Shown here: piece after piece, positions 1 to 64,000 of the stretch
Layout of the letters: every line of letters begins with the position of its first letter
Numbering within the stretch: the stretch's first letter is position 1
Origin: a virus
Lineage: Duplodnaviria; Heunggongvirae; Uroviricota; Caudoviricetes
Length of the DNA: 64,000 nt
Virus record (IMG/VR): IMGVR_UViG_3300030339_000018
Strand: one strand, 5' to 3'
Position numbers and translations under genes: made by a program
The notes under the pieces: generated by a model
Database searches by the model: none
What the model saw: the letters and a program-made list of their open reading frames with translations, nothing else
Told to the model about the DNA's origin: nothing

Positions 1-370
1 TTTCAATTATAAATTCTTCTCCTATGAAATCCGGGGTATATTTAACACTCTGCAAAGATTTAGATTTAGGATACATCCCATCTCCTTTTCTTTTATCTGG
101 TTCATAACTTTCTCCTATACATTTAAATGCTTCAGATATTGTAAATGTTTTTTGAGTATATTCAAACCACAATCCTGCAGCTTGTAATGCTTTATAGCAA
201 TATACTTCTAATTGAGAGTCAAATTTAATACCATCATATTCTGATTTAATTGAACTGACTTTCTTTTTTCCTCCTGATTTTTGAGGAACATGTGTTTCTA
301 ATTGCTCAGGAGAAGACGCTCAGAATGGTAATTCCGCTACATCTTTCTTTTTTTTCTTTGGAAATGCCAT
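1..370 (-). CDS. hypothetical protein, N-terminal part (gene runs off window start); frame requires a +1 correction in the A8 run at 349-356 and read-through of an in-frame TGA at 321-323
   Basis: ATG at 368-370 sits in the wrong frame relative to a stop-free frame of more than 105 codons from 320 to position 1 (...KKVSSIKSEYDGIKFDSQLEVYCYKALQAAGLWFEY...). A stop-free run this long is unusual in AT-rich DNA. Confidence 0.3.
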
Positions 371-381
371 ACTATGATTAT

Positions 382-1425
382 TTATTTAAACACATAAAAG
401 TGTTTAGTTTGTTTTATATATTCATCATCGAATATATGTTGTAATTCATCACTACACTCTAAAAAATGTGCTAGTCCTTTTTTCTTACACATATCACTGA
501 TATCCTTTGAATATTTACGTTTAATAAATATACATTTCAATCCAGGAAATGCTTTTTTGTATTTATGTGCACCTCGTACTCCAGCTAAATCATTATCCAT
601 TAATATAAAAATATTAGGAAATTTCTTATGTAATCTATCATATTGTGCATATGACATTAATACATTTTCTGAAGTTGGTGCAATTGAGTTTATATTGAGT
701 TCAAATAAAGACATTACATCTTTCATAGATTTAGTAATTAATAAATTATTACCTCTTACTGGTAATTGTTTAGCTCCTTGTAAAAAAGATCCTTTCCAAT
801 TACTTAAAAATCTATAAGTTCTCTTTGTTGGCATATATACTCTCCATAATTCCATTTCATCTTTTTTTCCTCCATAATACCCAAACATTGGAGAATTATC
901 AGAAGAAGATGAAAAATAAAATCCATTTAAAAATGAATGTGCACAAGACACAACATGAAATTTTTTTAAAGTTTTTGGAGATATACCAAAAGAATTCCAC
1001 CAATCTAATTCTTTTTGGGTAAATTCTTTAATTGCAACTTGAATATTACTAGTTGACTGCTTTTCTGTAAATTTTATATCTGATATTTTAATTTCAGCTA
1101 TATGAGGTGTATAATTATTTGATTTAATTATCCCAAAATCATTAGCAATAATCTTTAAAGCTATATAAAAACTACAGTTAAAAAGATACATTACTACTGA
1201 AATAAAATTACCATAAAATGATCCATCAAAATCATGAAATATTAAATCATTTTTTTGATTTCTAAAGAATGAGGCAGTTGGTAGTTTATCAGTTCTCATA
1301 GGATTTATCTGGAGTCCCTTTTTTACGGGGATTCCAAGATAAGTTTCCATATAAGTTTCTTCTGAATTATACTTTAATAAAAGTTCTTTTGTGATTCGCT
1401 CTTCGTTTTTAGGTATTTCAAACAT
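382..1425 (-). CDS. DNA primase, TOPRIM-type (DnaG-like)
   Basis: 347 aa ORF with a TOPRIM-like acidic motif FILMDNDLAGVRG. It lies in a replication gene block. Confidence 0.45.
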   Translation of the reverse strand: MFEIPKNEERITKELLLKYNSEETYMETYLGIPVKKGLQINPMRTDKLPTASFFRNQKNDLIFHDFDGSFYGNFISVVMYLFNCSFYIALKIIANDFGIIKSNNYTPHIAEIKISDIKFTEKQSTSNIQVAIKEFTQKELDWWNSFGISPKTLKKFHVVSCAHSFLNGFYFSSSSDNSPMFGYYGGKKDEMELWRVYMPTKRTYRFLSNWKGSFLQGAKQLPVRGNNLLITKSMKDVMSLFELNINSIAPTSENVLMSYAQYDRLHKKFPNIFILMDNDLAGVRGAHKYKKAFPGLKCIFIKRKYSKDISDMCKKKGLAHFLECSDELQHIFDDEYIKQTKHFYVFK

Positions 1426-1442
1426 TAAATCACAATTTTATT

Positions 1443-2174
1443 TTACAATTTAAAATCCATATCAGCTTCTGATCCAGCACCTGTACTAGGTTCACCTGCC
1501 ATAGATAAATCAAATGATTCACCTATTTTAGTTGGTTTTGCACCAGCTACTTTTTTTAAAGCTGCAATTTCTTTAGCATTAAAAAATACATTTTCTCCGA
1601 TAAAATTGAATTTCATATATTTCTTACCTTCTTTATCAATTGCTGCAAAATAAGGAAAAACTGCTTCACCCTTCTTATTTACAATTAATTTCAATTTTAC
1701 TTCTTTACCAATACCAGATTCAGTAGCTGCTTTCATTACATTACGTAAAGATAACCATGTAGAATGAGAATCATTACCAGTAATTTTCATTTGATTACCA
1801 GCTTCACCTTTATCAATTAATGCACCTAATTCAGGATTAACAGCATCAATTAAATGCTTAAAAATTAACATCATAGTTTCATTATTAGATAATTGAGGAA
1901 CAACATTTTCTTCTCCTTTATCATTTGTAAAAGTAGTTTCTCTACGTTTACCATCTTCTTCTCTTGGTTCAAAAATTGTATGTGAAAACCAACCCTCTTT
2001 ATTAGAGAATTTGATATTCAATACATTATACATTGCGGTTGGATCTTTTTTACCAGCCATATCTTTAATTTCTATTCCGTCAAATGTAACATCATAGATT
2101 GCATTTCCTTTTAGTTGTGGACGACTTGTGCTTTGAGCTGCACCGGCTGTTTCATTAAAATTAAAATCACTCAT
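1443..2174 (-). CDS. possible ssDNA-binding protein (acidic C-terminal tail)
   Basis: 243 aa ORF ending ...GSEADMDFKL, in a replication block; no strong motif. Confidence 0.25.
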   Translation of the reverse strand: MSDFNFNETAGAAQSTSRPQLKGNAIYDVTFDGIEIKDMAGKKDPTAMYNVLNIKFSNKEGWFSHTIFEPREEDGKRRETTFTNDKGEENVVPQLSNNETMMLIFKHLIDAVNPELGALIDKGEAGNQMKITGNDSHSTWLSLRNVMKAATESGIGKEVKLKLIVNKKGEAVFPYFAAIDKEGKKYMKFNFIGENVFFNAKEIAALKKVAGAKPTKIGESFDLSMAGEPSTGAGSEADMDFKL

Positions 2175-2735
2175 TATTTCTTATTATTTTTTATAAATTA
2201 AAATCTGTAAATTCTGTCAACTCTGTTGTTTCATTTCCAGAAACTTCTATATCTCTCACTTTTGCTACGGCTTCTTTAACCGGTATGTCTTTAGGTACAT
2301 ATACTTTATCACCCACTAACATATAAATTCCTGGTTTTGATTCTTCTAATGAGAATGTTTCACCAAATTCTGCTAAAATTTCATTAGCCTTGCCTCTATA
2401 GGCTACTGTACCAGCTTTAGCCAGTTTATTACCGCCTTTAATTCCGAATGCTAAGTCATTACCAAAGAATGGAGTAATTACACCATCAACTTTATCATAT
2501 CTTATAGATACTCTAATTTCATCTTCATCTCCTAAAAGTGTAATTAACTCTGGAGAAAGTACTAATTTTCCTTCTTCTCTTACTATTGTTAAACCTGTTA
2601 ATGCTTTACCAACTTGTTTAACTGTTGACTTTTTTGTAGTTGTTTTCTTTTCAACAACATCACCTACAGAACATACTACATCACATACGGATGTTGTTTC
2701 TGGATCGAAATTAAATGTTACTTTTACTGCTATCA

Positions 2736-3485
2736 TTATTCTTTATTTTGTGTTAATGAGGGATAAATATTTTCCCAGAATGTTTTAATACCTCCATCTT
2801 CTTGTCTTTGAGCAAGTAAGATAGTTTTTCCTGCAAGATGTGGCATTCTAGCACCGCATAATACAGAATTCATATCTCCAAAATTAGCCATTAAATCTGT
2901 AGTTTCTATGTCTCTATAAACATAACAAATTGCATCACTTCCAGCACTTAAAATACGACCAATTTTTCCTGTAAGATCTAAATCTTTTACATTTAATTCA
3001 GTACCATTTTCATTTAATGCTTTATCTTTAACATGCCCTACTAAAATAACATTTGGAGAGACTTTTTCAAACCAACCAATAACTCTTTGCATTGCTTGTC
3101 TTAAATACAAATAACCTGCACCATTAGCTAATGTTAATACACTTGTTTCTGCATCAAAATTAACACCCATAGAGGTTTCTCTATATAATTTATTTGCATA
3201 TGGAAGAACTATATCTTCTAATGCGGTAATAGTATCTAAAATTGTAAAATCAAATTGTCCTGGATTGTCTTTCAACTCCATTGCAATTTTATACAAATCC
3301 ATATACGTTTTAGCTTTATATGTAAAAGCTGAGATATAATCTGTCCCATCTTCAAGGTCAATATGAAGAGCTTTAGGAAGGAACGATAATGCTGTTGTTT
3401 TTCCGACTTTTGGTAAACCAAAAAGTATTAAATTTTTTGGATTTGAAGTTTTAATTTGGCTTTTAGCCATTGGTAATAATCCCAT
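2736..3485 (-). CDS. RecA-like P-loop ATPase (AAA_24/Sak4-like recombination ATPase)
   Basis: Walker A motif LILFGLPKVGKTT near the N-terminus; about 250 aa size class. Confidence 0.4.
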   Translation of the reverse strand: MGLLPMAKSQIKTSNPKNLILFGLPKVGKTTALSFLPKALHIDLEDGTDYISAFTYKAKTYMDLYKIAMELKDNPGQFDFTILDTITALEDIVLPYANKLYRETSMGVNFDAETSVLTLANGAGYLYLRQAMQRVIGWFEKVSPNVILVGHVKDKALNENGTELNVKDLDLTGKIGRILSAGSDAICYVYRDIETTDLMANFGDMNSVLCGARMPHLAGKTILLAQRQEDGGIKTFWENIYPSLTQNKE

Positions 3486-3487
3486 TT

Positions 3488-4576
3488 TTATAATTGAAAT
3501 TGATGTTTTATTTCATCTATTTGTGTCTCCACATGTTCTGTATCATCTATTTTATGTTCTATTTTAGGAGCTTTTAACTCTAAATAAGGTTCATAATCGC
3601 CAATTTCTTTAGCTTTTGGCATTTCTCTAAACATTCCTATTTCTCCAAAAAACGAAGTTCCAAGGTTTAGGTCAGCTTGTCCATACCGATTTTTCAGGAT
3701 TTGCGTTAATCTAAAGCGTTTTTTCAATACATTCTGTATTGGGTAACCTTCACATGTAGCTATCTTTTCTCTATAAGGAAAATAGAGAGCTAATACGACT
3801 TCCGAACCATCTGTAGTTCCTGAAGTGTCTTTAAAATCATCTAATTGAATAAGCTCATATCCATTAGTTTTACGATCCATCCCTTTTGCATTACGATTTA
3901 ATTGTTGTATAAATACACCAGTTAGACCGCACTTATTTCTAAGATAAATAAAAGTATCAACAACTGTATCAATTCTTATTTTTTTAGCATCACTTCCAGA
4001 AATTAATCCAACATGATCAATAAGAACTATTTTATATCTAGATGGATCATCACTAATATAATTTTCAGTATGTTCATCTACTTGTACAAATGTGCCAAAT
4101 TGACTTAACCAGTTTACACAAGTTTTATAAATTCCATTTGGTGTTAATGCTTTATCAAAAATAGTTAAATGCTCTGAAAGAGTTTCTACCCATCCTCTAG
4201 CTAAATTAACTAAATTTTCTTGAGAATCTGAAATTGGTTTAGTCAAAGATAAAATATCTTCATAAGTTACAATTTCATGATATTCATCCCAGATATATCG
4301 TGAGATTAATTTAGCATATAGTACATCAGCAGCCATTTCAAATGAATAATATAAAATAGATATAGGTATATTTTCAGCATTCTTAATTAAATTATATACA
4401 AATACATCTAATGCAAATGAAGTTTTACCCCCAGAAGTATCAGCACCAATTGTGTATAAATATGATTTTTGAATACCATAAATAACGGAATCTAATTTAG
4501 GCATTCCTGTTGAAATTCCAACATTCTTACCCTCCTTACCACGTTTTACGTTTTTGTATAATTTATTAACTCCCAT
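3488..4576 (-). CDS. DnaB-like replicative helicase (RecA-fold C-terminal domain)
   Basis: Walker A GADTSGGKTSFAL, hhhhD Walker B LIDHVGLIS, and a QLNRN arginine-finger-like motif. Confidence 0.5.
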   Translation of the reverse strand: MGVNKLYKNVKRGKEGKNVGISTGMPKLDSVIYGIQKSYLYTIGADTSGGKTSFALDVFVYNLIKNAENIPISILYYSFEMAADVLYAKLISRYIWDEYHEIVTYEDILSLTKPISDSQENLVNLARGWVETLSEHLTIFDKALTPNGIYKTCVNWLSQFGTFVQVDEHTENYISDDPSRYKIVLIDHVGLISGSDAKKIRIDTVVDTFIYLRNKCGLTGVFIQQLNRNAKGMDRKTNGYELIQLDDFKDTSGTTDGSEVVLALYFPYREKIATCEGYPIQNVLKKRFRLTQILKNRYGQADLNLGTSFFGEIGMFREMPKAKEIGDYEPYLELKAPKIEHKIDDTEHVETQIDEIKHQFQL

Positions 4577-5582
4577 ATTATAACAATTCAGAATTATTAT
4601 AACCGTTAATATTATCAGACAATTTTAGTTCTTCAATTTCTAACCATTTCATACTAATTACAAACTCTGTAATACCATAATGGATAAGATCATTTTCTTT
4701 TCCAAAAGTTAATAATTCCATAATTTTAGCATGCATTTCTGGATTAAATTTAATAGCTTTGCCATAAGCAAAACAAAAATCATCCATACTCTTAAATAGT
4801 TTACTAATGTTCTTTAATGAACACTGACGACCTTGAATATTTACAAAACTTGGATAAGTCATAAATAATTCCATTCCCATATCCCCAGAATGTTGATTGA
4901 AGGATTTTAGAAATACTTTATTAAAATCTACATCACGTGGATTAAATGTTGCTCCTTTTTCAGGAATTTTATAGGATTTATTAATAATTCCTTTTTCCTG
5001 TAAGGCTAAGAGAGTATCTCGTGGAGCACCTTTTAGAGGCATTTGACTAAAATATTTGCTTAAATATTCACTATGATCTTCCTGTGCTAAAAATATTAAT
5101 TGAATAATTAAAAATTCTTCAGGAAATAGTTGGTACTTAATCATAAAGTCAAGTTCTCTATCTATTGATAATTCTATTTGTTTCAAATTGGTTAAGTTTT
5201 CTTAACCACTACTTATTGTACCAGTTACGGCTTTATTACTGTCCCCAGTGATTTAATTGTTTTAATCTTGTTATTACATCATTAGGTGTATGCCCATCAA
5301 ATTTATCAGCTAATTCATATTCTGGAATTTTAAATAAATCCCAATCTTTATCTTCATAATGATTACTAATTTGTCCAGAAGGTAATGTAGCCATTACTAT
5401 AAACCAACCACCTCCAAAACATAATTCTCCATCGCTATGTTTCCAAGATTTATGTACATTATATTTAGGAATATCATATTGAGCCCATTCATTAAATAAT
5501 GCTGCATTATACACTTTTCTAAAGTCATATAACTCTCCAAATGTATGATAACCATCTGATATTAAGTTTGTATCCATATTAA

Positions 5583-6002
5583 TTATTTTAATTGTTGCCT
5601 TATAGATTCTAATATTAATCCTAATTTATTTAAACCAGTACCTTTACATTTACCCCAATATCTATCATTCCAAGTATTACCTTCAATTAATTGACATGTT
5701 CCCGTATTTAATAATTTAGTTTTTAAATCTGGATTTTGAGTAAATTTAGCAAGAACTATTCTGTACATTAATAAATCTTTTACTTTCTCCCAATCAGCTC
5801 TAAGATTTACTTTTCTACCTTTGGCTTTAGCAAGATTTGGAGATAAGAATATAAATTCTTTTTGAATAGTTTTATCTAATACTTTTTGAGCTTGAAAAGC
5901 TGCTTCATTATTAGCGTATTCTACTCCTTCAAATACCACAGGAGTTTCATAAAAGTTACTTAAAAAATAATATTCTCCTCGAAATTCATTTATACTATAC
6001 AT
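5583..6002 (-). CDS. NADAR (YbiA/DUF1768) domain protein, putative ADP-ribose/NAD-related N-glycosidase
   Basis: N-terminal EYYFLSNFYETPVVFEGVEYANNEAAFQAQK matches the conserved NADAR core. Confidence 0.5.
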   Translation of the reverse strand: MYSINEFRGEYYFLSNFYETPVVFEGVEYANNEAAFQAQKVLDKTIQKEFIFLSPNLAKAKGRKVNLRADWEKVKDLLMYRIVLAKFTQNPDLKTKLLNTGTCQLIEGNTWNDRYWGKCKGTGLNKLGLILESIRQQLK

Positions 6003-6253
6003 ATTTTGCTAAATACTCGCCATCTTCAATGAAAAAACCTAAAGATGTTAAATCCATAATATCTTCATCTGTAATATCTGCATCAATTAAATTATCAAGA
6101 TCTTCACTCCAAATCATATCATGATTCGCACCTTGAACAACATAATTTGAATATTTAGCTATAATAGATAAACCGATAAATGTATTATTCATTTCGGCTA
6201 CATAATCAGTTTTTGCATTTTCAAATACTTCTATAATTTCTTTTTTTGTCATA

Positions 6254-7237
6254 TTAAAATGTAAATAAAAATTGTTGTTTTTCTTGTACTACTTCTTGTT
6301 TTACTAATTCTTGATTCGTTAAGATATTCATTAGTTCATTTTCATTTATTTCGAAATGACTTAAACCAACTGAACTCTTTTTAAACCAATTTTCTTCCAT
6401 TGTTCCTCTTAGAATTAATGAAAATACTTCAGCATTTTTATTAGCTTCTTTTCTAATAATCCTACCAATTCTCTGTATTCTTTCAGTTGAAGAGCTACTA
6501 TTAGATAAAATAATACCTAAATTTAATTTTGGAATATCCGCACCTGCATTTAATACTTTACTAGTATGAACTACTCCAGTATCTTGCAAACAAAATTCTT
6601 CCATTGTAATTTTATTCTTCTTTTTAGTTTTACCTGAATGCACTACTAAACCTACTTTAAATTTTTCACATTGTGCAATAGTTGCATTAAATGTAATAGC
6701 TTTAGAATCAGGTCTATGTGCTAGAATTAATTCTGCAATTTCAATTTTCTTAGGATGATTTTTTACAAACTCCTTACGTGCTTTCAATGCCCTACCCCAT
6801 GCAAATGCATGAGCAGCAGTTTCAGCTATAATTTGTTTTTCAAATTTTGGATCAGGCTGAATAAATTTAGCATATGCTTTTATACATTGTCTACTAGTTA
6901 ATATTAATTCAGTACCTTTTCTAATACCAGCCATACAACCCATTGCTGTGTTGAACTGATAATCAAAAAATGCAAAATGTTCCATAAATTCTAAATTAGC
7001 TGCATTATATTCAGTTAAATCAACATCAATCATTACTTTGTATTCCTTATAAGGAGATACCCAACCTTTTGCAGTTGCTTCTTTGACTGTAATAGTATCA
7101 ATAATAGGACAATATTTAGCTAATAATGTTTGCTTACCATCTAATCTTTCAAATGTTGCTGTTAATCCTAATATCATTTTAGGTTTACATACATCAAATA
7201 TAGTATAAAATGATTCAGCAGCATACGCATGAACTTC
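6254..7237 (-). CDS. SF2 (DExH) DNA helicase, exon 2 (motifs II-VI)
   Basis: Begins EVHAYAAE (DEVH box completed by exon 1), then TATFERLDG (motif III) and HSGKTKKK...RIGRIIR (motifs V/VI). Confidence 0.6.
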   Translation of the reverse strand, partial: EVHAYAAESFYTIFDVCKPKMILGLTATFERLDGKQTLLAKYCPIIDTITVKEATAKGWVSPYKEYKVMIDVDLTEYNAANLEFMEHFAFFDYQFNTAMGCMAGIRKGTELILTSRQCIKAYAKFIQPDPKFEKQIIAETAAHAFAWGRALKARKEFVKNHPKKIEIAELILAHRPDSKAITFNATIAQCEKFKVGLVVHSGKTKKKNKITMEEFCLQDTGVVHTSKVLNAGADIPKLNLGIILSNSSSSTERIQRIGRIIRKEANKNAEVFSLILRGTMEENWFKKSSVGLSHFEINENELMNILTNQELVKQEVVQEKQQFLFTF

Positions 7238-8535
7238 CATGCTATCCTATAATTTTCACTATAAGTCCGACTATATCTTAATTTTTGTGTTTTTTATTAA
7301 ATATGTATTATTTTTTGTTTTTGTGTTATTACGAATTTGATTACTAATAGTACAATCCTTTAAATTAAAATAAAGAGCTGCTTCAACATTAGTTTTAAAT
7401 TTATTTAAAATAGACCCAATTGAATCTATTTCAAAAATTTTAAAAGTATTATCAAAATAATCAGTAAAATCTAGTATAGGACTAAGACTCCAAAAAGAAT
7501 TTTTCCACATAGTTTTATTTTTAATAGCTGTATCTAAACTACCAGCATTGGAATCTCCACTATTTAAAAATTCAGATATAACATCCCTTTTACTTAAAAA
7601 TACTTTTATTAATTTAAAAGTATCTTTATTATATTGATAATGTTTAAAACCCTTACTTTCTTTAGTAGTTTTTGTAGGTATAAGTTCATAATTTTTATTT
7701 AAAAAATCAGATTCATATAACCAAAAATACCCACCAGCTGTATTTGATCTTTTTTTTAAAACATTGTTAATTGCACCGGAACTTGAAAAATTATGTTCAT
7801 TAGAGGCTTTTACAATTGAATCATATGTTTTAATATAATTACCTAGTAAATCTAATTGTACAATTTTTATTTCGTGCGCAGAAATAGATCTTTGAATTCC
7901 CGAAATAACTCTTTTTTCTTTTGTAATAGATCCTCTACCACCTTTATCAATATTTAAAAGTTTATATCCTAATTCTTTATATTTTTGAATAAGGTCTATT
8001 TCTAGATTTTCCCATTCTGTAACATCGCATTCATCAATTTGTGTAATAATGACATTTTCATTTTTTAACATTAAACTGTAAATCCATTTTGCAACAGGAG
8101 TAACCCTTTTTAAAGGATTTTTTCCAGTATATTTATGTTGTGATAATCTGCTTTTTAAAGTGCAACTTGTTACTCCAACATATCTAACATCTTGCAAATT
8201 TGATTCACTACTTAATGTATAAAATACATATTTTTTAATTTTTTCTTGCATATTTTTAATTTTTAATAATATGCAAAGATAGCAAAAATTTTCGCCATTT
8301 CCAAATGAATTCCAAAATATTTTGAAATTTAAATGTACTCCCTTACGGGATAGTCTGTGAACCTTTTTCCAAAATTTATTTGGAAACTTGGATGCGGATT
8401 GACCAATTCTTTTTGATTTTACCATATCTTTCATCATTACTGAAAGCCATTATATGTATTACTACTATAATTTGGTTAAAAAGACTCTAAGGTTATTCCC
8501 GCAGTTAAACGAATTTAGACTCGACAAAGTTACTA
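7238..8535 (-). mobile_element. group I intron (about 1.3 kb) interrupting the helicase DEVH box, carrying a GIY-YIG homing endonuclease ORF
   Basis: Exon 1 ends ...CTC GAT (LILD, last nt U) and exon 2 starts GAA GTT CAT (EVH). The intron's last nt is G (8535..7238 on minus). The sequence GUCGAG at 13 nt into the intron can pair with exon CUCGAU to form P1 with a U.G at the splice site. Confidence 0.65.
7271..8437 (-). CDS. GIY-YIG homing endonuclease (intron-encoded); true start probably the internal ATG near 8251
   Basis: KYVFYTL...VRYVGVTSCTLKSRLSQHKY GIY-YIG motif. A TAtCTTTG promoter-like motif lies at about 8270-8281, just upstream of the internal ATG. Confidence 0.6.
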   Translation of the reverse strand: MMKDMVKSKRIGQSASKFPNKFWKKVHRLSRKGVHLNFKIFWNSFGNGENFCYLCILLKIKNMQEKIKKYVFYTLSSESNLQDVRYVGVTSCTLKSRLSQHKYTGKNPLKRVTPVAKWIYSLMLKNENVIITQIDECDVTEWENLEIDLIQKYKELGYKLLNIDKGGRGSITKEKRVISGIQRSISAHEIKIVQLDLLGNYIKTYDSIVKASNEHNFSSSGAINNVLKKRSNTAGGYFWLYESDFLNKNYELIPTKTTKESKGFKHYQYNKDTFKLIKVFLSKRDVISEFLNSGDSNAGSLDTAIKNKTMWKNSFWSLSPILDFTDYFDNTFKIFEIDSIGSILNKFKTNVEAALYFNLKDCTISNQIRNNTKTKNNTYLIKNTKIKI

Positions 8536-8832
8536 ATCGAGTATTAAGAGATCACAAAAAAAAGGTTGTTTTATTGCAGAATTAATAATTTTAACTTCTG
8601 CATTAAAACTTAATCCTTTTTTATCTAATATAGATATCCACTGACCTCTTAAATAATCAGTAGGTACAATTACTATAATTTTTTTTCTTGGATTTTTTAC
8701 AATAAATCTGTTGATAGCAATAATTGCTGCTGTAGTTTTTCCAAATCCAGTGCAAAATTCCCAGGTTCCATTACATCTATTTTTAATCCATTTTTCTACA
8801 GCTTCTAGCTGTCTATCATCTCTACTACTCAT
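8536..8832 (-). CDS. SF2 (DExH) DNA helicase, exon 1 (motifs I-II up to LLILD)
   Basis: GFGKTTAAIIAI Walker A (motif I) and ...CDLLILD, immediately followed by TAG and the intron. Confidence 0.6.
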
Positions 8833-9547
8833 TACTTATATAATTAATTATGTTTTTAGAAAACAAAATTAATTGTTCTTCTGTTGCTGAATTTTTCATT
8901 GAATTTGCTAACATTGAAATTACTTGAACATTTCCAACAATATAACCTTTAGAATTATTAATTCTATCTAAAGAATAAGTTTTAGAATAATCATCTTTTG
9001 TTCCTTTAATTAATTCAATTCCTAAAATTGGACAATGTGTAGGAAGTATAATATCTTCTTTTACTAAATTAAAATCTAAATTATTTTTTTTAGCTCTTTT
9101 TTTAGCAGCAGATAACATATGAGTTATTATACCATTTTCTGTATTTAAATAATCATTACTTATTTTATTTAAATAATCATTATATTCAGAATCTTCTTTT
9201 CGTTTTATATTTTTATTATCATTACATGTTTCAATATATTTTTGTCTGTTAGGATGTTCTAATACTATTTGTCTTTCACATTCTTTACATCTTGAATATA
9301 TTTTATTTTTTCCATCTTTATTTTTAGCACTTAAAATATAAAAATTTTCTAATAATAATATTTTTTTACAATTGGTACATTGTTTATGTCCTTCTGGAAT
9401 ATCTACTGTTTCTTTAGGTATATATTCTCTTCCAGCTTTTTCAGCTCTTTTTTTACTTTCCTCTTTATTTTTACATTTGGAACATTTATGATTACTATAA
9501 AACTTAGTTTCTGTATCATTTTTTCCACAAATTGTGCATACTTTCAT
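8825..9547 (-). CDS. HNH homing endonuclease (HNH_3-like) with N-terminal Cys-rich zinc-finger repeats
   Basis: LPTHCPILG...SLDRINNSKGYIVGNVQVIS...AN..KN motif. It is freestanding between the helicase and polB; its 3' end overlaps the helicase start. Confidence 0.55.
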   Translation of the reverse strand: MKVCTICGKNDTETKFYSNHKCSKCKNKEESKKRAEKAGREYIPKETVDIPEGHKQCTNCKKILLLENFYILSAKNKDGKNKIYSRCKECERQIVLEHPNRQKYIETCNDNKNIKRKEDSEYNDYLNKISNDYLNTENGIITHMLSAAKKRAKKNNLDFNLVKEDIILPTHCPILGIELIKGTKDDYSKTYSLDRINNSKGYIVGNVQVISMLANSMKNSATEEQLILFSKNIINYISNE

Positions 9548-9621
9548 TTTGTATTATTTAATATTATAATACAAAGATACAAAATTTTTTCTATATAAAA
9601 ACTATAATTCTGATAAAAATT

Positions 9622-11538
9622 TTAAAATAAACACAATTGTTTATCTTCAATTAAATTAATTAATTTATTACATTCTTTAATATAAAAATCATAATTAATA
9701 TCATATTCAGACATAATTTTTGATTCATAATTATTAAATATAGTTGTTACAACTCCTACACTTACTCCAGCTATTTTTCCACTTCCATCAGTTGATTTTT
9801 TATATAAAGCACCTCCATGATTTGATACAAAATATCTAGTAGTTTTACTTAATTTTTTAATTTTCATTATTTCATCAAGATAATGCCATTGGGCTTCAAA
9901 TCTACTATCAACTTTTAATCGTAAACAAAAATCATAAATATTATCATGTTTTCTTAATGTTTCTATTATTGGAATTCCAAAGAAAAAATATTGTTCTAAA
10001 GCAATAGATACAATTCTCATTGATGGATCTTTATGAAGATCTTTATTAATTTCAAAAGCACCTTTAGGTTTTATATGATCATCCATATATTGAGCAGAAT
10101 AATTATTAACATCTCTAATAATCATTTTTTTATACTCATTAAATTCATAAGTTAATCCCGTAATATTAGTCATTTCAGTAGTAACATCAATAGCTTTTTG
10201 ATAATCAGATCTTTTAAATCTTAAAGTAATACCATCAGTATTAACTTGAAGAATAACTAAATTTTTTATAGCTTTATGTAATTTTTCAATCCACATACTA
10301 ATCATAACTTGACCAGAAACAGTAGTTTTAAGAGTATATAAAGGATCATATAAATATGAATCTTCTGAATTAGTTTTACCATAACTTCCATTAGCAGCAA
10401 GTTTAAATCCTTCAACAATAACAAAATCTCGTTCTTTTTTAGGTTTTTTCTTTTCTGCTAATCTTACACTAACAATTTCTCCATCATAAATATCTAAAAA
10501 TCCAGTTCCTAAATGTTCAGGAAATAAACCTTGTTGTATAGCAAGACATGGATATAGACCATCAGCATCAATATCTAAAATCATATATTCATCATTTGAA
10601 TCATATACTCCAGATTTTATACAAGCATGACATCCTCCAACACCATAATCAAGTTTAGTTCCTTTATATATTACACTAAATGAAAATACGTTTTTAAGTA
10701 TACCATCATAAATAGTTGTTGAATTAAATTTATTTATTAATAAATCAAATTCTTTATCATTAAAATTAGTCCAAATTGGCATACAATTTTTTAATTGTAT
10801 TTCTTTTCGATAACTTCTTAATTTTTTAATTTCATTTATATTTAAACCAAATTTATCACAATATAATTTAAGAATTAATTCAGTTCCAAGTTTAATATCA
10901 TTATAATTCATACAAGGTAAATCGTATTGTCGTTGAATTTTTTGTCTTAATTCAATTTTATTTTTACCTTTATATAATGGATTTTCAGTATTACCTAAAG
11001 TAATGTTCAAAAATTCATTAGTTGCTTCAACATCATGTTTATTATAAGCTAAAATACTATTAATATCTTCAATAGTAGATATCCATTGAGTATGATGAAA
11101 TGGCATATCTTCTACAATAGGAAGATTCATTGCAACTTCTAATGCTTTTAAACTTGTAAGTTTAGCTTTATTATCATAATGCCAAATTCTAAATAAATCA
11201 ATTTGTTCTATTTTTTTATTCCAATCTGCAACTTGTGAAAATTGATTTGCAATTATTTCTTGAGATTTTTGATAAATCCTAGCAGTAATTGTCATTGGAT
11301 CTAAATATTTATATTCATGATAATGTCGAATAATATGATGTAATAATGGATAATCATAATTATCATTATTATAACCTATTTGAATTAATTTATCTCTAAA
11401 AAGATGATGTATTAATTCTTCATAATCATTTCTCAATTTATGAATTACAAATTGATGATACGTTTTTGTTTGACGACAATATCCAGTATATGTAAATAAA
11501 TTAGATAAACATTCTAAATCATATACTTCACTTAACAT
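9622..11538 (-). CDS. family B DNA polymerase (compact, with 3'-5' exonuclease domain)
   Basis: Exo I YDLEC, Exo II YNNDNYDYPLL, Exo III YNKHD. Pol motif A DIDADGLYPCL, motif B KLAANGSYGKT (Kx3NSxYG-like), motif C QVNTDGI. Confidence 0.7.
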   Translation of the reverse strand: MLSEVYDLECLSNLFTYTGYCRQTKTYHQFVIHKLRNDYEELIHHLFRDKLIQIGYNNDNYDYPLLHHIIRHYHEYKYLDPMTITARIYQKSQEIIANQFSQVADWNKKIEQIDLFRIWHYDNKAKLTSLKALEVAMNLPIVEDMPFHHTQWISTIEDINSILAYNKHDVEATNEFLNITLGNTENPLYKGKNKIELRQKIQRQYDLPCMNYNDIKLGTELILKLYCDKFGLNINEIKKLRSYRKEIQLKNCMPIWTNFNDKEFDLLINKFNSTTIYDGILKNVFSFSVIYKGTKLDYGVGGCHACIKSGVYDSNDEYMILDIDADGLYPCLAIQQGLFPEHLGTGFLDIYDGEIVSVRLAEKKKPKKERDFVIVEGFKLAANGSYGKTNSEDSYLYDPLYTLKTTVSGQVMISMWIEKLHKAIKNLVILQVNTDGITLRFKRSDYQKAIDVTTEMTNITGLTYEFNEYKKMIIRDVNNYSAQYMDDHIKPKGAFEINKDLHKDPSMRIVSIALEQYFFFGIPIIETLRKHDNIYDFCLRLKVDSRFEAQWHYLDEIMKIKKLSKTTRYFVSNHGGALYKKSTDGSGKIAGVSVGVVTTIFNNYESKIMSEYDINYDFYIKECNKLINLIEDKQLCLF

Positions 11539-13704
11539 TATACCAATTTATAGTTTTTAAATTCTGCAACTTCTTCAATTTGCTCCATTAAAGTAACCCA
11601 CTTTTTAATATGAAATAATACTTCTTCTTCCAAAGCAAATAAAATTTTATATCTTAAAGTTTCTAATTGAAGTGTAGTTAATTCAGAATATTTTTTACTA
11701 ACTCCTAATAAAATCATTGCACGAAATTGTACATAATTTAATCCTGCTGCATTTACTGGAATTTCTAAAGCAGTATTAATTCCAAGTCTTTCCTTAACAA
11801 CAGTTAATTTTTCAGACATAGTTTTGGCTTGTGAAATTTCTGTAAATTCTTTAGTTTCTTGAGCTGTAAACCATAAACCTTGTTTAATAATAAATGTTTT
11901 TGTTATATGTTTTCTATTAAACTTACCTAAAGTATCTTTACAACCTTTTAATACAGAAGCAATTGTTATACCATTTAATTGTGGTGGTAAACCACTATAT
12001 AAATTTTGCATTCTTACTTCTTGATCAGCAAATGTATCCTGATTTTTAAATAATGAATTTCTAATTTCAGTAAGTAAAGTAAATCTTGTATATTTTGGAT
12101 TACAATCAATAGCTTCAAACCACCTTATTAATAATTCAGCACCACAGTCATTAATTTGTTTACTTATTTCTTCAAGAACTACATATCTACCAGGATGTTC
12201 TTTAGATGTATTTAAAAGCATTGTTTTACAATGAGTATATTTTTCATTTAAAATATCTTCTGATAAATCAATCATTTTTATACTAACTTGTTCAGCACTA
12301 TTTAAATCTTTTTTATTTTTCCAAATATAAGATTCTAGTTTTATTTTACTTGTTTCTTTCATTATCTATATTATTTTTATTTCTATATCTTTTTTTTCCA
12401 TATCTTTAACAAAATCTCTAATATATGTATTAGTAAAATTATAAATATTAAATTGTCCTGTTTTTGGATCAAAATATTTATCTCCAGCAATTGCATCTTC
12501 ATATGTAATATACCCTATATCACCAATAGTAATTTGTGATATATCCCAATTTGGAAGTTGTGTGCACATTATATATTTATCTATTCCTAATTCAAATACA
12601 TATACTAAATAAATTCCTACTTTTTTAGCGACTAATTTTCCTTTTACTGTTTCAATCATTATACTCAGTATAATCGCAATCTACTAGTTCAATAAGAGAC
12701 ATTGGAAATTTCTTTTGATATAATGTTGCAGCTTGTTTAGTAAAAGTAACAATATCCTCTAGTTCTCCGTCAGCATTATAAATATAATACTCTTGTAAAG
12801 AATCTTTTGTTTTTGCCATTAGTTTTTTATTTGATAAGTTCCTTGAAGAACTCCGCCAATTATCTCACCTATTTGACTAGTTAGGTTTTCTATTCTTTGC
12901 TTTAAAATATCTATTTCACATTTATAGTGAGCTTCAGTATATTCTGAACCAGATACAAATGCATCTCGAATTTCAGCAGCCATAGTAACAGCTTCTAAAT
13001 ACTGATTAACTAAATAAACATTAGCTGCATTTCGTTTATCAGAATAAGTTAACATTATGAAATATAAAGATTACCTATTTCTTCCATAAAACGTTCTGCT
13101 TCTTCTACTTCTGAATTTGCTTCAATACGACCATCAGTTAAATCTTTAGTCATTTGATATGTAGAATTTCTTGTTTTAAAAATAGAATTAGAAATAATTT
13201 CAGTTACTGGTGAAGTTCTTAAACCTCCTAGATACACACAATCACCTACTATTACATTATTATGTAAAATTCCAATTTGAGTGTATCCTTTATTAATTTT
13301 ATTTGGATGTTCTCCATTAAAAACATCATCAGATAATTTTTCTATTTTTACTAAATCTCCTTTTTTAATCAACTCCATTGCTTTCTGTTTTTAAACTTGC
13401 ATCATAAACTAATTCATAATCTTCCCACTCTTCATCAGTTCCTTCAAATAAAGAAATTGAACTTGAATAATAATCATATTCTTGATTTTCTGCAATACTA
13501 ATCATTTCATCAGTATAATCTTCACCTTCTTCAAGTTGTTCTGCAAATAAATCGGATAAAACCTGCTCAAAACCACTAAAATCTGCAAAATTATTATAAG
13601 ATAATTCTTCAGCAAGATTAAGTAAATCAATTTCATCTTCAGCTATTGCCGCATAATCATTATATTCACCACACCAAGCAGTTTCAACATGAATTATATA
13701 TTTA

Positions 13705-14127
13705 TTAAAATTTTTCATTGTATTTATTATAAAAATTTGTTATAATTTTGCCACCTACTGGATTTTCACGTAAAGAATCACGTAAAATTGCTTCTTCTAA
13801 TTTAATAGGAAATTGTTTATATTCAATGTTAATTTCATATATTGAAGCAAATTTAATCCATTTATTTAAATATGTTTGATTTAAATTAGTAGCATCTAAT
13901 ACTACAGTATAACCTGCTGTTAGTCCTTCTATAACACAATTAGTTTCTATATAAGTAACTAAATTTTCTCGTTGTGGAACCCAATATTTACCTAGCATAT
14001 TTCGTATATCATCCCTATTAACTCTTACTCGAGTTAAAGGGGATTCTAGTACAAATTGTTTAGCCCACGTTGATTTTCCTGAAGCAGGAATACCTTGGGT
14101 TAATATTAATTTTTGAACTTCTTGCAT
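13705..14127 (-). CDS. P-loop polynucleotide kinase (AAA_33/Pnk kinase domain)
   Basis: Walker A GIPASGKSTWAKQF, about 140 aa, adjacent to an RNA ligase gene. Confidence 0.45.
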   Translation of the reverse strand: MQEVQKLILTQGIPASGKSTWAKQFVLESPLTRVRVNRDDIRNMLGKYWVPQRENLVTYIETNCVIEGLTAGYTVVLDATNLNQTYLNKWIKFASIYEINIEYKQFPIKLEEAILRDSLRENPVGGKIITNFYNKYNEKF

Positions 14128-14358
14128 ATTATAATTGTTCTACAACTGCAGTACAAATATCTTCTACTAAAGTAGTAAGAGTGTTACAATTATTTCCATC
14201 ATAATCACATATTTCTGACCCATTATTTTCAAATTTAATAAAATCATTTAATTCATCTAAAGAAGTTATTTTAATATTTATAGAAATTTCAATTGGATTG
14301 AATTTTATTTTTGAAACATTTATAGTCTTTTCCATTATTTTATTTTTTTATTTAGTAA

Positions 14359-15663
14359 TTAATTCTCAGATTCTATATCAATAATATTTTTATCTAGATT
14401 TTTACTCTCCATTTCATAAAAACCAAAAGATTTACATTTATATGCTTCGAATTCATTTTTTTCAATTCTTATTACAACTCCTTCTTCTACAACTTTATTC
14501 TTACAAATATAACAATCTTTTTCATTATACATTTCCTTTAAAACACTTAAGAAATCTTCCATGTTTTCTGGATTTTGTACTGATAGTTCAGCATATCTAA
14601 ACATAAAATCAAATACACTTCCATAATACAATTCTGGTACAGCCAAAAGACCTTTTTCTTTACAGAAATCTTGTACTTGGTGAGCACTGAATTCAAATAC
14701 TTTTCCAGATGGATTAGTATAAGTTATACGATAGATTCTGATTTCAAATTTACCCTCTTCTTGACCATAATCAAATGGACCTTGGATATATCCACCAGAA
14801 GGTAAAAATCCTACTATTTCATAATAGAAAGTCATCCCATCAGATAAGAACTCTTTAACCATTTCATGAGCTTTACCCCATATATCTGTATCATAGAAAT
14901 GAACAGCATTAGGATTTAAATCTGGATTCTTAATAACTTTACGTGAACTATAAATATAGTCATAATGTGTATCAACTACTTTTATAAATTTACTAGCAAG
15001 TTTTTCAAACCAATTTAAAGGTTTCTTACATAGAATTTTAGCAGAAATACCAGAAGTACCATGCATTTTATATGTAATAGAAATTAAATCATGAGGATGA
15101 ATCTTATGTAAATTTTTATATAATATAGAAGTATCATCATGAAATCTAAATTGATTTTCAATTAATTTTGATTCCCTTGCTAATTTTCCTTTACCTTTTT
15201 TACTATTAGGTGTACCTTGTATTTTATTAGTTTTAATAACATATTTAGAACAAATTGGAACTTTTTGATATTCATCAAATGATCCACCAATTGTCGGAAG
15301 TTCTGCAGCATATCCTTTAGTAATAAACTCTAAAGAATTCAAAGGCATATATAATCCTTCAGATTTATGTCCTCTAAATTTTACACACTTAATACGTCCA
15401 TTTTCTTCAAAATAACCTTTTTTAGTAGAATCTTTATTTAATTCTGCTTTTTTATATAAGTTATTAGCACTAAGATATTCTTTTGATAAGGCTGTTTCAA
15501 CTGGAAAATATAATCCCATTTCATTCATATGTACATCTAATCCAACAACTACTTGGTTTCCCATTATAATTGTGGCCTGTACTTTATCACATCCATCAAG
15601 AGGGACGAGTGCAATAATTTTTACTACAACTGCTGCATAGTTTTCATTTATAGGTTTATTCAT
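14359..15663 (-). CDS. ATP-dependent RNA ligase (Rnl2-like nucleotidyltransferase)
   Basis: Motif I YKMHGTSG (KxHGxxG as in Rnl2 KIHGTN); downstream FYYEIVGF and EGxF-like motifs. Confidence 0.5.
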   Translation of the reverse strand: MNKPINENYAAVVVKIIALVPLDGCDKVQATIIMGNQVVVGLDVHMNEMGLYFPVETALSKEYLSANNLYKKAELNKDSTKKGYFEENGRIKCVKFRGHKSEGLYMPLNSLEFITKGYAAELPTIGGSFDEYQKVPICSKYVIKTNKIQGTPNSKKGKGKLARESKLIENQFRFHDDTSILYKNLHKIHPHDLISITYKMHGTSGISAKILCKKPLNWFEKLASKFIKVVDTHYDYIYSSRKVIKNPDLNPNAVHFYDTDIWGKAHEMVKEFLSDGMTFYYEIVGFLPSGGYIQGPFDYGQEEGKFEIRIYRITYTNPSGKVFEFSAHQVQDFCKEKGLLAVPELYYGSVFDFMFRYAELSVQNPENMEDFLSVLKEMYNEKDCYICKNKVVEEGVVIRIEKNEFEAYKCKSFGFYEMESKNLDKNIIDIESEN

Positions 15664-16911
15664 ATTTATACTTCATTAGTTATAATTATTTCTAACCAAG
15701 TACAATCTTCTGTAGCAGCTAATTCATCTTCATCATATGGATCAGTTTCCCAAGCTAATGGAGAACAAAGTTTTTCTGTTATACCTCCACATACACATCC
15801 AGCTTTAAAGTAAACTGTATATATTGTATCAAATCCTTCTACTATATATTTATCTCCAATTTGGATTTCAATTCCATTTACATCAAATAAATTTGTTTTC
15901 ATTATAATATTGTTATTTTGTAATCAATGAAAGATACATAATCTACAATTTCTTCTTCAATATAATTAGTTGTATCTAACCAATCAAAGATTTGTTTTTG
16001 TGTAAAATTATCTAAATTAGTACTATAATCTTCTTCATCATCATGAACAAGATTATTAAGCCCTTCTAATAATTCATCATTGTCAATGTCTATTTCTAAT
16101 TCTACTTTAAGTCTCATTTAATTCCTTTTTTAATTCTTTTTCTTCTTTAATTCTTTTACGTTTTTCCTTCGCAGTTTCTACTTCTATATAAATAGCATTT
16201 TCTTTTAACCAATTTGAAGGAGCTGCAAGAAGATTAGTATATTTAAATAGTTGATAGTCTGTATAGGTATAAATAACAAAATCCACTAGATCTTTTATAA
16301 TCGTAGTGGATTTGTACATACTTGATTCTTCTAAATTCCAAGAATCCTGGGTTCTTTTAAAAATTTCTACTTCATAAATAAAAGCAGGGTACTCTTTTAA
16401 AAGTAAATCGTTATATTTATGATAGTGTTCCATTATTTTAAATAAATTAATAAAAAATCTTTTAATTGCGATGATAAAGATATTCCTATACATTGTGGCA
16501 TAACTGCACACCTATATAAAGATTTTGCATTTTCATTAAAATAACTACAATTAAAACATTCTTCTTTTAAATTAACACTTTCTAATATTAATTTAAATCT
16601 TCCATTTTCTAATGTCTTTAATAAATTTATATTATAATTTTCCATTCTATTCTTCTCTTGATATAGTTAAATTACCATAATACATACTTCCACTAATGTA
16701 TAAAATATCAGTAGGATTTTTAAAATAGATAAAAGTATTCCAATAATCTACTTGCCAACCATTAGTATCATAATCATCATTATCATAATATCCAATTGTA
16801 TTTAAAGCATCTTTTACTATTCCATATGATAAACAATCATAAGAAACTTTATCTTTTAAACCTCCCATAAGTTTTAAAATATCATTTGAAACTTCTTCAG
16901 TTAATTGTTCT

Positions 16912-18018
16912 TTAGTTTGCACTTTCTAATAGATAACGGTATTGAATATAACCTTTAAAATTATTACACCAACCATTAGCTGATTCTGGAAAATATTGAA
17001 CTCCATAACTAACACCTTCATCATCAATATATTTACCTTGACCTTTAGTAAAAGTATAATATTCTTCTTCTGTCATAGTGCGAGCACAATGTTCAAAAGG
17101 AGATAAATGCCTATTTGCTTTAAGCATATCATGCATATCAATATCTTTTTGATAATTGATTTCTTTATCGAATGTCATATAAGATAAACGTGCACAACGT
17201 GCAGTTGCAATTTTAATAATAGTATTCTCTGTTTGTTCATAAGGAGCAACATTAGACATTAATTCTATATTCATTTTATCACCAAAAGGAACATGCCATT
17301 CACCTGCTTTTAATAATTTAGGTGTAGATTCATTCATTACATCCCACATACTTTCAGCTAATGCTTGAATATGAATTTCAGCACCTGATGTATTAATATT
17401 TTGCCAATCATAATAAGAAAAATTTTCTAATTTTGTTAAATTTACTTTATTACTATGATTATTAATACAATCTTTTTTACTTTTAAAATAAAAACCTTCT
17501 CCACTTACTGGAGTATGAAATTTTGGACAACGAAGTTCAAAAAAATTATCATATTCAGTAGCTGTTAATAATACTGTATGCCACATAAATGGTTCTAGTA
17601 ATCTATTACAAAGTTGTTTAGTTATTCCTTCAGAAATAATTTCCCCTGGATCTTCAACTGATGTTTTCTTAATAATTGAGTCATGTAAATCATCTGCACA
17701 TTGAATTGCTTTTCTACTAGCATTAAGCCATTGACCGTGTCTAAATCTTATCTGCTTTTCGTCAGTTACATATTCTGTACCCTGCATACCAGAGTGATCT
17801 TTTTGCCATGCAATAGGAATAAATGGATCTGTTTCTACCATTGCTACCATCTTTTCAAATGGAATGGCTCGACTGCTTGCACTATTGCGCGTAAATAACC
17901 GATGTGTATTTAATTCAGGTAATATAAATCTTGGAAATGTTAACAAATAAGTTGTTATTCTATTACCAAATTCATTTATACTATCTGCTACTATTTCTGC
18001 ATTAATTTTTCTACTCAT
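16912..18018 (-). CDS. thyX: flavin-dependent thymidylate synthase ThyX
   Basis: HRLFTRNSASSRAIP resembles the ThyX RHRx7SxR motif; RCARLSYM region; size fits. Confidence 0.55.
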   Translation of the reverse strand: MSRKINAEIVADSINEFGNRITTYLLTFPRFILPELNTHRLFTRNSASSRAIPFEKMVAMVETDPFIPIAWQKDHSGMQGTEYVTDEKQIRFRHGQWLNASRKAIQCADDLHDSIIKKTSVEDPGEIISEGITKQLCNRLLEPFMWHTVLLTATEYDNFFELRCPKFHTPVSGEGFYFKSKKDCINNHSNKVNLTKLENFSYYDWQNINTSGAEIHIQALAESMWDVMNESTPKLLKAGEWHVPFGDKMNIELMSNVAPYEQTENTIIKIATARCARLSYMTFDKEINYQKDIDMHDMLKANRHLSPFEHCARTMTEEEYYTFTKGQGKYIDDEGVSYGVQYFPESANGWCNNFKGYIQYRYLLESAN

Positions 18019-18552
18019 ATTTAATATTTTTCATTTGTTCAAATAAATCTAACAAATCAGATGGTTCATTAATACTCCATCCTTTTGTTCTAAGAACATA
18101 AAATCCACCTTCAGTATCTAATCCACCACAAACTGATTCCATAGTAATTGATAATTTTTCATCTTCATCACTTTTTCCAGTTGTACCGTTTGTATTAGTA
18201 TCTTGTAAAAAAGTGAATACTGCTATATCTAATAACGGTTTTTTTATTTCCATTATAACATTCCTAAAAAAGGTAAAGCTGATTTAGCTTTTTGCATTAA
18301 ACTTGGTTTTGCTTCTACTTTAGCCATAATTTCAATTAAAGTTTGAGCTCCAAATTCATTTACTATAATCTGAACAGCTCTTAGTAAAGCCATTCCTTGT
18401 TCATTACTATTAATTACCGCCCTAAAAGTCATTTCTTCTACTATTGGGTATATTATAGGTTTTGTATCCGTTTTTTCTTGTATTGTACCTTGTATTGCTT
18501 CTGATGCCGGTACTTTTGCAACAGATAATTGTATTCCTTGATTTTCCATATT

Positions 18553-20343
18553 TTATATTTTATTTAAATTAACATTTGAATGTCTAACTGTAACATTTCC
18601 AGTACTTGTTTGATTCATACAACCAAACCAAATATAATCTCCTACTGCAACATTTACTATCCCAGATGATGACATTCCAGAATAATCTGTTGATGTTTGA
18701 AATCTTCTAGATGCTACAATATTATCTAATGACGTTGCATTTTGAAATAATTCAAACTTAAATGTATCTGTGGAATTTGATGGGAATGCTGTAACACTAA
18801 ATGCTAAAACATATGCTGCATTTGAACCTGGATTAACCTGTAGAGTACTTCCCCTACTAACTGATCCTGTTCTAGTTGACGTAAATGCATGTGTAATATA
18901 ATATGAATTTATAGTTACAAATGTTACAGTATAAACTCCATTATAATCTACTGTACCAACCTGAGTTACTGGTTCTCCTGTAAGTAAATTATGTGGTGTT
19001 GTAGTTGTTATTAATACTGTACCAGGAATTGTTCCACTATAATTGGCTACACTTGCTATTGAAGCACTTGCTCCAATTTTAAATGTAAATCCAAGTAATG
19101 AACCAGCACCAAAATTATTAATAGAATGATAAAGATTTATATTAGTTATATTAGTTGCAATAGCATTTTCATATTGATACATTTCTCCATACAATACTTG
19201 CGTACCATTAATTCATTCAGTTCCATTATATCTAAGTACCTGATCAAAGACAGGAGCTGTAATTGTTACATCACTTAATCCAGTCAATTCATTATTTAAT
19301 ATAACTCTTACAAATAAAGTTCCTGCTGTAGCACTAATAACACCAACTCTACCAACTCTAATTACATATTGTAATGGATCAGTTGGTGGAGTCATAGTTA
19401 GTCCTCCAGCTACTGTAGGACTTAAATATACATTAGCTCCAGATACAAAACCTAAAGTATTTAAATTATGTACTACACCAATATTAGTAATTAAACCAGT
19501 ATCTCCAGGTAAAATATCCTGAGTAGCAACCCCAAGAACTGTGGATGTAGCTTCTGATGTTGCAATAGCTAAAGATATAGTACTAGTATCACTTACAAGA
19601 CCAGTAGAATAAACCACTTGACCATTAAGAATAGTTGAACCTGTATTATTAAAACATAATACTGTTGTTTCTTGACCTATTTGTAATGTAACATTTCCTG
19701 CAATCATTATAGCTGCTGTTTTATTAGGAGCATCATAATATAATCTTCCTTGGTCAAATGGACCAACAAGTGGTGCATTTCCAAGTTTAATTCCTTCATT
19801 AAAAGTTGGATAACCATTAATAATTGTTTGTGGTACTGTTTGATCTAATGTTAAATATGATCCTATATTTGCTTTTAATTGTAATTGATCATATAATAAT
19901 TTAGCACTTGGATATTGTACATCTGTTGATGCACCTGAAATAGAAACAACTTTATTAGATATATCTTCTTTTCCTGCAATAGCTGCACTAGTTATATAAC
20001 CAACATCATTTGTAAATGCTGATATTAAAGTTGGAATAGCAGCACTTGTTATAAAGCCACTATCATTTGTTAATTGTGATGTTAAAGTGGGTATAATAGG
20101 TTTACCAGTTAAACTGGCATAAGTTCCTAAAGTAGCTACAGGAGCTAATATAGGTTTATTAAGTATTTCTGCTACTCCAGAAATGGCATTTCAATCTGAA
20201 TTTACTTGAACTCCTCCAGAGCCAAGATTTAAATCATTTACAAATTGACTAAGAAAAGTAGGTCTATTGATTACATTTAATCAATTAATTTTTTCTCCAC
20301 CTAATCCTAGTAAAGTTATGTAGTTGGGGGTTTCTTGTGTCAT
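18553..20343 (-). CDS. tail fibre / receptor-binding-like structural protein, about 596 codons including three in-frame TGA codons (19213-19215, 20191-20193, 20281-20283)
   Basis: ATG at 20341-20343 follows a terminator hairpin. One frame is continuous through TNDxGxITSAAI repeats and Ser/Thr/Gly/Asn-rich sequence. ORF-track pieces 19213..19707 and 18553..19194 are in the same frame and separated only by a TGA. Confidence 0.6.
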
Positions 20344-20355
20344 AATATATAGTAT

Positions 20356-20390
20356 AAAAAAAGGAGGGATATAAATATCTCTCCTTTTTA
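20356..20390 (-). terminator. bidirectional rho-independent terminator between the 20397..20569 ORF and the tail-fibre gene start
   Basis: Hairpin GGAGGGATAT-AA-ATATCTCTCC flanked by an A7-8 run (T-run on minus) and TTTTT on plus. Confidence 0.5.
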
Positions 20391-20396
20391 AGGTTG

Positions 20397-20569
20397 TTAC
20401 TTAGTTAAAAGTTTCATAATTTCTGATTCTGTACAAACGTATGAATCCATTATATCTGCTGTAGCTTTACCAAGTGTATCATAATAAAATTTACGTATTT
20501 TCATACGTTCTTCATTTAATACTAAGTCAATAACTTTAGTAAAACTAATTTTCATATATTCTTCTTCCA
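20397..20569 (-). CDS. small hypothetical protein (57 aa, below ORF-track cutoff)
   Basis: ATG..TAA ORF MEEEYMKISFTKVIDLVLNEERMKIRKFYYDTLGKATADIMDSYVCTESEIMKLLTK, immediately upstream of the terminator at 20356-20390. Confidence 0.3.
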
Positions 20570-20922
20570 TTACGATACTTTATTAGTTTCGTAGATTGCT
20601 ACTGCTCCACCTGCTGCTGAAGCTATTGCCATGAATGATGCTACTGAATTAGTAACAAATGCATCTCCGGCTGCTGCTGTTGCTGTTGCTGGTGTTAATA
20701 ACATTTCATAATCAGTTGCACTAACTACAGTAAAAGAACCTGAAATAGGAATTTTTTTAATATAAATAGTTTGTGTTGCTGATGTATTTTGGATTTGAAG
20801 ACTAGCTCTACTAGTATTAATAGGAGCTACTACTACGGATGTTGTTCCAACTACTAAAGGACTTGCCATAATTTTAAGTTTTTTTAAAAAATAGGGGAGA
20901 TTTTACTTCCCCTATCTTAAAA

Positions 20923-21726
20923 TTAGACAATAGTAGTTCCTGTTACTGTTGGATGAATATGAGTTAAGATTGAACTTAACAGATATTGATTTTGAGCATT
21001 GTTACTAACTTGATTGTTAGCAGCAGCTAATTGATCTCTTAAATTTTGTACATTTAAGTCATTAATTAATGAACGTGTTGCATTTCCGTCAGAATTAATT
21101 AATGATTTAATTTCACAGCAACATTGAGCCATTGCAGCAGCATTTGCAGTTCCTTGAGCTATAATTTGATTAGTAGCATTTTGTGTTTGCATTGCAGCTC
21201 CATTAAAACCTTGTAACGTTGTAGTTGTTAGGTTATTAAATGAATTCAATTGTTGTAATGCATTTTGATTACTTTGTGCAGTAATGTCACGACCTAAATC
21301 ATTAATTCCTTGTAAAGTAGTAAAAGCTGATGTAGCTTGTGCTGTTGATAAATTAGCTACAGAATTTAGAATATTTGCAGCTCCACCATCTATTGCTGAA
21401 TTAACTCTACGAAATTCACTATTTAAGATACTATTTAAGTCACCAGAAGCAACTTGAGATCCTAAATTAGTAATTTGTGATTGTAATGATTGAAATGCTG
21501 GATTAAGAACTACATCAGTTGCTACTGCTGTTGCTGCTGGAGCTACATATCCTGCTCCATATCCTCCACCTCAACCACCACGTCCACCAAGTAATCCACC
21601 TGCTAACGCTCCACCTAATAATCCGGCGATTCCCCCGCCTAAAATTCCACCTCCTGTGCCTAAAGCGGCTCCTGAAGTTCCTGTTCCTCCCATTGCTGGG
21701 ATCATGCCATCTAATGTAAGTGCCAT
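20923..21726 (-). CDS. Gly/Ala/Asn-rich low-complexity structural protein with one in-frame TGA (21571-21573)
   Basis: ATG at 21724-21726 lies downstream of a TAcCTTTG motif (21764-21781). The frame reads MALTLDGMIPAMGGTGTSGAALGTGGGILGGGIAGLLGGALAGGLLGGRGG[TGA]GGGYGAGYVAPAATAV... and continues into ORF 20923..21249 with no other stop. Confidence 0.6.
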
Positions 21727-21763
21727 AATTTAAAGTTTTTAAAAGTTTGTAATAATAATTAAA

Positions 21764-21781
21764 GTTTGTAGTACAAAGGTA
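21764..21781 (-). promoter_or_regulatory. Bacteroidota-type promoter -7 element (TAcCTTTG on minus strand) upstream of the Gly-rich structural gene. The same element recurs at about 8268-8283, 9567-9582, 35529-35545, 39009-39025, 42814-42828, 43973-43988, 55811-55827 and 61365-61381.
   Basis: Plus-strand CAAAGgTA / CAAAGaTA embedded in AT-rich context, about 20-40 nt upstream of minus-strand start codons. Confidence 0.45.
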
Positions 21782-21819
21782 CTACATTTTTAAAAACTAT
21801 ACGAACAAATTTTAAAACT

Positions 21820-22104
21820 TTATAACTTATTGGCTTCTAGATACTTACGAAGGTCAGATGTGTAATATTCCTTTTCTTTAAATCCTTTTCTTTTTCTAGG
21901 TTCTGGTATTACTCCAGAAGATCTAAGTTCATGAAATTTATTAAGAGATAATCCTAAATATTTAGCTGCATCTTCTCTACCCATAGTTTCAGGTTTATGA
22001 ACAATTTCAGTTAATATAATAAGTTCTTCCGGAGTAATATATTTACATTTACCTTTTTTACATAAATCTAAAGCTTCTGTTAAAATGAATTCTAAACCAT
22101 CCAT
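21820..22104 (-). CDS. small helix-turn-helix DNA-binding protein
   Basis: ...GREDAAKYLGLSLNKFHELRSSGVIPEP... HTH-like segment. Confidence 0.3.
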   Translation of the reverse strand: MDGLEFILTEALDLCKKGKCKYITPEELIILTEIVHKPETMGREDAAKYLGLSLNKFHELRSSGVIPEPRKRKGFKEKEYYTSDLRKYLEANKL

Positions 22105-22605
22105 ATTGTGAATAAATTATAAGTGAGGATAATGCAGAAATACTTGCTATTAATAAAATAATCCAAATAGTTTCCATATCTGTAGTAATTCTATGTAAAG
22201 AATTAATCCATGAAAAAATTGCAATTATTAATAAATTAATAATTAAAATTCTATGCCACATACAAAATTTAAATACTTTAGAAAAAAGCAATAATAAAAT
22301 ACAAGTAGAAATTGGACTAGATACTGGATAAGATAATATATTTATTATTACTGGTATATTAAACAATGCAAAAATAAAAGATACTATTATAGCTATTGTA
22401 GAAATAATAGGAAACCATTTTATAAATTTAATGCATAATCCTACTGGTTTCATAATTTTTAAGAATTTTTTTTAGGAATAATAGGTCCGATTGGGGAGGG
22501 TGGATCTGTTTTTGTTTGTGAAATAGTATTAAGATTTTTTTGGGTTTCTTTTTCAATAATTTTTTTCATTCCAATGTAATTTTTAATAATTTATAATTTA
22601 TTTAT

Positions 22606-23163
22606 CTAAGAATTATGAATTTTAACATCCATATCTTTCATTAACTCTTTAACATCATTCCATGAATAAACTTTAAATTCATCATTATCAATACCAACAT
22701 CTTTACGTCTATAAAACATATTTAAATCAGTATAATCTAATCTATGATGATTATGTCCATGTAAATGATAACTTCTTTTTCTATCCATCTCTAACCATTC
22801 TTCAAATGGGTGATGTGATAAAATTAATAATTTTTTATCTATTTCTAATTCAAGTATTAATTGTACTGAACTAAATAGATCTTGTAATTTGATATGACTA
22901 AATCCTTCAAAACGTTTAGTATAATCTTCTAAGATATTTAATTTCTCAAGCAAATATCTTTCATCAGCAGGAATTTTAATTTCCTTGTTTTTCTTTATAT
23001 GTTCATCGTGATTACCAAGGATTAAATGTATATTCTTACAGTTAATTCTCTTCCTAAAATTCCATATATTATCTATTCCATTGAAACTCCAATCACCTAA
23101 GTGATAAAGAGTATCATCTTCCATAACTACTGAGTTTATTGCATGAACAATACCATCGTTCAT
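22606..23163 (-). CDS. calcineurin-like metallophosphoesterase
   Basis: GDWSFNG ... GNHDEH ... HGHNHH metal-binding motifs. Confidence 0.55.
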   Translation of the reverse strand: MNDGIVHAINSVVMEDDTLYHLGDWSFNGIDNIWNFRKRINCKNIHLILGNHDEHIKKNKEIKIPADERYLLEKLNILEDYTKRFEGFSHIKLQDLFSSVQLILELEIDKKLLILSHHPFEEWLEMDRKRSYHLHGHNHHRLDYTDLNMFYRRKDVGIDNDEFKVYSWNDVKELMKDMDVKIHNS

Positions 23164-24329
23164 TGCTTCTATTGATGGAAAATCTCGACATGAGATATCT
23201 GCATCATCCCAAGTAGTTACAGCTTTACATATGTTTATGTGCCCATAATGTGTTTACTACGTGTCCGAGGTAAACCATACATTATGTATAGTACCCTCGG
23301 ACACCTTTTCTTTATTTTTATTCATAATTTAATCTAAATTTTGAGGTAATTGATCAAATAATAATTTAACTTCGTCAACATACTTTTTATAATGTGCTAC
23401 AAATTGTTTAAAACTTGTAAAATGAGTTTGATCTGGGTCATTTACTGCTCTTACATTAGCAATACGAATTAAACAATTTTTTAATTGGATACCATATCCT
23501 ACTAATTTAAATTCAGAACGTTCCGTAGGTTTTCCTTTATTAACAATGTGAATTAGATAAAGATCAAAAAATCTCATATCATTTGGACGACTTGAGATCA
23601 TTTTAAAATCACTTTCTTCAATGACAATTTTACCTTTTGTATCACCTTCTTTTTCTACAACTTCTTCGATGATTTCTTCATCAACTTCTTTTTCTTTCTT
23701 TGCCATTTTATTTTACAATATTATACCATTCGATATTAATAACTAATTGTTTAAATATGTCTTCTATATCATATCTAGTTACTGCATTATCTAATTCATC
23801 ACATAAATATTCATATCCAGAATAATGACCAAATATTTTATTATCAAGTGAATAAAAATTATCCCATTTATAATAAGCTGGCATAATATAATTCCAAGAT
23901 GAATGATATTTAAGATTATTTTCAGAATTTTTAATTACTTCTTTATACCAGATAATTCCTTGCTCTGTTATAGGTGATGTAAAAACCCAATTATTGTCTT
24001 CTTTACTCCAGTCACACATAAATTGTGCAATTAGTTTATTTCCTTTTAAAATTTCTTTTTCAGTCATCATTCATATCCTCCTGTTCTAAAAGTACTACCT
24101 AAAAATAAACCACATTCTGTACAATAAGTTTCTTTAATATACTTTGTTCGATCATAATAACTACCTTCTTCAGTAATTCTTCTTATTTCTGTCTCAGTAT
24201 GTGGACAAACTCTTTGTAATTCAGCATGTGCTAAATTTAAACGTTGACCTTTTTCATAATAAGCTTGTTTAGCTAAATCATATTCTACTTGACAAGTTTT
24301 AAGTATTTCTTTTACGCTATCTATATATG

Positions 24330-25040
24330 TCATTTTGTAATTGTTATATAAAAAGGTTCATATATAGGTTGATAATTTTCATTTTTAATAGATACATTAA
24401 CAACTTTGCCACCATTAAATTCAAATATATTATGATCCCCACTATGGATATGACCACAAACTAACAATTTAAATTTAGTTTTAGCTAATTGTTTTGCTAA
24501 TGGTGGATTTCCTACAGATTCAGGAGTTCCTCTATTCCATCTTGTACTTTCAAGTATTTGATCAACTTTACCAATATTATAAGGAGGATCATGTGAAATA
24601 ATTATATCACATTCTTCTGGAATAGCTAAAAATTTCTTTTCCATATATAAATCTTCTCTCATAAAAGGCCAACTACCAAATATATGACAATAAGGAGTTC
24701 CAAATATTCTAAATTCTTCTCCATCATGTCTATGAATAATATAATTGTTTTCTAAATAAATTAGTTTAAAATCACATTGTTCTTTTAACGCTGCAATATT
24801 TAAAGAATTAATTCCTTCAAAATAAGCATCATGATTTCCAGCTATTAGATATACTTTATCTACAGGTAGAGATTTAATCCAATAAGCAAATTCAGTTTCT
24901 AACCATTTTTTAATTTCTGGTTTATTAAATTGAATATTTAAAGGACTTATATCTCCTGCAATCAGCATTATATCAGCAGATTCAATAATTTCTGGTAAAT
25001 AACCATGAAGATCACTAATTGCTACTATTTTCAATCCCAT
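24330..25040 (-). CDS. calcineurin-like metallophosphoesterase
   Basis: DLHG ... AGDISPL ... GNHD ... GHIHSG motifs. Confidence 0.55.
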   Translation of the reverse strand: MGLKIVAISDLHGYLPEIIESADIMLIAGDISPLNIQFNKPEIKKWLETEFAYWIKSLPVDKVYLIAGNHDAYFEGINSLNIAALKEQCDFKLIYLENNYIIHRHDGEEFRIFGTPYCHIFGSWPFMREDLYMEKKFLAIPEECDIIISHDPPYNIGKVDQILESTRWNRGTPESVGNPPLAKQLAKTKFKLLVCGHIHSGDHNIFEFNGGKVVNVSIKNENYQPIYEPFYITITK

Positions 25041-25822
25041 AATTAGATTGTTTTAACAGATCCGGGACGAGTAGTTGCTTTTTGAGTAGAAGAAGGTAAA
25101 TTATCCCACCAACGTTTAAGACCTTCAAGTCTTGCTAATTTCTTTTTATATTTCATTTTATATAATTAATTTGTTTAACATTTTTATTACTATGTGCTTT
25201 TCTACAACTATCTCCACAATAATGTCTTATATCTCCACTTACTGTAGTAACTTCAATATAAGGTGCTCTTATGACACAGCCACAAAAATTACATGTTTTA
25301 TCCCACATTTTTTGCATATTCTTTAATTTGTTTTAAACTAGTAGATTCACTACGTGTTCCACAATAAATACTTTTATGGTTTATACAATCCCATCCAGCA
25401 TAATAACCAATAATATCTTTGTATAATAAATAATTACGATATTTATTAAAAGATGTTTCAAATTCAGATTTTATTTCTAAAGCTTTTTTTAAATTTACAT
25501 TTTTTACAATAAATATTTCATCATTAACTGTTACATCATATTCCATTTTCTTGTTTCAATAATTCATCAGTAAATTCATATGCAGTTTTTACAGCTTCAA
25601 TAGGTAATAATCCTCCTAAATTTTCAGATGGATCATTATTTGAAAGTGTTTGCCAATATCTACCATGATATGTTAACATTCCTTGTAATAATTGAGTAGC
25701 AATATATAATCTTTTTGAAACCCCATTAAATTTATGAGGAACTCCTTCAGGATGATAAAATGTAGAAAAACCTTTTTTTTCATAATAAAATCCAAATGCA
25801 GGATCTTTACCTAGTTTTTCCA

Positions 25823-26197
25823 TTATTTTAAATATTTAAATACTAAATTAATAAATAATACTAAAAAAGTAGCAATAAATGCTTCAGGATACATTTGAAG
25901 TCCAACTAATGCTCCTAATGCTGCACCACACCAAACTGTTGCTGCTGTTGTTAAACCTATAATCTGATTTCCAGATTTAAAGATAATACCAGCACCAAGA
26001 AAACCAATTCCAGTTACAATTTGACCTATAATCCTAGTAGGATCTGAATTAATAAAATGAATTGACATACAAGTAAAGAGTGTAGAACCAAGGCAAATTA
26101 ATGACATGGTTCTAACTCCTACTGCTTTATGATGTTGTTGTCTTTCCAACCCTATTAATAGACCTAGAAAAACAGATATTATCATTGGTACAATCAT
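25823..26197 (-). CDS. MgtC/SapB-family small membrane protein
   Basis: Hydrophobic 124 aa protein with GIGFLGAGIIF motif. Confidence 0.4.
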   Translation of the reverse strand: MIVPMIISVFLGLLIGLERQQHHKAVGVRTMSLICLGSTLFTCMSIHFINSDPTRIIGQIVTGIGFLGAGIIFKSGNQIIGLTTAATVWCGAALGALVGLQMYPEAFIATFLVLFINLVFKYLK

Positions 26198-26736
26198 TAC
26201 TTTTTATAGTTTACAATTGTAACATCGCAATTTTGTAATTCTTCTTGAATTATTTCTTTGATAATGTCCCAATTACCACCAGCCAAACCACAACCAATTT
26301 TAGGGAGACCAATATGCTTACCTGCAAAAATATAATTCATTTTACGCATACATAAAGTTATTGCTTCATAATCAACAGGAGCTCCACCAGAAGTCCCATA
26401 TCGACATTGTGTATAAGCATTAACAACAGAAAAAGTTTTTAAATCAGTCCATTGTTTGAATTGATTTCTTACTTTACTATGCGAAAATAATTTAGTTTCA
26501 CCTAAATCATGTTTAGATAAAGTAAATGTATCATAATCAATTTGACCAAGTTTATTTACATCACCTTTGTACTCCATATCTTCTAAAGGAAATGTATTAC
26601 ACTCAAAAGTATTTTTCATTTCCACAGCAATACCAGCACCCATTATACAATAACAATTGCAGCCATGAGCGATTACATCAAACTCACCTTGTAAGGCAAG
26701 TTTGATTAAATCACCATCTATTTCTTTATATGTCAT
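26197..26736 (-). CDS. macro domain protein (ADP-ribose binding/processing)
   Basis: DVIAHGCNCYCIMGAGIA glycine-rich macro-domain core. Confidence 0.45.
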   Translation of the reverse strand: MTYKEIDGDLIKLALQGEFDVIAHGCNCYCIMGAGIAVEMKNTFECNTFPLEDMEYKGDVNKLGQIDYDTFTLSKHDLGETKLFSHSKVRNQFKQWTDLKTFSVVNAYTQCRYGTSGGAPVDYEAITLCMRKMNYIFAGKHIGLPKIGCGLAGGNWDIIKEIIQEELQNCDVTIVNYKK

Positions 26737-28160
26737 TATTTTTTATTTAAAGCAATTTGTAAATATTCATCAGCAATTTTACGTATTTCAGTAAATTTTT
26801 GATCATTAAATAATTCTCCATTTTTATAAACTACTTGTAATTCATCTATATAAGGATTATTTTCACCAAATTGTTCAGTAGAACTTTGAATTGTCATAAA
26901 TCCATTACCAGCTTTATGTAATTTTAATAATCCTGCTTTACTTGCTTTAGTCATATCTGATTTTGGAGTTTTTTGTACATTAATAGATTTACCTTCAATT
27001 TCAACATGTGAAACCTTTACAGCCCACCTATCAGTATCTCTACATAAACCATCTGTATGTAATCCACCACCAGAACCAGTATTAAAATTTTCACAAGACC
27101 AACCTGTTTTAATATATTCTTCATAAATTTTAGGTATACTTTTTTCATTCATTCCATCACCTTGAAGTAAACCGACATTATGATTAATCACTTTGTAGTC
27201 TTTATGATTTAAATGATACCCAAAAAGATTACCTAATTGTTCAGAATATTTAATTACATTAGTTAAAGGATCATTACTATCAGGACGAGGTATAACTCTA
27301 CCAGGTCTATCAATAATTTTCTGTTTAACTTCTGGGTCACCGAGTACATTTTTAATAAAACCATCAGCATCATAACTATCCATTACAATACTAATTGGTA
27401 AATGTGGTTCAGCACGTTCTAACTGTGCTAACACATAATCAATTTCACCACGACCTTGACCCCATACAGTTGCTACTGAATGTTCAGTTGCCCACACAGA
27501 TTGACCAATATTATTATCAGTATAGTATTCTTCAATACCTTCCATTGCTGGAAGATTATCACTACCATTAGAGAATATTAACATAGCCATTCCACCTAAT
27601 ACTGCTCCCTCACGATAAACAGCACCACGTAATCCAAAATCATTCACTGCAAATGCTAAATCTGGCTTATCACAAGTCATATTAAAATAAGGAAGAATCC
27701 CTTTTTTAATATTGAATAAACGAGTTGCTACACCAGACGATTGCCAATTCCACATTAAATAATCTTCAAAATGACTAACCATACAAGCAAACCAAGGTTC
27801 AGTTGATACAATAGTGAAACAAACATTACCTGTTGGAAGAACTGTGCCTTCTTTAACACATTTAATTTCCAATGGGAAATAACCTAATTTTTTAACTTTT
27901 TCCCAAATTTCTTTAGGAAAGTATTTATCAGTACCAAAGACACGTTTGCATCTTGCAGCACCTCTTTCAATATTTTCCTGTGTTACTTTCTGCATGAAAT
28001 ATTCTTTAAGAATATATTGCATCCCAAAGAAACAAATTTCTGCATGTTGTCCACCCTTACGAGCTTCACCATATGAATAAAAATGATTAATTCCAGCTGG
28101 ACGTTGTAACCAATGAGTTATTTTATAAGCATCAGTATCTATTACACTATTTTTCCACAT
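26736..28160 (-). CDS. nicotinamide phosphoribosyltransferase (NAMPT/NadV-like)
   Basis: 474 aa, with the NAMPT size and composition typical of phage NadV; adjacent to an NMNAT-Nudix gene. Confidence 0.6.
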   Translation of the reverse strand: MWKNSVIDTDAYKITHWLQRPAGINHFYSYGEARKGGQHAEICFFGMQYILKEYFMQKVTQENIERGAARCKRVFGTDKYFPKEIWEKVKKLGYFPLEIKCVKEGTVLPTGNVCFTIVSTEPWFACMVSHFEDYLMWNWQSSGVATRLFNIKKGILPYFNMTCDKPDLAFAVNDFGLRGAVYREGAVLGGMAMLIFSNGSDNLPAMEGIEEYYTDNNIGQSVWATEHSVATVWGQGRGEIDYVLAQLERAEPHLPISIVMDSYDADGFIKNVLGDPEVKQKIIDRPGRVIPRPDSNDPLTNVIKYSEQLGNLFGYHLNHKDYKVINHNVGLLQGDGMNEKSIPKIYEEYIKTGWSCENFNTGSGGGLHTDGLCRDTDRWAVKVSHVEIEGKSINVQKTPKSDMTKASKAGLLKLHKAGNGFMTIQSSTEQFGENNPYIDELQVVYKNGELFNDQKFTEIRKIADEYLQIALNKK

Positions 28161-28974
28161 ATCTCTTATTTATTTTTTTAAATATTTATTTATTTTCTTC
28201 TACAAATTCTCCAATAATATATTCTGTACGAATTTTACCTACTACTTCGGCTTCACATGAACCACGAGGACAGCATTTAAATTCTTGGCATCTAGGACAC
28301 CAAATTAAATCCGTTTCTTTTGTTGGTATATCAGGTATTACCATTGTTTATTAATTAAATATTCATAAATTTCTCTCCAATCAGTTTCTGGATCGAATCC
28401 AGCTTTATCATCCAAAAGGACACTAAAGTAAAACTTTCTATTAAAATTACCAGTATTAGTATTATGAATATCAGTATTTTTATTAAAGAAATCAACAGTT
28501 ATATTATTTTCTTTAAACATTTGTCTAATACGCATTAATTCAGATGGGTAGCACGAACTCCATAAAATAATTTTAGATTCAGGTAATGAACTAATTAATT
28601 GTAAGCATTCTAAAGCATCATTATTAATCCATTCATTTTGATTAGTAGTATAATTACTTTTTAAACATACACCATGAAGATCAATACACCAATAAATAGT
28701 CTCCCAATTGCGCTCATCCATTACTGAATAAGCACGTTCGATTGATTTGATTATTGACATACTATTAAATTTTAGTACAAGAACAAGTTGCTTTGTTCAA
28801 AGCATAAGAACTAGTTCTAAATCTATCTTCTGGATCTGGGATTGCTTTTAAAGAAAAATCAGTTGTATTTACATGGTATCCTTTAGATTTCAAATGATAT
28901 GCAATTATTTCTTTAATATCTGCAACACTTAAATTAATAGTTACTATTTCGCTAATTTCCATATTAGATATTTT

Positions 28975-29868
28975 TCATTTTAATAAAAATTTAAAAAGTT
29001 TTTTATGTTCTCCGACCAAAATATTTTCTACCTCTGGAGTCATTTTAACCCATTTTAAGGCAGCTATATCATCTTGAGGTTGTGGAGATCCAAACAAAGA
29101 TTTACACTTGTAAAAATGAGTCATAATAGAACGATCTGTCATACCTCTATATCTCCAATCTTGTATCTTCATTGAAGTTACAAATTCAAAGTTGGATAAT
29201 TCAAGTCCTGTTTCTTCTCTTCCTTCACGTTTTGCTGCAGCTTCGTCTGATTCATCTTTAATGTCAACGAATCCACCTACAAACCTCCACTCTTTTTCAT
29301 TAGGTTTTTGACCTAATAATAATTCACCTGCTTCATTAAAAATCGCTACATCTACAGTTGAGTAAACTGTTGGATATTGATTATAAACTGAATAAATTAT
29401 ACCTGCTCTAAATTCAGAGGAAGATTTAACCTTTTTAGATATATCAACACGAATATCAGTTGCAGAGATAAAAGTATCAGGAGTTAATTCCTGAGTCTTA
29501 AATTTACCTTCATAAAAAGGAATAAATGAATCTTTACTTCCGTAAAGAGTTACTGATTCCATATTAAAGATATCTCTAATTTTTTCATCAAGTTTATTAC
29601 TCCAAACTGCATTAGACTTTTGGTCTCTCAAAGGGAATATACCAGCAATACGTAAATCATTCCCAAATGCCTCTTTTAACATCAAACTACGAGTTAAAAA
29701 ATCCATTGGATGTTTCATATTACCTATTGTAGGACTAACGCCTAGAAAGATAATAACTTTATCATGTTTGCTAAGTACGAAGTTAATCAATTTAATATGT
29801 TCACTATGTAGCTCATTAGTTTGAAATCTTCCAATTATAACTCCTACATCTGTTGTTTTAATATCCAT
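28975..29868 (-). CDS. bifunctional NMN adenylyltransferase / Nudix hydrolase (NadM-Nudix-like); ends at a TGA that is in frame with the next ORF (28765..28962)
   Basis: N-terminal GVIIGRFQTNELHSEH nucleotidyltransferase motif; C-terminal Nudix box GGFVDIKDESDEAAAKREGREETGLE. Confidence 0.6.
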   Translation of the reverse strand: MDIKTTDVGVIIGRFQTNELHSEHIKLINFVLSKHDKVIIFLGVSPTIGNMKHPMDFLTRSLMLKEAFGNDLRIAGIFPLRDQKSNAVWSNKLDEKIRDIFNMESVTLYGSKDSFIPFYEGKFKTQELTPDTFISATDIRVDISKKVKSSSEFRAGIIYSVYNQYPTVYSTVDVAIFNEAGELLLGQKPNEKEWRFVGGFVDIKDESDEAAAKREGREETGLELSNFEFVTSMKIQDWRYRGMTDRSIMTHFYKCKSLFGSPQPQDDIAALKWVKMTPEVENILVGEHKKLFKFLLK

Positions 29869-30993
29869 ATTTAACTATTTTATTATTAATTATTGCATCC
29901 CAATATGTTTCATAATACCAATAATGATCACAAAATTGTGTATCCCCATAATATTTATATATATGATATATATAAAAATAAGTATTTTTAGGATAATCTT
30001 TTTGAAACCAAACTATAAAATTAAACATAAAATATAATATATTATATATATGTTTAAATATAAAAAATATACTCCAAATAATAAATCTAATTATGTATCC
30101 CATATCTTATTATTAATTTTAATGTACTTATTAATGCATATTCCAATGCTAATTCATAATCATCATACATTGGTGATGTTCCAGTAGAAATTTTTACTTG
30201 ACCTATGAAATGTATTTTATATGCATATAATTCATCAACTGAATTACCATGAACTTCAACACTTAAACCATAAGTATCTCTTAACCATTGTTGTAATTCT
30301 GTCATCCAGAATAACCACCTTAATGGTTCTTTAGAATGATGTACCCATTCTTTATAAAAATATCCTATAAATTCAAAAGGTTTATTTTTAGCTAAAGATA
30401 TTAGTTCTTGATTCATAATTATTCTGTAATAAGTACATATTCTTGAACTATCTTTATAATATTATTCATAAATCCAATTTCACGATATAATTCATAAGTT
30501 AATTCATAATTATATTTATCAATTGAATTTACATCAGATAACATATTATCTCTAAGTTTATTTAGATATTCTAATTCTTCTTCCATTTTAAATAATTTAT
30601 AATGTTTAAAATACTAAAGGAAATATACATTATAAGCATAGGAAATGAGAAAGTTAATAATGAAAACATTAATAAACCTGCAATACATCCTATTATACCT
30701 AATATAAATCCAAATTTTTTCTTACAACCTATTAAGTAATAAGAATATAAATTGAGTAGCATAACTATCCAATCTAATCCATAAAATGTAGTCATAACTA
30801 TTTATCAAAACGAGTATACATAAACCAGAAAGATAAAAATATAATAATTATTTTCCAAATGGAAAGAGTATTCATAAATATTACAAATTCTGGTACTAAC
30901 AATTGTAAGATTACACATCCAATTATTATCCTAAGGAATCCTATTAAACTTTTCAGCATATTATTTAAAATCAAAAGTAAAACCTGTTTTAAT

Positions 30994-31425
30994 TTATTCT
31001 GGAACTTGACTAACAGGTTGTATATCAATTTCACATCCTTCTAAATGACTACTAAATACTGCCCATGTATCACAAAGACTATTTCCTACATTTCCTTCAT
31101 GACCTTTAACATGAACAAAACGAATATTGGGTGTTACTAATTTAAACATAATTGGCCAAAGATCAATATTTTTTTTCATTTTCCAATTTTTAGTCATAGT
31201 ACCTATAACATACATTGAATCTGTGAAAATAGTTATATTTTCAGTTATATTATTATCACGAATATATTCCATAGCTTTAATACAGCCATAAATTTCCATA
31301 CGATTATTAGTAGTACTTACTAATCCATCATATTTAAGAACACGAGGTTCTATATCAATATAAAATGCCCATCCACCTTGATCTCTCGAAGATGAATAAG
31401 CACCATCTGAATATATATTAATCAT
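30994..31425 (-). CDS. ribonuclease H
   Basis: IYSDGAYSSSRDQGGWAFYI N-terminal RNase H motif; 143 aa. Confidence 0.6.
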   Translation of the reverse strand: MINIYSDGAYSSSRDQGGWAFYIDIEPRVLKYDGLVSTTNNRMEIYGCIKAMEYIRDNNITENITIFTDSMYVIGTMTKNWKMKKNIDLWPIMFKLVTPNIRFVHVKGHEGNVGNSLCDTWAVFSSHLEGCEIDIQPVSQVPE

Positions 31426-31963
31426 GTCTCAAACTATTCCAAATTTCTGAACAATACATAATTTGATTTTTACAATCATCAATAGGATTGTGAGGAACTC
31501 CAATAAAAACATGATTCTCTTTTACTTCTGGTTTAAAACTAACTAAAGTTCTAACATCACGTTCAAGAGTATATTTCCAAGGAATTTCTTTATAACCTGC
31601 AACATAATAAGCTTGGGCTAGAATACCTAAATCAAATCTATTACTATTACCCCATACTTTAAGATTAGCAGGATTTAAATTTGCAATAAAATCTCTAAAG
31701 TTATGTAAAACTTCTGTAAGATTTTTAGGATCTTTAAAAAGTTCTTGTTGAGCTTCTTTCGATTGTCCAAACCACCATTCTAATGTTCCTCCTTGTATAA
31801 ATAATCCCCTATCTAGACAAGATTGAATATCTATTTTTTCATAGAATTCATCTCCGGTTTCTCCGGTTTTAAGATCAAATAATACAGCTGCAACACTAGT
31901 TACAACACATCCAGCTTTATTACCTAATGTTTCAAGGTCTATCATTAAATTTGTTTTAGCCAT
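31418..31963 (-). CDS. DEDD-type 3'-5' exonuclease
   Basis: MIDLETLGN Exo I motif, later H..D motifs. Confidence 0.5.
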   Translation of the reverse strand: MAKTNLMIDLETLGNKAGCVVTSVAAVLFDLKTGETGDEFYEKIDIQSCLDRGLFIQGGTLEWWFGQSKEAQQELFKDPKNLTEVLHNFRDFIANLNPANLKVWGNSNRFDLGILAQAYYVAGYKEIPWKYTLERDVRTLVSFKPEVKENHVFIGVPHNPIDDCKNQIMYCSEIWNSLRHD

Positions 31964-34761
31964 TTACTTTTTTATAAAGTTGTGATACTTCTTTACCATT
32001 GTAAAGTTCTGGATATTTTACTTTAAAGTAGTTCATGCAATCTTTCATTTCATTAAATTTATGAAGTATTAAGATAGCTTCAATTTCAATAGAAGTTAAT
32101 TGTTTAGGGATAAACATCTCAAGAATTTCATTTTCACCTTCTACATGACATTCAATATTACTTTGAATTAATTTCTTAATTATCGCAATACATTCATCAT
32201 CTGTAATAGAGGTTATTCGTTTAGGAGCTTTTTCAACTCTCTCAAATTCTCCCAGGACAACTCCCAGGAGAACTCGTGCTTCTTTATAAGTATTACGATA
32301 CTCAATAACTTGATCTTTTACCATAATGATATAGTATAGTTAGGATTAGATTGCATAATTACAAATAATCTACCTTGAGATCGTTTTGATAAACATCCAG
32401 TTAATAATTTGAAGAATTTATCTTTTTGATCCAATTTATAAACTTTTACATAAGAATTTTTCTCTTTAACTACTTCTCCTAAACATTCTTTCAATTGTCT
32501 ACCAAAATTGCCTACACCATATCCACAATAGTTGATATAGATTGCACTTTCTGAAGTTAAGTTAATTTCTCCTGTTTCATTGTATATTTGTATCTGCATA
32601 ATTATTCAGCAAAGAAATCAGGTTGAAAATATTTCAATGAACGTTCATTCATTTTCAGTAAAAGATCACCTAAACTGAATGGAACTGCTTTGAGATAGAA
32701 ATCTTCTAGTGTATCTTCATCAACACAAGCAACTAAATCAGCACGTAATAAAGCTAATTCTAATGCTTTTTCTTTGTTGAATTTATCTTTCTTGTCACAC
32801 AATGCCCAACCCATTACACTTGGACCAGTAGCAACTACTACACCTATTGCAGTTTTAACTTCATTAATTTTAGCAACTGGACCTAATTTAGTATAATCAA
32901 TAAAAGGAACGAGTTTTGTTTTATACAAATACTCAATAAGAATTTTTTTGTTTTCACACATAATTTTTATTTTTTAATTGTTGTTATAATTATTTAATGT
33001 ATTTACAACCCATTCTCCAAATGTATCTTGAATTAATCCAGGATCATCTGTTTTAATGTATTGTAATCTACCCCATCCTTTTACAAGGATAATTTTTCTG
33101 TCACCATAAAATATTTCACCATCTTTAATAGAAAATAAAAGATTTTTAAAATTAAATTCTAAACCTTTTTCTCCATTTAAGATTTGTATAAGTACTGTTT
33201 TAGATTTTTCATCTACACGGCCAATCCACATCAAACACATATTACTTTCACTATCATAGATATATGGATCCCAATCTTTAAATGGTAGTTTATAATATTT
33301 ACTTAAAAATTCATTCATTAGTCAATTTTTTGATAATAGTTTAATAATTCTATACGTTTAGTATCAAATTCTTCTTTAGTGATAAGTTTGAAATTATCAT
33401 TTTTACTAGTTAGAATATCTAATCCTTTATTTCTTAAACCTTTATAATCTAAAAAATAATCATCTTTACAATCACTTGTTGGATGAAAATCAGTATAATC
33501 TTGTTTATTTTGCCTAACCTGAATTAAATCATAAGTATGTCCACCAGGATATCTAGGAATAAATGCAAATAGAATTAATCCTTCTGCAAAAAAACATCCA
33601 TCATCTGTATATGCATAATATGCAGCTTCATCTGGAAGATCAACTTCTTTTTCAATTGTATTTACTGTTGTTGTTATTTTATTAACAGCTATTTTTATGA
33701 TTTCTTTCATAACTATTCAACGTTTTCTCTTAATGATAATAAGTCTTTAATTAAAGTTACATAAGCACTTCTTTTTGAAAGCTCTTCTTTATTTTTGGAA
33801 TAATCAATAGATTTAATATCCCACATATATTCACCACAACATTCACAAATACAATTATAATTAAATAATTTGAATTTTCTTCTTTCAACTTTATATAAAG
33901 CTAATAAACGTGGTGTAGGTAATTTTTCTAATTCTTCTTTTGATTTAGGTTCTAATATTTTCATATAACTTGATTAATTGTATCTAAAATAGATTGTTTA
34001 TCAATTACTGAAAAGTCTGTAACATCTCCACTATACATTTTAGACTTAGCATTTTCAGCAGCTAATTTAAGAAGTTGTTTTCCAAAATCTATATAAGATT
34101 CTCTTAAATGTGATTTAAATAAATTAATCATATTATCACCATCATCATCTATATAATCATGGACAGCTATATCTTTAATTATTTCTTCTATATTTATTGT
34201 TTTCTCCATTTATTCAAATTGAAATCCAATTTCTTTTAATTTATTATATACTTTACTACCACCATAATAATAAACATAAGCATTAAATACAATTTGATTA
34301 TCTATTTCAGTTTCAATTGGTTCACCATAGTGTTCTAAATCTGATGTTATTATAACATCTTCATTATGTAATAATCGTTTACATAAACGTATTTCTTTTT
34401 TCTTTTCAATTTTAGTAAATATTTCAAATACTAAATCACCTTCCAATGTTAAATGTTTCATATTATTTCTCCTTTATCAATTTCTATTTGTCTGTCATAT
34501 CTAATTAAACTCTTTAAAATAAGATTTTTTACATCTTTCTTTCCAAGATTAGAGTTTTCTATATTACCGAGAACTTCAAATACAAAATTTGATTTTACAG
34601 ATGTAACTAATTTTCCAAATAATAAAAATTGTTTCTTTATTCGTTCAATTGTATCATCATAAAACTTAGTTGTAGTAAAACAATATTCATCAGTACATAT
34701 TTCATATTGGAATTTTCTTCCATCAATAACAATATCTTTCATATTTTATATTTTAAATTAG

Positions 34762-34796
34762 ACGAAAAAAAGCCACCTCAATTAAGAAGTGGCTCT
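34762..34796 (-). terminator. rho-independent (bidirectional) terminator hairpin at the low-coordinate end of the tRNA island
   Basis: Hairpin agccacCTCAATTAAGAAgtggct flanked by an A6 run on plus (T6 on minus) and a T-rich tail on plus. Confidence 0.5.
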
Positions 34797-34848
34797 TTAT
34801 ATTTTTATTGTACCCGGGCCGAGAATCAAACTCGGATTTGAACGTTAG

Positions 34849-34921
34849 TATGCAAGCTGCGAATCGAACGCAGGACACTCGGTTTAGAAAACCGATGCTC
34901 TATCCCCTGAGCTACAAGCAC
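34849..34921 (-). tRNA. tRNA-Arg (anticodon TCT); acceptor stem carries U.U mismatches
   Basis: D arm GCTCAGGGGATAGAGC, anticodon arm TCGGT-TTTCTAA-ACCGA, T arm CTGCG-TTCGATT-CGCAG. Coordinates approximate. Confidence 0.55.
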
Positions 34922-34924
34922 ATA

Positions 34925-35512
34925 TTACTTATCTTTAGGATAGCGAAATTCATTTCTTGCACTATTCTTATTCTTTGATTTAAATGTATCTAATTGAGAA
35001 TCACAGTTAGGACAAATACACCTATAATTTTCTCTAATGTTATTTGCTGCATCTCCATCAATATGATCTAATATTAAAACTAAATGTTTATTATTCCATA
35101 CAGAATCCATCCCACAAATTGCACATTTATTACCTTGTTCTTTAAGAATAAAAGGTTTTACAGTAGTAATACTATAATTACCTCTTTGATATTCTTTTGG
35201 AGAAGTAAGAAAATAATCATATAATTCTTTAGATTGAAATTCTTTTTGACATGTAATTCCACAATATTTTCTTTGAGTAGTTGTATCTAAAGGTTTTCCA
35301 CAATTTACACAAACTAAATCAGCATATTTATTTACACCTTTTCTAAATGTTTCAGATTCATTTATCTTTCTACGTTGTGGTAATTCAATTCCAAATTTTT
35401 TAGCAACTTTTCTTATATTTGAACCAGTGCAACCATAAGTTAAACCAATTGTATTATAAGGGATATTTTGTACTAAAATTAACTCCTCTAATTCTTCTTT
35501 TATATATTCCAT
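34925..35512 (-). CDS. HNH endonuclease with Zn-ribbon repeats
   Basis: ...LVLILDHIDGDAANNIRENYRCICPNCD... HNH motif; TAcCTTTG promoter-like motif at about 35529-35545 upstream. Confidence 0.5.
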   Translation of the reverse strand: MEYIKEELEELILVQNIPYNTIGLTYGCTGSNIRKVAKKFGIELPQRRKINESETFRKGVNKYADLVCVNCGKPLDTTTQRKYCGITCQKEFQSKELYDYFLTSPKEYQRGNYSITTVKPFILKEQGNKCAICGMDSVWNNKHLVLILDHIDGDAANNIRENYRCICPNCDSQLDTFKSKNKNSARNEFRYPKDK

Positions 35513-35630
35513 TTTTATTAATTATTTATACTACAAAGGTACAAATAATTTTTGATATAAAATAGTTTGAATTAGTTAATTTATGTTAAAAGTGTACTGT
35601 TCTATTCAGTTGAACTATCCAGGCATTTAG

Positions 35631-35701
35631 CAAGTACACTAGGATTCGAGCCTAGATCAGGAGTTTTGGAGACTCTTATGCTACCATTGAATCATATACC
35701 T
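35631..35701 (-). tRNA. tRNA-Trp (anticodon CCA)
   Basis: Anticodon loop CTCCAAA; T arm CTAGG-CTCGAAT-CCTAG. D arm is imperfect. Approximate coordinates. Confidence 0.45.
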
Positions 35702-36138
35702 ATTTTAATTAATATCACATATTAAAGCTTTTCTTTTTTCACAAACTCCATAATAAAATTTAAGATTTTTTAATCCTCTCAAATAAACATTTTGTCTTTG
35801 TGTATCATCCCAATGAATTACAATTTTTGATTTTATAGTTTTATCTGTAATCCAATAATTTGGTTTATTTTTAATATATTCAATAAAATGTTTAATACAA
35901 TTTTTTGCCCATATTAAACTCTTTAATCCATCTTTTCCAGTTACTTTTAAAAATTGATAACCTTCTTTTCTTTTACCAATTTGTAATTTAACATAATACC
36001 AATCACATTTATTAGTACTATCACATTCTAATTCTAAAAAAAGAATTTGACCTGCTTCATTTTTAGTAATATAATAATAAATATCTTTATATTTATTATT
36101 AGGTTTTAATACAATTTCATACATATTATTAATTTTTG

Positions 36139-36219
36139 TACATATAGCAGGACTCGAACCTGCACGCCCCTACGAGCATCGGAGTCTAAACCCGATATGT
36201 CTACCATTCCATCATATAC
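36139..36219 (-). tRNA. tRNA-Leu (anticodon TAG), type II
   Basis: Anticodon loop TTTAGAC, long variable arm GCTCGTAGGGGCGTGC, T arm GCAGG-TTCGAGT-CCTGC. Confidence 0.6.
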
Positions 36220-36226
36220 GCATTTG

Positions 36227-36299
36227 AGCCAAAGGTGGGGCACGATCCCACAACCCTCTCATTACAAGTGAGATACTCTACCAATTGAGCTACTTCGGC
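36227..36299 (-). tRNA. tRNA-Thr (anticodon TGT)
   Basis: GCCGAAG acceptor, D arm GCTCAATTGGTAGAGT, anticodon arm TCTCA-CTTGTAA-TGAGA. Confidence 0.65.
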
Positions 36300-36435
36300 A
36301 ATTTTAGAGGGTCACTATTAACCTCTTTGATGTTGTTTCTTCTTATTCGTACACGTGTTTGAAATTCAGACTGGACTACATTTCTTTACCAGATAGTTTT
36401 AAATATATAAGACTAATGAAAACCTATATATCTTG

Positions 36436-36522
36436 CGGAGAGTACCGGATTCGAACCGATGTGCCCTGTTACAGGCCACTAGTTTAGCAAACTAGCACGA
36501 TAAACCACTCTGCCAACTCTCC
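36436..36522 (-). tRNA. tRNA-Ser (anticodon GCT), type II
   Basis: GGAGAGT/ACTCTCC acceptor, anticodon arm CTAGT-TTGCTAA-ACTAG, long variable arm, T arm ATCGG-TTCGAAT-CCGGT. Confidence 0.65.
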
Positions 36523-37073
36523 AATACATTACTTATGTTGCATATGATAGTGTTTAACTCTCAAATCAACTTTACTTTGTTTTAATTTACTATTAGCAAA
36601 TAAGTTATAAACAGGTTCTTCTAATATGTGATGAATAACATATATAGGAAAATTTAATATATCTATACCAATACAATATTTAACTATCATATTTTTCTTG
36701 CAAATTTATGAATCAACCATCCAAAAACTAAAACAGCCCCTATTATAATTCCAATAATAATTCCAATTCCTATTTTAAACATTATTTTTTAATTTACGTT
36801 TTTGACCATGATATTTAATTTCAATCATAAATATTCATAAGTGACCTTCTTTTTTTTTCCAATCATCTCCATATGATAAACCGCATTAATAGGTCTATCT
36901 TCAATTATACAAACTCCATTCCCAATATAATTATACGATCTTGCATACATTTTATCATTGGTGGAATCTCTAATACATATTTCTTTACCTTTTAAATACT
37001 GCCAATTAATTATAACATCATTACATAATTGATGAAAACTTCCTTGAACTATTTGCATATTATTTAATTTTTG

Positions 37074-37161
37074 GGTGAAAGGTGGGATTCGAACCCACAT
37101 TAGTCATTACAACATTCCTGATTCACAATCAGGTCGGCATCCCTTACCGGCTACAATCACC
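37074..37161 (-). tRNA. tRNA-His-like (anticodon GTG), non-canonical: two U.U pairs in the acceptor stem and about 18 nt between the anticodon and T arms
   Basis: Anticodon arm CCTGA-TTGTGAA-TCAGG, T arm GTGGG-TTCGAAT-CCCAC, possible G-1. Confidence 0.35.
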
Positions 37162-37171
37162 ATATAAAAAG

Positions 37172-37254
37172 TGGGACATGATGGAGTCGAACCACCCGAG
37201 TCCGAAGACAACTGCTTTACAGGCAGTCCCGCTACCCCTACGGTATAACATCCC
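37172..37254 (-). tRNA. tRNA-Tyr (anticodon GTA), type II
   Basis: Anticodon arm ACTGC-CTGTAAA-GCAGT, long variable arm TTGTCTTCGGACTCGG, T arm GGTGG-TTCGACT-CCATC. Confidence 0.6.
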
Positions 37255-37554
37255 ATATAATAGTCTTTCCTATCAGTCATACTTCCTTTAAATTCTGTTT
37301 AGATAATTCATCCTAACGGCAAAGCAGTATTGTATAAACCAGTATTCTTTAAAATTATGCTTGTACCGGAGTATTAGCTTCTTTAATTTTTTCAGCAATT
37401 TTAGTATTAACTGCTTTTAAATTTGCTTGTGCTTGTTCAACTGTAACTATTTGATCATAAGCTAATGCTTTTAAATCATTTAATGACATTGTATCAAGAT
37501 TTACTTGTTGTTCATTCATTGTTTTAATTTTGACTATTATTTATCTCTTTTTAT

Positions 37555-38031
37555 TTATCTTACATTTATAATATTACTAAGTGTACCTTTACTACTAATA
37601 TTATATTTTAACATTAAATCTTTATAAGAATATCCAGAGTCACGATCAGCTTTAATTTCTATAACTAATTCATCTGAATATTTTTTATGTGCATTAGAAG
37701 CTTTATTAATTCTTATTTCTTTAGATTGATCCATCATATTATCACTATGTGTACCTATTTTAAGATTATCCCAAGAATTATTTAAAGAATTACTATCCAT
37801 ATGTCGAATCATTATATTTTCTTTATAAATTTCTTCTCCAAATTTTTGATATGCTTGTAATCTATGTACTCTAACTTTAATAGTTTTACCTAGTAATTTT
37901 GTACTAATAGTTTTATAACCATTATTAATTGTGCCTAATAAAATTTTTCCAGATTTACTAATGCATGTACCATCTTTTTCAACTTTGTACCCTAAATCAA
38001 AAAGTACTTTTTCATAATATGTATATTCCAT
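37555..38031 (-). CDS. HNH_3-family homing endonuclease
   Basis: ...VHRLQAYQKFGEEI...IRHMDSNSLNNSWDNLKIGTHSDNMMD... It is preceded directly by a tRNA-like gene. Confidence 0.5.
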   Translation of the reverse strand: MEYTYYEKVLFDLGYKVEKDGTCISKSGKILLGTINNGYKTISTKLLGKTIKVRVHRLQAYQKFGEEIYKENIMIRHMDSNSLNNSWDNLKIGTHSDNMMDQSKEIRINKASNAHKKYSDELVIEIKADRDSGYSYKDLMLKYNISSKGTLSNIINVR

Positions 38032-38044
38032 ATAATAATTTAAG

Positions 38045-38127
38045 CGGAAGAAGTAGGTCCCGACCCCAAGATGTTTCCGTCCGTACAGATTTCAAGTCTG
38101 TCTTGCTACCTAAGCAATTCATCTTCC
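38045..38127 (-). tRNA. tRNA-Ser-like (anticodon TGA if minus strand), type II-like with aberrant T arm; possibly a pseudo-tRNA
   Basis: Acceptor GGAAGAT/TTCTTCC, D arm TTGC-TTAGGTA-GCAA, perfectly palindromic anticodon stem ACAGA-CTTGAAA-TCTGT. No canonical TTCRA T loop. Confidence 0.3.
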
Positions 38128-38206
38128 ATTAACGAGATTGCTTTGAACCTCTAAAGTCAACCTATATTGATACATATAGGATTTTAGTCTTTCTGGAGAA
38201 AGAATA

Positions 38207-38992
38207 TTATTTTTTAACTATATTTAAAATATCATAAAATTTACACCATTTTCTTATAGCATTATCTGTAACACCATAAAATTTACCAACAGCAACAAAT
38301 GAAATTAATTCTTTAAATTTAGATATAAGTTCTTCAGAAGTAGGTCTTTTACTACCATTAATTTTGTGTGAACATTCTTGAGAACAACATTTATTTTTTC
38401 TAGATTTACCAATTAATTCTTTATTACAGTATAAGCAATATTTAGGAATAATTTCTTTAATTTCTTTAACTTTAATTTCTTTAATTATTTCAATTGGAAT
38501 AATATTTTCATTCACAATAAGACTTTCTTCTTTTTTACCTTTACCTCTATAATTATCAGTAAAAGCGTGACAATTAGGGCATAACATTTGTAAATTTTCA
38601 ATACAATGATTAGTATTTACTCCATCAATATGATGTAATTCTAAAGGAATAGGTTCTTCCATTCATTCAGTATTATTACATTTTTCACATCTATATTCCT
38701 TAATACCTTCTTTTAATAATCTTTTATTTAATTTTGATGTAGAAAAAGTAGAATAAGATACTAAAATTTCTTCAATTGGTTGGGCAAATTTAATTTGTGT
38801 ATATCTTAATCCAACATTCCATACTTGCCCAGTAAAATGATCTGTATTTAAATCATATTCTTTAATTTTAGCATGAATTGTTTTGTAATTTCCTCCAACT
38901 GCTTTTAATCCTATTTGTCGGCATACTCCAGCAATAGATAAATTTTCTTTTACTGCAATTCTAATTTGTTCTTCTGTGTACTTAGTTCTCAT
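38207..38992 (-). CDS. HNH homing endonuclease with N-terminal HTH and C-terminal DNA-binding module; single gene containing an in-frame TGA at 38663-38665
   Basis: ORF-track pieces 38663..38992 and 38207..38662 are in one frame. TGA lies between YRCEKCNNTE and MEEPIPLELHHIDGVNTNHCIENLQMLCPNCH, so the CxxC...HH...N...CxxCH HNH motif spans the TGA. TAcCTTTG promoter-like motif at about 39009-39025. Confidence 0.6.
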
Positions 38993-39074
38993 TTTTATAA
39001 TTATTTAATACACAAAGGTACTAAATAATTTTGAGTCTACCAAATCGAATTATGTTAAAATATATTAAAAATAG

Positions 39075-39155
39075 TACCCGTAGCAGGAGTCCAACCTGCA
39101 CGCTTTTAGGCGCTCCCGCTTAAAAGGAGTGTGTCTAGCATTTCACCATACGGGT
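39075..39155 (-). tRNA. tRNA-Leu (anticodon TAA), type II
   Basis: ACCCGTA/TACGGGT acceptor, anticodon arm CTCCT-TTTAAGC-GGGAG, variable arm CGCCTAAAAGCGT, T arm GCAGG-TTGGACT-CCTGC. Confidence 0.55.
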
Positions 39156-39209
39156 ATTAATTGATTATTTTATATATAATCATAGTTTTAAGAACCATTC
39201 GTTCTTTGT

Positions 39210-39280
39210 TGTCCCATCTAGATTCGAACTAGAGCTATTTGAGTCAAAGTCAAATGTGTTAGACCACTACACTATGGAAC
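39210..39280 (-). tRNA. tRNA-Gln (anticodon TTG)
   Basis: Anticodon arm TTTGA-CTTTGAC-TCAAA; T arm CTAGTTCGAATCTAG. Confidence 0.6.
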
Positions 39281-39548
39281 AATATTATTTTTCTATGCAG
39301 TAAGTGCTTAGACTTGCCTATCATACCTATCAGAATCATTTAATCTGGCACTAATCTTGGTTAGAAAAATTTAATTTAAAGGTACTGAATATCTTAACCC
39401 ACCAGTACAGTCTCAATTCAATTGTATCGCTGTATACGAATACCTTCATGAGGATGGAAGAATTGCTCACACGTTACCTTTATATTGTAAGAATATCATC
39501 ATTAGAAATACAATAAATTGTATTTCATCACACTACTATATTCTTGAG

Positions 39549-39619
39549 CGGGAAGTGTAGGAATCGAACCTACGCCTATTGATTAACAGTCAACTGCTCG
39601 ACCTTCGAGCTAACAACCC
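39549..39619 (-). tRNA. tRNA-Asn (anticodon GTT); acceptor stem with two U.U pairs
   Basis: D arm GCTCGAAGGTCGAGC, anticodon arm GTTGA-CTGTTAA-TCAAT, T arm GTAGG-TTCGATT-CCTAC. Confidence 0.55.
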
Positions 39620-39742
39620 AGTTTATAATTTTTGCTTACCATCGCTTCACTGTTAAAATTACAAAAATACATCAGTTACCATTATCGTTGTTTCTGCATC
39701 AACGCTTCATCCGAAGAGGTCTATAGTCGGTTACTATAACTG

Positions 39743-39816
39743 AGCGATAAGTGGGTCTCCAACCCACAACCTCCGACTTGGAAGGACGGCACTCTAAGCA
39801 ATTGAGCTATTATCGC
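39743..39816 (-). tRNA. tRNA-Gly (anticodon TCC)
   Basis: GCGATAA/TTATCGC acceptor, anticodon arm CCGTC-CTTCCAA-GTCGG (one U.U), T arm GTGGG-TTGGAGA-CCCAC. Confidence 0.5.
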
Positions 39817-40248
39817 ATTTTAATTTAATACTATATCAGGGGTTTTCTATTGTACATTTAGCGAGCTCCCTTATACACATCATGACTAAATTCATGTTAT
39901 TTCCATTTTACAGAAACTATAATATTAAATTATTTTATTAGTTGTAATCTATCAAAGATTAAACCATTATTTTCTATTGCTATGGCTGTAATTGTGCCAC
40001 ATAAATCTGGTTCATGAAATTCAGAAAATGTATATCCATTGTTTGCTAACTTTGGAATCCATTCATCTAAATTTGCTGATAAAAAGAATAAATAGTTGTT
40101 ATTCCATTCTTGTGTTTCTTTATTATCAAGGAGGAATTGTGCTACTGCATGTGCTCCTTGGACACATCCATATACGCTATTTAATCTATTATTAATTAAT
40201 ACGTATAGTTTTCTTTCTTCTACTTGTTCCATTATTATTATTATTTTG

Positions 40249-40320
40249 TGCACCGCCCCAGACTTGAACTGGGAACCTATCGGTTAAAAGCCGAGAGCTC
40301 TACATTGGAGCTAGCGGTGC
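40249..40320 (-). tRNA. tRNA-Lys (anticodon TTT)
   Basis: GCACCGC/GCGGTGC acceptor, anticodon loop CTTTTAA, T arm CCCAG-TTCAAGT-CTGGG. Confidence 0.6.
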
Positions 40321-40481
40321 GAGTTTGTTGGAATAGGCAAATCACCAACTATGATACATGCATTGAAAAGAATCACTTTTACTAATTGTATCTTTCACAT
40401 AAAAGTAGATAATGTGATTAGCATTAAACGTACTTTTTCTATACTAAGTGATGTAGCAGAGCAGTTTATTAAACTGTTGTG

Positions 40482-40553
40482 TGAGCCTAATAGGAGTCGA
40501 ACCTATATCCCAGGATTCGTAATCCTGTGTTCTATCCATTGAACTATAAGCTC
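40482..40553 (-). tRNA. tRNA-Arg (anticodon ACG)
   Basis: Anticodon arm CAGGA-TTACGAA-TCCTG, T arm ATAGG-TTCGACT-CCTAT. Confidence 0.6.
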
Positions 40554-40563
40554 TCATTAATTG

Positions 40564-40636
40564 TGACCTCTGCTGGATTTGAACCAGCGACACCTAGATC
40601 TTCAATCTAGTGCTCTACCAACTGAGCTAAGAGGTC
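40564..40636 (-). tRNA. tRNA-Phe (anticodon GAA)
   Basis: GACCTCT/AGAGGTC acceptor, D arm GCTCAGTTGGTAGAGC, anticodon arm CTAGA-TTGAAGA-TCTAG, T arm GCTGG-TTCAAAT-CCAGC. Confidence 0.7.
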
Positions 40637-40683
40637 AAGCAAGATTTTTACTTCTAGGAAGAAATACCTTGAAAAAGAACCGT

Positions 40684-40753
40684 TGCGATATCAAGAATTG
40701 AACTTGAATCAAATGGATATGAGCCAAACATTCTACCATTGAACTATATCACA
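40684..40753 (-). tRNA. tRNA-Met/Ile2-type (anticodon CAT), elongator-like
   Basis: Acceptor TGTGATA/TATCGCA, anticodon loop CTCATAT, anticodon stem with two U.U mismatches, T arm TCAAG-TTCAATT-CTTGA. Confidence 0.5.
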
Positions 40754-40754
40754 G

Positions 40755-40828
40755 TGGGGAAAATAGGACTTGAACCTATGACCTCCCGGGTATCAGCCGG
40801 ACGCTCTAACCAACTGAGCTATATCCCC
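40755..40828 (-). tRNA. tRNA-Ile (anticodon GAT)
   Basis: D arm GCTCAGTTGGTTAGAGC, anticodon arm TCCGG-CTGATAC-CCGGG, T arm ATAGG-TTCAAGT-CCTAT. Confidence 0.65.
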
Positions 40829-41164
40829 ATTATTTTTCTAAATATTGGAATATAAAAATCTATGGATTGTATATCTTTTCTATGAATAGATACTTTATAA
40901 TTATCATATCTTTTAGATGTATTAGGTTGTCCAATTGGATCTTTCCATATTCTAAAATCTTTCATTACAAAATTTATGTATTCTCCTTCAAATACAACAT
41001 CTATTGGATAATGATAATACTCATTCATACCACTAGGTTTTAATTTATGTAGTATAATCCAACAAATTCTTTTATTACTTAATAATCTTGGTAAACTTTT
41101 AAAAACTTTTCTTGTCATTTGGATGTATTTTATTAATTAATACTGTCCGCCATTTTAATAATTT

Positions 41165-41239
41165 GAGCTCATACTCCGATTTGAACGGAGGAAATATTGG
41201 TTTTGCAGACCAACGCGTTAGACCACTTCGCCATATGAG
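41165..41239 (-). tRNA. tRNA-Cys (anticodon GCA)
   Basis: GCTCATA/TATGAGC acceptor, anticodon arm TTGGT-CTGCAAA-ACCAA, T arm TCCG-TTCAAAT-CGGA. Confidence 0.65.
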
Positions 41240-41402
41240 CATTTAAAAATTCAGTTCTTGCATAAGAAATAATAAACGTTAATTAGTTTTTTGTACGGGA
41301 GTTACACCTATTTATTATATTTACACAAACTAACTTATGCCTAAGTAAATAGCCCACTATATACGCTTCCACTATTTGTTTGCTTCAATCTGAATTTTAT
41401 TG

Positions 41403-41535
41403 TTGCGAGCGCCGGATTCGAACCGTGTCTCGGGGTTATAGCTTTATTCTATTCTAAAATAAATTTTAGTTTGAACATTTCACAGACTTTTAAACCTGTA
41501 TGAGCCCAGTGAGCTACCATTGCTCCACCCTCGCA
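41403..41535 (-). tRNA. initiator-like tRNA (anticodon CAT, GGG/CCC anticodon stem) interrupted by an intervening sequence of about 62 nt in the anticodon loop
   Basis: 5' half GCGAGGG-TG-GAGCAATGGTAGCTC-A-CTGGG-CTCATA..., 3' half ...CCCCG-AGAC-ACGGTTCGAATCCGG-CGCTCGCA. Between them lies about 62 nt of AU-rich sequence with the hairpin CTAAAATTTATTTTAG. Confidence 0.4.
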
Positions 41536-41549
41536 TCTGTTATATTTTG

Positions 41550-41622
41550 TATAAGCGGTGAGACTCGAACTCACGACCACATGCTCCCAAAGCATGCATT
41601 CTACCAACTGAAATACGCCTAT
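41550..41622 (-). tRNA. tRNA-Pro (anticodon TGG)
   Basis: Anticodon arm CATGC-TTTGGGA-GCATG, T arm GTGAG-TTCGAGT-CTCAC. Confidence 0.6.
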
Positions 41623-41729
41623 ATTTAATTAGAAATCCAATTTTTCAGGATCTTTGAAAGATAAAAACTCATTTGCGAATAATAATCCGTTCTTTAAATA
41701 AATATCTTGTTTCATATCTAAATCATTTG

Positions 41730-41802
41730 CAGTACTGATGGGAATCAAACCCACTAAATCTCGATAGACAGTCGAGTGCACCAATCGTTATGCGCCAGTA
41801 CT
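41730..41802 (-). tRNA. tRNA-Asp (anticodon GTC)
   Basis: AGTACTG/CAGTACT acceptor, anticodon arm CTCGA-CTGTCTA-TCGAG, T arm GTGGG-TTTGATT-CCCAT. Confidence 0.6.
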
Positions 41803-41808
41803 ATTTTT

Positions 41809-41882
41809 GTAATCGGTATCGGATTCAAACCGATGTTACTTCATAGAAGGTGAAGTGTGCTAGGTCACTGCACTAACCGATC
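41809..41882 (-). tRNA. tRNA-Glu (anticodon TTC)
   Basis: D arm GTGCAGTGACCTAGCAC, anticodon arm CTTCA-CCTTCTA-TGAAG, T arm ATCGG-TTTGAAT-CCGAT. Confidence 0.6.
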
Positions 41883-41885
41883 ATT

Positions 41886-42806
41886 TTATTTTAATAACTT
41901 AATATCCTTTTGTTTAGATGGTAATTCATAAAATTTACACCATTTTCTTATTGTATTGTCACTTACTCCAAAATCCTTTCCTAATTTTAAAAAAGAATTC
42001 ATCTTAATTAATTCTAATAAATCTTCTTTAGAGGGTCTTTCAACTTTTCTTTGATTTAAAGCTCTTAGTTTTTCTTTTTCAGAATAACCATTTTCGTCAC
42101 GAAATACTTTTTCTTTAATCTTAGGCATTGTAACAATACCTATCGTTTGATAAATAATTTCTTTTGTTTCAAGAGAATGTAAAACTATTTGAATAACTTC
42201 ATCAATATTAGTTTTAATCTGATTTTCAGCAATTCTAATAATATTCCAACCATTGTTTTTTAATAACAAATCCTTTTCGCCATCTTTAATTTTTCTTTCC
42301 TCTAACAAATGTTGAGAACCATCTATCTCAATAGCTAACTTTTCATTAATGAACGCAAAATCAATAAAATATGGAAATACACTATATTCTCTTGCAATTA
42401 AGTATTTTTTATCTAATTCAAATCTTTCTAAGGCTTCTTTAAATAAATTTTCAGGATAAGATATAGTGGAAGTTCTCCAAGCTGTATTCTCTGGATGTTC
42501 TTTCATATATTTTAGTCTAGCAATTCTTATTTTTTCTTTAGACTCATCAGAATGATGTAATGTATACTTTTTAGAAGCAATTTTTCGTGCTTCAGAAAAA
42601 GAACGAGTAAGTCCTTTTAAAATTCTTTGAACTATACAAGTAGATAAATCATATTCTTTTTTAATATCATTTATAGAATAATTTAATTCTATATATTTAT
42701 TTTTAATATCTAACAAATTTAATGCTGTTAATTTACATGCATTTTGATGGGCAATTTGTCCGCCTTTATTAGAAAATTCTAGTCCACATTTTTCACAAAT
42801 ATTCAT
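41886..42806 (-). CDS. homing-endonuclease-like protein: N-terminal Zn finger, central restriction-endonuclease-like (DUF559/Vsr-like) domain, C-terminal HTH module
   Basis: CEKCGLEFSNKGGQIAHQNAC; FAFINEKLAIEIDGSQH; C-terminal KLGKDFGVSDNTIRKWCKFYELP, the same module found in the HNH at 38207..38992. TAtCTTTG promoter-like motif at about 42814-42828. Confidence 0.4.
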   Translation of the reverse strand: MNICEKCGLEFSNKGGQIAHQNACKLTALNLLDIKNKYIELNYSINDIKKEYDLSTCIVQRILKGLTRSFSEARKIASKKYTLHHSDESKEKIRIARLKYMKEHPENTAWRTSTISYPENLFKEALERFELDKKYLIAREYSVFPYFIDFAFINEKLAIEIDGSQHLLEERKIKDGEKDLLLKNNGWNIIRIAENQIKTNIDEVIQIVLHSLETKEIIYQTIGIVTMPKIKEKVFRDENGYSEKEKLRALNQRKVERPSKEDLLELIKMNSFLKLGKDFGVSDNTIRKWCKFYELPSKQKDIKLLK

Positions 42807-43441
42807 TTTATACTATTTTATATAGTACAAAGATAATAAAAATATTTGGTTAGGACAATAGAATTTCAAAATTAATTAAAAATAAGTTTAATGGATAAGT
42901 TAATCAAAAATATAAATATCTAACACGAGTTAAATATTTATATTTCTAACCAATTATTCGATAGGGATGTGAAAATTATACCTATTGTAGTAGGTATAAT
43001 TTATATAAAGTACCATCAATTGCTTCTAGTAAATCATCCAGAATAGCATGCATATGTGTGTATTTTGCATCTATAACATCATATCTATTTTCATAGATCA
43101 TTTCTTTTATACCCTCAAGATACTCTGTTGCAGTTAATTTATATCCATAAATTAAACTACTAAGATCATACTCTACTACTTTTTGTTCACAGCCCTGATA
43201 AACCTCTATTAATCTATCTGCAATTTCAGGAACTTCTTGATAAAAATCATTTAATGCTAAATGTTTAATACCAGAACTTGCTCCTTGGATTTGTAAATGT
43301 TTGATATGTGACATCGTCCCTATGGAAACTATTGTTCCAAAAAAACTTTCAGGTTTTGTTTTAATTTTACCCATATTTTAATATTTTTTATTATTTAATT
43401 ATCTTAATCTGTACAAAACTTTAATTCTTTTTCTATTTTTA

Positions 43442-43981
43442 TTAGAATACATTATTTTTTAAATACTGATTATAAACATAAGCAGCATGTAATTCACAGA
43501 TAAAATATCCTAAAAATATTTTTCTTTTTAATACTGAATCCCATATATTAGATAGCCATTTCTTCCTAGTTTCTACCCAACATACACCTGTATATTGAGA
43601 TGAAGTATTAGTTCTAACATACCCATCACTTACATTATATCTATTAGAAACAATTTCCAAATTATCTAAATAATTATTTAATTTATTCCCATCAATATGA
43701 TTAATAACAGTAGTTCTTTTATTTACTATATAATCAAGAAAAGACATAGCAACTAAAATATGAATACAATAACTTTTTCTAATTTTATTTTTTGTAAGAT
43801 TTACAGATAAATAATTAGTTCCACATGGTTTTAATATTTTATCTTTTTTAGCTTTATTATTACCTAATGATAATATATTACCAAAATTACTACATTTATA
43901 TAATCCTTCAAATGTAGGTATATCTTTCCAAATTTCTTGCATATTTTCCTTTGTTTTATTTAATATGCAAAGATACAACAT
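43442..43981 (-). CDS. HNH endonuclease fused to an AP2-like DNA-binding domain; true start probably an internal ATG near 43942
   Basis: ...INHIDGNKLNNYLDNLEIVSNRYN... followed by YTGVCWVETRKKW (AP2 YxGVxW). TAtCTTTG promoter-like motif at about 43973-43988. Confidence 0.5.
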   Translation of the reverse strand: MLYLCILNKTKENMQEIWKDIPTFEGLYKCSNFGNILSLGNNKAKKDKILKPCGTNYLSVNLTKNKIRKSYCIHILVAMSFLDYIVNKRTTVINHIDGNKLNNYLDNLEIVSNRYNVSDGYVRTNTSSQYTGVCWVETRKKWLSNIWDSVLKRKIFLGYFICELHAAYVYNQYLKNNVF

Positions 43982-44030
43982 TTTTTCGACATAAAAAAAT
44001 TAAAATCAAGTTTTATTTAAAATTTCTTAA

Positions 44031-44762
44031 TTACTGTTCATTTGTTGGTTTAAGCCAAAGTTTGGTATGTTTAAAAATATACAACTTTAAATCCCTATAT
44101 TTACACAACATTTCTAAAGTTTTAAATGTATCAAACTTAAAACATTTGTATAACTCTTCACGAATACGTTCTTCAGACACAACTCCCATTTTGTATTCAT
44201 AATCATAGTTCTCAATAACTTCTTGCATATTTGCTGGAATAGCTAAATTTTTAGTTAATGCAAAACGAATAGCTCTTAAAATTCTAAGGGGATCATCATT
44301 AAATGTTACATTACATGGAAGAGGTGTTCTAAGAATTCTAGCTCTTAAATCAGCTTCTCCATTAAATGGATCAATAATATTTCCATCTTCATCTTTAGCC
44401 ATAGCATTAACTGTAAAATCCCTACGTTCAAGATCATCATATAATGAACCAGGTACAATAATAGGTGTACGAGTTCCAGGTATATAACCAATTTCCTTAC
44501 GTGCCATTACAAAATCAGCAACACCTTTATATTTATGTCCTACTGGAAATTTAGCACGAATTGTATAACAATCTTTAGTTACTAAAAATATTTCAAACAT
44601 ATCTCTTCTTAAGATTTGTTCCAATAAAATAAACATATCACTAGCTTTACTATGTGAAGCAAGTAATATATCATTTGGAACAGCAACATAATCGACATCT
44701 TTATTTACTAATCCAAGAAATTCATCTCGAATCTTACCACCTACTTCATAGAATTTAAACAT
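44031..44762 (-). CDS. minimal class II nucleotidyltransferase (CCA-adding enzyme / poly(A) polymerase head domain)
   Basis: VGGKIRDEFLGLVNKDVDYVAV, i.e. the GGxxRD...DxD head-domain signature; 243 aa. Confidence 0.55.
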   Translation of the reverse strand: MFKFYEVGGKIRDEFLGLVNKDVDYVAVPNDILLASHSKASDMFILLEQILRRDMFEIFLVTKDCYTIRAKFPVGHKYKGVADFVMARKEIGYIPGTRTPIIVPGSLYDDLERRDFTVNAMAKDEDGNIIDPFNGEADLRARILRTPLPCNVTFNDDPLRILRAIRFALTKNLAIPANMQEVIENYDYEYKMGVVSEERIREELYKCFKFDTFKTLEMLCKYRDLKLYIFKHTKLWLKPTNEQ

Positions 44763-46692
44763 AATTTATAAATAATTTTTTACAATTTGATTTTTTAGGG
44801 AATACAATACTACCATCTAAAATATAGCACCAATAACTAAATTTATATGAATTATACATATAATTAGATATTTCATTAATATTAATTATTTTAAAATAAA
44901 TATAATTTTGCATTTTTAAATCATATCCTATAATAGATTTAATAGGAAATTGCAAAGATTCTTTTTGTATAATATTTAATTCTTTTTTAAAAAAATTAAA
45001 CATAATTATTTACTTTGTTGTTGAGAAAGTCCATTAATAAGTTCTTCAACCATTTTAGTAACTTTTTCATTTAATTCAGGATCAGTAATACCATTTTTAT
45101 CAGTTATAATAACTTGAATAGTATATTGTTCATCATTTTTTATAAAATTTTCTATCATTTTTTCTTTTTTTTAAAATATTTTAATAAAGGGTGAAATATT
45201 TTTGCATTAATCCATAAATAATTAATATATAAACAAATAACTACACATACACTAATCCAACTTAAAAAAATAAATCCTGCAGGTATAGAATCATTATTAT
45301 TATCATTAACCCAAGCAAATAAAAACCAACTAATAACAATACCAATTATATAAATTATTAAATATATCATTCTTCTTTATGATTAAAGTAACAAACAGTT
45401 GGATTATTTTTTTGAATATCAATATCAGGGTATTCAGCATGAAATTGTTGTAAATTAAATGGAGTAGTAATCAAATGCCATCCGCTTTTAGTTGGGATTG
45501 ATGCAATTATTTTACTTTTAATATAATTAACAGCACTCCCATTCTCAGTAGTTACTACTTGAGGTAAACAATGATAATCAATAAATGCACACATTATGGG
45601 TGAAATTTCTGGTTCATCTACATCAATAATCCAACGTTTCTGTCCGATATTAATTTTTGATCCAAGTTCTAATTCAGTTGCAGGTCCTTTACCATCTTCT
45701 TCATCTTCTAAATATCCTCCACCTATTATAGTATCAAATAATCTATAAGTATAATCAAATTGTTTAAACCTTAACCTATCTGCTAATTGACAATTAAGTT
45801 CATAAGCAGCCCTCTCCATACTTTTCTCATTAAGATTTATATATGCACGAGCAGTAAATATTTCACATAGTTGAATAATTTCTTGTTCATGTTTCTGAAA
45901 ATCTTCTATACTTTTTATATAATAAGTCTTAATACATCGAGCATTATTATTACGTCCTCTATCGAATTCAGCACAATCTTTTTTACGTTTAAGAATTTGT
46001 AAATGATAAAAAGAATCTTTTGTTGTAAATGATAATAAAGATGCTATTTGTTTAAAATTATTTACTATCATTTTCCAGTTAATTTGTTAATATCAATAAC
46101 AATAGCATTTGAATTATATTTTACAGAACATAATAATTGACAATCTAATACATCTTGTAAAGAATATTGAGGTTTATTAAGATCAATATATAATTGAGCT
46201 AATTGTTCTGTCGAAAATTCTTTAATATGACTACTATAAAAAGTAGTATCAAAATGTGTAGCTGGCATTAATTTAAAATCATATAATCTTACACCAAAAA
46301 AAGTACCACCTTTACGAATTTCTTTACCATCTTCTGTTATAAATAAAACAGGATTTTTATTTTTATTAATAAATCTCCAAGCAGCTTCTTTTGTAGAGAA
46401 ACGTTTAACTTCAGAATTACTAGCCACAGTATAATTACTAGTTTGTTTAGGAGGATTTAATGTAGCTAATACTACATACCACCAACTATCTCCTGAAAAA
46501 ATAGTTACATTATCTTCCGTTAAAAATAATGCACTAACTCTTTGCCAATATTCTGGATATTCTTCAAAATATGCATCATTCCATTTAGAACTATAATAAG
46601 TTTTAAAACTATATAATTCATTAATATTTTCTTGAGTTACAATATCTCCAATATTTAATATAGAAAATATTCCAGGGTATTTTTTTATTAAT

Positions 46693-46980
46693 TTAAATTT
46701 TTTCATTTTTATTTATACGTTGTTGAAGTCTATTCATTTTAAAATCAATTTGTTCTTGAACATAGTTCATATCAGTTAATTTTTCGAACTGTTGTGACAT
46801 AATCATTACATCAGCAAATTCTTTATTAATTTCTATCCAATTTTCTTTAGAATCATCTCTAGTTCTAAATTTATGAATTGCCATAGCAAGTTCCATACAT
46901 TCTTCTTGTAACATTGCTAATTGTGAATTAAATCCCCATTTAGCAATTGCTTGATCTAATATTGTTTGATCTATATTCAT
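46693..46980 (-). CDS. MazG-like nucleotide pyrophosphohydrolase (small all-alpha)
   Basis: LAMLQEECMELAMAI EExxE-type motif; 95 aa. Confidence 0.4.
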   Translation of the reverse strand: MNIDQTILDQAIAKWGFNSQLAMLQEECMELAMAIHKFRTRDDSKENWIEINKEFADVMIMSQQFEKLTDMNYVQEQIDFKMNRLQQRINKNEKI

Positions 46981-49044
46981 TATATTGTTGATAACATTTG
47001 ATCAATTTCATTACTTACATTTTTCTTTTTTGCTTGTGCATAAGATATAAACATAAGATTACAAAATTGATGTCCTATATGTGATAGACCACTTTCTGGG
47101 TCTAATTCTTCTCCATCTAAAATTGCAGCAGTATGGCGTAAAAAACTGTCCCATAATTCTGTCTCTGGAAATCCTTTTTTCCAATTATCTCTTCCACTAG
47201 ATATTAATTTAAGTTGTTTAGAATCTACAACAGATACTTCATTTCCTTTAATTTTATTCCCTTTATCATCTTCAAATATACTATATTTATGTGCTCCATA
47301 CATAAGTACTTGAATCATTGGTTCTAGTGATTTCCAATGCATTAATGACCATTGAAGTTTTCCCTCATTATATCGTAATCCTTGTTCTTCCATTAACATC
47401 CTCCTCCACAATCATCACAATGCCACATTCCACATTCCCATGTAACATTAAATTCATAATCATAACCACTTTCTTCGGCCATTGCACTGCAATGTTCACA
47501 CCATTCTGGTTCATAAGTTAGTTCATCTAAATCCTCATCTAAAAGAAAATGTTTATTTTCTTTATATTCTTTAAATTCTAATTCCATAATATATAAGACC
47601 ACCTACGATATGTAGATGGCCTGTAAAAAATCAATTTATCTTTTATTCAATTATTTCAAAAGTAAACTTATTACTTCCAGCAAATTGAGTTAAATGGTAA
47701 AGAATACGAGCTTCTTCATTTAATTCAAGCCATACATTTTTTTTAATTCCGGATGGACATTCATCTGAAATAAAATTCATTACAGCACTTCCACTAATAT
47801 TTAAATTTTGTGTACAGTCTTGAACAGTACGTGGTTTAAAATCATTTGGTGCGGAATAATGTCCTTTTGGAGTTAAATACATTCCAGTAGGTAATCCTTT
47901 AGAATCAGTCATTTGAAGTTCCATTGGAGATGTATTAATTTTTGAGACTACTTCTTTAGTAGATTTATAGGATACCGGAGTACCTAACTCACCTCCGATA
48001 TGCACGGTCAGTAAGATTTTTGAAGTTTTATTTAATAACATAATATTTATTTCCACGTAAAAATATAACCTATTCCAGTTATATATTGAAATTGAATAGT
48101 AACAATTCTAAAATTATTATTCATTATCCAACTAATTCTAGATTTTATAATATAATTTTTATTATAAATATCTATAATATTTTTAGCCAAAGTAAGATTT
48201 TTAGTAACAATAGAAGTTTGATAACAAAATCCTGCATTATTTAAATAATAAAATACATCTACATTAGAATATATAACAATTAAACAAGGAATTTTCTCTA
48301 TAATAGAGTATCTCATATCATTATTGGTAAATTCATTTTTAATTTCATCCAATGAAGAACCAATTCTAGCTTGTGAATATATATTTACATATATACATAA
48401 ACTAACTAAAAAAACTATAAAACGTTTCATTTCTTTTTATTATTTTCAGTTTGAGCTTTAATAAAATTTTTAATTTGAAGTTGTTGCCCTGAAGTAAACA
48501 TAGTCATATCAAAATTATTTTTAGATGATTTTACTATTGAAAAAGTCTCATTTTCTTTTCTTAATTTTATAACTTCTTTTTCTAATTCCTGCATTCTAGT
48601 ATTATTTCCAATTTCTGAAATATCAGCTGCACTTTGCATAATAATACACCAATTAATAAGAAATGGTTTTAACTCTGTAAAAGTATTATAAATAAAAACT
48701 TTATTATTTATAGCTAATATATATTGAGTATTTGAATTATTTGGTACTAAAATATTCAATGCAAATTGAGAACTATTAGCGGATAAATGATTAGCAATAC
48801 GAATTTTTTTATTACCGATACGATAATAAATAGAACCAGAAGCAGAATTTATTAGTAATTCTGTTCTGGTTTCTAAAAATTTAGTTAATTTTGACACTTT
48901 TCAATTGGTTTAAGACTAATAGTGTGATTTTCTAATACATTATTAATAATTATTTCTCTACATTCTTCAATGAATTGTTCATCAGAACACGTAAGTATTG
49001 CTTTGTATTTTTTCAATAAAATTTTTAATTCTTCTTCCATATTT

Positions 49045-50622
49045 TTAATCAAAGTTTAATTCTATTACTTCTGGAAAATATTGCTCTGTTAATGATTTTT
49101 TTACTGATAAAGGTTTTGTTCCTAAAAAATCATAAAAATTTATATGAGCTTGTATTCCTTGAATATAAGCATTTGTTACTCTTTCTTTTCTTGGTTTACA
49201 AATATTATACTTTTCACACCATTCATCAAAAGATATAATTGGATAATCATATTTTTTACATTCTTCAACAGTATATGATGCATAAGAATATATACAATAT
49301 GAAATACCTTTACCATATTGCGAACTTAAAAACCAATTTTCCTCAGGTTGATATCCTTTATATTTACAAACAAAATCCCATTCTTCTTGACTTTTACATT
49401 CTATTGCAAATTCTAAATTTTCTTTAGTTTTTACTTTTTTATTTGCATTTATAGACAAAGAATTTAATTTTTGCATTTCATAAGCTTCTTTTGTAATTTC
49501 AAGTATTTCAGCCCATTTGCCTTTTTTATATAAACATCCTTTACCACTTTCTCCATAAATTAAATCTAAACTAATAAATTCTTGAACTGGAATTACAACA
49601 GTGTATACTTCATTTCCTTCTCCAGCTGTTACATACTTAGTGCCTATAGGATAATCTTTAGCAGCTTTAGCTAATAATTTTTCTTTAGAAATATTTATAG
49701 ATTTTTCAAAATTCATAAATTGTTCAAAAGTAATTGGTGTATAACAATTTTCTATTTGACTACTAGTACATTGATTCATTCCATATTCAGGATAATGCCA
49801 ATAACTATCTGATGAACCACTGACTTCTCTTTTAACTAATTTATTAAATTTTTCATTAATTTGATCTTTATTATTAAAAGTAGATTGTATACACCATTTT
49901 TCAGGGTATATAAAAGGAACAATAATTTCGGAAGAATCTGATTCTTTTAATACATACTTTTTAAATTCATCAAATGTAATTACAGTAGAAGTTGTTTTAC
50001 CAGTACCAAAACCATTATTATCAACATATGAATAAGTAGATACTGATTTAAGATTGTTACGTCCTAATTTAATTTTAAAATCACTAAGTATTTTATAATT
50101 TTCTTCAGTAACTTTAACACACCACCTAAAGGGTAAAACAAATTCTGGAACTTTAATTGCTTCAAAAACTATTTCAGTTCTTTTTAATACATATTTTTTA
50201 AATTGATCAAAAGTAATTTCAATACAACTATTATTAAATTCTTTAGTATGCCATCCATCACAATCTAAATAACCAGGATTAATCCATTCTGAACTTGTTT
50301 TAGTTTTTCTCCAAACAGCTATTTCTTCAGGTTTATTATTTGCTTCAACTTTTACACACCATTTTGTAGGAAGTATAAATTTAAAAGGATCATATCCTAA
50401 AAATTCTTGAATTATAATTTCTTGTCCTAAAGGAAGTGATCTAGTAAGTATATTTGCATCAGAAGTTACTAAATAAGGCCAATTTTCTTTTAAATTATTA
50501 TAAATAGTTTTAGAAGTTATTGAAATATCATATCCATTTTTTTCGAGTTTATCCCAAATTAAAAGAAAAATATCATAAGTTAATTCTGGTATATATTTTA
50601 TACATTTATTTGTTAAAATCAT
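49045..50622 (-). CDS. large repeat-containing hypothetical protein, paralog of 56690..57871
   Basis: The two share an N-terminus (M(I)LTN+ (C/Y)(I/L)KY(I/N)P..T(Y/L)(D/E)(I/V)F..IW(D/N)KL(E/Y)(K/E)(N/K)G(Y/W)) and a C-terminus ...YFPEV(I/T)ELNFD. Three internal ITF(D/E)(Q/E)F(K/M)(K/N)(Y/F) repeats. Confidence 0.4.
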   Translation of the reverse strand: MILTNKCIKYIPELTYDIFLLIWDKLEKNGYDISITSKTIYNNLKENWPYLVTSDANILTRSLPLGQEIIIQEFLGYDPFKFILPTKWCVKVEANNKPEEIAVWRKTKTSSEWINPGYLDCDGWHTKEFNNSCIEITFDQFKKYVLKRTEIVFEAIKVPEFVLPFRWCVKVTEENYKILSDFKIKLGRNNLKSVSTYSYVDNNGFGTGKTTSTVITFDEFKKYVLKESDSSEIIVPFIYPEKWCIQSTFNNKDQINEKFNKLVKREVSGSSDSYWHYPEYGMNQCTSSQIENCYTPITFEQFMNFEKSINISKEKLLAKAAKDYPIGTKYVTAGEGNEVYTVVIPVQEFISLDLIYGESGKGCLYKKGKWAEILEITKEAYEMQKLNSLSINANKKVKTKENLEFAIECKSQEEWDFVCKYKGYQPEENWFLSSQYGKGISYCIYSYASYTVEECKKYDYPIISFDEWCEKYNICKPRKERVTNAYIQGIQAHINFYDFLGTKPLSVKKSLTEQYFPEVIELNFD

Positions 50623-50648
50623 AATAATTTATTTTATGTTATTAATTG

Positions 50649-50725
50649 TGGTATTAGAAAGATTCGAACCTTCAACCTCGTACCTTGCGGGTTTAACGTG
50701 CTCTAACCAATTGAGCTATAATACC
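50649..50725 (-). tRNA. tRNA-like gene with canonical acceptor, D and T arms but a non-canonical 25-nt anticodon/variable region; identity undetermined
   Basis: GGTATTA-TA-GCTCAATTGGTTAGAGC-A-[CGTTAAACCCGCAAGGTACGAGGTT]-GAAGG-TTCGAAT-CTTTC-TAATACC-A. No 5-bp stem plus 7-nt loop can be drawn in the bracketed part. Confidence 0.4.
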
Positions 50726-53700
50726 AAAAAAAAGTTGTTTAATAATAAGAAATATAGTTAATGCTAGAAATAAAGTTAAAGTCAAAGACCTCTTTTACAA
50801 CAAAGGCAAAGACAAAACACAAAGTTATCATAGGTATACCTATGACGTTTTTTTTGAATTTTATAAAGTTCGTAAAAGAGCGGTTTAGTTTTGATTATTT
50901 TATCATTATTGTTACCTTAACAAGGTAATGCTTATGCAGCATTGAGTAGATATCCCACGAGGGGATGAATTTGGTTCTTATTATTAAACATAAAAGATAA
51001 GTGCATCGGCTTATGCTTATCACTTATCTACCTTTAATTAAAATTTAAAAAGTTTTTTTGGTGCTGAATCAACTACAATCTCAATCTTAATTGGTTCTTG
51101 TACAGGTTCTGCATCTTTAATTTTAAGTACTAAATCAAGAGCAATTGCAAGTTCTCTATCATTATCACCACTATCATCAGAAATATTAAGAGTTGCATAT
51201 TTAGTTTTCCAATCTTCGGAAATAACTTCATAAGTATCTGATTCAGTTACTATAGGTATTTCTCCTTGAAAATCTACAACAATTAATGGAATATAAGAAG
51301 CTGAATAAATATGTTCATGGTTAGTATCTAAATAATGATCATATTCTGTCCATTGACCTTTACCTACTAATACTTTATCATCTCCGGCATCAAAATCATG
51401 ATTTGGAGGAATAACTAAAATATAATCAGCTTTATCAAGAGTATCAAAAGAATATTTACCTCCTTCAAATTCAAGAACTTCACAATCAAATCCAGCAAGA
51501 TAATCCTGAACCATACGAATATGGTCTGGATCACCTGCTTTAGACTTACATAAATAAATTTTAAGTATCATTATACAGTAACTTTAACTAAAAATTTATC
51601 AATGATTGGTTGAAACAATGGATCAACAGTAATACGTAAAGCAGCTAATTTCTTAATTGTTTCTTGGCGTTCAATTTCAAATTCTGATTCAATTTTAGAA
51701 CATGCATCATTATAATCACGCATTTCATCATTGTAGTCAGTATTTAAAACTTTATTAATGTCATTAACTCTAAAAGTTTCATCGGCATTTAATTTAGCTA
51801 TTCGAGCATTTTCAGTTGTAACTATAGTTTTTACTTTAGCTTTAAAATAATTTGTTCTTTGTTCATATTTGCGATGAATAATAGATAATTTTTCATGTAA
51901 AGATTGTAACTCTTCAGCTGTATGATTAGCAGTAATAATTACTGGACTCTTAGTTCCGGCAACAACATCAATCCATTCAATTGAAGGAAGTTTATTTAAT
52001 TCATCTCTTAATTTCTCAAGAATAGAACCTTTATGAATAAATTGACCAATATGAGCAGCAAGTGCTTCAACTTGATAAAATTCATTCATTTCTTTCACTG
52101 AAAGTTGTTCCCAACCCCACTCTTCATTTACATTATTAAGTAAATGAGACATTGAATATAAAGGACGAGGTACTATTTCAACAATAGTTAAATCAGGTTG
52201 TTCATTTTTAGCAGCCATCAATAAGCGTTCTTTTGTTTTAAGATTTTCTATCAAAAAAGCTTGACAACCAGTTAGTAATCCTTTTTCTTCCAACATTTCA
52301 ATCACATTAACCGGCATTACATTTCCTTTTTGCAAAGTATGTGTAATAGTACCAATTACTATAGTTTTAGATGCTGTGTTTACATTTTTTAAACAATTTG
52401 TAATATCTAATGCTCTTTGATTACAAAGATTAGATATTGATTGAGCTTCTGACATACTCAATCCTTTTTCTGATAATGAATGCTTTCTCATTTTATTTTA
52501 AGTATTTAATTTTTTTTCAATAAGTTGTTTTATAGTATCTTCAGGTGAAGATAATCCAGTTAATCCAGATATAGCACATCCAATCTTTCGTGCTGTATCA
52601 GCACATTCTCTTTTAACATAAGCTATTTCTTTTAATGCACTTCCAGCTTTCTTACGGCTTTCGTATTCTGCTTGATTAGTATTATAAAAAGCCAATGCAA
52701 TATCCATAGCACGTTGTCGTTCTTCAACTAACAATTGAAGTACTTCTTCTTTGTTGTATAATTGCTTCTCTGGGCCTACAAATATATCCCACATGTTTTC
52801 AATTTCACTACCTACCAATGAATCTTGTCTTCTATAAGAAGGCATAATCAATCTAGTATTCAGTTCACGCTCTTTCAAAGATAATTCCATATTCCACCAT
52901 TTAATGGCAGTCATTCTATTTCCTGACATTATTTCTTTAGTTTTAAAATTGAATCTTTATCAATAACAGTTTTAGTATAAAATGAGCCAGCTCTAACACC
53001 TTCATAATCTACTTGAACATATTTCATTGCCACATTTTCAACGCAATCATCAATACCTTGATTATATGCATCATCTTGAATCTCCTGAATCATTAAAACA
53101 TAATCATCATAGCCAAAGTCGCCTTTCATGATTTGTTTCATTGCGTATTTTGCGGGATTTATCATTTTATTAATTTTTAAATTAGTTAGATTCTCAGGTT
53201 CGAACTGAGCTTTACCAACACTATGTCGGTCTGTGCACTAATACACTAAATCAATAGGAATGTCAATCCCTCCAACAGTTTCTATCTGTAATAGTGATTT
53301 TCTCGGATAGAAAATTTACAAAAGAATTCTATTTTATACGTATAGATACATATTCTTATTCATAACCAACCTTTAAGAATGGAACCAACATGAATATACA
53401 TGCTCAACCTATTTTGACATAACAGGATTTTTATTTTTTAATAGAAAATGATTTTAATTCACCAGTTTCTATACATTTTTGTACAAATGTAATTTTATAA
53501 ACTTTACCACGTTTATTACTAAATTCTACTCGTTCTTGAATAGAAAAAGTAGGCTCAATTGGTGGAAGTCCTATCCAATAAGCTTTACCACAATGTTTAC
53601 AACGTTGGTAGCCTTTTGCATCAAGATAATCATATTCATGAATATGAAAAATACTATTAAGTAAGATCATTTTTTATTTAGTTTTATTTATATAAAAATT

Positions 53701-53983
53701 TATAATTTGTTTAAGTTCTTCTTCATCTGTTGCTATAACTAATTTATCATATCCAAATAATCCAAACATTCTATAACCACGACATAATATATATCCTTTA
53801 TAATCAATACCATTATATTGATATTTATGTTCTAAAATAAAATATCCTATATTAGTATTAAATAACCATTTTAATATTTTCATAATTAATTTTTTATTAA
53901 TTTAAAAATGGAATAAGTGGGCTTCACAGCAGACTTATTCACGAACTCAAAAACACTATATCATTAATCAAATGATTGTATAG

Positions 53984-54400
53984 TGGAAATGGTGGGAGTC
54001 GAACCCACGTCTTCCTCAGGAATCCATAATAAAATTTTACAGCTTAGCTTTTACAGTTGCTTATCTGCTATTTCTTGAAAAGAAACATTGAAATAACATG
54101 GGACTGTTTGGTTACAAACAGAACACCACCAGTACGTGTAACGTACACTTTAACAACCCTCAGTAAGGAGGCGATGTATTACAATTGTTCTTAGTAGGAA
54201 CATGACTATTACTCAATTATTGAATAATAAGGTCAATTGACAACCCCATTGGATATTATGCTGCTACAGCGTAAGCTGTGCGACTACCAAAAATAAGCGA
54301 TTTAACGTTTTCTTTTATTGTTTTGATCTCTGATTAACGAGGGTGGTCTACCTCAGCTGTTTTACTATTTATCTACTGCGAATCAATACCAAGCATTCCC
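53984..54400 (-). ncRNA. ssrA: tmRNA (ssrA)-like RNA, about 417 nt
   Basis: 5' GGGAATGCTTGGTATTGATTCGCAG... resembles the tmRNA 5' end (GGGG..GAUUCG). 3' end is ...GTGGG-TTCGACT-CCCAC-CATTTCC-A. Acceptor GGGAATG/CATTTCC includes a G3.U70 pair. Internal ORF ...GGT AGT CGC ACA GCT TAC GCT GTA GCA GCA TAA encodes ...TAYAVAA*, about 110-145 nt from the 5' end. Confidence 0.6.
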
Positions 54401-56689
54401 ATATTTAATAGAATTATATAATCTGACTCCTATTCTTGTTATAGTCTACCAGATAGTATCTTTTATAATTTAGAGTATATAGTATATAATTTTAATTTTT
54501 AATAACCGAAACAATTTACATAAGGATCATCATCAAAATCTTGAGTATTAAGATCATCTAATACATCACTTTCTTTTTTTAATTTCATACTTTTTATTCT
54601 TTAAAAGCTATAATTGTTCCATAAACTATCATTTTAACATTATCATATATAAAAGTAAAATGATTATTCTGAGAATGTACATCTATACATCCTTTCCATT
54701 CTCTAATAAGAAAATTACCATTATATAAACGAATACAATAAGTTGTATTATTTTTAGATGGTATATCATAAATTCCTCTATAAGAATTTGTAATTTCTGG
54801 AGAACAAGAAATCATAGAGATTAAAAATAATAAAATAATTAGTTTTTTCATATTGTTTTAAAGTTTAATTTAAAAAATTCAACGTTGCCAATGATCACAT
54901 CTAAACAGACATCACATAGTCCATCAAAATAATAATCATGACTTCCACATACAGGACATCTCATAATGTTTTTAATTTATTATATTTTAGTTTTATTTTT
55001 TCCTTCAATACAACATTCTACATTTAATACTTCTTTTATACAATTTCCATTATGGAAATGAGAAGGAATATCATTTGTTTTTATATAATATTTACATTTA
55101 GTACATTCTTTAGAACCAACTTTACAATTATAATACTTACATTTAATTTTTAATATATATTGATGATTAAAAAAGAATACATTGGTTCCTGGCCTTGTAT
55201 CTATCTCCATTTTAAAATCTATTTTATCTATTCTTCTATTCCTATATTTTTTAATAAGTAATATTTCTATAATATAATATATTAATAAAATAAATCCAAT
55301 AAAAGAAAGTACTGAAAATATAGCTCCATATTCATCTTGATATAGTCTTTTATTATTTACTTTAAGATATATTTTATTTAAAATATAAAATAACATCGGA
55401 TTTAGTATTAATGTAAATAATATATATATTAAAAATATTATAAATGCTATTTCTTCCATATTTATAGATTAATTTATTTTTTTTAGCACCCTTTTATCAA
55501 TAGGATTACCTTTCAATGGCATATGATAAATTAGGGTCATGCTGAGAACTCATTAGTATTGTTAGGATTTAATTTTAGACTGTGAAGTTTAACTATTTTC
55601 CTCGCTACTTTCTCTACAACTTTCTCAAGGTTGCAATACTTCTAGGATTACTCCATTACTTGATATATTGCAGATTTTACAGCAGCAATAAGTCATTCAT
55701 TTAAGCAGTTATATCCTGCATAATATCCTGTCTTCAGGATTAGTATCTTTATGTATTTGTAGGTCTAACCTACTATAGCAATTTCTATCAAAGCGTTAGC
55801 TCAAGTCTTCTACATACAAAGGTATTCAATGTTTAACCTTTAAATTATTAACCTGTTCTTCCAAGGTTAGCATTAACGACCACAGACCATAGTACACTTT
55901 GGATTCGTCAGTTAATAATTTATTTATTATGCAATTTGTGCTAAATATTTTTCATAAGTAGCAATACTTTTTTCTTCAGCTTCAGTTCTACGTTTAGCTT
56001 CTTCTTTTAAAGAAGTAATAGTTGATTCAACTTTTTCAACTTTGTACAATGCATTAGCAATAGCACCTTGCCATTCGCTTTTTACATAAGCAACACGTTC
56101 GTCACGACTAAGTTTTTCAACACTAATATTCAAAAATGCTTCTTCATAAGCCACTTGTGCATCACTAGCATATTCTGCTTGTGCTTCCAATTCTTCACTA
56201 AGATTAGTAGCTATTTTTGCAATATTTGCTTTAGCAACTGAAATAGCCTTAGTCCAAAGTTGTTTTGCTGTGTTTTGTACAGCAATTACATTAGCATCAT
56301 CACCACCTTTAACAAATGCAATAACACGTTCTACGAAAGATTTTTTTTCTTCACTCATTTTTTTTGTTTTTAAAAATTTAATTTATAATTCAATAATTGT
56401 TGGAAAATATTTTTCTATATCTACAATTTCAGATATAATAGGTTTTGGTAATAAAGTATTAGAAATAAAAGGGAGATATTTTAATAAAATATGTCTATTA
56501 TTTCTATTTAATGGGCATTCAGAACAACGTACACTTCCACATGTAATTAGAATATCTTCTACTAATATTTCATAATAACTACAAATAGATTTATCTGGGT
56601 TTTCTAAAGCTTTTTTAAGAGATTCTGAATTTTTAAAAAAATCTATAAAATTATTATTTTTTATAGCTGTATTAACATCTAAAAGCATT

Positions 56690-57871
56690 TTAATCAAAAT
56701 TAAGTTCTGTAACTTCAGGAAAATAATCTATAGTTTTTACTGGTGGATCCAATTGTAAAATATGATGTCCTAGTTTATACCCATCTGTTACAAATTTATC
56801 AGGTTGAAATAAACCCATATTTTGAGCAGTTTTTACAATTATATCTTTCATTGATAATTCACTACTAACTATTTCAGAACATGGATTTTTGGTTACTGAA
56901 GTATATAATTCAAATTCATGTGGACTTACAATAGTATATCTTCCATCTTTTTTAATATAATGATTAGTAGAATAATTAAGTTTATAAATTGTCCAAATTT
57001 CATTTATATAATATTCTACATCTTCATAACTTCCATTAGAAATAATTTTAACTTTATCTCCTACTTTATATTTTGTACAAATATTATTAATTTTTATTAA
57101 ATTTAATTCAGATTCAACAAATTCTTTAAAACCTTCACATTTAAGATAAATATTATCACAAGTACCACTAATAGCAAAACAAGATATACCTTCTTTGATA
57201 TCAAATTTAGTAATTACACGATTACTTGAAAATGAACTAGTAATAGATTTCCATTTATTACTATAAAAACAATTTGATTTATGAGCCCATTTAGTTAAAA
57301 TTTTATCCGAATATCCTATTCCTATTTTTAAATCATATACATTAGGTATATATAAAATAGTTACATCAAATGGTTTATTCACTTGATTATAATAATTTAT
57401 TTCTGCATCAGTTGCATATCGCCAATTACGTAAATTAGAACTTTTATCAGCTTTTAAACTTTTATTACCATTTTGTGTATTTCCTTCAAGATCAGTATAA
57501 GGATAAATACCTTCAGCTGTCATACGTATTTTAAAACAATAATTATTTTTAGCGCAATCACTATAATCCTCAATACTATCTAAAGTAACTATATAATCAT
57601 CCTTATAGAATAAATTTTCTGAAATTGGATTTAAAATTTCTTGTACAGTTATTTCTGTAAAAGAAGTACCATTTTTAGTTAAATAAAAATTAAATTCTTT
57701 ATCTTTTGTATCAACTAAATAAGAATATTCTTGTGTAAATTCAGTATAACTATATTCGAAAGATTTATTGTTTTCTCTTTTCCATCCTTTTTCATATAAT
57801 TTATTCCAAATTTTTGTAAATACTTCAAGAGTAATAGAAGGATTATATTTTAAATATCTATTTGTCAGCAT
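56690..57871 (-). CDS. hypothetical protein, paralog of 49045..50622
   Basis: N- and C-terminal conservation (...IDYFPEVTELNFD) with 49045..50622. Confidence 0.4.
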   Translation of the reverse strand: MLTNRYLKYNPSITLEVFTKIWNKLYEKGWKRENNKSFEYSYTEFTQEYSYLVDTKDKEFNFYLTKNGTSFTEITVQEILNPISENLFYKDDYIVTLDSIEDYSDCAKNNYCFKIRMTAEGIYPYTDLEGNTQNGNKSLKADKSSNLRNWRYATDAEINYYNQVNKPFDVTILYIPNVYDLKIGIGYSDKILTKWAHKSNCFYSNKWKSITSSFSSNRVITKFDIKEGISCFAISGTCDNIYLKCEGFKEFVESELNLIKINNICTKYKVGDKVKIISNGSYEDVEYYINEIWTIYKLNYSTNHYIKKDGRYTIVSPHEFELYTSVTKNPCSEIVSSELSMKDIIVKTAQNMGLFQPDKFVTDGYKLGHHILQLDPPVKTIDYFPEVTELNFD

Positions 57872-58357
57872 CTGTATCTTTTAGTTTATTATAATATTTA
57901 ACAAAATAATCAGAAATCTCTGAAATCTTCAATTTTTGATAGTATGATACTCTCCCATAATATTCAATAGTATGATCTCGATATACTAAAGCAATAAATC
58001 TATTTTGAAAATCAAAAATTTGAATACTACCATAAGAATCAAGAGTTATTGTAATTTGATGTTTTGGATTTGTTTTAAAATCATCATATATGTAAAATAT
58101 TACAAAAGCAAAAACTAACAAATAAAATATAAGATTATTACTAAAAAATAAAAAAAGTAAAGCTAGGAATATTAAATATACATATTTTTTCATATTTTTT
58201 TTGAATTTAATTGATTGTCTTTTACAGCTTAAACTTTAATCGACAGAGAGTACTTAACCTCATTCTTGCATTTTTAAATGCTACTGTCATTTTTCTAGAT
58301 TTAAATAACTAGCTGTTCTCAAGAACTTGAAAAGTTATTTGAGTTTTTTATTTTTTA

Positions 58358-59176
58358 CTATCGCATATTTACCATAGTACCGGCATTACCTAAAACAGTG
58401 GCAGAATTTACTCCATTCCATTTTTCAATTTTACGAAGTTCAACCAATTGAAGAGTTAATGAAGCAGAAACAGTACGATTATAATATGCTTCTCCATCTG
58501 CTTTAGCTCTTTTTATATTGGCTTTAGCGATTTCATCTGCTACCTGATTTTGTGTTTCTAATGCTTTCTGAGTCATTTTTACTTTATCATTCAATGATTT
58601 TTCAATCGAAGGTGGTATTCTAATAGCTCCAATTAAATTTAAATCATCAATAATTATACCAGTTGGTGCTAATTTATTTTTAATTATCATTTTAACAGAA
58701 TCAATTAATTTACCTTTACCAGCCCCATATACAGATTCAATAACCATAGATCCGGCAACACGATTCAAAGCATCTCTTATTTCTTTTCGGACAATTACAC
58801 CACGGATTTCTTCTTCACCTTTATGATATTTTTGAAACATTTCAGATATTTTATCAACTTCAAAATGCATAGATAATCCAAGATCAGCATAACAAATCAT
58901 ACCTTCATTAGTTTGAAAACTAAATTCTTCATTATCTTTACTACCTTCATTATTTTCTTTTGTATATATATAATTTACCTGGTAGGTAGGATATAAATAC
59001 AAATTTTCATTAGGGCCAATGAAATAACGACCAACACCTAAAACTTGAGATTGAACTCCTTTAGAACTACCTAAAAGATCAACTTTGACACCAACATAGC
59101 CAGCATCAACACGGGAACAAGAAGAAAGAGCTACTACTATAAATAGAAGCAAAGAAAAGATAAAACTTTTTTTCAT
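58358..59176 (-). CDS. SPFH/band-7 family lipoprotein
   Basis: Lipoprotein signal MKKSFIFSLLLFIVVALSSCS; SPFH-like central region and a coiled-coil C-terminus. Confidence 0.4.
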   Translation of the reverse strand: MKKSFIFSLLLFIVVALSSCSRVDAGYVGVKVDLLGSSKGVQSQVLGVGRYFIGPNENLYLYPTYQVNYIYTKENNEGSKDNEEFSFQTNEGMICYADLGLSMHFEVDKISEMFQKYHKGEEEIRGVIVRKEIRDALNRVAGSMVIESVYGAGKGKLIDSVKMIIKNKLAPTGIIIDDLNLIGAIRIPPSIEKSLNDKVKMTQKALETQNQVADEIAKANIKRAKADGEAYYNRTVSASLTLQLVELRKIEKWNGVNSATVLGNAGTMVNMR

Positions 59177-60812
59177 TTTTTTGTTTTTGTTTTGTTTATA
59201 AATAAGAAAGGTATTTTAAAAAGAGCTGCACCTAAAACAATGATAACACAAAGTCCTAAAAAGACAAGAAAATCACTATCAGAACTAATTAAAACTGGGA
59301 GAAGTAAGAAAATTGTAGCTAAATAAATTAGCAATAAAATAATAATTTTTAAATAAATTTTCATTTAAATGTTAAATAATTTTGTTGTTGTAATAACAAT
59401 GCATTGACTTTTTTATTAGCTAATTGTTGATGAAATAAAGCTAAATCAACCATAGTTGAATATTTTAATTTCATATAAGCATAATTAAGACGACAAGACA
59501 TATGATTTCCATAAGGAATTAACATAGTTTTTTTATACCACCATTTCTTATTTGAAAAAAATGTTTTATTGGGAAAATCTTTAGGACAAGCAAGTACATA
59601 ATACATTCTTATTCCAGAAACTTCCTCAATAAGAGAAACATTTTTTTCAAGGTTTTGAACATTAAATAATTTAGCCATTTTAACAAAATTGAATTTGACG
59701 ATTTTGTTTAAATTCTGCAATTTGAGAAGCTACATTGTTACTAAATGTATTTAATATTTTTGTACCACCACAAGTAATAAAATCATTATGACGTTTTTCA
59801 TATGCTTTTGCTTTTGTTACAATATTTATATTATGTTTAACAATTTCTTGTGATTCGTGAGAAACAATTTTTCCATTTGTTGATGAAAGAATTGGGATTT
59901 TTATTCTCTCAATTCTATTTCTCTGCATTTTTTTCTGATATTTTAAGATCTTCAATCATAGTTTTAATAATTATTATTCTAGTATTAAAATCATTTCTGT
60001 CCCACCAATAAGCTCTTTCAAAATCTGGTGTAAGAAGCATTTTTCTTTCACAAATTTCTTCAATATAATCTTTATTAAATAAAGGAAAAATTTTATTAAC
60101 AGTATAATAAAGAGTTACTGAATTATGTCGTATTTCTTGTACTAAATTTTTAAAAAAACATATACATAAACCATTATATTCTTTTTTTATTAAAAATTTT
60201 AAAACACTTTTAAGTACTTTCATTTCATAAGAACTAGATTTTGGATAAAATATTAATATTAAACAAATAATTATACAAAATCCAATAAATTCTATTAAAC
60301 AAAAAGGATTTGGATTTACATCAAAGCCTATTGCTATTGAACACATCATAATATGCAATATTATTAAAGCATAAATTATATTATTCCGAGAAAAGAGATT
60401 CTTCATTTTCTTTAAGTATTAAATAACGATCACCATACTGAGTTTCATTAACTTCTGCACCTATTAATAACTCTTGAGCCTTTTCAGAATCTTGAGTTAT
60501 TAATAGATCAGCAGTTTTTTCCATACAAACAATCATATATATTATTTTAAAAATGCGTTAACAATTTCATGATTAGCATTAGGACTAATATTGAGATTGA
60601 AACAGGTTTGATTCCGAGATTGTGTTTTCACACCACCAACTGTTTTATTAGTTGTATTAGTTGAAGATACAATAATTCCTTTTTTTTCAAATGATACTGA
60701 TTTAGAGTTACTTATAACTGTTAAATCTAAATTTTGAGCGGGAGTTTTTTTAATTAATTCCATAATGTTTTGAGTTTTTTTAAATGTTTTTATTTGTAGT
60801 TTATATATTAAA

Positions 60813-61373
60813 TCAATTAGTATCATTTGGATAATGTATTTCTTTATGGCAATTTGAACACACAAGAATACATTTATTCATTTCTAATAATAATCTATCT
60901 AAATTCGTAGTTTTAGCATTACCTAATGAAAATTCTTTTTCTTTAGGATCTATATGATGAAATTCTAAAGCGGCTATACATTTATTGTAACCACAAATAG
61001 AACATTTATTTCCAAATTTACTTAATATTTCTATTTTACGACGTTTTAGTAAAGAATGTTGTTCTTTATAATTGCATTTTTTACAATAAGATGTTAATGC
61101 CTCATTCTTTCTGATATAAAAATCCTCTACTGGTAATATATTATGACATTTACCACACTCTTTTGTTCCGGCAATAATTGGAGTTTTAGGTTTATTTTGT
61201 ATACTTTTATGATCAGAATGTAAATCATATTTATTCATATGATATCTAATACCTGCACCAGTATATCCTAATTGTTTACCAACTTCATTTGTACTAAATC
61301 CTTGATTTAATAATTCTTCTAATAATTCTTTTGTTATTTTTTTCTTTTCCATATAATTTTTTTTACTACACAA
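60813..61373 (-). CDS. HNH endonuclease with N-terminal HTH
   Basis: ...CSICGYNKCIAALEFHHIDPKEKEF...NLDRLLLEMNKCILVCSNCHKEIH HNH motif. TAcCTTTG promoter-like motif at about 61365-61381. Confidence 0.5.
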   Translation of the reverse strand: MCSKKNYMEKKKITKELLEELLNQGFSTNEVGKQLGYTGAGIRYHMNKYDLHSDHKSIQNKPKTPIIAGTKECGKCHNILPVEDFYIRKNEALTSYCKKCNYKEQHSLLKRRKIEILSKFGNKCSICGYNKCIAALEFHHIDPKEKEFSLGNAKTTNLDRLLLEMNKCILVCSNCHKEIHYPNDTN

Positions 61374-61573
61374 AGGTAATAAAAAATTCTTATTGAAAAG
61401 TATGAAAAGTAAAACTTCTCAAAAATAAATAATAACGTGAAAAGAATACAAAAATATATACTTTAAGAATCAATTTATAAAAAATATCATCTTAAAATAT
61501 ATATAGAATCTCGCTAACTTGGAAAGTTATTTGAGTTATTTTTTAAATTAATATTTATAATTACAATGATATA

Positions 61574-62083
61574 TCATATTGTAAAAGTTTGATTTTTTGT
61601 AATTTTAGATTCTACATTACCTTTATATAGTTGAAGAGAATCACTTATAATAATTGAAGGTATTCTTATTAAAGTATATAATGGCACATTTTCAGTTACT
61701 AATAAACAATCAAAATTTAATTCTTTTTCTTTTATTACTTTTGAAATTATATTAATAGTTTTACCTGAACAAATAAAATCATCTACTATAATATTTATTC
61801 CATCAGAAATATAATAAATATAAGAACCATGATGATTTTCTTCACCATCTTTTTTAACATGGCAAATTGTAGTGTTATATTGTTTTTTAATTAATTTACT
61901 AGCAATAATAGCAGCAATAATAGCACCAGAAGAACCACGACACCAAAGATTAATTCTTATTTTTTTTGAATAAAGTTTTGATAATTTAATAGCCATATTA
62001 TTAATAGTAACTAAATTATCTGAAATATGCTCAGCAACTGGATAATCTATACCCCCTTCAAATGAATAAAATTTAATTTCCAT
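61574..62083 (-). CDS. type I phosphoribosyltransferase-domain protein
   Basis: INIIVDDFICSGKTIN PRPP-binding motif. Confidence 0.45.
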   Translation of the reverse strand: MEIKFYSFEGGIDYPVAEHISDNLVTINNMAIKLSKLYSKKIRINLWCRGSSGAIIAAIIASKLIKKQYNTTICHVKKDGEENHHGSYIYYISDGINIIVDDFICSGKTINIISKVIKEKELNFDCLLVTENVPLYTLIRIPSIIISDSLQLYKGNVESKITKNQTFTI

Positions 62084-62437
62084 ATATTTTTTTAATTTAA
62101 TAATGCTTTATATTCTTCTATCATATTAATTTAAAAAATAATGAGTAAAACTTATTTCTAAGAAACCTCATTGCTCAATTACTTGTGAAGTTATTAAGTT
62201 TTTTATTTTGTATAATTTATTTTATCTAACGACAACGTTTATACACGTGACGACTGCCTTTTTTATATACCGTATGAGTTAACGGTTTATTAAATCTACT
62301 AAAGACTGATTTTTACTCAATGCATCTTATAGGCAATACACAATCCTGTTTGCTCAAGAGGAGAATTGCAGTAGATTTATATTTTAATAGGTAAGAATTC
62401 AGTAAATCAATTTACCAACATCTAATTTTGTATCCTA

Positions 62438-62650
62438 TTAAATCCGGGTTTTCAGAATATCAAGTTCACGTTGAATGCGCACACGATCTGAATCAGTTAA
62501 CGAAATTGGTTTTGTAGTATTAACACCCATCTTTTTAGATGGATTTTTTACTCCGGATTTTAATTGGGCATTTAATCTTTCGATAACACCCTTACGACGA
62601 GATTTTGTTGCTATAAGCAACGAGTGATTAACTCCATTCTTTTTAGTCAT
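62438..62650 (-). CDS. small basic protein (70 aa) of unknown function, set in about 650 nt of non-coding sequence
   Basis: MTKKNGVNHSLLIATKSRRKGVIERLNAQLKSG...; K/R-rich; no reliable family match. Confidence 0.3.
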   Translation of the reverse strand: MTKKNGVNHSLLIATKSRRKGVIERLNAQLKSGVKNPSKKMGVNTTKPISLTDSDRVRIQRELDILKTRI

Positions 62651-64000
62651 GAGAACTTCTTTGTTAATGATTTATATTAAAAAGCTTTAATGCTCCTAAG
62701 CACCTTTACAGATTTCTGAGTCTGTGCCTTTATTGTTTAAAAATTGTTAACACTTTCCAAAGGTGTTAAAGTTATTATATGGGCATGACTCCTTAACCAC
62801 CCGAAGGCTTATAAGGTCACCAGCCAGCATTTAGAAATTGGCATACATAACTCTAAGATTTGATTTATGGAATTAATATATTAATACCAACCTCACCAAC
62901 AAGGTCTTTGGTTCTTTACAGTATTACTACAGAATCAAATTTTAAACTTAGCAATTCTTATTTATTAAATAACAATTTCGTGTCAGCAGACACAAATCCT
63001 TCCTTATATTCCAATAGTGGAAGATGCAGGAAATGATTATAGATAACGCCAGGAAATGTAGTCAAGAGCAAATTATGATTTTTTGCTATATCTTGTTTTT
63101 TATTTTCTATGGCACTATTTTCGGCAAACCGGGCAGTTATGAATGTACTAAGCTCTTTATAAAATACAGTAAATTCCTCATATGGAATATTCTGATTTTC
63201 ATGAGACCATTTCCAGGCAACATTAGGACCATCAGTTCTTGCTGACATTATAATACTAGTAACAGTAAGAAATGTTTCTTTATTTAAGTTTGTGATTGTG
63301 GTTTTTTCCTTAAATGCAAGATAATAATTGTCGTAAGTTGTAACCTGATTCTGTTCCAAAGCTTTATACTCCAATTTGTAACCGGTTGATTGGTTATACA
63401 CTCCAGTAAAACTGGTATAAAGAGACGCGATGCTGGAATATATAATTCCAACTACAAATAAGAGAATAAATATCTTAAATGTAAAAGGCATTTTAAATGT
63501 TTTCATATTATTCTCCGGATTTTCTTTCGATTAAAATTAAATTCTTGTTTTCAGTGGAATGTCCGATATATTTATCATTACTATTCCTGTTATTGAATAA
63601 ATCTCTTACATCAGTATAACTATCCACATTTCTACTAGATTTAATAGGTGTTTCACCTGTCATAAATTGTTTCTTTATATCTTCTTTAAGATATTGAAAA
63701 TACATAGTAGTTATTAAAGAAACTTCGGCAATAAAAATAAAAATTCTTATAGTAATGGCCCAACCATCATTAGATTTGATAAAATTCCACATTGCAATTG
63801 GATCAAAAAACCCAACAAGTAACATTGTTAATACACCAAAAGTCGGAAGAAACATAAAGCCCATAGCTTTACTTAAAATTTTGAAATTCATTTGTTTTAA
63901 ATTGTTTTGAGTTAAATAGTTATTAATAAATATACGTAAATCATTAAATAGTAAAAAGAATGTTAATGGAAAAAACGTTACTACTATAAATTTACTATAT

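Follow-up and report, generated by a model that had tools for sequence, protein, structure and literature searches.

Results

A phage helicase gene interrupted within motif II

The window (the whole 64-kb stretch of uncultured phage DNA analysed here) carries on its minus strand a helicase gene in two exons, separated by an intervening sequence of 1298 nt (8535..7238) that follows an exonic U and has G as its last base (Table 1). Exon 1 ends in CDLLILD with TAG directly after it, exon 2 starts with EVHAYAAE, and the insert thus separates D from EVH in the DEVH box. The exon coordinates, the insert length, the exonic U and the terminal G had been proposed from the letters of the sequence, and all were verified. 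Pfam matches are ResIII (E 3.8e-8) and DEAD (E 6.4e-7) for exon 1, and the end of ResIII, Helicase_C (E 1.7e-10) and ERCC3_RAD25_C for exon 2. Joined, the exons give one continuous frame of 426 aa plus a stop, which had been counted in the 427 aa first announced, with ResIII/DEAD and Helicase_C domains and with motifs I, II (DExH) and VI contiguous over RecA1 and RecA2 domains. The joined protein matches the archaeal XPB structure 2FWR (E 2.4e-24) and the PHROG 16 DNA helicase family (E 4.6e-34). By sequence comparison the split gene is predicted to encode an SF2 helicase of XPB/Rad25 type; a UvsW/RecG-like identity, suggested previously, was rejected because XPB/Rad25 proteins are the best solved relatives. 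No close relative was found among cultured phages, the best isolate match being Cellulophaga phage phi14:2 (26%).

Table 1. Features of the split helicase gene and its intron, from exon 1 to exon 2.
Feature	Position	Strand	Remarks
Helicase exon 1	8536..8832	minus	99 codons: motif I GFGKT, motif Ia, D of DEVH
P1 5' strand CUCGAU	8536..8541	minus	last six exon-1 bases; 5' splice site = U8536
Group I intron	7238..8535	minus	1298 nt; partial RF00028 match, R1 model, covariation, absent from homologous genes
Internal guide sequence	8520..8531	minus	AACUUU (P10, 8531..8526) then GUCGAG (P1, 8525..8520)
P3 5' strand UUCGUU	8508..8513	minus	partner GGCGAA 8296..8291
P4-P5 domain	8393..8503	minus	P4 UGCGGG (8503..8498)/UCCGCA (8398..8393) around P5 three-way junction
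P6 hairpin	8362..8391	minus	RF00028 and R1 alignments; 5/9 pairs changed on both sides
J6/7 + P7 5' strand UUCACAGACUA (conserved R element)	8351..8361	minus	aligned to RF00028 consensus GUUCAaAGACUA
P7.1 hairpin UCCC-GUAA-GGGA	8339..8350	minus	3/4 pairs changed on both sides
P7.2 region	8297..8335	minus	AAUUUCAA/UUGGAAUU hairpin and short conserved UUCAUUUGGAAAUG; constrained fold, pairing putative
P3 3' strand GGCGAA	8291..8296	minus	fold and alignment
P8 5' strand AAUUUUUG	8283..8290	minus	helix closing the ORF-bearing loop
Promoter-like octamer TATCTTTG	8274..8281	minus	22 nt 5' of endonuclease ATG
Homing endonuclease ORF (predicted)	7271..8251	minus	326 aa, in P8 loop; stop UAG 7273..7271
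P8 3' strand CAAAAAUU	7280..7287	minus	inside ORF end; 8 bp with AAUUUUUG
J8/7 + P7 3' strand AAGAUAUAGUC (conserved S element)	7269..7279	minus	identical to RF00028 consensus AAGAUAUAGUC
P9 hairpin CUUAUAG-UGAAAA-UUAUAGG	7246..7266	minus	dG -5.4 kcal/mol
Terminal G (omega-G)	7238..7238	minus	3' splice site
P10 3' strand GAAGUU	7232..7237	minus	first six exon-2 bases; 6 bp with AACUUU
Helicase exon 2	6254..7237	minus	EVH of motif II to motif VI, C-terminus and stop

Full-length proteins among more than 1000 helicase homologs are gapless across the junction and read ..LILDEVH.., which bears out the motif II (LLILD-EVH) expected from joining the exons. Identity to uninterrupted homologs reaches 89%, the value found at the amino acid level for L131, which is intron-less at DEVH. 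At the DNA level, the empty sites of L131, L004 and L005 align to exon 1 plus exon 2 with 57-68 of 80 nt identical and zero indels, the L131-type sequence being TTAATACTAGAT before the junction and GAAGTACATGCG after it. A helicase split precisely within motif II is far beyond chance.

The two halves might in principle be joined by something other than a group I intron: stop codons could be reassigned or read through, the insert could be an intein or a group II intron, or ribosomes could bypass it. The TAG immediately after exon 1 could be taken in this sense, and TAG is reported to be recoded in some gut phages (bioRxiv 10.1101/2021.08.26.457843). However, this TAG is followed in frame by TAA at codons 2 and 7, so that three stops lie inside the first seven codons, and none of the 20 tRNAs is a suppressor; stop-codon recoding was rejected on these two grounds. 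Moreover, the ORF of the insert lies in another register and has its own start, the insert contains no Hint/intein or reverse-transcriptase domain according to Pfam, it matches group I models only, and 1298 nt is far longer than any known bypass. These non-intron routes are effectively refuted.

Detection of the group I intron

The sequence-only reading had proposed a group I intron, to be searched for with the Rfam model RF00028, and had named a missing P3-P9 core as part of what would speak against it. With its filters, RF00028 is insensitive here: nothing was found on the whole insert, nor by Rfam on window positions 6000-9200 at E <= 1 or on three annotated relatives at E <= 0.01. A search limited to the ORF-free 5' part of the insert recovered a partial match (26.2 bits, E 7e-5) covering the P4, P6 and R elements. 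The match is only partial because of the 1-kb ORF in the P8 loop (L8), which the model cannot span; its P, Q, R and S consensus elements align to the window intron. The score falls short of the RF00028 gathering score of 50 bits, and this is a failed curated test, though one that the ORF explains and that concerns a detection threshold, not a biological criterion. Compact relatives with the same P4-P5 signature do exceed the gathering score (14 matches, 64-107 bits).

A second, independent covariance model, R1, was made from 28 relatives with the window left out. R1 gives a full-length match at 8517..8351 (142.6 bits, E ~7e-28), and the intron is its only strong match in the 64 kb; a second one, at 62644-62716, scores 13 bits (E 0.57), lies between genes where no gene is split, and was discarded as noise. 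On R1 the core of the window intron scores no lower than its relatives, and the S element and P9 were located past the ORF. The P3-P9 core was thus detected.

Compensatory changes were examined by anchored self versus non-self tests and in an alignment of five related sequences, with the structure drawn from the window sequence, in place of a MAFFT alignment of 27 introns that length variation made unusable for P7.1-P8. In the five-sequence alignment, 93.3% of cells are paired versus about 40% when the alignment is slid, and 37 of the 82 proposed pairs have changed on both sides versus 16.7 after shuffling, the observed covariation values being matched by none of 500 shuffles. P3, P8 and P9 are also backed by the anchored tests.

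Architecture of the core and of the splice sites

Every helix of the P3-P4-P6 and P7-P8-P9 core, with its P3/P7 pseudoknot, was located. Across relatives, both sides have changed in five of the six pairs of P3, five of the six tested pairs of P8 and four of the seven pairs of P9; self versus non-self values are 6.19 vs 4.86 for P3 and 5.93 vs 4.21 for P8, and the P9 hairpin is found family-wide (-7.3 vs -2.4 shuffled). P7 (GACUA/UAGUC) is invariant across the aligned introns, as is P4. The P4-P5 domain aligns to the P and Q elements of RF00028 and also to R1, and its three-way junction comprises P5, P5a, P5b and P5c, with covariation in P5, P5a and P5b. Of the two extra helices that mark subgroup IA (td-like), P7.1 is clear and covarying, and the P7.2 region folds, with a putative pairing whose exact form comparison with relatives does not fix. 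P2 is absent, P3 following P1 directly.

At the 5' splice site, CUCGAU and GUCGAG form a P1 of 6 bp with a U.G pair at the site itself, and this U.G is invariant in all five aligned introns. The pairing had been foreseen, with the guide strand placed 13 nt into the intron; it lies at intron nt 11-16 (8525..8520). The P10 and P1 guide strands are adjacent. P1 is kept in the introns that L127 and L128 carry at the same position, with a single G-C to G-U change in L127, and P10 is compensated: the window has AACUUU/GAAGUU and L128 UACUUU/GAAGUA, while L127 keeps five of the six pairs. G is the last intron base in all three introns with a known 3' splice site (window, L128 and L127).

The boundary with exon 2 also contains the main argument for a different state of the gene, in which splicing of the insert has been lost or never existed, and a 99-aa N-fragment and a 328-aa C-fragment assemble non-covalently. 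An in-frame ATG (7240..7238) stands exactly at this boundary, so that the C-fragment would start MEVH, an AGGA lies a few bases 5' of it, and gene callers give two ORFs; in addition, splicing of the helicase mRNA is proposed here from sequence. On the other hand, the AUG is made of the last three intron bases, ending in omega-G, and the AGGA is the P9 3' strand. The boundary ATG is not conserved, since it is missing in L128 (..UUUAG/GAAG) and L127 (..ACUG/GAAU). With two separate chains, the Walker B/DEVH motif would also be divided, its D on one polypeptide and its E on the other, and all ribozyme elements needed for splicing are intact and under compensatory constraint. We consider such a fractured helicase very unlikely.

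The predicted intron-encoded endonuclease

The ORF in the P8 loop begins with a GIY-YIG domain (about aa 7-105), followed by NUMOD1/I-HmuI-like modules that form a separate DNA-binding part. The catalytic residues Y11 (Tyr of GIY), Y24 and G26 (Tyr-x-Gly of YIG), R35, H39, E84 and N100 are invariant among 17 sequences. Structural and profile comparisons both rank I-TevI first, residues 9-100 aligning with residues 5-91 of I-TevI 1MK0, and the GIY-YIG alpha/beta fold is recovered. The Pfam family PF01541 gave no match on the window protein even at E <= 10; six of the 17 family members match it alone, with a best E of 3.8e-10. From its fold and its catalytic residues, the protein is predicted to be a GIY-YIG homing endonuclease of I-TevI type, and the claim of an intact ORF of this kind is upheld. 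The gene caller's version is 388 aa long, from 8437; it is too long, the homologs having 320-325 aa, and we place the start at 8251. The conserved ..IKI C-terminus of the homologs is encoded by J8/7 and the P7 3' strand, that is, the S element.

An octamer upstream of the ORF (TAtCTTTG) had been put forward as a promoter-like element. The octamer is present, but the window contains 115 copies of its motif class, TAnnTTTG, versus 120 expected, and the class lies 10-45 nt upstream of 7/109 ORFs versus 1-9/109 in control windows inside genes. The class being no commoner than chance, the octamer is no evidence of a promoter, and this role was rejected.

One may ask whether the insert is a decaying element, a dead ribozyme plus endonuclease cassette in a helicase that is a tolerated pseudogene. 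The score below the RF00028 threshold and the lack of a Pfam GIY-YIG match would agree with this. Yet both exon frames are open, with 89% identity to an uninterrupted relative, the R1 score of the core is level with that of relatives, and the catalytic residues of the endonuclease are intact. Furthermore, at least 24 contigs of up to 168 kb, found in different samples, carry the identical intron ORF. Decay is extremely unlikely in our judgement.

Occupied and empty sites in related phages

The DEVH site is occupied in three phages, the window, L127 and L128, by the same intron-endonuclease unit at the same ILD/E[VC]H boundary, and the intron shows presence/absence polymorphism among close relatives. 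The Leu codon in the flanking exon is CTC, which gives a perfect P1, in all three intron-bearing alleles and CTA or TTA in all four empty ones. The P4-P5 signature matches at least 120 viral contigs, giant-virus bins included.

Discussion

We hold it very probable that this phage helicase gene is split after the D of DEVH by a mobile group I intron encoding a predicted homing endonuclease. The interruption is precise, the ribozyme core is present with covariation, and the site is occupied in some phages and empty in others. We infer that the window intron splices in vivo, that its endonuclease is active and that it homes. The split gene would be transcribed into one pre-mRNA, in which the ribozyme would fold by forming P1, with its U.G at the splice site, and then the P3-P9 core with P7.1, a putative P7.2 and no P2. 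An exogenous G would attack after U8536, P10 would align exon 2, and the freed 3'-OH of exon 1 would attack past the terminal G (7238), joining GAU to GAA and restoring ..LLILDEVH.. in the 426-aa helicase. During mixed infection, the endonuclease may cleave a helicase allele that lacks the intron, close to the DEVH codons, and repair from the intron-bearing copy would copy in the intron with some flanking exon.

The T4 td intron and its endonuclease I-TevI are the paradigm of a group IA intron with a GIY-YIG homing enzyme; td has P7.1/P7.2 between P7 and P3', and its ORF loops out of P6a. The window intron likewise sits in an essential phage DNA-metabolism gene, here a helicase instead of thymidylate synthase, it has P7.1 and a putative P7.2 between P7 and P3', and its predicted enzyme carries the GIY-YIG domain at the N-terminus and binds DNA, by its modules, with the C-terminal part. 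Unlike td, it lacks P2, and its ORF occupies the P8 loop and runs into P8, J8/7 and P7. Unlike in I-TevI, the DNA-binding modules belong to the NUMOD1/I-HmuI type, and the catalytic domain has diverged beyond the reach of PF01541.

The endolysin-gene intron of Staphylococcus Twortvirinae (phage K/G1 type; PALS_1 locus L132) belongs to the same ribozyme family: it scores 136.1 bits on R1 versus 142.6 for the window, and its ORF occupies the corresponding place, after the P7 5' strand. However, it differs in host gene and insertion site, it shares about 70% identity with the window over only ~120 nt of core, and its ORF encodes another protein, hypothetical by the PALS_1 annotation. In phage K this ORF is of HNH type. 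The best DNA matches to the core (67-75%) are introns of crAss-like cr127_1 and cr271_1 and of Vibrio phage Va1, which share the layout of P1, no P2, P3, P7.1, P3', P8 and P9 with compensatory changes but sit in DNA polymerase genes, not in a helicase; the cr271_1 intron, of ~390 nt, is ORF-less. These three records carry no intron annotation and show the DNA polymerase as two CDSs. Helicase-gene introns have already been reported in Twortvirinae phages (PMC5526547).

The window intron is a textbook kind of mobile element, and it leaves knowledge of group I introns unchanged. Its interest lies partly in annotation: gene callers report the helicase as two ORFs and give the endonuclease too long a frame (388 aa), and the element is missed by Rfam default settings and by Pfam, as are relatives in deposited phage genomes. 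Given the number of viral contigs with the P4-P5 signature, an R1-type family model could repair many fragmented gene calls. The element is also a further case of a homing endonuclease aimed at codons of catalytic residues, and a single helicase gene with sites filled in some phages and empty in others provides a natural series for studies of intron/endonuclease competition. More tentatively, and with considerable doubt, we speculate that the helicase gene of this phage clade is a hot spot for which several unrelated intron/endonuclease pairs compete, each in its own catalytic motif: Walker A at GVG/KT (L004, L127 and L128), DExH (the window, L127 and L128) and a C-terminal site (L131). As part of this speculation, the DExH lineage would have a switch between translation and splicing. 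The P8/J8-7/P7 strand also codes for the end of the endonuclease (..IKI-stop), so that ribosomes completing the protein would unfold the catalytic core. If this were true, endonuclease translation and helicase mRNA splicing would be mutually exclusive, which would amount to a built-in switch.

The insertion in the helicase gene

The helicase gene lies on the minus strand, as do all the genes around it and 108 of the 109 long ORFs in the window. Its first exon starts at 8832 (-), runs for 99 codons and ends in ...FFCDLLILD, followed by TAG. The second is found in an ORF at 7240..6254 (-) that translates as M-EVHAYAAESF..., and 1298 nt separate GAT (8538..8536) from GAA (7237..7235). According to Pfam, the exon 1 piece carries the N-terminal part of ResIII/DEAD, and the exon 2 piece the last 30 ResIII positions, Helicase_C and ERCC3_RAD25_C. 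The helicase is XPB/Rad25-like and not specifically like the UvsW/RecG-type helicases with which the sequence-only reading had proposed to align it. The coordinates, the flanking U and the terminal G in that reading were recovered on re-reading the minus strand, and so was the GUCGAG element, which occupies intron nucleotides 11-16 instead of lying 13 nt in.

A search with the joined 426-aa helicase found more than 1000 homologs, hundreds of them of 410-433 aa with 100% coverage, and their alignment, ...[LF]LILDE[VI]H..., is unbroken over the junction with zero gaps. The homolog P0001 (89% identity) reads FLILDEVHAYAAESF at this point. Moreover, the empty site was seen in the DNA of L131 (a soil metagenome locus and the closest intron-less relative), L004 and L005/L006; in L131 it reads TTAATACTAGAT directly followed by GAAGTACATGCG. 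Over 80 nt, the empty sites share 57-68 positions with exon 1 plus exon 2, with no indel, indicating that the 1298 nt were inserted at a precise phosphodiester bond. Some close relatives have this insertion and others do not. L127 and L128 carry the same intron, with a 57-58% identical endonuclease, at the identical boundary between ILD and E[VC]H.

Could the two halves be joined or used without splicing? Stop read-through or recoding is excluded, as there are three stops within seven codons and none of the 20 tRNAs of the window is a suppressor. Separate translation of exon 2 from the ATG at 7240 would part D from EVH, and L127 and L128 lack this ATG. An intein or a reverse-transcriptase element could also split a gene, but Pfam found neither domain.

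The ribozyme core

The Rfam scan of the whole element gave no match. The search with the group I model RF00028 proposed in the sequence-only reading succeeded in part: on the ORF-free 5' part it gave 26.2 bits (E 7e-5), below the gathering score of 50 bits. This match aligns UGCGGGAA (P4 5'), AAUCCGCA (P4 3'), the P6 hairpin and GGUUCACAGACUA (J6/7-P7). The P7 3' strand AAGAUAUAGUC (7279..7269), spotted by eye beyond the ORF, equals the RF00028 consensus exactly and is followed by the P9 hairpin, then ...AUG. R1, a covariance model built from 28 relatives without the window, matched end-to-end over 8517..8351 with 142.6 bits and an E-value of about 7e-28, which rests on a rough calibration. 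This was its sole strong match in the window; it scored 136 bits on the staphylococcal lysin intron and 117 bits on PhiPA3. A weak match at 62644-62716 (-), upstream of a 70-aa ORF, was dismissed as noise (13.1 bits, E 0.57), being intergenic with no split gene near. The predicted order P7-P7.1-P7.2-P3'-P8, with P7.2 as a candidate, is the subgroup IA pattern, found for example in T4 td.

Predicted structural elements of the intron
Element	Strands or form	Position	Remark
P1	CUCGAU/GUCGAG		U.G at splice site
P10	AACUUU/GAAGUU		guide strand directly 5' of P1 guide
P2	absent
P3	UUCGUU/GGCGAA
P4	UGCGGG/UCCGCA
P5	three-way junction
P6	hairpin
P7	GACUA/UAGUC
P7.1	UCCC-GUAA-GGGA
P7.2	region with candidate pairing
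P8	AAUUUUUG/CAAAAAUU		closes ORF-holding loop
P9	hairpin
omega-G		7238

Covariation was counted over the pairs of five introns (those of the window, L127 and L128 with the ORF deleted, and those of the crAss-like phages cr127_1 and cr271_1). Paired cells amounted to 93.3%, against 78.8% in shuffled and 35-43% in slid controls; both sides of a pair had changed in 37 of 82 cases (16.7 and 5-13); and the covariation score was 0.48 (0.19 and 0.06-0.10). The observed values were attained in none of 500 shuffles, for five related sequences and a structure drawn from the window. P3, for instance, occurs as UUCGUU/GGCGAA, CUCAUU/GGUGAG, CCUAUC/GGUAGG and UGUGGU/GCCACA, and P10 becomes UACUUU/GAAGUA in L128. 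The same picture came from alignment-free tests on 35-47 compact introns: self versus non-self complementarity was 6.2 versus 4.9 for P3 and 5.9 versus 4.2 for P8, and the P9 hairpin averaged -7.3 kcal/mol versus -2.4 when shuffled, with p-values inflated by the kinship of these introns. The partial RF00028 match, the R1 score and the covariation together uphold the group I intron call. A dead element is unlikely, since the core is maintained by compensatory changes, both exons are intact and an identical copy occurs on at least 24 contigs of up to 168 kb.

The last leucine codon of exon 1, within 8536-8541, is CTC in 3/3 alleles with the intron, which gives a perfect P1; 4/4 empty ones (L131, L004 and L005 sites) have CTA or TTA instead. 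This pattern could reflect either a P1 pairing constraint or a footprint of homing co-conversion.

The endonuclease ORF

Gene callers place the start at 8437 (388 aa), so that the frame runs through the ribozyme core; the ATG at 8251 (326 aa) is backed by 11 homologs of 320-325 aa. On this ORF Pfam found NUMOD1 alone (21.4 bits, cutoff 22.8) and no GIY-YIG domain, and searches against PHROGs and, with phmmer, against the PDB gave no match. A search of the PDB with the family profile gave a single match, to 1MK0, the catalytic domain of I-TevI (E 0.0045). Among 17 family members, PF01541 was found in 6, NUMOD1 in 15 and I-HmuI_NUMOD-like in 16, and Y11, Y24, G26, R35, H39, E84 and N100 are invariant in the alignment. 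These kept catalytic residues, the 1MK0 match and the members' domains support the earlier view of an intact GIY-YIG endonuclease, predicted to be a divergent enzyme of I-TevI type.

The final codons AUU AAG AUA UAG double as P8 3'/J8-7/P7 3', which accounts for the ..IKI C-terminus of most close homologs. Such overlap with the ribozyme core is a known arrangement (PMC3984707). A coupling of endonuclease translation with ribozyme folding is possible.

The octamer TATCTTTG (8281..8274), 22 nt upstream of the ATG, had been read as promoter-like. The claim was not borne out: the window contains 115 copies of TAnnTTTG where 120 would be expected, and the motif lies 10-45 nt upstream of 7/109 ORFs against 1-9/109 in control windows inside genes. 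The promoter idea is kept alive by the recurrence of TATCTTTG 25 nt upstream of the start of ORF 9547 and before the L004 endonuclease.

Genomic surroundings

A 240-aa ORF (8825-9547, -) separates the DNA polymerase from the helicase, whose start it overlaps by 8 nt, and matches PHROG endonuclease VII / HNH endonuclease families with E-values of 5e-27 to 9e-27. In L004 and L131 no such ORF stands between polymerase and helicase, which makes a free-standing homing endonuclease insertion probable. The helicase is followed downstream by NADAR-domain (PF08719; 5583-6002, -) and WDGH-domain (5236-5577, -) ORFs, assigned from precomputed Pfam matches on the identical locus L129; Sequestin and Tad2-like ORFs take the corresponding place in L004 (5014-5495). 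All four may be anti-defence genes. Elsewhere in this apparent phage genome, Rfam gave a full-length tmRNA match (RF00023, 75.5 bits, E 1.6e-27) at 53981-54400 (-), which ARAGORN did not report. The 20 tRNA genes (34848-50725, all minus strand) cover 18 amino acids, with two each for Arg, Leu and Cys and none for Ala or Val.

Related introns and insertion sites

By blastn, the 5' core matches the gaps splitting the DNA polymerase genes of cr127_1, cr271_1 and Vibrio phage Va1, the endolysin-gene intron of a Staphylococcus Twortvirinae phage, and PhiPA3. The three deposited polymerase records show two CDSs with the gap between them unannotated; this gap contains a group I intron of the window's family. 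The P4-P5 signature TGCGGGRANNNCCTTAGAG occurs on at least 120 viral contigs (L007-L126), including several giant-virus bins (GVMAG), with two or three copies on L035, L037, L048, L103 and L123; compact examples exceed the RF00028 gathering score, at 64-107 bits.

Other inserts were seen in relatives. L004, a related 70-kb contig, has R1 matches at 6514-6667 (74.1 bits) and 8666-8743 (52.5 bits), the latter adjoining a 156-aa GIY-YIG ORF; both are putative introns of the same family in other genes. A second, different helicase insert lies inside Walker A, between CTGVG and KTRAG, in L004 (2578-3787; 305-aa ORF, PF01541 E 1.6e-11) and at the 5' ends of L127 and L128. R1 gave no match on it, so any ribozyme it has is of a different type. 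In L131 the helicase is cut near the C-terminus (..TMEENW; 4161-4346), adjoining a 57-aa GIY-YIG fragment, and a LAGLIDADG ORF interrupts PolA (1294-2887), where R1 matches at 2047-2126 (48.6 bits). In L127, a 249-aa helicase fragment is followed downstream by a second GIY-YIG ORF.

Altogether, the sequence-only reading was correct in calling an intron, and the element is of a known type. It follows the paradigm of T4 td/I-TevI, differing in host gene and ORF position, and shares its ribozyme family with the Twortvirinae lysin and crAss-like polymerase introns. Phage helicase genes with introns were previously reported (PMC5526547), homing sites are known to fall in codons of critical residues (PMC3984707), and group I introns occur en masse in gut jumbo phages, with splicing proven by metatranscriptomics (PMC12880540). 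What is most interesting here is the presence of at least three alternative intron sites in one helicase gene when relatives are compared, together with the possible link between translation and folding.

Follow-up and report, generated by a model that had tools for sequence, protein, structure and literature searches.

Stop-codon recoding in phages has been modelled as a means of regulating late and lysis genes (Borges et al., bioRxiv 10.1101/2021.08.26.457843; Nat Microbiol 2022). The standard mechanism in the TGA-recoded Agate and Jade phages is a tRNA(UCA) suppressor, although Borges et al. found a suppressor tRNA in only 35% of TGA-recoded phages (bioRxiv 10.1101/2021.08.26.457843). UGA can also be decoded by a tRNA-Trp that retains the CCA anticodon on an anticodon stem of 4 bp, as is the case in Blastocrithidia and Condylostoma and, by inference, in Ca. 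Zinderia (PMC13092985). In E. coli the C27A change in tRNA-Trp increases UGA readthrough and the C27A+G24A+G59A variant reads UGA in vitro, with the effect of the 4-bp stem there being modest (~2.5-fold when overexpressed); moreover, such tRNAs are frequent in bacteria that use the standard code, making up 8.9% of tRNA-Trp genes (PMC13092985). The same study separates a strict "Blastocrithidia-like" class, without C9 and A24, from a larger class of 4-bp stems with A24, and does not mention phages (PMC13092985).

Here we describe a phage genome in which the code is mixed: most genes are standard, with TGG encoding Trp and TGA serving as a stop, while in a subset of genes TGA stands for Trp. This partial TGA-to-Trp recoding matches the kind described for gut phages by Borges et al. 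The window, that is, the whole stretch of 64,000 nucleotides that was analysed, is part of a genome of at least 168 kb with 27% GC, represented by ENA ERZ27249832 contig k141_1775190 (168,189 bp), where a record position less about 68,316 gives the position in the window. In total, the sequence examined amounted to ~103 kb (the window plus L007, L021, L065 and L066) and included the whole of the tRNA array.

Results

Near-identical sequence of this phage is present in more than 40 sample blocks, and over the TGA region ENA and JGI assemblies made independently from other samples match it at 99.97-100% identity, TGAs included, which rules out sequencing or assembly error as their source. GenBank phages share at most 33% identity with its polB (9622-11538), and the nearest IMG/VR polB is 64% identical. 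As the first-pass annotation had counted, polB contains six TGG codons.

The tail-fibre gene (18553..20343, minus strand) is a single frame of 596 codons that runs from ATG at 20343 to TAA at 18553, exactly where it had been placed, and its only internal stops are three TGAs, with no TAA or TAG. These are codon 21 (20281..20283, minus strand; context IN_LNVINRPTF), codon 51 (20191..20193, minus strand; context VNSD_NAISGVAEILNKP) and codon 377 (19213..19215, minus strand; context LRYNGTE_INGT). Its identity follows from tail-fibre homologues and a match to phrog_9729 (tail fiber), and gene callers that use code 11 return fragments (164 and 209 aa) in its place. The earlier argument that so long an open run could not be due to chance is borne out by the numbers: the probability of 596 codons without TAA or TAG is 3e-17 from the regional base composition, the other five frames of the region carry between 13 and 67 TAA/TAG codons each, and in 100 shuffles of the window no TAA/TAG-free run exceeded 216 codons. 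There are no start codons in codons 22-212, and three of the four Trp codons of the gene are TGA, the remaining one being TGG.

Homologues span each of these TGA sites. Codon 21 sits in the motif (Y/W)x(D/N)(V/L/I)xNKP(T/S)F, at whose first position the 555 motif instances include Y in 179 cases, W in 79 and G in none (for example, VEWDNVLNKPTF). Of the 96 segments (38 proteins) that align well at codon 51, 94 have W, such as VNSDWNAISGDAEILNKP in P0033, and at codon 377 the homologues P0015, P0032 and P0057 read LRYNG(T/V)EWVN, with F in P0050.

Next to the tail-fibre gene lies that of a Gly-rich, Q/N-rich protein (20923..21726, minus strand; 267 codons, ATG 21726 to TAA 20923) that has an invariant CCC motif and matches phrog_8119. 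It does contain the single TGA attributed to it, codon 52 (21571..21573, minus strand), inside GGRGG_GGGYG. A search of protein-cluster representatives gave 180 homologues, and in an alignment of 24 of them (A1) the TGA column has W in 6, F in 14, Y in 1 and I, L or G in 3. The closest homologue, P0125 (61% identical), has Trp at this position, written as TGG. For the tail-fibre and Gly-rich genes together TGA/(TGA+TGG) is 4/5.

The first-pass annotation had held that the inserted residue could not be read from the sequence, and that the contexts did not discriminate between Trp and Gly. The comparison with homologues that it proposed does identify the residue: Trp or another aromatic residue is aligned at the informative sites and Gly is indicated at none of them. 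All five of the informative TGA sites are at positions aligned with Trp or an aromatic residue, for which the chance probability is 1e-7 to 1e-3, and the probability that the TGA-bearing genes would be free of TAA/TAG nonsense codons is 1e-3 to 9e-3. Taken together these two results mean that the TGAs are not the outcome of random decay, considering also that TGG is the starting codon of only 4-27% of the single-step mutations that lead to TGA in these genes.

The tail-fibre gene had been thought to lie among late or structural genes. A tail fibre it is, but there is no structural module around it: it is flanked by NAD-salvage and tRNA genes and, at its other end, by thyX, RNA ligase and polB. 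Around it lies a cassette of small genes (within 18253..20869, minus strand) encoding proteins of 99 aa (20570-20869), 57 aa (20397-20570) and 98 aa (18253-18549), none of which contains a Trp codon. The cassette of a relative, L033, has the Gly-rich gene and genes for proteins of 95, 60 and 97 aa in the same order, without the tail-fibre gene; hence, an insertion or a loss has happened. A recent foreign insert can be rejected by composition, in that the cassette does not differ from the rest of the genome in GC3 and codon usage, with its higher GC being traced to amino-acid content, and by the same measures the TGA-bearing cassette genes look native.

Two further genes in the window contain a TGA, and neither is obviously a late or structural gene. 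The first encodes an HNH homing endonuclease (38207..38992, minus strand; 261 codons) and is located inside the tRNA array. Its TGA is codon 110 (38663-38665, minus strand), between the CxxC and HH motifs, and W is aligned there in four of five phage homologues and is one residue off in the fifth; gene callers cut the gene into pieces of 109 and 151 aa. The second, a DUF1064 gene, closes the replication module; its 5' part occupies 1..370 of the window (minus strand, start at 370), and the gene continues beyond the window start to a total of 172 codons. Its TGA is codon 17 (320-322, minus strand), Pfam places the DUF1064 domain at residues 37-150, and ATG, GTG and TTG are all absent between the TGA and the domain.

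Just outside the window, on the convergent arm, lie two giant genes, 1519 and 2882 codons long, that contain eight TGAs and not one TAA or TAG, and in which TGA/(TGA+TGG) is 8/31. Their proteins had no match in PHROGs. In the 1519-codon gene, codons 140, 149 and 1043 correspond to W in P0304, a relative that is 78% identical; at codon 1176 the P0304 gene call stops, and distant homologues continue with Y or W. The window and the giant genes thus hold 14 in-frame TGAs in six genes. Twelve of them belong either to the convergent-arm giants (8) or to the tail-fibre and Gly-rich genes (3 and 1), with one each in the DUF1064 and HNH genes, while ~30 genes of replication and nucleotide metabolism have none. 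Within the window the TGA-bearing genes make up ~4% of all genes. The predicted TGA-spanning peptides with Trp inserted include VNSDWNAISGVAEILNK and YNGTEWINGTQVLYGEMYQYENAIATNITNINLYHSINNFGAGSLLGFTFK.

Elsewhere TGA retains its standard meaning, and the view of the first-pass annotation that it is a rare sense codon in a genome that is not wholesale code 4 was well founded. At the Trp positions of 60 confident genes there are 5 TGA and 167 TGG codons (TGA/(TGA+TGG) = 0.029), meaning that 97% of Trp codons are TGG even though purine-ending two-fold codon pairs are A-ending in 90-92% of cases. TGA is the terminator of about 17 genes, or about 17%, mostly as ATGA start/stop overlaps. For instance, polB of the relatives L011 and L012 has a TGA stop exactly at the conserved C-terminus, and an NMNAT/NUDIX-type gene (28975..29868, minus strand) ends in TGA at 28975-28977, its Pfam NUDIX match finishing ~20 residues earlier. 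Of 28 in-frame TGAs, 13 fall within the last six codons of an ORF versus 3% of TGG codons (Fisher 1e-9), and there is only a weak apparent tendency for backup stops behind the TGA stops. A readthrough-promoting context for the sense TGAs was ruled out, as a search for a common +4 base or flanking motif among them gave none.

The tRNA array (34848..41882, minus strand) encodes 20 tRNAs for 18 amino acids, none of which has the anticodon UCA. No tRNA(UCA) was detected in the ~103 kb examined of the genome of at least 168 kb, including at relaxed ARAGORN thresholds, and the Pfam tables of the called genes in the same ~103 kb list no release factor (RF) or TrpRS. Rfam matched only tRNAs and one tmRNA in the window, and no SECIS element. 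Three tRNAs or tRNA-like sequences were rejected as suppressors: that at 41730-41802 is a tRNA-Asp(GUC), that at 50649-50725 has an enlarged anticodon arm and no UCA, and L021 3036-3106 is a weak tRNA-like sequence with the anticodon AAA.

The candidate UGA decoder is a tRNA-Trp(CCA) (35630..35701, minus strand) in which A27 and C43 are unpaired atop four Watson-Crick pairs and the 7-nt loop is CUCCAAA. Its 4-bp anticodon stem is supported by the ARAGORN drawing, by a separate parsing of the sequence and by the Rfam covariance-model alignment, in which the non-canonical pair is marked, although pairing of A26 with U44 and a protonated wobble of A27/C43, both possible with these bases, could close the stem further than the drawing suggests. 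The mismatch is not specific to Trp, as it is also found at 27:43 in the tRNA-Lys and tRNA-Met of the phage. Fifteen tRNA-Trp genes of unrelated IMG/VR phages have the same mismatched anticodon arm, and paired counterparts occur as G27-C43 (n=7) and A27-U43 (n=26); a quick screen of the IMG/VR phages that share the arm, too noisy for interpretation, gave no clear tie to in-frame TGA. In the D stem there is a U11-A24 Watson-Crick pair, and G9 is present, which places this tRNA outside the strict "Blastocrithidia-like" class by virtue of its A24 and within the larger A24 class. The Hirsh suppressor is the G24A form of E. coli tRNA-Trp, with the CCA anticodon unchanged. A U11-A24 pair is natural in many bacterial tRNA-Trp genes and by itself says little about UGA decoding.

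Discussion

The presence of Trp or aromatic residues in homologues at the TGA sites leads to the conclusion that TGA is read as Trp in these genes, and we consider it very likely that the codon is truly recoded to sense. A more difficult question is "What reads it?" Our preferred explanation, to which as a joint statement we give a probability of roughly 0.4, is that this is a mixed-code phage in which TGA means Trp in a subset of genes and is decoded most likely by the phage's own tRNA-Trp(CCA). The host would use the standard code, which is indirectly supported by the TGA stops and by how strongly early genes avoid the codon, and the phage would supply the capacity to read UGA during infection. 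If so, the TGA-bearing genes would be fully translated only once that capacity is present, in line with the model put forward for TGA-recoded gut phages, and in-frame TGA may function as a regulatory codon, as the first-pass annotation had suggested. The tRNA-Trp(CCA), with its 4-bp stem and A24, would compete with RF2 for UGA, which it would read through near-cognate pairing. Such a competition would account for TGA still being a stop, for the small number of in-frame TGAs and for an array that has no tRNA(UCA). UGA would then carry two meanings in a single infection, depending on dose: a stop where RF2 wins and Trp where the abundant phage tRNA wins.

That the near-cognate tRNA reads UGA with no UCA suppressor at all is the component of this explanation that we advance most tentatively, as less likely than not. 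Against such a decoder, three to five UGAs per gene call for efficient reading, and the fact that three of four Trp codons in the tail fibre are TGA fits better with efficient suppression than with leaky readthrough. Similarly, against a late-gene model, two of the six TGA-bearing genes (HNH and DUF1064) are not obviously late.

Could the same partial TGA-to-Trp recoding depend instead on a conventional phage tRNA(UCA), perhaps together with RF1 or TrpRS, that is switched on before late expression? Genes for tRNA(UCA), RF1 or TrpRS may lie in the remaining ~65 kb of the genome, and we regard this as a real possibility, albeit short of a probable one. It would be the mechanism standard in the Agate and Jade phages, efficient decoding is suggested by how often Trp is written as TGA in the tail fibre (3 of 4 codons) and in the giant genes (8 of 31), and the two stray tRNA-like genes outside the main array show that tRNA genes in this phage are not strictly clustered. 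However, a tRNA(UCA) is missing from the ~103 kb, even though these include its expected place, the 20-tRNA array, the Pfam tables lack the RF and TrpRS that might accompany it, and suppressor tRNAs were detected in only about a third of the published TGA-recoded phages.

It is improbable that the phage merely follows a code-4 host, a member of the Mycoplasmatales or another lineage without RF2, that reads UGA as Trp, with the TGAs at gene ends being relics or by-products of overlaps. The genome is very AT-rich, as would suit such a host, and the ATGA pattern could stem from longer gene overlaps if TGA were sense. In addition, table 4 was used by some pipelines when calling genes on contigs of this phage, perhaps only through the choice of a low-GC model. 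Metagenomic gene finders may pick a Mycoplasma model for any low-GC contig, and consequently the table-4 calls are not independent evidence. A phage of a code-4 host should have TGA as its main Trp codon genome-wide and never as a stop, and we found neither; with its 90% bias to A-ending codons, a settled code-4 phage should write most Trp as TGA, yet 97% are TGG. Furthermore, TGA ends polB of the relatives at a conserved C-terminus and the NUDIX gene at a domain boundary, the in-frame TGAs are clustered in a few genes and not evenly spread, and the phage has a tRNA-Trp(CCA) with no tRNA-Trp(UCA) seen.

Less probable still, and in our view very unlikely, is that the TGAs are genuine stops and that the genes are pseudogenes or fragments, or give full-length products by rare spontaneous readthrough. 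HNH endonuclease genes often decay, callers that use code 11 yield fragments, and the tail fibre is absent from the cassette of the relative and may be dispensable. Nevertheless, every in-frame stop in these genes is TGA and all of the informative sites are aligned with Trp or aromatic residues; frames of 596, 1519 and 2882 codons have accumulated no frameshift, TAA or TAG; conserved parts between TGAs (tail-fibre codons 22-212 and the DUF1064 domain) have no start codons; and more than 40 sample blocks share one fixed sequence. With three or five such sites in a gene, the frequencies of spontaneous readthrough would multiply to practically no product. Lastly, despite one TGA in the middle of a glycine run, we dismiss as having next to no chance the notion that TGA encodes glycine (code 25, with a Gracilibacteria or Absconditabacteria host) or selenocysteine, as 21 of 24 homologues in the Gly-rich family have an aromatic residue in that column and no more than one has Gly, the remaining informative sites align with W, Y or F, code 25 would entail Gly at TGA positions and TGA in most genes and neither was found (code-25 phages have TGA in ~90% of genes versus ~4% here; bioRxiv 10.1101/2021.08.26.457843), and there is no SECIS in the window according to Rfam.

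The recoding has consequences for annotation whatever reads the codon. Under the standard code the tail fibre, the giant proteins and several others are fragmented, as is seen in public gene calls, and the receptor-binding proteins and largest genes of such phages will be missing from catalogues unless mixed coding is allowed.

How does this phage compare with the systems already known? Like the Agate and Jade phages, it is a large low-GC phage in which TGA means Trp in virion-type genes and the replication genes are compatible with the standard code, and in which close relatives differ by TGG or TGA at the same codon, which suggests step-wise accumulation. Unlike in those phages, recoding affects ~4% of the genes of the window, as opposed to 26-71% in Borges et al., TGA is still a frequent stop, tRNA(UCA), RF1 and TrpRS were not found in the 103 kb, and two TGAs are in non-structural genes; the samples, too, are not the gut samples of Borges et al. 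The phages with mixed code blocks (crAss-like; Mgcod, bioRxiv 10.1101/2022.06.29.495998) likewise combine standard and opal-reassigned genes in one genome, but the TGA genes in our window are scattered singles (tail fibre, Gly-rich, HNH and DUF1064), and a block-like recoded arm may start only at the giant genes outside it. With few TGAs in few genes, TGA still a stop and a 78%-identical relative that has fewer, the phage appears to represent an early or sparse stage of recoding, the intermediate state predicted by the published evolutionary model.

As regards the candidate decoder, the phage tRNA resembles the Hirsh suppressor in its unchanged CCA anticodon and the U11-A24 pair of its D stem, and resembles the tRNAs of Blastocrithidia and Zinderia (Fakih et al. 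NAR 2026, PMC13092985) in that CCA is kept, the top stem pair is open and the loop has 7 nt. As in those systems, in-frame UGA is at Trp positions and no tRNA(UCA) is seen, which here refers to 103 kb. It differs from them in being phage-encoded, in carrying A24 and in a UGA that stays a stop. If true, decoding by a near-cognate tRNA-Trp(CCA) would be the first viral case of the Blastocrithidia/Zinderia mechanism, and it could explain the roughly two thirds of published TGA-recoded phages that are without a detectable suppressor tRNA.

In-frame TGA codons in the tail-fibre and Gly-rich genes

The minus strand carries a single 596-codon frame, from ATG 20343 to TAA 18553, interrupted only by TGAs at 20283-20281, 20193-20191 and 19215-19213, and a 267-codon Gly-rich frame (ATG 21726 to TAA 20923) with one TGA at 21573-21571, just as the first-pass annotation had placed them. 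Its view that so long a run is unlikely by chance is upheld: given the region's base composition (31% GC), the probability of 596 codons without TAA or TAG is 3e-17, the longest such run in the shuffled window is 216 codons, and the other five frames of the tail-fibre region hold 13-67 TAA/TAG apiece.

Judged by its homologues, the 596-codon frame encodes a tail fibre: tblastn matched annotated tail-fibre proteins from several phages, and a large-database search returned 821 homologues, among which all three TGA sites are crossed. The codon 51 TGA lies within a repeated motif, VNSD-W-NAxSGxAEILNKP, and W is aligned there in 94 of 96 segments with at least 50% local identity, from 38 proteins. 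At codon 377, within LRYNGTE-W-VNG, three homologues (P0015, P0032 and P0057) have W and a fourth (P0050) has F, while codon 21 falls in a short motif, (Y/W)x(D/N)(V/L/I)xNKP(T/S)F, where homologues have Y (n=179) or W (n=79) and never G (n=0; example VEWDNVLNKPTF). Beyond the third TGA, the final 220 residues share 49% identity with the C-terminal part of a single 608-aa protein. Under the standard code (code 11) the conserved stretch spanning codons 22-212 lacks a start codon, and public gene calls cut the gene down to pieces of 164 and 209 aa.

The Gly-rich protein is a member of a phage family of ~260 aa with an invariant CCC motif (180 matches; phrog_8119, function unknown). Across 24 aligned full-length homologues the TGA column is aromatic in 21 (W 6, F 14, Y 1, other 3), and the closest homologue (61% identical) reads NGGWGGNGYG, its W encoded by TGG. 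Another homologue has a TGA of its own and adjoins Amidase_3 and holin genes, with which a late role for the family fits. Its contig, L034 (ENA ERZ28615087), is unrelated (7.6 kb, 48% GC) and heavily TGA-recoded, one 568-codon tail-like gene alone having 17 TGAs and the holin gene others. The earlier annotation considered Trp and Gly indistinguishable at these sites, but the residues in homologues decide for Trp. On these alignments its interpretation of TGA as a sense codon is essentially right, with the residue now identified as Trp.

The composition of the cassette (the Gly-rich gene, small genes and tail fibre) bears no foreign mark, since its GC3 (0.06-0.12) and codon usage are those of the remaining genome. 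In a relative (L033, 983-1796) the Gly-rich gene and genes for 95, 60 and 97 aa are contiguous and in the same order, without the tail-fibre gene, which would fall between the last two; it was therefore gained in the lineage of the window or lost in that of the relative. The gene (18553-20343) has the look of a module that was inserted or can be exchanged, and a terminator-like hairpin, read by eye, precedes it at ~20350-20390. The Gly-rich gene and a 99-aa gene have a near-identical leader, AAAAACTT(T/A)AAA(T/A)TTATGGC (20865-20883 and 21722-21740, minus strand), which lacks a Shine-Dalgarno sequence, has no further perfect copies within the window and may mark a shared expression class. A 6-base indel at ~20686, within the 99-aa gene (20570-20869), separates an ENA 168-kb assembly from the window; otherwise strains differ by just 1-2 substitutions in 12-21 kb.

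Further sense TGAs

One further TGA is codon 110 of an HNH endonuclease gene that lies within the tRNA array (38207-38992), with the CxxC motif on one side and HH on the other; W aligns with it in four of five phage homologues and is displaced by a single residue in the fifth. Another is codon 17 of a DUF1064 gene whose start is at 370, and ATG, GTG and TTG are all absent between this TGA and the Pfam domain, which begins at residue 37. The first-pass annotation described sense TGAs inside late or structural genes; neither of these two is obviously late.

We also read ~34 kb outward from the window start (loci L007, L065 and L066). The replication arm extends into this sequence, with genes for an A1-like DNA transfer protein, ribonucleotide reductase, dUTPase, DNA ligase and a lysozyme-domain protein, and then runs up against a convergent arm (L066 1-14560, ~24-34 kb from the window start) of giant ORFans of 1519, 2882 and 2873 codons and one more of 282, with no PHROG or precomputed Pfam match. 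The 1519-codon gene contains five TGAs and eight TGGs, and the 2882-codon gene three and 15; only the end of the 2873-codon gene falls in the read sequence, and no TAA or TAG occurs in any of these three frames as read. Homologues of the 1519-aa protein, some with PF12705 (PD-(D/E)XK), are single proteins of 1518-1568 aa spanning all five TGA sites. The closest, P0304 (78% identity), carries W at three sites and its gene call breaks off precisely at the fourth, a position occupied by Y or W in distant homologues; close relatives therefore differ in TGG versus TGA at the same codon, with fewer TGAs in the relative.

Candidate decoders

ARAGORN and Rfam place 20 tRNAs in one array (34.8-41.9 kb), together with two odd tRNA-like genes and a tmRNA. 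We consider the phage's own tRNA-Trp(CCA) (35630-35701) a plausible candidate, at a probability of about 0.4, for the decoder that would read UGA as Trp. In its anticodon arm A27 stands opposite C43 above four Watson-Crick pairs and a 7-nt loop, its D stem has U11-A24, and the fold agrees across ARAGORN, direct parsing and Rfam covariance-model alignment. In Blastocrithidia and Condylostoma UGA is decoded by a tRNA-Trp(CCA) whose top anticodon-stem pair is unpaired, as it is in the sole tRNA-Trp of Ca. Zinderia (UGA = Trp); in E. coli a C27A variant increases UGA readthrough, and C27A, G24A and G59A combined read UGA in vitro (Fakih et al., NAR 2026, PMC13092985, which does not mention phages). 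Against this candidate, such tRNAs are common in standard-code bacteria and the effect measured in E. coli is modest. Among unrelated IMG/VR phages, 15 tRNA-Trp genes share the mismatched arm AGAGU-CUCCAAA-ACUCC, and paired counterparts have G27-C43 (n=7) or A27-U43 (n=26). Although 16 of the 20 phage tRNAs have intact 5-bp anticodon stems, the shortened stem is not unique to tRNA-Trp, because 27:43 is also unpaired in tRNA-Lys(UUU) (40248-40320, C/U) and tRNA-Met(CAU) (40682-40753, U/U plus U/U; both minus strand).

A conventional suppressor tRNA with anticodon UCA is only slightly less probable: there is room for one in the ~65 kb of genome beyond the ~103 kb read, yet none was found in those ~103 kb of window and flanking loci, tRNA array included, even at relaxed thresholds. 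The Pfam tables of called genes contain neither a release factor nor TrpRS.

Several other elements deserve mention. The tmRNA (53981-54400, minus strand) is a full-length match to RF00023 (75.5 bits) missed by ARAGORN, its tag, read from the alignment, being approximately ENVKSLIFGSRTAYAVAA and ending at UAA. The tRNA-like gene at 50649-50725 (minus strand; Rfam 52.8 bits) has good acceptor, D and T arms and a poorly paired anticodon arm 3 nt too long, called Cys(GCA) with an abnormal loop by ARAGORN; it could contain an intron or expanded loop or be a tRNA-derived element. A tRNA-Asp(GUC) (41730-41802, minus strand) matched by Rfam was missed by ARAGORN at default settings. Some 2.1 kb beyond the window end (L021 3036-3106), a weak tRNA-like sequence (30.3 bits, anticodon AAA, poor acceptor stem) lies in a 1.2-kb stretch without called genes. 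Minus-strand auxiliary genes encode NAMPT and an NMNAT/NUDIX-type protein for NAD salvage (26736-29868), a CCA-adding enzyme adjoining the tRNA array (44031-44762), RNA ligase (14359-15663) and ThyX (16912-18018). Two paralogues of unknown function (49045-50622 and 56690-57871, minus strand) have common N-termini (MxLTNxxxKYxPxxT...) and C-termini (YFPEV(I/T)ELNFD), the longer with apparent internal repeats.

TGA as stop and as Trp

A host that itself uses code 4 (TGA read as Trp) is an improbable explanation. For the phage, code 4 throughout the genome is ruled out by avoidance of TGA despite a strong A-ending bias, and by TGA stops. Lys, Glu, Gln, Leu(TTR) and Arg(AGR) codons are 90-92% A-ending, whereas TGA/(TGA+TGG) is 0.029 in 60 confident genes, in keeping with the earlier description of TGA as a rare sense codon. 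TGA makes up four of the five Trp codons in the tail-fibre and Gly-rich genes and 8 of 31 in the giant genes, so the regime is gene-specific. Of 28 in-frame TGAs, 13 fall within the final six codons of TAA/TAG-delimited ORFs, compared with 3% of TGG (Fisher 1e-9), the majority of TGAs near ORF ends being ATGA start/stop overlaps. Because this pattern alone could also arise from longer overlaps were TGA a sense codon, the weight falls on codon bias, NUDIX and polB. The NUDIX gene has a terminal TGA shortly after its Pfam domain, and in two related phages (73% polB identity) polB closes with ...IEDKQMSLFP-TGA, at the very position of the TAA in the window's polB and in two other relatives. In a related contig (L014 86-2468) it takes 2.4 kb to encode the first 434 polB residues, which suggests an insertion such as an intron, intein or homing endonuclease.

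That the interrupted genes are simply non-functional is very improbable, the all-TGA stops and their positions at Trp codons counting against random decay. Random nonsense mutation should yield mostly TAA and TAG, and for five out of five to be TGA the probability is 1e-3 to 9e-3; random TGAs should derive mostly from GGA, TTA, TCA and AGA rather than rare TGG, and the probability that all five came from Trp codons is 1e-7 to 1e-3, varying with the assumed transition bias. The TGAs are also real and fixed in the population, since ENA and JGI contigs from other samples are 99.97-100% identical to the window over the tail-fibre region; its polB protein recurs in 41 of the collection's blocks, the contigs reaching 168 kb.

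Comparison with recoded phages

Diverse, mostly low-GC phages of standard-code hosts have in-frame TGA (Trp) or TAG (Gln) in structural and lysis genes, while their replication genes remain standard-code and the code differs between close relatives; a phage-made suppressor has been proposed to turn on late-gene translation (Borges et al., bioRxiv 10.1101/2021.08.26.457843). Genomes that consequently use more than one code are dealt with by Mgcod. The present phage shows the phenomenon described by Borges et al., although it differs in degree: ~4% of window genes carry an in-frame TGA compared with 26-71% in their phages, TGA still ends ~17% of genes, and two of the TGAs interrupt genes without an obvious late role. 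We conclude that it is a further instance of a known phenomenon, partial TGA-to-Trp recoding in a large AT-rich phage.

Follow-up and report, generated by a model that had tools for sequence, protein, structure and literature searches.

The tRNA island considered here lies on the minus strand at positions 34848-41882 of the window, the 64,000-nucleotide stretch of viral DNA that was analyzed. It comprises 20 solid and two marginal tRNA genes detected with ARAGORN and Rfam, between which HNH endonuclease genes and small ORFs are scattered. The phage originates from peat metagenomes and has a genome of ~168 kb or more, with 27% GC and a GC3 of ~6%; the minus strand of the window is already tiled by code-11 ORFs. 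Under default settings, ARAGORN identified 19 tRNAs in 34848-41882, all on the minus strand, and one more at 50648-50725. A tRNA-Asp at 41730-41802 was added by Rfam, which also matched, slightly below its threshold, a tRNA-Tyr at 37174-37252 (likewise an ARAGORN call) and an insertion-bearing CAU tRNA at 41404-41534; relaxed ARAGORN settings added a Ser(UGA)-like gene at 38044-38124. The resulting set agrees with the anticodons listed in an initial annotation of this DNA, as does the lack of Ala and Val tRNAs, none of which was found in the island by either program.

The tRNA scan covered ~121 kb, i.e., 72% of the 168,189-bp ENA contig ERZ27249832:k141_1775190 (the window together with records L109, L110, L139, L142, L144, and L146); the remaining ~28% (~47 kb) corresponds to record positions 1-18.9k and 139.7-168.2k. 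Every tRNA or tRNA-like gene detected in the 121 kb is located at 34.8-50.7 kb of the window or ~2 kb past its right end.

TGA as a stop codon in early genes and a tryptophan codon in late genes

Seventeen genes in the window end in TGA, and in 10 of them the stop overlaps, as ATGA, the first ATG of the gene that follows, as at 59361-59364 (minus strand). TGA accounts for 14% of the stops in early genes. The 17 TGA stops, including the 10 overlaps, imply that RF2 is active during early gene expression. Nearly the whole window consists of early and middle genes; these follow the standard code, with TGA functioning as a stop. The premise of the initial annotation, that TGA is read as sense, holds at six sites of the window, where it encodes Trp, but TGA is otherwise mostly a true stop in this region.

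The six sense sites are distributed over four genes and stand against 230 TGG codons. Each has coding sequence on both sides and lacks a restart codon, in-frame TAG or TAA codons of this kind were not found, and at five of the six the homologs or a paralog have Trp opposite the TGA. Three sites belong to a tail-fibre-like gene of 596 codons (18553-20343, minus strand), which is flanked by hairpin terminators, is missing from this position in relatives, and contains a single TGG. Its TGAs occur at codon 21 (20281-20283, motif GEKIN-W-LNVINRP), codon 51 (20191-20193, QVNSD-W-NAISGVAEIL, with W in 59 aligned homologs), and codon 377 (19213-19215, LRYNGTE-W-INGT), all on the minus strand; the homologs carry W at all three positions and are uninterrupted across them. 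The gene for a Gly-rich membrane/coiled-coil protein (20923-21726, minus strand), whose counterpart comes immediately after that of the major head protein in more distant relatives, contains a single in-frame TGA and lacks TGG. This TGA (21571-21573, minus strand, GGRGG-W-GGGY) corresponds to W in the relatives L007, L023, and L024, and the gene calls of other assemblies break at the same place. The two late-type genes of the window contain four TGA versus one TGG, in comparison with two versus 229 in the rest of the window (p = 6e-7).

Within the island itself, an HNH homing-endonuclease gene (38207-38992, minus strand) has one in-frame TGA (38663-38665, minus strand) in the motif CEKCNNTE-W-MEEPIPLELHHIDG, which is supported by alignment with a relative and a paralog. 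The HNH gene of the related phage, whose product is 38% identical, has TGA at the same codon, and the catalytic motif downstream is retained despite this divergence; the paralog in the window (34925-35512) has a TGG-encoded W at this position. The last site, AELPF-W-ASSPEQ (320-322, minus strand), is codon 17 of a DUF1064-like gene (1-370, minus strand) that extends past the left end of the window; its reading as sense is based on coding continuity alone, and the gene yields a single 172-aa product on one contig in the JGI calls. The TGAs at 320, 19213, 20191, and 20281 are identical in the ENA and JGI assemblies.

Outside the window, this codon is used far more densely in a convergent late module that consists of giant genes and an endolysin gene. 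The module (L146 and L142) contains 21 TGA versus ~38 TGG codons, so that ~36% of its Trp codons are TGA, compared with 6:230 in the window (Fisher p = 9e-12); individual late genes have up to five TGAs, and the M15-type endolysin gene contains three TGA and no TGG. The sites include the DUF192 motif FWMKDT and the M15 peptidase motifs QLIWEY and PDWVHVS. Recoding is concentrated in the late, structural, and lysis genes, in which TGA is a Trp codon, and the replication genes are in the standard code. Given the proportion of TGA among the Trp codons of the late module and its endolysin, this is a mixed-code (TGA→Trp) phage such as those described by Borges et al. (bioRxiv 10.1101/2021.08.26.457843).

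Search for a cognate UGA decoder

In agreement with the initial annotation, ARAGORN and Rfam revealed no tRNA with a UCA anticodon in the island, and ARAGORN gave none at any reasonable threshold. Calls of 'tca' that appeared when introns were allowed at very low ARAGORN thresholds were rejected, being on the non-coding strand or within ORFs. The negative result extends to the ~121 kb scanned with both programs, which include ~32 kb of the late module with the endolysin and both flanks, and tRNA-Sec is likewise absent from the ARAGORN and Rfam results. Since 121 of at least 168 kb were thus scanned without a tRNA(UCA) match, the earlier suggestion that the decoder resides elsewhere in the genome has become less probable. 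No TCA anticodon occurs among the 19 island tRNAs of the related phage that shares the HNH TGA; in a distant relative, the tRNA island includes a suppressor, tRNA(CUA).

No release factor, aminoacyl-tRNA synthetase, TilS, or tRNA deaminase was matched by Pfam among 40 window proteins, which bears out the first two of these absences as initially noted for the window, and none is present in the precomputed gene tables of the flanks. Neither an RF1/TrpRS 'code-change module' nor a gene with an anti-RF2 function was found.

Three structurally aberrant tRNA-like genes had initially been put forward as possible UGA decoders; none of the three carries a UCA anticodon. The gene at 38044-38124 (minus strand, relaxed ARAGORN) has a defective T arm, and its UGA anticodon reads the Ser codon UCA. 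The one at 41404-41534 (minus strand, Rfam and ARAGORN) carries CAU as its anticodon, with ~61 extra nucleotides inserted behind position 37, and is no UGA decoder. In the gene at 50649-50725 (minus strand, ARAGORN), the acceptor, D, and T arms are normal; the anticodon arm consists of a 3-bp stem with a loop of 14 nt, UAAACCCGCAAGGU, from which the UCA triplet is absent.

The phage tRNA-Trp(CCA) as a candidate decoder and competing explanations

The tRNA-Trp(CCA) of the island (35630-35701, minus strand) was examined through its Rfam alignment, in which the non-canonical pairs are marked, with positions confirmed by script, and through its comparison with tRNA-Trp genes of other phages. Because A27·C43 is a mismatch, the anticodon stem is 4 bp long; it carries a 7-nt loop (CUCCAAA). 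The D stem contains U11-A24 and a U12·C23 mismatch, and further features are G9, C54 in the T loop, A59, A1-U72, and G73. The 27-43 pair is also missing in the tRNA-Lys and tRNA-Met(CAU) of the island. U11-A24 is natural in many tRNA-Trp genes, e.g., those of Bacillus, and thus cannot by itself be taken as diagnostic.

An unpinned 27-43 pair or A24 lets tRNA-Trp(CCA) read UGA (PMC13092985). In E. coli, the C27A change increases UGA readthrough ~2.5-fold, and G24A (the Hirsh mutation) likewise favors the reading of UGA (PMC13092985). The exclusion of this tRNA on the grounds that C34 reads only UGG by standard wobble rules can no longer be considered safe, as it combines an unpaired 27-43 with A24, both of which are tied to UGA reading. 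We tentatively favor the phage's own tRNA-Trp(CCA) as the best candidate UGA decoder on these sequence features. The case for it is weak in view of two comparisons: A27·C43 is also mismatched in the closest GenBank tRNA-Trp homolog, that of the T5-like Pectobacterium phage DU_PP_V, which uses the standard code, and the related phage L123, which has in-frame TGA, has an intact 5-bp stem in its tRNA-Trp(CCA). The 4-bp stem thus does not track UGA reassignment among these relatives, and it occurs in 8.9% of bacterial tRNA-Trp(CCA) genes, mostly in standard-code genomes (PMC13092985).

In the proposed mechanism, UGA would be read through near-cognate C34·A pairing of Trp-tRNA(CCA), whose hinge may be loosened by A27·C43, by U11-A24 in the Hirsh configuration, and by U12·C23. 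The tRNA would be produced from the standard-code island and compete with the host RF2, so that TGA would be usable as an early stop and become readable once the phage tRNA has accumulated; an additional weakening of RF2 is probably required as well. With greater reserve, we suggest that the cell may be switched to UGA = Trp without any cognate suppressor, by an over-supplied, loosened tRNA-Trp(CCA) with 27-43 unpaired, A24, a D-stem mismatch, and C54. The effect reported in E. coli is modest; late genes with up to five TGAs need efficient decoding against RF2.

It is doubtful, although conceivable, that the decoder is instead one that escapes recognition by current tools: a highly non-canonical suppressor RNA, such as a tRNA-like gene with an abnormal anticodon arm, modification or editing of tRNA-Trp C34 directed by the phage, or the host tRNA-Trp combined with RF2 inhibition by the phage. 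Abnormal anticodon arms are found not only at 50649-50725 but also in the tRNA-like genes at 5211-5281 and 5364-5437 of record L110, and undetectable divergent suppressors have been invoked both by Borges et al. and for Zeta crAss-like phages (PMC12386605); however, no loop of these tRNA-like genes has a UCA triplet at a plausible anticodon position. C-to-U editing at C34 of tRNA-Trp is known from trypanosomatid mitochondria (PMC8677022), and many proteins of the window lack a Pfam match. Against this, neither a deaminase nor a TilS-like or RF-like protein turned up in the 40 proteins of the window or the gene tables of the flanks, and positive evidence is available for none of these routes.

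A conventional phage suppressor tRNA(UCA) outside the island, in the unscanned part of the genome, is an unlikely explanation; it might adjoin lysis or packaging genes, as in the Jade 'code-change module', and be switched on before late expression. Recoded phages usually rely on suppressor tRNAs, and the load of up to five TGAs per late gene argues for an efficient cognate decoder. Moreover, ~47 kb of the 168-kb contig fall outside the scan, related contigs reach 205-213 kb, and the tRNA(CUA) of the distant relative shows a suppressor inside a tRNA island. The absence of tRNA(UCA) from the 121 kb, which cover the island, ~32 kb of the late module, and the flanks, speaks against such a gene, as does its absence from the 19 island tRNAs of the recoded relative.

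It is very improbable that the in-frame TGAs are undecoded and mark pseudogenes, recently imported code-4 genes, or truncated products. The tail-fibre-like gene is indeed an insertion relative to all relatives, and HNH genes are selfish and often decay; nevertheless, if TGA at Trp positions is disregarded, the ORFs remain intact for 596-2,909 codons at a GC3 of ~6%, where TAA and TAG arise easily, and no in-frame TAA or TAG was seen. The HNH TGA persisted while the protein diverged, and the endolysin and giant late-module proteins are among those affected. A reading of TGA as selenocysteine or, as in code 25, glycine deserves virtually no credence: although site 21571-21573 falls in a Gly run, three relatives have W there, the alignments at four other window sites likewise show W rather than C or G (the DUF1064 site having no homolog alignment), tRNA-Sec is absent, no SECIS-like requirement is apparent, and TGA terminates 17 genes.

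Relation to known recoded systems

Recoding in the absence of a detectable suppressor tRNA has already been reported for TGA-recoded phages, and the gap itself is not new: a suppressor was detectable in only 35% of the TGA-recoded phage genomes of Borges et al. Similar to their code 4 phages (Agate, Jade, and others), it has a low GC content and replication genes in the standard code, and its TGA = Trp codons are concentrated in structural and lysis genes, including all three Trp codons of the endolysin. It differs in its peat/bog rather than gut origin, in sparser recoding (about one-third of the late-gene Trp codons), in the free use of TGA as a stop in early genes with many ATGA overlaps, and in the lack of a detected RF1/TrpRS module.

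The opal-recoded Zeta crAss-like phages 3075_90106, ctddo16, ctvkg4, and ctPTU4, for none of which a suppressor was identified, have genomes of 155-190 kb with a block of 18-25 tRNAs, polB in some, and ~30% GC (PMC12386605). The present phage shares with them TGA→Trp in structural and lysis genes, no tRNA(UCA) found (here in the ~121 kb scanned), and long runs of giant late genes opposite the replication block; this is a likeness by general features and not an assignment, and for its DNA polymerase no entry of the GenBank phage set exceeds 33% identity.

Outside phages, UGA is decoded in Blastocrithidia and Condylostoma by a tRNA-Trp(CCA) with an unpinned top anticodon-stem pair, and in Ca. 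Zinderia, where UGA = Trp, such a molecule is the only tRNA-Trp (PMC13092985). The phage tRNA-Trp is similar to these in its CCA anticodon, 7-nt loop, unpaired top anticodon-stem pair, genomic setting in which UGA stands for Trp, and absence of an accompanying tRNA(UCA) from the 72% of the contig scanned, and the use of UGA as both Trp and stop is shared with Condylostoma. The strict 'Blastocrithidia-like' class of PMC13092985 is without the A9C and G24A states; the phage tRNA has G9 but A24, which therefore places it outside this class and in the larger one that combines the 4-bp stem with the Hirsh state. Furthermore, unlike in Blastocrithidia-type systems, it is a phage tRNA that would act in a host that presumably has RF2, its function is that of a candidate, and its mismatch also occurs in a standard-code phage. 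The Hirsh UGA suppressor (E. coli tRNA-Trp G24A) offers a further parallel, with U11-A24, an unchanged CCA anticodon, and a loosened D arm and hinge. If true, decoding by the phage tRNA-Trp(CCA) would carry the 4-bp-anticodon-stem mechanism beyond protists and endosymbionts into viruses and, if general, would explain the approximately two-thirds of TGA-recoded phage genomes, including several Zeta crAss-like ones, without a detectable suppressor.

Dual use of TGA within and beyond the window

The window has a GC content of 27%, and its minus strand, which holds essentially all genes, is tiled by ORFs already under the standard code. Reading TGA or TAG as sense increases ORF length by only ~6%; therefore, neither code 4 nor code 15 is tenable for the whole window. 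TGA is a genuine stop in 17 of the 122 called genes, and 10 of these 17 stops lie in ATGA overlaps, in which the ATG is the first ATG of the following gene, the signature of a working stop codon. Thus, the claim of the initial annotation that TGA is read as sense does not extend to these genes, but it holds at six in-gene sites, which are flanked on both sides by coding sequence in the same frame and lack a restart codon. No TAG or TAA with similar in-gene behavior was found in the window.

The six sense codons are distributed over four genes. The TGA at 320-322, in a DUF1064-like gene, is recognized by coding continuity alone; the other five stand for Trp, as shown by comparison with homologs or a paralog. 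Three of them (19213, 20191, and 20281), set against one TGG, occur in a tail-fibre-like gene of 596 codons, the homologs of which are continuous across these sites and carry W in QVNSDWNA, LRYNGTEWVNG, and VNWSDILNKP. The single TGA of the Gly-rich gene (21571) corresponds to W in relatives, and that of the HNH endonuclease within the tRNA island (38663) aligns with a TGG-encoded W in a paralog; the HNH protein of a related phage, only 38% identical, has a TGA at the very same codon. The five sites other than the HNH site are also present in independent ENA or JGI assemblies and are thus not assembly errors. An example peptide spanning a TGA site reads ...QVNSDWNAISGVAEILNK....

Several further candidates were rejected. 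The TGA at 28975, at the end of the NadM/Nudix gene, is an ordinary stop, with the ATG of the next gene four codons on and in frame; the ORF at 48427-48900, which has no early ATG, uses a GTG start rather than TGA readthrough; and TGAs that seem to be in frame on the plus strand in relatives (e.g., locus L017) are antisense artefacts of minus-strand genes. The base following sense TGA (A 13, G 11, T 3, C 0 in the window and the flanking contigs L146 and L142) differs from that following stop TGA (T 8, A 8, C 1, G 0) for G (p = 0.003) and T (p = 0.012), a comparison that is probably confounded by coding versus intergenic composition and supports no conclusion.

The window corresponds to ~68.3-132.3k of the ENA contig ERZ27249832:k141_1775190 (168,189 bp), and many JGI peat or bog contigs match it at 99.97-100% identity. 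Exact-protein look-ups and IMG/VR contigs of the same phage extended the sequence to a total of ~121 kb (record positions 18.9-139.7k), i.e., 72% of the contig. On the left flank, genes for replication and nucleotide metabolism (RNR, dUTPase, ligase, and a tail-lysozyme-family gene) give way to a convergent block. Besides giant genes of 1322, 2909, 2882, and 1519 codons, this block encodes a DUF192 protein and an endolysin of the M15-peptidase type with TGA at all three of its Trp codons (example peptide ...DFDQLIWEYGTTK...). In-frame TGA and TGG number 21 and ~38 in the convergent block versus 6 and 230 in the window (p = 9e-12). Within the window, the two late-type genes (the tail fibre and the Gly-rich gene) contain four TGA versus one TGG; in more distant relatives, the Gly-rich gene is the immediate 3' neighbor of the gene for the major head protein. 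Relatives at 50-78% identity also have TGA at conserved Trp positions, including GLAQW in a tail lysozyme, KHGWDNF in a GIY-YIG endonuclease, and several in NrdD.

The phage is of the mixed-code TGA→Trp kind described by Borges et al. (bioRxiv 10.1101/2021.08.26.457843), in which replication genes keep the standard code and recoding affects structural genes and, above all, lysis genes. TGA is dual-use, its sense use being concentrated in late and lysis genes, mostly beyond the window. The phage is a new, environmentally distinct member of this group, and the phenomenon itself is known. Late genes get split by gene callers, with JGI applying code 4 to a single contig and code 11 to the rest; the annotation of such phages therefore needs a block-wise choice of genetic code. 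On L003/L140 (JGI Ga0302215_10000057), the public calls pass through TGA, giving a 172-aa DUF1064 protein and a giant gene of at least 1519 aa, both of which are broken up on the other contigs from this phage.

tRNA island and tRNA-like genes

ARAGORN identifies 19 tRNAs in 34848-41882 and one outlier at 50648-50725, to which Rfam adds tRNA-Asp (41730-41802) and two sub-threshold matches, namely Tyr (37174-37252) and a CAU tRNA with an insertion (41404-41534); a Ser(UGA)-like gene (38044-38124) is seen with relaxed ARAGORN settings. The complement is nearly complete and matches the anticodons listed in the initial annotation. Both programs bear out its central observation that the island has no TCA anticodon, and they likewise find no Ala or Val tRNA there. 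The 'tca' calls obtained from relaxed ARAGORN with introns were rejected, as they fall solely on the non-coding strand or within ORFs.

Three aberrant tRNA-like genes, all on the minus strand, had been suggested as possible TGA decoders; however, none of them presents UCA. The gene at 38044-38124 has the anticodon UGA and reads UCA Ser codons. The CAU tRNA at 41404-41534 carries an insertion of ~61 nt 3' of nucleotide 37, where archaeal and eukaryotic introns canonically lie; the insertion is far below group I intron size, and the gene may be a pseudogene or contain an unusual intron. The gene at 50649-50725 (52.8 bits) has normal acceptor, D, and T arms, and in its anticodon arm a stem of 3 bp closes a 14-nt loop, UAAACCCGCAAGGU, without UCA; the 310 nt upstream, reaching 51037, are non-coding.

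Other unusual elements lie on the minus strand of the window. At 37073-37160, tRNA-His(GUG) measures 88 nt and bears a long variable arm, an unusual architecture for a class I tRNA. In the recoded relative L123, four class-II-like tRNAs follow one another; an 82-nt tRNA-Trp(CCA) is among them, as is a tRNA whose anticodon loop has 6 nt. In tRNA-Lys(UUU) and tRNA-Met/Ile(CAU), at 40248-40320 and 40682-40753, positions 27-43 are unpaired, and the CAU tRNA has its two top pairs unpaired; under the 'extended superwobble' idea, a CAU tRNA with a 4-bp stem might read AUA. By eye, 35590-35629 and 34800-34847, which flank an HNH gene (34925-35512) and tRNA-Arg, look like tRNA fragments: one is similar to a 5' half that terminates with the loop CTTTTAA, and a T-arm-like hairpin makes up the other. 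A full-length tmRNA (53981-54400; Rfam 75.5 bits), which is not called by ARAGORN, has a tag reading frame ending in ...YAVAA. The flanking contig L110 contains, about 2 kb past the window's right end, 1.2 kb of non-coding DNA (4597-5822) with two further tRNA-like elements: a 'Phe(AAA)' scoring 30 bits and a second element whose loop reads GAAGAGG. Many JGI contigs break near this stretch (window ~63.8-65.3 kb). A distant relative, L124 (IMGVR_UViG_3300003332_000015), encodes an amber suppressor tRNA(CUA) at 11928-12000 within a 23-tRNA island.

Candidate decoders of UGA

TGA-recoded phages lacking an identifiable suppressor represent a recognized open problem: a suppressor is detectable in only 35% of TGA-recoded phage genomes (Borges et al.) and in none of four opal-recoded Zeta crAss-like genomes, which measure 173-177 kb and encode 18-25 tRNAs (PMC12386605). 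The missing decoder is therefore an already documented gap and not new. The present phage offers a compact case, with a clearly mixed code, a near-complete tRNA set, and one specific candidate tRNA, which makes the decoder question directly testable. What the analysis adds is the dual use of TGA in this phage, the rejection of the aberrant tRNA-like genes as UCA decoders, and the phage's own tRNA-Trp as a specific, testable candidate decoder.

This tRNA-Trp(CCA) (35630-35701, minus strand, 72 nt) displays A27·C43, U11-A24, a U12·C23 mismatch, C54 instead of T54, A59, and a normal 7-nt loop, together with the bacterial Trp identity elements A1-U72 and G73. The initial annotation had set it aside by standard wobble rules, an argument overtaken by a report that tRNA-Trp(CCA) with an unpinned top anticodon-stem pair decodes UGA in Blastocrithidia and in Condylostoma, where UGA stays a stop as well (PMC13092985, 2026). 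According to the same study, the sole tRNA-Trp of Ca. Zinderia, in which UGA specifies Trp, is of the unpinned type, unpinned tRNA-Trp(CCA) raises UGA readthrough in E. coli ~2.5-fold, and the Hirsh G24A state exerts its effect at that hinge too. We propose that the phage tRNA-Trp, with its loosened stem, would read UGA as a near-cognate codon and that, made early, it would build up to produce a timed switch to UGA = Trp. Since the gene sits in the standard-code island, early synthesis and accumulation are possible and would fit such a switch.

Near-cognate decoding is advanced tentatively, as a quite possible explanation, for several reasons. The most similar GenBank tRNA-Trp, that of the standard-code T5-like Pectobacterium phage DU_PP_V, likewise has A27·C43, and the mismatch is therefore not diagnostic of recoding. 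A 4-bp stem occurs in 8.9% of bacterial tRNA-Trp(CCA) genes, mostly in standard-code genomes (PMC13092985); the 27-43 pair is absent from the island's tRNA-Lys and tRNA-Met(CAU) too; and in L123 the odd 82-nt tRNA-Trp, with its long variable arm, has a 5-bp stem. Moreover, genes with up to five in-frame TGAs need efficient decoding against RF2, and no anti-RF2 function was found, while the decoder search spans 72% of the contig.

An unrecognized decoder, a modification, or RF2 interference is rather doubtful as the explanation; the 40 window proteins and the precomputed flank tables gave no Pfam match to a release factor or aaRS, as initially annotated for the window, nor to a TilS-like enzyme or tRNA deaminase. 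A conventional suppressor encoded in the remaining 28% of the contig is unlikely: ARAGORN and Rfam detect no tRNA(UCA) in ~121 kb of the 168-kb contig (with the threshold relaxed to E ≤ 1 for the left-hand 54 kb), and none of the 19 island tRNAs of a related phage with the same HNH TGA (213-kb IMG/VR contig) has a TCA anticodon. That the in-frame TGAs are not decoded, or specify other amino acids, is highly improbable beside the Trp residues with which they align.

Relatives and neighboring genes

No close relative was found among GenBank phages by megablast of the island region (34000-46000) or by a protein search in which the best DNA polymerase match is ≤33% identical. Pattern searches of IMG/VR for tRNA-Trp orthologs and for the gene at 45367-46071 gave no match, and the right-flank sequence gave nothing in a first metagenome scan. 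With the major head protein of ~95-kb relatives as a query for the capsid gene of this phage, the best 120 matches all belong to that other group, and a CCA-adding enzyme query was uninformative, yielding 80 unrelated phage loci that have few tRNAs. The tail-fibre-like gene (18553-20343, minus strand), together with a small ORF (20397-20568), is an insertion: all relatives examined lack it and have the 99-aa and 98-aa genes side by side.

Gene sets at 13705-15663, 44031-44762, and 25823-29868 (minus strand) comprise a tRNA-repair type (a kinase-like AAA_33 protein, an RNA ligase, and a CCA-adding enzyme), NAD salvage (NAMPT and NadM-Nudix), and an MgtC-family protein. A helicase gene (region 6254-9547, minus strand), which forms one uninterrupted ORF of 410 codons in the related phage L007, is split into 8569-8823 and 6263-7297, with a GIY-YIG endonuclease ORF (7271-8437) between the pieces and an HNH gene (8825-9547) adjoining. 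The promoter pattern TTTG-N19-TAnnTTTG, which is of Bacteroidota type, is not enriched (2 versus 1.07 expected). The motif GTACCTTTGT, allowing at most one mismatch, has seven occurrences against a chance expectation of 3.7, all of them on the coding strand (8524, 9571, 21773, 35533, 39012, 55816, and 61370, all minus); at the sites checked, homing-endonuclease genes and the Gly-rich gene follow 25-55 nt downstream of the motif, which may be a phage promoter.

Follow-up and report, generated by a model that had tools for sequence, protein, structure and literature searches.

Judged from sequence comparison, positions 38207..38992 of the window (the whole 64-kb stretch of phage DNA that was analyzed) are one HNH endonuclease gene on the minus strand, with a single in-frame TGA codon inside its nuclease domain that most likely stands for tryptophan. 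The gene would be an intact, free-standing, tRNA-array-associated member of the CCCH type of HNH nucleases in which the codon for Trp-110 changed from TGG to TGA. We infer both the decoding of this codon and its timing, and consider it probable that the TGA is read as tryptophan when suppression operates. The phage itself appears to be uncultivated, with a genome of ~168 kb and 27% GC; the best match to its DNA polymerase in INPHARED was 33% identical, and no close cultured phage was found there. Recoded homing endonucleases were known before (Borges et al., bioRxiv 10.1101/2021.08.26.457843), and what is added here is a free-standing HNH case within a tRNA array, in a lineage in which recoding is sparse.

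Both open reading frames that make up the gene share one minus-strand frame, according to the ORF track and the sequence. The upstream frame (38663..38992, 109 amino acids) ends ...YRCEKCNNTE, the downstream frame (38207..38662, 151 amino acids) begins MEEPIPLELHHIDG, and a single TGA at 38663..38665 is the sole interruption between them. Joined, they comprise 261 sense codons followed by a TAA stop and specify a product of 261 amino acids, with the TGA as codon 110, at an invariant Trp position, and an ATG as codon 111. With tryptophan assumed, a predicted peptide across codon 110 is CNNTEWMEEPIPLELHH, and the junction reads NNTE-W-MEEPIPLELHH. The HNH (beta-beta-alpha-Me) nuclease core, delimited by invariant alignment columns and by alignment to McrA, occupies residues 102-142 (38567..38689, minus strand). 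C102 and C105 (38678-38689) are encoded upstream of the TGA, and H120/H121, N133 and C138/C141/H142 (38567-38635) downstream of it. In other words, the TGA sits between the two Cys pairs of a CxxC...CxxC arrangement, the candidate ligands of a structural zinc, whose codons were verified. In an alignment of 25 homologues C102, C105 and C141 were invariant and C138 was at least 90% conserved; H120, H121, N133, N140 and H142 were also invariant and match the HNH motif of EcoKMcrA. All of the invariant residues are retained in the window protein.

Because the Pfam HNH models stay below threshold on this protein, profiles of its own family and of the PHROG collection were used. We built a family HMM from 19 homologues of full length, the query not among them, and it matched the joined protein as a single envelope from residue 1 to residue 261 (388 bits). 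In this model the N half alone took up columns 2-111 and the C half columns 113-285, the missing column being the Trp, and placing W at codon 110 gained 7 bits over X or G. PHROG 10822 ('HNH endonuclease') matched residues 2-251 in a single stretch (E 4.8e-54), and ten more HNH PHROGs matched the joined protein. Pfam HNH (PF01844) aligned to residues 102-142 over profile positions 1-41 of 47 and reached 14.9 bits on the joined protein, short of its cut-off of 21.4; the C half alone gave 17.6 bits, and every score, those of the halves included, was sub-threshold. PF13392 was likewise under its cut-off at 13.5 bits. Precomputed matches to PF01844 or PF13392 exist for several of the homologues, and a search of a large protein collection with the joined protein returned 942 relatives, mostly 260-300 amino acids long, at 98-100% query coverage. 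A first-pass annotation of this DNA had described the two frames as one HNH gene in one frame with a single TGA, and the family HMM and PHROG 10822, together with the invariant Trp column, confirm that description well past anything chance would produce. It had expected one HNH envelope to span the TGA, which these two profile types provide and Pfam HNH alone does not. Its placement of the TGA inside the domain also holds, the codon lying after the first pair of zinc ligands and before the catalytic HH, as does its claim that neither half is a complete CCCH-type HNH domain, on which the alignment, the family HMM, PHROG, the structure model and the McrA alignment agree.

An AF2 model computed from the alignment had a mean pLDDT of 80.8. 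Strands were placed at residues 109-110, 113-114, 118-121 and 134-137, the first of them including residue 110, and a helix follows at 139-146. Residues 100-146 have a pLDDT of ~90, and their arrangement agrees with what a beta-beta-alpha-Me core would predict. The predicted domains are an N-terminal HTH-like region, the CCCH zinc-finger HNH core, a disordered linker, and a C-terminal zinc ribbon of the form CxxC/CC with HTH. The top Foldseek matches in the PDB were HNH nucleases (Cas-HNH, McrA, Cap5 and Hpy99I), all non-significant at E > 0.1. The only PDB sequence match was the CCCH HNH domain of EcoKMcrA (PDB 6ghc), weak at E 0.33 (residues 102-144 against 216-263), and the same structure was among the top Foldseek hits at E 0.42. 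EcoKMcrA has the same CxxC...HH...N...CxxCH layout as the window protein, but its flanking domains and its modification-dependent restriction are unrelated to it. The product is best described as a putative active homing enzyme.

Gene callers list the two halves as separate proteins, and an ATG stands directly after the TGA, so ribosomes might be imagined to terminate at the TGA and reinitiate at the ATG, yielding either a two-chain nuclease or a C half that is active alone. An A-rich internal start is conceivable in a phage that needs no Shine-Dalgarno sequence: of 60 gene starts examined, only 3 had a Shine-Dalgarno-like motif, and the sequence ahead of the starts is rich in A. The Met that follows the Trp is, however, an ancestral residue, present in the TGG-bearing gene of the closest relative (L002) and in homologues P0007 and P0099, and is not an evolved restart. 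A split product would also spread the zinc ligands C102, C105, C138 and C141 over two chains, the family HMM sees the halves as one continuous protein, and the only split entry among the 120 listed homologues is the window phage's own C half. A split gene is therefore most implausible. Few Shine-Dalgarno motifs and A-rich leaders are typical of Bacteroidota and their phages, and since this phage is without Shine-Dalgarno leaders, its host may tentatively be placed among Bacteroidota-like bacteria.

The column occupied by the TGA is one of tryptophan throughout the family. Trp stands there in 119 of the 119 listed homologues that cover the column and in all 25 of the aligned homologues. Selenocysteine, or glycine as in code 25, was considered for the TGA and rejected on this conservation and on the preference of the family HMM for W. 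The closest homologue, L002, is 85% identical at the amino acid level and has TGG followed by ATG at this position. As L002 occupies the same tRNA locus, the sequences indicate that the TGA arose in the window phage lineage by a single TGG>TGA transition (G>A). It is not a sequencing or assembly error; the same gene, TGA included and without a single SNP, was found on four more metagenome contigs independent of this one. The C half of the protein was indexed in 44 collection blocks, and JGI had called the 261-amino-acid product under code 4 on three short contigs and had called a 40-kb contig (L001) under code 11. No TGG allele was found within the phage population; the 90% cluster contained only the two halves and the JGI code-4 call of the same TGA-bearing DNA.

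Taken alone, the HNH gene does not distinguish a sense TGA from a TGG>TGA nonsense mutation. The first-pass annotation had counted it as independent evidence for sense TGA, which it is not, a single such change in a dispensable gene being just what a fresh pseudogene would look like. The gene may thus have lost its function in the decay phase of a homing cycle, leaving only the 109-amino-acid fragment. The lone G>A difference from L002 fits such decay, as do the C-terminally truncated or decayed members known in the family (L009, L030 and L036, for example) and the position of the gene, which lies between tRNA genes, among standard-code genes and outside the island at 18.5-21.7 kb in which TGA occurs in frame. 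Tryptophan is encoded by TGG alone in the four remaining HNH-family genes of the window (34925-35512, 37555-38031, 41886-42806 and 43442-43981), so endonuclease genes here are not recoded as a rule. All contigs of the window phage are identical at the HNH gene; fixation in so clonal a population could be hitch-hiking, and the same identity leaves no within-lineage conservation test for the TGA. Against decay, no second lesion was found across the 261 codons. Relative to L002, dN/dS was 0.31 upstream of the TGA and 0.39 downstream of it, with 0.064 in the core just after, and the downstream part is thus not relaxed compared with the upstream part. With the evidence from other genes and other phages given below, we regard a fresh pseudogene as rather unlikely. 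A sense TGA in the HNH gene is credible because the tail-fibre gene and the Gly-rich gene of the window, the lysozyme gene of related phages and recoded homologues of the HNH gene itself also carry TGAs or other stops that appear to be sense codons.

Within the window, the chief support for reading TGA as tryptophan comes, on alignment, from a tail-fibre-like gene (18553..20343, minus strand), which contains three in-frame TGAs at 20281-20283, 20191-20193 and 19213-19215. With the TGAs masked as X, amino acid 51 aligned with W in 51 of 53 homologues (QVNSDWNA.SGVAEILNK) and amino acid 377 with W in 6 of 6 (LRYNGTEWVNG), and the alignment at amino acid 21 was ambiguous. With tryptophan assumed, the peptides across the TGAs include QVNSDWNAISGVAEILNK and YNGTEWINGT, and PHROG 9729 ('tail fiber protein') spans amino acids 45-77. 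Adjoining this gene is a Gly-rich gene (20923..21726, minus strand) with an in-frame TGA at 21571-21573, followed by 215 open codons. As the first 107 of these contain no ATG, GTG or TTG, the region beyond the TGA needs read-through to be made, and PHROG 8119 covers residues 10-251 across the TGA. In this island at 18.5-21.7 kb tryptophan is written four times as TGA and once as TGG. These two genes bear directly on the pseudogene question: they need TGA to mean tryptophan, so the TGA of the HNH gene would be read whenever theirs are.

The phage is nevertheless not uniformly a code-4 phage, and on the sequence TGA is a working terminator for most genes. The window holds 230 in-frame TGG codons against 5 sense-candidate TGAs in 3 genes, plus one ambiguous pair of ORFs (28975..29868 and 28765..28962) that share a frame, are separated by one TGA and have an ATG 12 nt after it; a true stop is equally likely there. 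Nineteen ORFs end in TGA, 10 of them with an ATGA overlap onto the next start, and 15 of the 19 have a TAA or TAG within 0-19 codons after it. TGA terminates about 15 genes of the window, a figure that also lends weight to the pseudogene reading. No in-frame TGA was found in the DNA polymerase, primase, helicase, RNA ligase or thymidylate synthase genes of the window, or in the 10 kb beyond it. Open reading frames covered 0.742 of the window under code 11; by this crude measure, limited to the window, coverage was 0.802 when TGA was taken as a sense codon and 0.783 when TAG was. All of the window genes are on the minus strand, and GC is 24-30%. The 'phage's recoding' of the first-pass annotation therefore stands for a few genes in which TGA appears to be tryptophan, and is partial at most.

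No dedicated decoder of TGA came to light in the part of the genome searched, the 64-kb window plus 10 kb out of a genome of ~168 kb. A tRNA with a UCA anticodon was not found in the window by ARAGORN or by Rfam at the gathering threshold, in the tRNA array by Rfam at E<=1, or by a custom scan of both strands for UCA anticodon loops. There was no tRNA in the 10 kb beyond the low end of the window, no UCA tRNA in L006, and no tRNA at the relatives' loci in the metagenome scan. Neither RF1 nor TrpRS was found among the proteins scanned. A perfect stem-loop with a UCA triplet on the plus strand at ~38090 was rejected as a suppressor; it is the antisense of a degenerate tRNA-Ser(UGA) and lacks D-loop and T-loop features. 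The only Trp tRNA found in the window has a CCA anticodon (35630..35701, minus strand; ARAGORN, Rfam and sequence). The missing UCA tRNA does not disqualify decoding of TGA as tryptophan, because suppressor tRNAs were detected in only 35% of code-4 phages by Borges et al.

The extra tRNA-Trp(CCA) supplied by the phage raises another explanation, in which the phage has no dedicated recoding machinery and ordinary misreading of UGA at the per-cent level, by the CCA-anticodon tRNA-Trp of host and phage alike, lets through a trace of a potentially toxic nuclease, so that the codon acts as an attenuator. Read-through in the Qbeta A1 protein is per-cent misreading of UGA by a tRNA-Trp with the CCA anticodon. 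The missing UCA tRNA fits this explanation, as does the UGA-A context of the HNH codon. Backup TAA or TAG codons also lie nearer behind TGA terminators than behind TAA terminators (medians of ~3 and ~10 codons; p 0.007, one-sided and post-hoc). Read-through by the CCA tRNA-Trp is conceivable but hard to square with the tail-fibre gene, where three TGAs in one frame would reduce per-cent read-through to its cube and leave almost no product; a more efficient means of reading TGA would have to operate in this genome. The lysozyme gene of related phages has two TGAs. The limited reach of the suppressor search also tells against leaning on the missing tRNA, and attenuation by leaky UGA reading seems very improbable. 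A related idea, which we hold to be unlikely, is a two-state code that needs no UCA tRNA. The CCA tRNA-Trp, which shares U11-A24 with the Hirsh UGA suppressor, would come to read UGA when the host RF2 was disabled or outcompeted, the damage would be limited by the tmRNA of the phage and by backup TAA/TAG stops close behind TGA terminators, and the single TGA of the HNH gene would be a selected gate that confines the endonuclease to the UGA-reading phase.

Related phages point to TGA as tryptophan in the same lineage. One metagenome scan recovered relatives on contigs of 142-205 kb whose flanking gene is 74-78% identical at the amino acid level. Two of them, L096 and L097, share this gene at 74-75% identity and have a tail lysozyme gene in which a single Pfam Phage_lysozyme2 domain (100.6 and 109.6 bits) spans a TGA, located at the conserved GLAQ-W motif; two TGAs are present in the gene. 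In L096 an endonuclease gene of the GIY-YIG/NUMOD3 type likewise contains a TGA in frame.

The wider HNH family was surveyed at 80 IMG/VR loci encoding relatives. Most of its genes sit in tRNA arrays, across many unrelated phages, and several carry stop codons at positions where other members have an amino acid. In the L036 homologue two W columns are occupied by TGA, one of them the column of the window TGA. The L073 homologue contains four TGAs: one pair falls on consensus-W columns, that of the window TGA among them, and the second pair on columns that hold W in other homologues. No stop types besides TGA occur in the cores of these two genes. Another 12 IMG/VR loci carry TAG in frame, between one and four times each and in several cases where homologues have Gln (ENLQ, for example), and the homologue on a 162-kb ENA contig (L009) has a TAG at a Gln column that its source translates as Q. 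Decay would not give one stop type at matching amino-acid columns, so these sequences suggest that the family regularly carries the recoded codon of the phage in which it resides. The TGAs of L036 and L073, at the identical column and at further Trp columns, are in particular unlike decay and speak against a pseudogene in the window phage. The comparison has its bounds: the recoded homologues (L036, L073, L043, L077, L085 and others, and L009) belong to the same family as the window gene and have recoded stops at Trp or Gln columns, but they are only 49-60% identical to the window protein, have 2-4 recoded codons each where the window gene has one, and in many cases are a short form of ~165 amino acids without the C-terminal DNA-binding part.

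These observations suggest how the HNH gene may have come by its TGA. The phage lineage would decode TGA as tryptophan in only a few genes, among them those for the tail fibre and the Gly-rich protein beside it and, in related phages, that for the tail lysozyme. TGG is kept for nearly all tryptophans, and many genes of replication and metabolism end in TGA. Where TGA can mean tryptophan, a TGG to TGA change in the HNH gene may simply be neutral, AT-biased synonymous drift, which is the simplest account. The full-length nuclease of 261 amino acids would then be made only when, and as far as, TGA suppression operates; with suppression off, the product would stop at 109 amino acids, without the catalytic half of the domain. 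As a side-effect, the output of endonuclease may be tied to the recoded, presumably late, phase. The first-pass annotation had gone further and called the gene apparently adapted to the recoding, which over-reads a change in one of three Trp codons that is compatible with drift, in a window whose four other HNH-family genes lack it.

Late-gene-restricted recoding of TGA to Trp is established from the work of Borges et al., whose criterion was a rise of >5% in code-4 coding density on contigs of at least 100 kb, and block-wise dual coding in phages has been described in the Mgcod preprint (10.1101/2022.06.29.495998). The window phage resembles dual-code phages in that its replication genes use the standard code, with TGA even serving as a stop, and a few structural-type genes appear to use TGA as tryptophan. 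It differs from them in that only 3 window genes (5 codons) are clearly affected, besides the one ambiguous pair, in the absence of a suppressor tRNA, RF1 or TrpRS from the window plus 10 kb, and in a crude coding-density gain for sense TGA that barely exceeds the gain for sense TAG. Homing endonuclease genes are, according to the first-pass annotation, often regarded as code-naive passengers, a view already contradicted by the group I intron homing endonuclease that Borges et al. found to be TGA-enriched in the TGA-recoded Agate phages. In the proposal of those authors, the stop codons hold the endonuclease back until the late phase, when TGA is recoded. Like the Agate gene, the window gene is a presumably selfish endonuclease gene with an in-frame TGA, and it too has standard-code neighbours in a phage in which TGA is recoded to Trp. 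In contrast to it, the window gene is free-standing in a tRNA array, is of the HNH type with no intron detected, and has one TGA among three Trp codons, with no statistical preference for TGA; its phage, of ~168 kb, belongs to an environmental lineage with much sparser recoding than the Agate phages.

For annotation, gene callers that use the standard code split the HNH gene, the tail-fibre gene and its neighbour, and a blanket use of code 4 would wrongly lengthen the roughly 15 genes that truly end in TGA. The widespread tRNA-array HNH family seems to follow the code of its resident phage, TGA>Trp in some and TAG>Gln in others. Resident selfish genes would therefore drift with the code of the genome around them, and such HNH genes could be used as extra markers of recoding.

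The gene lies in a tRNA array; besides its 22 to 23 tRNA genes, the window encodes a CCA-adding enzyme and a tmRNA. Directly upstream of the HNH gene ARAGORN placed tRNA-Gln(ttg) and tRNA-Leu(taa) (39074..39281, minus strand). Phage T4 has a comparable case in SegB, a homing endonuclease encoded in the T4 tRNA gene cluster; like it, the window gene is a free-standing, putative homing endonuclease gene between phage tRNA genes. SegB is a GIY-YIG enzyme of a standard-code phage, and we know of no sequence relationship between it and the window HNH protein. An endonuclease-free allele of the site was not found among the loci compared, and the single syntenic relative, L002, also carries the gene, in the order tRNA-Gln, HNH, tRNA-Ser(tga), tRNA-Tyr, tRNA-His. 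Just downstream of the HNH gene in the window (38045..38127, minus strand) is a degenerate remnant that aligns with the L002 tRNA-Ser(tga); its T-arm is spoiled and neither ARAGORN nor Rfam called it, and the L002 counterpart is intact. Beyond the remnant lies a second free-standing endonuclease gene (37555..38031, minus strand; Pfam HNH_3 at 38.7 bits, above the cut-off, and PHROG 59), which appears as an alignment gap at the syntenic L002 locus and thus varies by presence and absence between the two phages.

The DNA around the tRNA array was rich in endonuclease genes, of which at least five members of the HNH family map to within 9 kb of it (window 34925-43981, minus strand). These were encoded, all on the minus strand, at 34925-35512, 37555-38031 (an HNH_3 gene), 38207-38992 (the one with an in-frame TGA, referred to here as the HNH gene), 41886-42806 (with an additional DUF559/Vsr-like match), and 43442-43981. 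The HNH_3 gene comes directly after a degenerate tRNA-Ser(UGA) (38045-38127, minus strand), which has a spoiled T-arm and was called by no tool. In L002, the syntenic locus carrying the closest diverged homolog of the HNH gene, the corresponding tRNA-Ser(UGA) (L002:2148-2238) is intact and the HNH_3 gene is absent. This comparison with L002 suggests that an endonuclease was inserted beside the tRNA-Ser(UGA) gene, or at its expense.

Also apparently interrupted was a helicase (6254-8832, minus strand), found as a 99-aa piece with the ResIII N-terminal part (8533-8832, minus strand) and a Helicase_C piece (6254-7240, minus strand), with a NUMOD1-containing ORF of 388 aa (7271-8437, minus strand) encoded between them. 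From this arrangement, it looks like a replication gene has been invaded by an endonuclease.

Several tRNA genes were unusual. An initiator-like tRNA with anticodon CAT and a GGG/CCC anticodon stem (41404-41534, minus strand; Rfam tRNA 28.6 bits, just below threshold) was interrupted directly after the anticodon loop position, where about 60 nt are inserted, and could be either intron-containing or disrupted. The tRNA called as Cys(gca) (50648-50725, minus strand) had an anticodon arm of 20 nt rather than the usual 17 nt, with no clean 5-bp stem, and the 88-nt tRNA-His (37073-37160, minus strand) had two mismatches in its acceptor stem and a variable region some 20 nt long. A phage-encoded tmRNA was identified at 53981-54400 (minus strand) by a full-length match to Rfam RF00023 (75.5 bits), with no ARAGORN call at this position. 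A tmRNA near tRNA arrays was also present in L009 and L053, two loci with distant homologs of the HNH gene.

Homologs of the HNH gene in L009, L036, L043, L055, L073, L077, and L085 were of a short form of about 165 aa, and shared a TAA in one column, after VE.G. Downstream of this TAA, a remnant (FGEG...) of the next residues of the long form was still recognizable, and in L043 a tRNA gene begins within 3 nt. The short form appears to be an old C-terminal truncation common to its members.

Among all TGA-terminated ORFs in the window, a backup TAA or TAG followed the TGA at a median of about 3 codons, with an immediate TGA-TAG pair seen twice, while the median behind TAA terminators was about 10 codons (one-sided Mann-Whitney p 0.007, a post hoc comparison with four long cases excluded). 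The nearer backup stops behind TGA could reflect selection against read-through extensions. An identical 11-nt context, ACTGAATGAAT (Thr-Glu-TGA), surrounded the TGA of the HNH gene (38657-38670, minus strand) and the third in-frame TGA of the tail-fibre gene (19207-19220, minus strand), and at both sites the change from TGG to TGA creates a perfect TGAATGAA direct repeat. The common context and repeat could be a coincidence arising from a common TEW motif, or the product of templated mutation. One TGA and 12 nt separated the gene for an NMN adenylyltransferase/Nudix protein (297 aa) from a 65-aa ORF in the same frame (28765-29868 together, minus strand); this TGA either terminates the gene or is a fourth case of read-through.

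The same gene belongs to a set of auxiliary genes at 26197-29868, 44031-44762, and 14359-15663 (all minus strand), which encode a nicotinamide phosphoribosyltransferase, the NMNAT-Nudix protein, a phosphatase, a CCA-adding-enzyme-like nucleotidyltransferase, and an RNA ligase. All of these combined constitute an NAD-salvage and tRNA-repair/maturation set next to the tRNA array. Two large proteins (49045-50622 and 56690-57871, both minus strand) had no family match; their N-terminal regions are related over about 80 aa (32% identity), and both carry an almost identical motif, YFPEV(I/T)ELNFD, at the C-terminus.

Follow-up and report, generated by a model that had tools for sequence, protein, structure and literature searches.

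A split initiator-like tRNA(CAU) gene with a 62-nt anticodon-loop insert in the tRNA array of a large phage

Introduction

The splicing of tRNAs by proteins is considered a feature of archaea and eukaryotes. Introns of this kind (bulge-helix-bulge (BHB) motif; EndA/Sen endonucleases; RtcB or Trl1 ligases) follow a cut-and-seal logic in which the tRNA body holds the two halves together and the site lies next to the anticodon. As far as we are aware, bacterial tRNA introns are thought to be self-splicing only (group I or II), and we know of no bacterial splicing endonuclease. A related logic operates in the tRNA repair of phage T4, in which PrrC cuts, Pnkp heals and Rnl1 seals; there, a single nick made by the host is mended and no intervening RNA is taken out.

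Short tRNA inserts that belong to neither type have been noted once before, in the Lak megaphages, for which Devoto et al. (2019, Nat Microbiol; PMC6784885) described “enigmatic introns” of 79–141 nt in tRNA genes for Tyr, Phe, Thr and Gly. These introns have no Rfam match, differ in presence or absence among near-identical genomes, and have boundaries one nucleotide off the prediction of the eukaryotic model; tRNA inserts of 23–52 nt are also given there for a 596-kb phage (PMC6784885). Using the sequences in its Table S6, we found that, with the Lak boundaries so corrected, the loops regain their canonical 7 nt and the insertion falls at 36/37. Each Lak intron comprises a hairpin at its 5′ end, a linker resembling AUUAAAC, and a nested tRNA-like element made up of an acceptor stem and a T arm (PMC6784885). 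No later work explaining the mechanism of short phage tRNA introns was found in our literature search. Here, we add an initiator-type case from a large uncultured phage, found in a 64,000-nt stretch (hereafter, the window) of the IMG/VR virus record IMGVR_UViG_3300030339_000018.

Organization of the Split tRNA Gene

The window (~27% G+C) carries phage-type replication and nucleotide-metabolism genes, with all long ORFs on the minus strand and a DNA polymerase that is at most ~33% identical to those of deposited phages. The RNA features relevant to the split gene are as follows.

34848–41882, minus strand: tRNA array, comprising 19 genes called by ARAGORN, a tRNA-Asp gene called by Rfam only (41730–41802) and the split gene
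41500–41535, minus strand: 5′ exon of the split gene (cmscan alignment, ARAGORN on the spliced sequence, and the sequence itself)
41438–41499, minus strand: 62-nt intervening sequence in the 36/37 register, ACAGG...GCUAU, 21% G+C
41403–41437, minus strand: 3′ exon of the split gene (cmscan alignment, ARAGORN on the spliced sequence, and the sequence itself)
53981–54400: tmRNA (Rfam, 75.5 bits)

The split gene, which encodes an initiator-like tRNA(CAU) and runs on the minus strand from 41535 to 41403, is the 18th among ~21 tRNA genes of the array, with a tRNA-Pro gene ending 14 nt upstream of it and a tRNA-Cys gene 163 nt downstream. Homing-type endonuclease genes crowd the array (41886–42806, 43442–43981 and 37555–38031). 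In the 5′ exon, the acceptor 5′ strand begins at U 41535 or G 41534 and is followed by U8 and G9, a D arm of GAGC-AAUGGUA-GCUC, and the anticodon stem strand CUGGG, with the loop reading CUCAU up to U36 (41500). The 3′ exon resumes with A37 and A38, the stem strand CCCCG, a variable region AGA(C), a T arm of (A)CGG-UUCGAAU-CCG(G) and the acceptor 3′ strand ..GCUCGCA, A73 being at 41403. The CA found directly after A73 corresponds to the N73-CA trailer that follows most tRNAs of the array.

Default ARAGORN did not call the split gene on the window, and the gene is missing from the whole-window Rfam scan because the Rfam tRNA model (RF00005) scores 41534–41404 at 28.6 bits, a 64-nt insertion penalty included, which falls below the gathering score of 29. 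In a local scan with this model (E = 4e-4), both halves were aligned end to end with one 64-nt insertion after CUCAU. This bears out the anatomy proposed in the first-pass annotation, namely a tRNA whose anticodon loop is split by ~62 nt, and adds the strand, which had gone unstated; the covariance model placed this single insertion rather than a canonical uninterrupted tRNA in another register. A run of ARAGORN -i, suggested at the same stage, did call the locus (c[41402,41535]) but parsed it implausibly, as a tRNA-Lys (CUU) with a 39-nt intron and a long variable arm. When the 62 nt are deleted, default ARAGORN calls a 72-nt tRNA-Met(CAU) with the loop CUCAUAA and the pairs G29-31:C39-41, and the spliced sequence matches annotated uninterrupted tRNA-Met genes of phages and Salmonella at 74–80% over positions 1/6–72, with the junction spanned. 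The predicted exon–exon junction joins GGGCUCAU to AACCCCG (also written as CUGGGCUCAU joined to AACCCCGAG). The split region is 100% identical in four independent assemblies (one from ENA, two from JGI and one from Logan; samples JGI 3300029983 and 3300030294, SRR9021057, and ERZ27249832), and therefore is no assembly artefact. The feature is a real, reproducible split tRNA gene.

Regarding its identity, the three G-C pairs G29-31:C39-41 of bacterial initiators are present (CUGGG/CCCCG), as had been noted at the outset, as is A11:U24 (D stem GAGC/GCUC), which is an identity rule of bacterial initiator tRNA. The 1:72 mismatch of bacterial initiators is absent, with this position being U1-A72 in the ARAGORN register or G1-C72 in the cmscan register. 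U8, G18G19, U33, the CAU anticodon and the UUCGAAU T loop are likewise intact, and the exons are ~61% G+C in a genome of 27% G+C.

Relatives of this phage are scarce. An exact-protein look-up returned near-identical copies only (99.99%), a 525-aa marker had no relative above 44% identity over 40% of its length, and a second protein anchor found no relatives. Among 80 IMG/VR loci reached via the nucleotidyltransferase described below, only that gene and one other were in common and the tRNA was absent, and an exact 27-mer of the tRNA 5′ half had no match in IMG/VR. The INPHARED deposited phage genomes contained no interrupted counterpart of the pre-tRNAs of the window or of two further loci introduced below (L212 and L114); half-matches in Vibrio phages proved to be ordinary uninterrupted tRNA-Met genes. 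The same insertion in related phages, which the first-pass annotation proposed to look for, was thus seen in near-identical copies only, and the phage has no relatives at a useful distance from which covariation of the window copy itself could be read.

Structure and Classification of the Insert

Given that AUA is repeated at both junctions, the insert boundaries are ambiguous by 1–3 nt; the registers 35/36, 36/37 and 37/38 are equally possible and all yield the same product. MFE folds of the insert contain two hairpins.

41482–41499, minus strand: insert hairpin 1, ACAGG-UUUAAAAG-UCUGU, abutting the 5′ junction
41454–41469, minus strand: insert hairpin 2, CUAAAAU-UU-AUUUUAG (CTAAAATTTATTTTAG)

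Hairpin 2 is the one already recognized in the first reading of this AU-rich insert (41469–41454), and hairpin 1 (ACAGG..TCTGT, 41499–41482) is a second. Additional pairing of UGUUC with GAAUA can lengthen hairpin 2 to ~11 bp, including an internal loop, and the basal helix of the insert consists of three A-U pairs only. No second copy, repeat or mobile-element copy of the insert occurs within the window. A sigma-70-like promoter candidate in the insert (TTCAAA-18-TAGAAT) is at chance level, and the insert contains no terminator.

A local Rfam scan at E ≤ 10 returned no group I or II intron, no ribozyme, including the small self-cleaving classes (hammerhead, twister, HDV-like and others), and no tRNA-like or other Rfam element inside the insert. 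The suggestion of a permuted or nested element finds no support in this result, the two halves being also in their normal order. At 62 nt and with no intron match, the insert is indeed too short for a group I intron, as first argued; like the bacterial group I introns of tRNA-fMet, tRNA-Ile (CAU) and tRNA-Leu (UAA), it lies in a bacterial-type tRNA after U36, but it differs from them in its length, in having no ribozyme core and in its 3′ end. The group I end rule is half satisfied, in that U36 is present yet the insert ends in U or A, not G, in every register.

For the BHB motif, loop nucleotides 32–35 were matched against the four insert positions that immediately precede a 3-nt bulge. No bulge-helix-bulge was found in the insert, the central 4-bp helix having 2/4, 2/4 and 0/4 pairs over the three registers, whereas archaeal initiator tRNAs from the pattern scans described below gave 3–4 of 4. 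The window insert thus departs from archaeal and eukaryotic introns both in this motif and in belonging to a bacterial virus; the lack of a BHB together with the presence of tmRNA, a bacterial RNA, argues against an archaeal-type intron. The first impression that this is “not a bacterial-type arrangement” should therefore not be taken to mean an archaeal one. In sum, the insert is neither a group I intron, a known ribozyme nor a bulge-helix-bulge intron.

The comparison with the Lak introns, as given in that paper and its Table S6 (PMC6784885), shows many shared traits. Both occur in a large uncultured AT-rich phage of a bacterium, directly after the anticodon, and both are AU-rich with no Rfam match, no BHB and a hairpin at the extreme 5′ end; the Lak tRNA-Tyr intron and the window insert also both start with (U)ACAGG and finish with AGCUA. 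The two differ in that the window insert has only a 7-bp hairpin where the Lak introns have the nested tRNA-like element, with no GGTTCGA-type T arm, and in that the Lak introns are 79–141 nt long in Tyr, Phe, Thr and Gly tRNAs, whereas the window insert is 62 nt long in an initiator. Local alignment scores between the window insert and the tabulated Lak introns fall within the dinucleotide-shuffle distribution; the termini coincide, but the similarity as a whole is not significant. At the window locus as at the Lak loci, a large-phage tRNA carries, directly after the anticodon, a short insert that is neither BHB nor group I, and we add the split gene to this rare class of phage tRNA inserts, which has been published but not explained.

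Inserts at the Same Site in Other Phages

Public collections were scanned with the pattern GGGCTCAT, gap, ACCC, gap, T loop, plus variants. The metagenomic matches were mostly archaeal BHB introns, recognizable by A1-U72 and by CUCA pairing with UGAG 3 nt before A38, or chance upstream matches beside intact genes. A distinct subset was bacterial-type, on phage-like contigs and free of a BHB, with the insert placed exactly between CAU and AA. In four additional, unrelated phage lineages, initiator-type tRNAs carry short inserts at this site (L087; L114/L167/L300; L212/L213).

L087: 39-nt insert with two hairpins; adjoins a large terminase gene; CCA encoded; A1×A72
L114: 35-nt insert; adjoins tmRNA and a phage polymerase exonuclease gene; C1×A72
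L167: 37-nt insert; accompanied by tRNA-Gly, tRNA-Glu and a homing endonuclease gene
L300: 36-nt insert; on a 53-kb viral contig
L212/L213: 23-nt insert; on viral contigs of 198 and 225 kb

These loci share with the window the tRNA type, the site, a short insert (23–39 nt in these loci), the lack of a BHB and a phage context (terminase, tmRNA, homing endonuclease genes, or ~200-kb contigs). They differ in that their inserts are without sequence similarity to that of the window, and in that their cloverleafs are clean; no proteins were common to the window and these loci. Each of the five inserts has AU or GU at its 3′ end, which can pair with A35-U36. All five lineages have kept the CAU anticodon, the loop nucleotides beside it and the three G-C pairs without change, which is partly an ascertainment effect because the pattern required GGGCTCAT and ACCC.

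A scan of cellular genomes covering 185,579 bacterial and archaeal species (one genome each) returned 73 matches, all of them chance occurrences in coding sequence (including one conserved Rhodococcus coding sequence), under settings requiring that the first insert base not be A, that the D stem be AGCTC and that the gap span 20–50 nt, which the window insert itself would not match. With ARAGORN -i, most “introns” at the viral loci examined were long variable arms or tandem genes. Assigned to neither kind were a tRNA-Phe with 21 nt in L048 and a 134-nt tRNA-like locus in L006.

The L114, L167 and L300 inserts are homologous (CGGUCUUUAA...AAGUAAUACCG) while the exons have diverged, and these three sequences were aligned to a structure composed of the cloverleaf and the insert hairpin. 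In this alignment, 97% of cells pair, and both partners have changed in nine pairs, of which seven belong to the exons and two to the insert hairpin. The observed values were reached in no more than 2 of 500 shuffles, and slid controls are ~40% paired. Position 1:72 is mismatched in 3/3, which is a hallmark of bacterial initiators. Such a pattern is what purifying selection on an insert-bearing tRNA would give, as judged from a family of three sequences, which are few. The compensatory changes in both exons and insert of one family suggest that such genes evolve as working tRNAs.

The hairpin base in this family and in L212 is formed by A35 and U36 together with the final two nucleotides of the insert (AU/GU). 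The closing helix, including A35-U36, is 6 bp in L114/L167/L300, compared to 3 bp in the window copy. The L300 anticodon is read as CAC by ARAGORN, against an alternative CAU, which we favour because 1:72 is mismatched. With CAU as the L300 anticodon, excision at each of the four loci would release a hairpin bearing a 2-nt 3′ overhang, and this geometry holds in all four despite a one-nucleotide shift relative to the tRNA. A 2-nt 3′ overhang is the cut geometry of an RNase III-type enzyme, which we take as a lead only. It was rejected as a general rule, given that the window copy fits it weakly and L087 does not fit it at all.

Candidate Processing Enzymes

The window encodes three enzymes of RNA end metabolism that may bear on the split gene.

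14359–15663, minus strand: RNA ligase, 434 aa (phrog_968, E 3e-59; PF21189; weak TIGR02306)
13705–14127, minus strand: polynucleotide 5′-kinase, 140 aa (phrog_505, E 3.5e-34; PF13671; P-loop GIPASGKST)
44031–44762, minus strand: tRNA nucleotidyltransferase of the CCA-adding type, short (243 aa), upstream of the tRNA array (PF01743; phrog_24229, E 5e-60; NCBIfam CCA enzymes)

The first-pass annotation had pointed to a polynucleotide kinase (PNK) and an Rnl2-like ligase at 13705–15663. An RNA ligase and a kinase are indeed encoded there, but the Rnl2 identity was not established; the ligase instead has an N-terminal OB fold like that of the DRB0094 family and was not Rnl1-like in any test run. 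Its KMHGTS motif (approximately residues 199–204) is read as ligase motif I. A search against PDB sequences returned no match for the ligase, and its AF2 single-sequence model (pLDDT 34) was unusable for typing. The PNK consists of the kinase domain only, with no phosphatase domain in the neighbouring ORFs scanned. We regard the ligase as a candidate sealing enzyme for the split tRNA and the PNK as a candidate end-healing enzyme. As in T4 tRNA repair, the phage thus encodes a polynucleotide kinase and an RNA ligase able, in principle, to seal an anticodon-loop break, but in contrast to T4, the PNK is without its phosphatase half and the ligase is not Rnl1-like by the tests run. No EndA was found among ~20 window ORFs searched with Pfam and 10 searched with PHROGs (partly overlapping sets, from a genome of 168 kb, ENA ERZ27249832 contig k141_1775190), nor was any endonuclease candidate for insert excision found among the window ORFs scanned.

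Is the Window Copy a Spliced Gene?

We favour, at a probability of roughly 0.4, the reading in which the window copy is a spliced, functional phage initiator-type tRNA(CAU) gene with a 62-nt intron. The mini-intron first proposed for this locus gains indirect support from the same-site inserts in other phages, from the covariation in one family and from the Lak precedent (PMC6784885), but no endonuclease candidate accompanies it. Several further observations count against splicing, including the paired 1:72, which differs from both bacterial initiators and the L114/L167/L300 family, the weak basal helix and the kinase without a phosphatase. The spliced tRNA, in the ARAGORN reading, would also have four mismatched pairs (G7×G66, U28×C42, C49×C65 and A50×G64) and an extra nucleotide before U8 (a 3-nt connector). 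An alternative reading of our own construction, with an 8-layer acceptor (including one G×G) and a 4-layer T stem (A×G plus three G-C), would reduce these to three non-standard pairs and keep 12 stacked layers, U8 and G9, a 4-nt variable loop and A73-CA.

The mismatches also speak for a second reading, already raised in the first-pass annotation, in which the gene is a decaying pseudogene, i.e., an initiator tRNA gene inactivated by a 62-bp insertion and now giving an unspliced, functionless RNA while gathering stem mismatches. The split gene is the most mismatched of the array, two of its four mismatched pairs are in the T stem, where the other array tRNAs have none (0/20), and its covariance model score is under the Rfam gathering threshold. 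The insert is at genome-background composition with weak closing pairing, and the 1–3 nt direct repeat at its junctions is compatible with a target-site duplication, such that the event was possibly a DNA-level insertion duplicating AT(A) at the target, in an array crowded by homing-type endonuclease genes. Phages, moreover, do not need an initiator tRNA of their own. Against decay, no universally conserved tertiary nucleotide and no initiator-specific pair has been lost, the exons have kept their high G+C content in an AT-rich genome, the mismatches are mostly G/C transversions rather than AT-biased decay, other array tRNAs also have 2–4 mismatched pairs, and the same arrangement is kept under tRNA-like constraint in other phages. 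We hold a pseudogene to be only a little less probable than a spliced gene.

A functional RNA that is never spliced appears quite improbable to us. Here, the tRNA body would be bound by tRNA-binding proteins while the enlarged anticodon loop blocks decoding, and the RNA could possibly act as a decoy for host anticodon-loop nucleases targeting initiator tRNA, or as a regulator or sponge of MetRS, formyltransferase or IF2. The conserved tRNA body and T loop suit this idea, as does the report that host anticodon nucleases shape phage tRNAs (PMC10264068), and the inserts in initiator tRNAs from our pattern searches are always at the anticodon. However, the exact preservation of CAU, loop and G-C pairs in five lineages, partly due to ascertainment, would be expected if the loop is rebuilt and would be needless for a decoy.

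Very unlikely is a relic of a group I intron of the tRNA-fMet or tRNA-Ile(CAU) type, inserted after U36 and with its catalytic core deleted. The 5′ exon does end in U36, as group I introns require, at a site (CAU followed by A) which we take to be that of the Azoarcus tRNA-Ile group I intron, and a GUGA of the insert could form a P1 helix with UCAU; nevertheless, there is no Intron_gpI match even at E ≤ 10, 62 nt is less than one third of the smallest group I introns (the P3–P9 core needs ~200 nt or more), the terminal G is missing, and the possible P1 pairing is absent from L087, L167 and L212. Least credible is an archaeal/eukaryotic-type BHB intron in a virus that infects an archaeon or encodes an EndA-like enzyme, which the compatibility with the canonical 37/38 site and the many metagenomic pattern matches that are such introns cannot rescue against the poor central-helix pairing (0–2 of 4), the phage tmRNA and the A11:U24 of bacterial initiators.

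Proposed Processing of the Split tRNA

For the favoured spliced gene, we infer the splicing of the window copy, the enzymes involved and the end chemistry as follows. The array would be transcribed as a precursor, in which the pre-tRNA folds into an ordinary tRNA body from whose anticodon loop the AU-rich insert extends as two hairpins, closed at its ends by A35-U, U36-A and A-U pairs. A protein endonuclease, either a host RNase III-type double-strand-specific RNase or a phage enzyme, would cut both junctions, with the tRNA body keeping both halves together after cutting. The phage ATP-dependent RNA ligase could then seal the anticodon-loop nick, with the kinase-only PNK supplying the 5′ phosphate if the cut leaves a 5′-OH. 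RNase III, P, E or PIN-type enzymes leave 3′-OH ends. A kinase and a 3′-OH/5′-P ligase without a 3′ phosphatase would fit cuts that leave 3′-OH better than a route via 2′,3′-cyclic phosphate.

As a general proposition, large phages may possess a protein-only tRNA splicing without a bacterial cellular counterpart, in which a hairpin insert is excised by a double-strand-specific or phage endonuclease and a phage ligase reseals the tRNA; we put this forward as a speculative and rather unlikely scheme.

Implications for Phage Biology

The wider result, that is, the recurrence of the site, the covarying insert family and the chance-only outcome of a narrow cellular scan, probably outweighs the single locus. 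The standard bacterial tRNA finders miss split genes, and consequently phage tRNA repertoires, initiators included, are under-counted. If the proposed scheme is true, the insert would make maturation of the phage initiator tRNA dependent on phage enzymes, and it could give timing, or shield the anticodon loop from anticodon nucleases of the host for as long as the repair machinery is missing. The similar splits in other uncultured phages suggest a tRNA cut-and-rejoin route in bacteria that is so far undescribed. If these inserts are spliced, infected bacteria would harbour an undescribed RNA cut-and-seal pathway, and phage RNA ligases would gain a constitutive substrate beyond repair.

Insert motif outside tRNA genes

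The insert motif shared by the L114/L167/L300 family of interrupted phage initiator-type tRNAs, CGGTCTTTAA-N11-GTAATACCG, was also present in seven further IMG/VR contigs (L290, L292, L299, L303, L304 at 2660-2689 on the minus strand, L305, and L307). In these it is intergenic, lies outside any tRNA and upstream of a ribosome-binding site, and the element had no match in Rfam.

tRNA 3′ ends, nucleotidyltransferase and neighbouring genes

Most tRNA genes of the window array (34848-41882, minus strand) are followed by N73-CA, not CCA, and a minimal tRNA nucleotidyltransferase of 243 aa is encoded upstream (44031-44762, minus strand). This protein shares 65-70% identity with proteins on 321 confirmed IMG/VR stretches; at most of the 80 nucleotidyltransferase loci fetched from IMG/VR, tRNA genes were absent to a distance of about 10 kb. 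The array is both flanked and interrupted by endonuclease genes, and the window also encodes an enzyme of NAD salvage:

41886-42806, minus strand, DUF559/Vsr-like protein with HNH-family PHROG matches
43442-43981, minus strand, NUMOD4-HNH protein
37555-38031, minus strand, HNH_3 ORF
26736-28160, minus strand, nicotinamide/nicotinate phosphoribosyltransferase (NAMPT_N and NAPRTase domains)

Other tRNA genes and tmRNA

The tRNA-His of the window (37073-37160, minus strand; 88 nt, 35 bits) has a variable arm of 15-16 nt, a class-II-like feature that is unusual in a histidine tRNA. Long variable arms were likewise noted in tRNAs for His, Pro, Trp, Gln, and Val (39-62 bits) of the unrelated phage locus L006:

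L006, 14246-14331
L006, 14536-14621
L006, 14763-14847
L006, 15486-15568
L006, 16856-16940

A tRNA at 41730-41802 (minus strand) was called by Rfam alone (43 bits), not by ARAGORN; read by eye, it has the loop CUGUCUA, the anticodon GUC (Asp), and a D stem of 3 bp. Outside the array lies a lone tRNA-like gene of 78 nt (50648-50725, minus strand; Rfam 52.8 bits), assigned by ARAGORN to Cys(GCA) with four mismatched pairs and irregular-looking in its anticodon arm. The phage also encodes a tmRNA (53981-54400, minus strand), which Rfam matched at 75.5 bits (E = 1.6e-27) but ARAGORN missed. L114, another contig with an interrupted initiator tRNA, carries a tmRNA immediately beside that gene.

Further candidate interrupted or partial tRNAs

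Among large-phage loci, candidate interrupted tRNAs include a tRNA-Phe(GAA) within a tRNA array (L048, 152-247, plus strand), with a predicted insert of 21 nt, and a tRNA-like match of 134 nt (L006, 15862-15995, minus strand; 29.5 bits) in which both the anticodon region and the variable region carry insertions. Metagenome contigs L116, L117, L118, L119, L202, L209, and L210 carry truncated tRNA-fMet-like elements at a distance of 20-40 nt upstream from an intact tRNA-fMet gene; these elements have GGGCUCAUAACCC together with the 5′ strand of the acceptor stem and a D region that is altered.

Canonical bulge-helix-bulge (BHB) introns, with a 4/4 central helix, were observed in initiator-type tRNAs of IMG/VR 'viral' and metagenome contigs:

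L085, 7465-7601 and 7288-7440
L088, 9414-9525; U1-A72, not A1-U72
L148; U1-A72, not A1-U72
L169; U1-A72, not A1-U72

These BHB-intron contigs probably derive from archaeal viruses or archaeal DNA.
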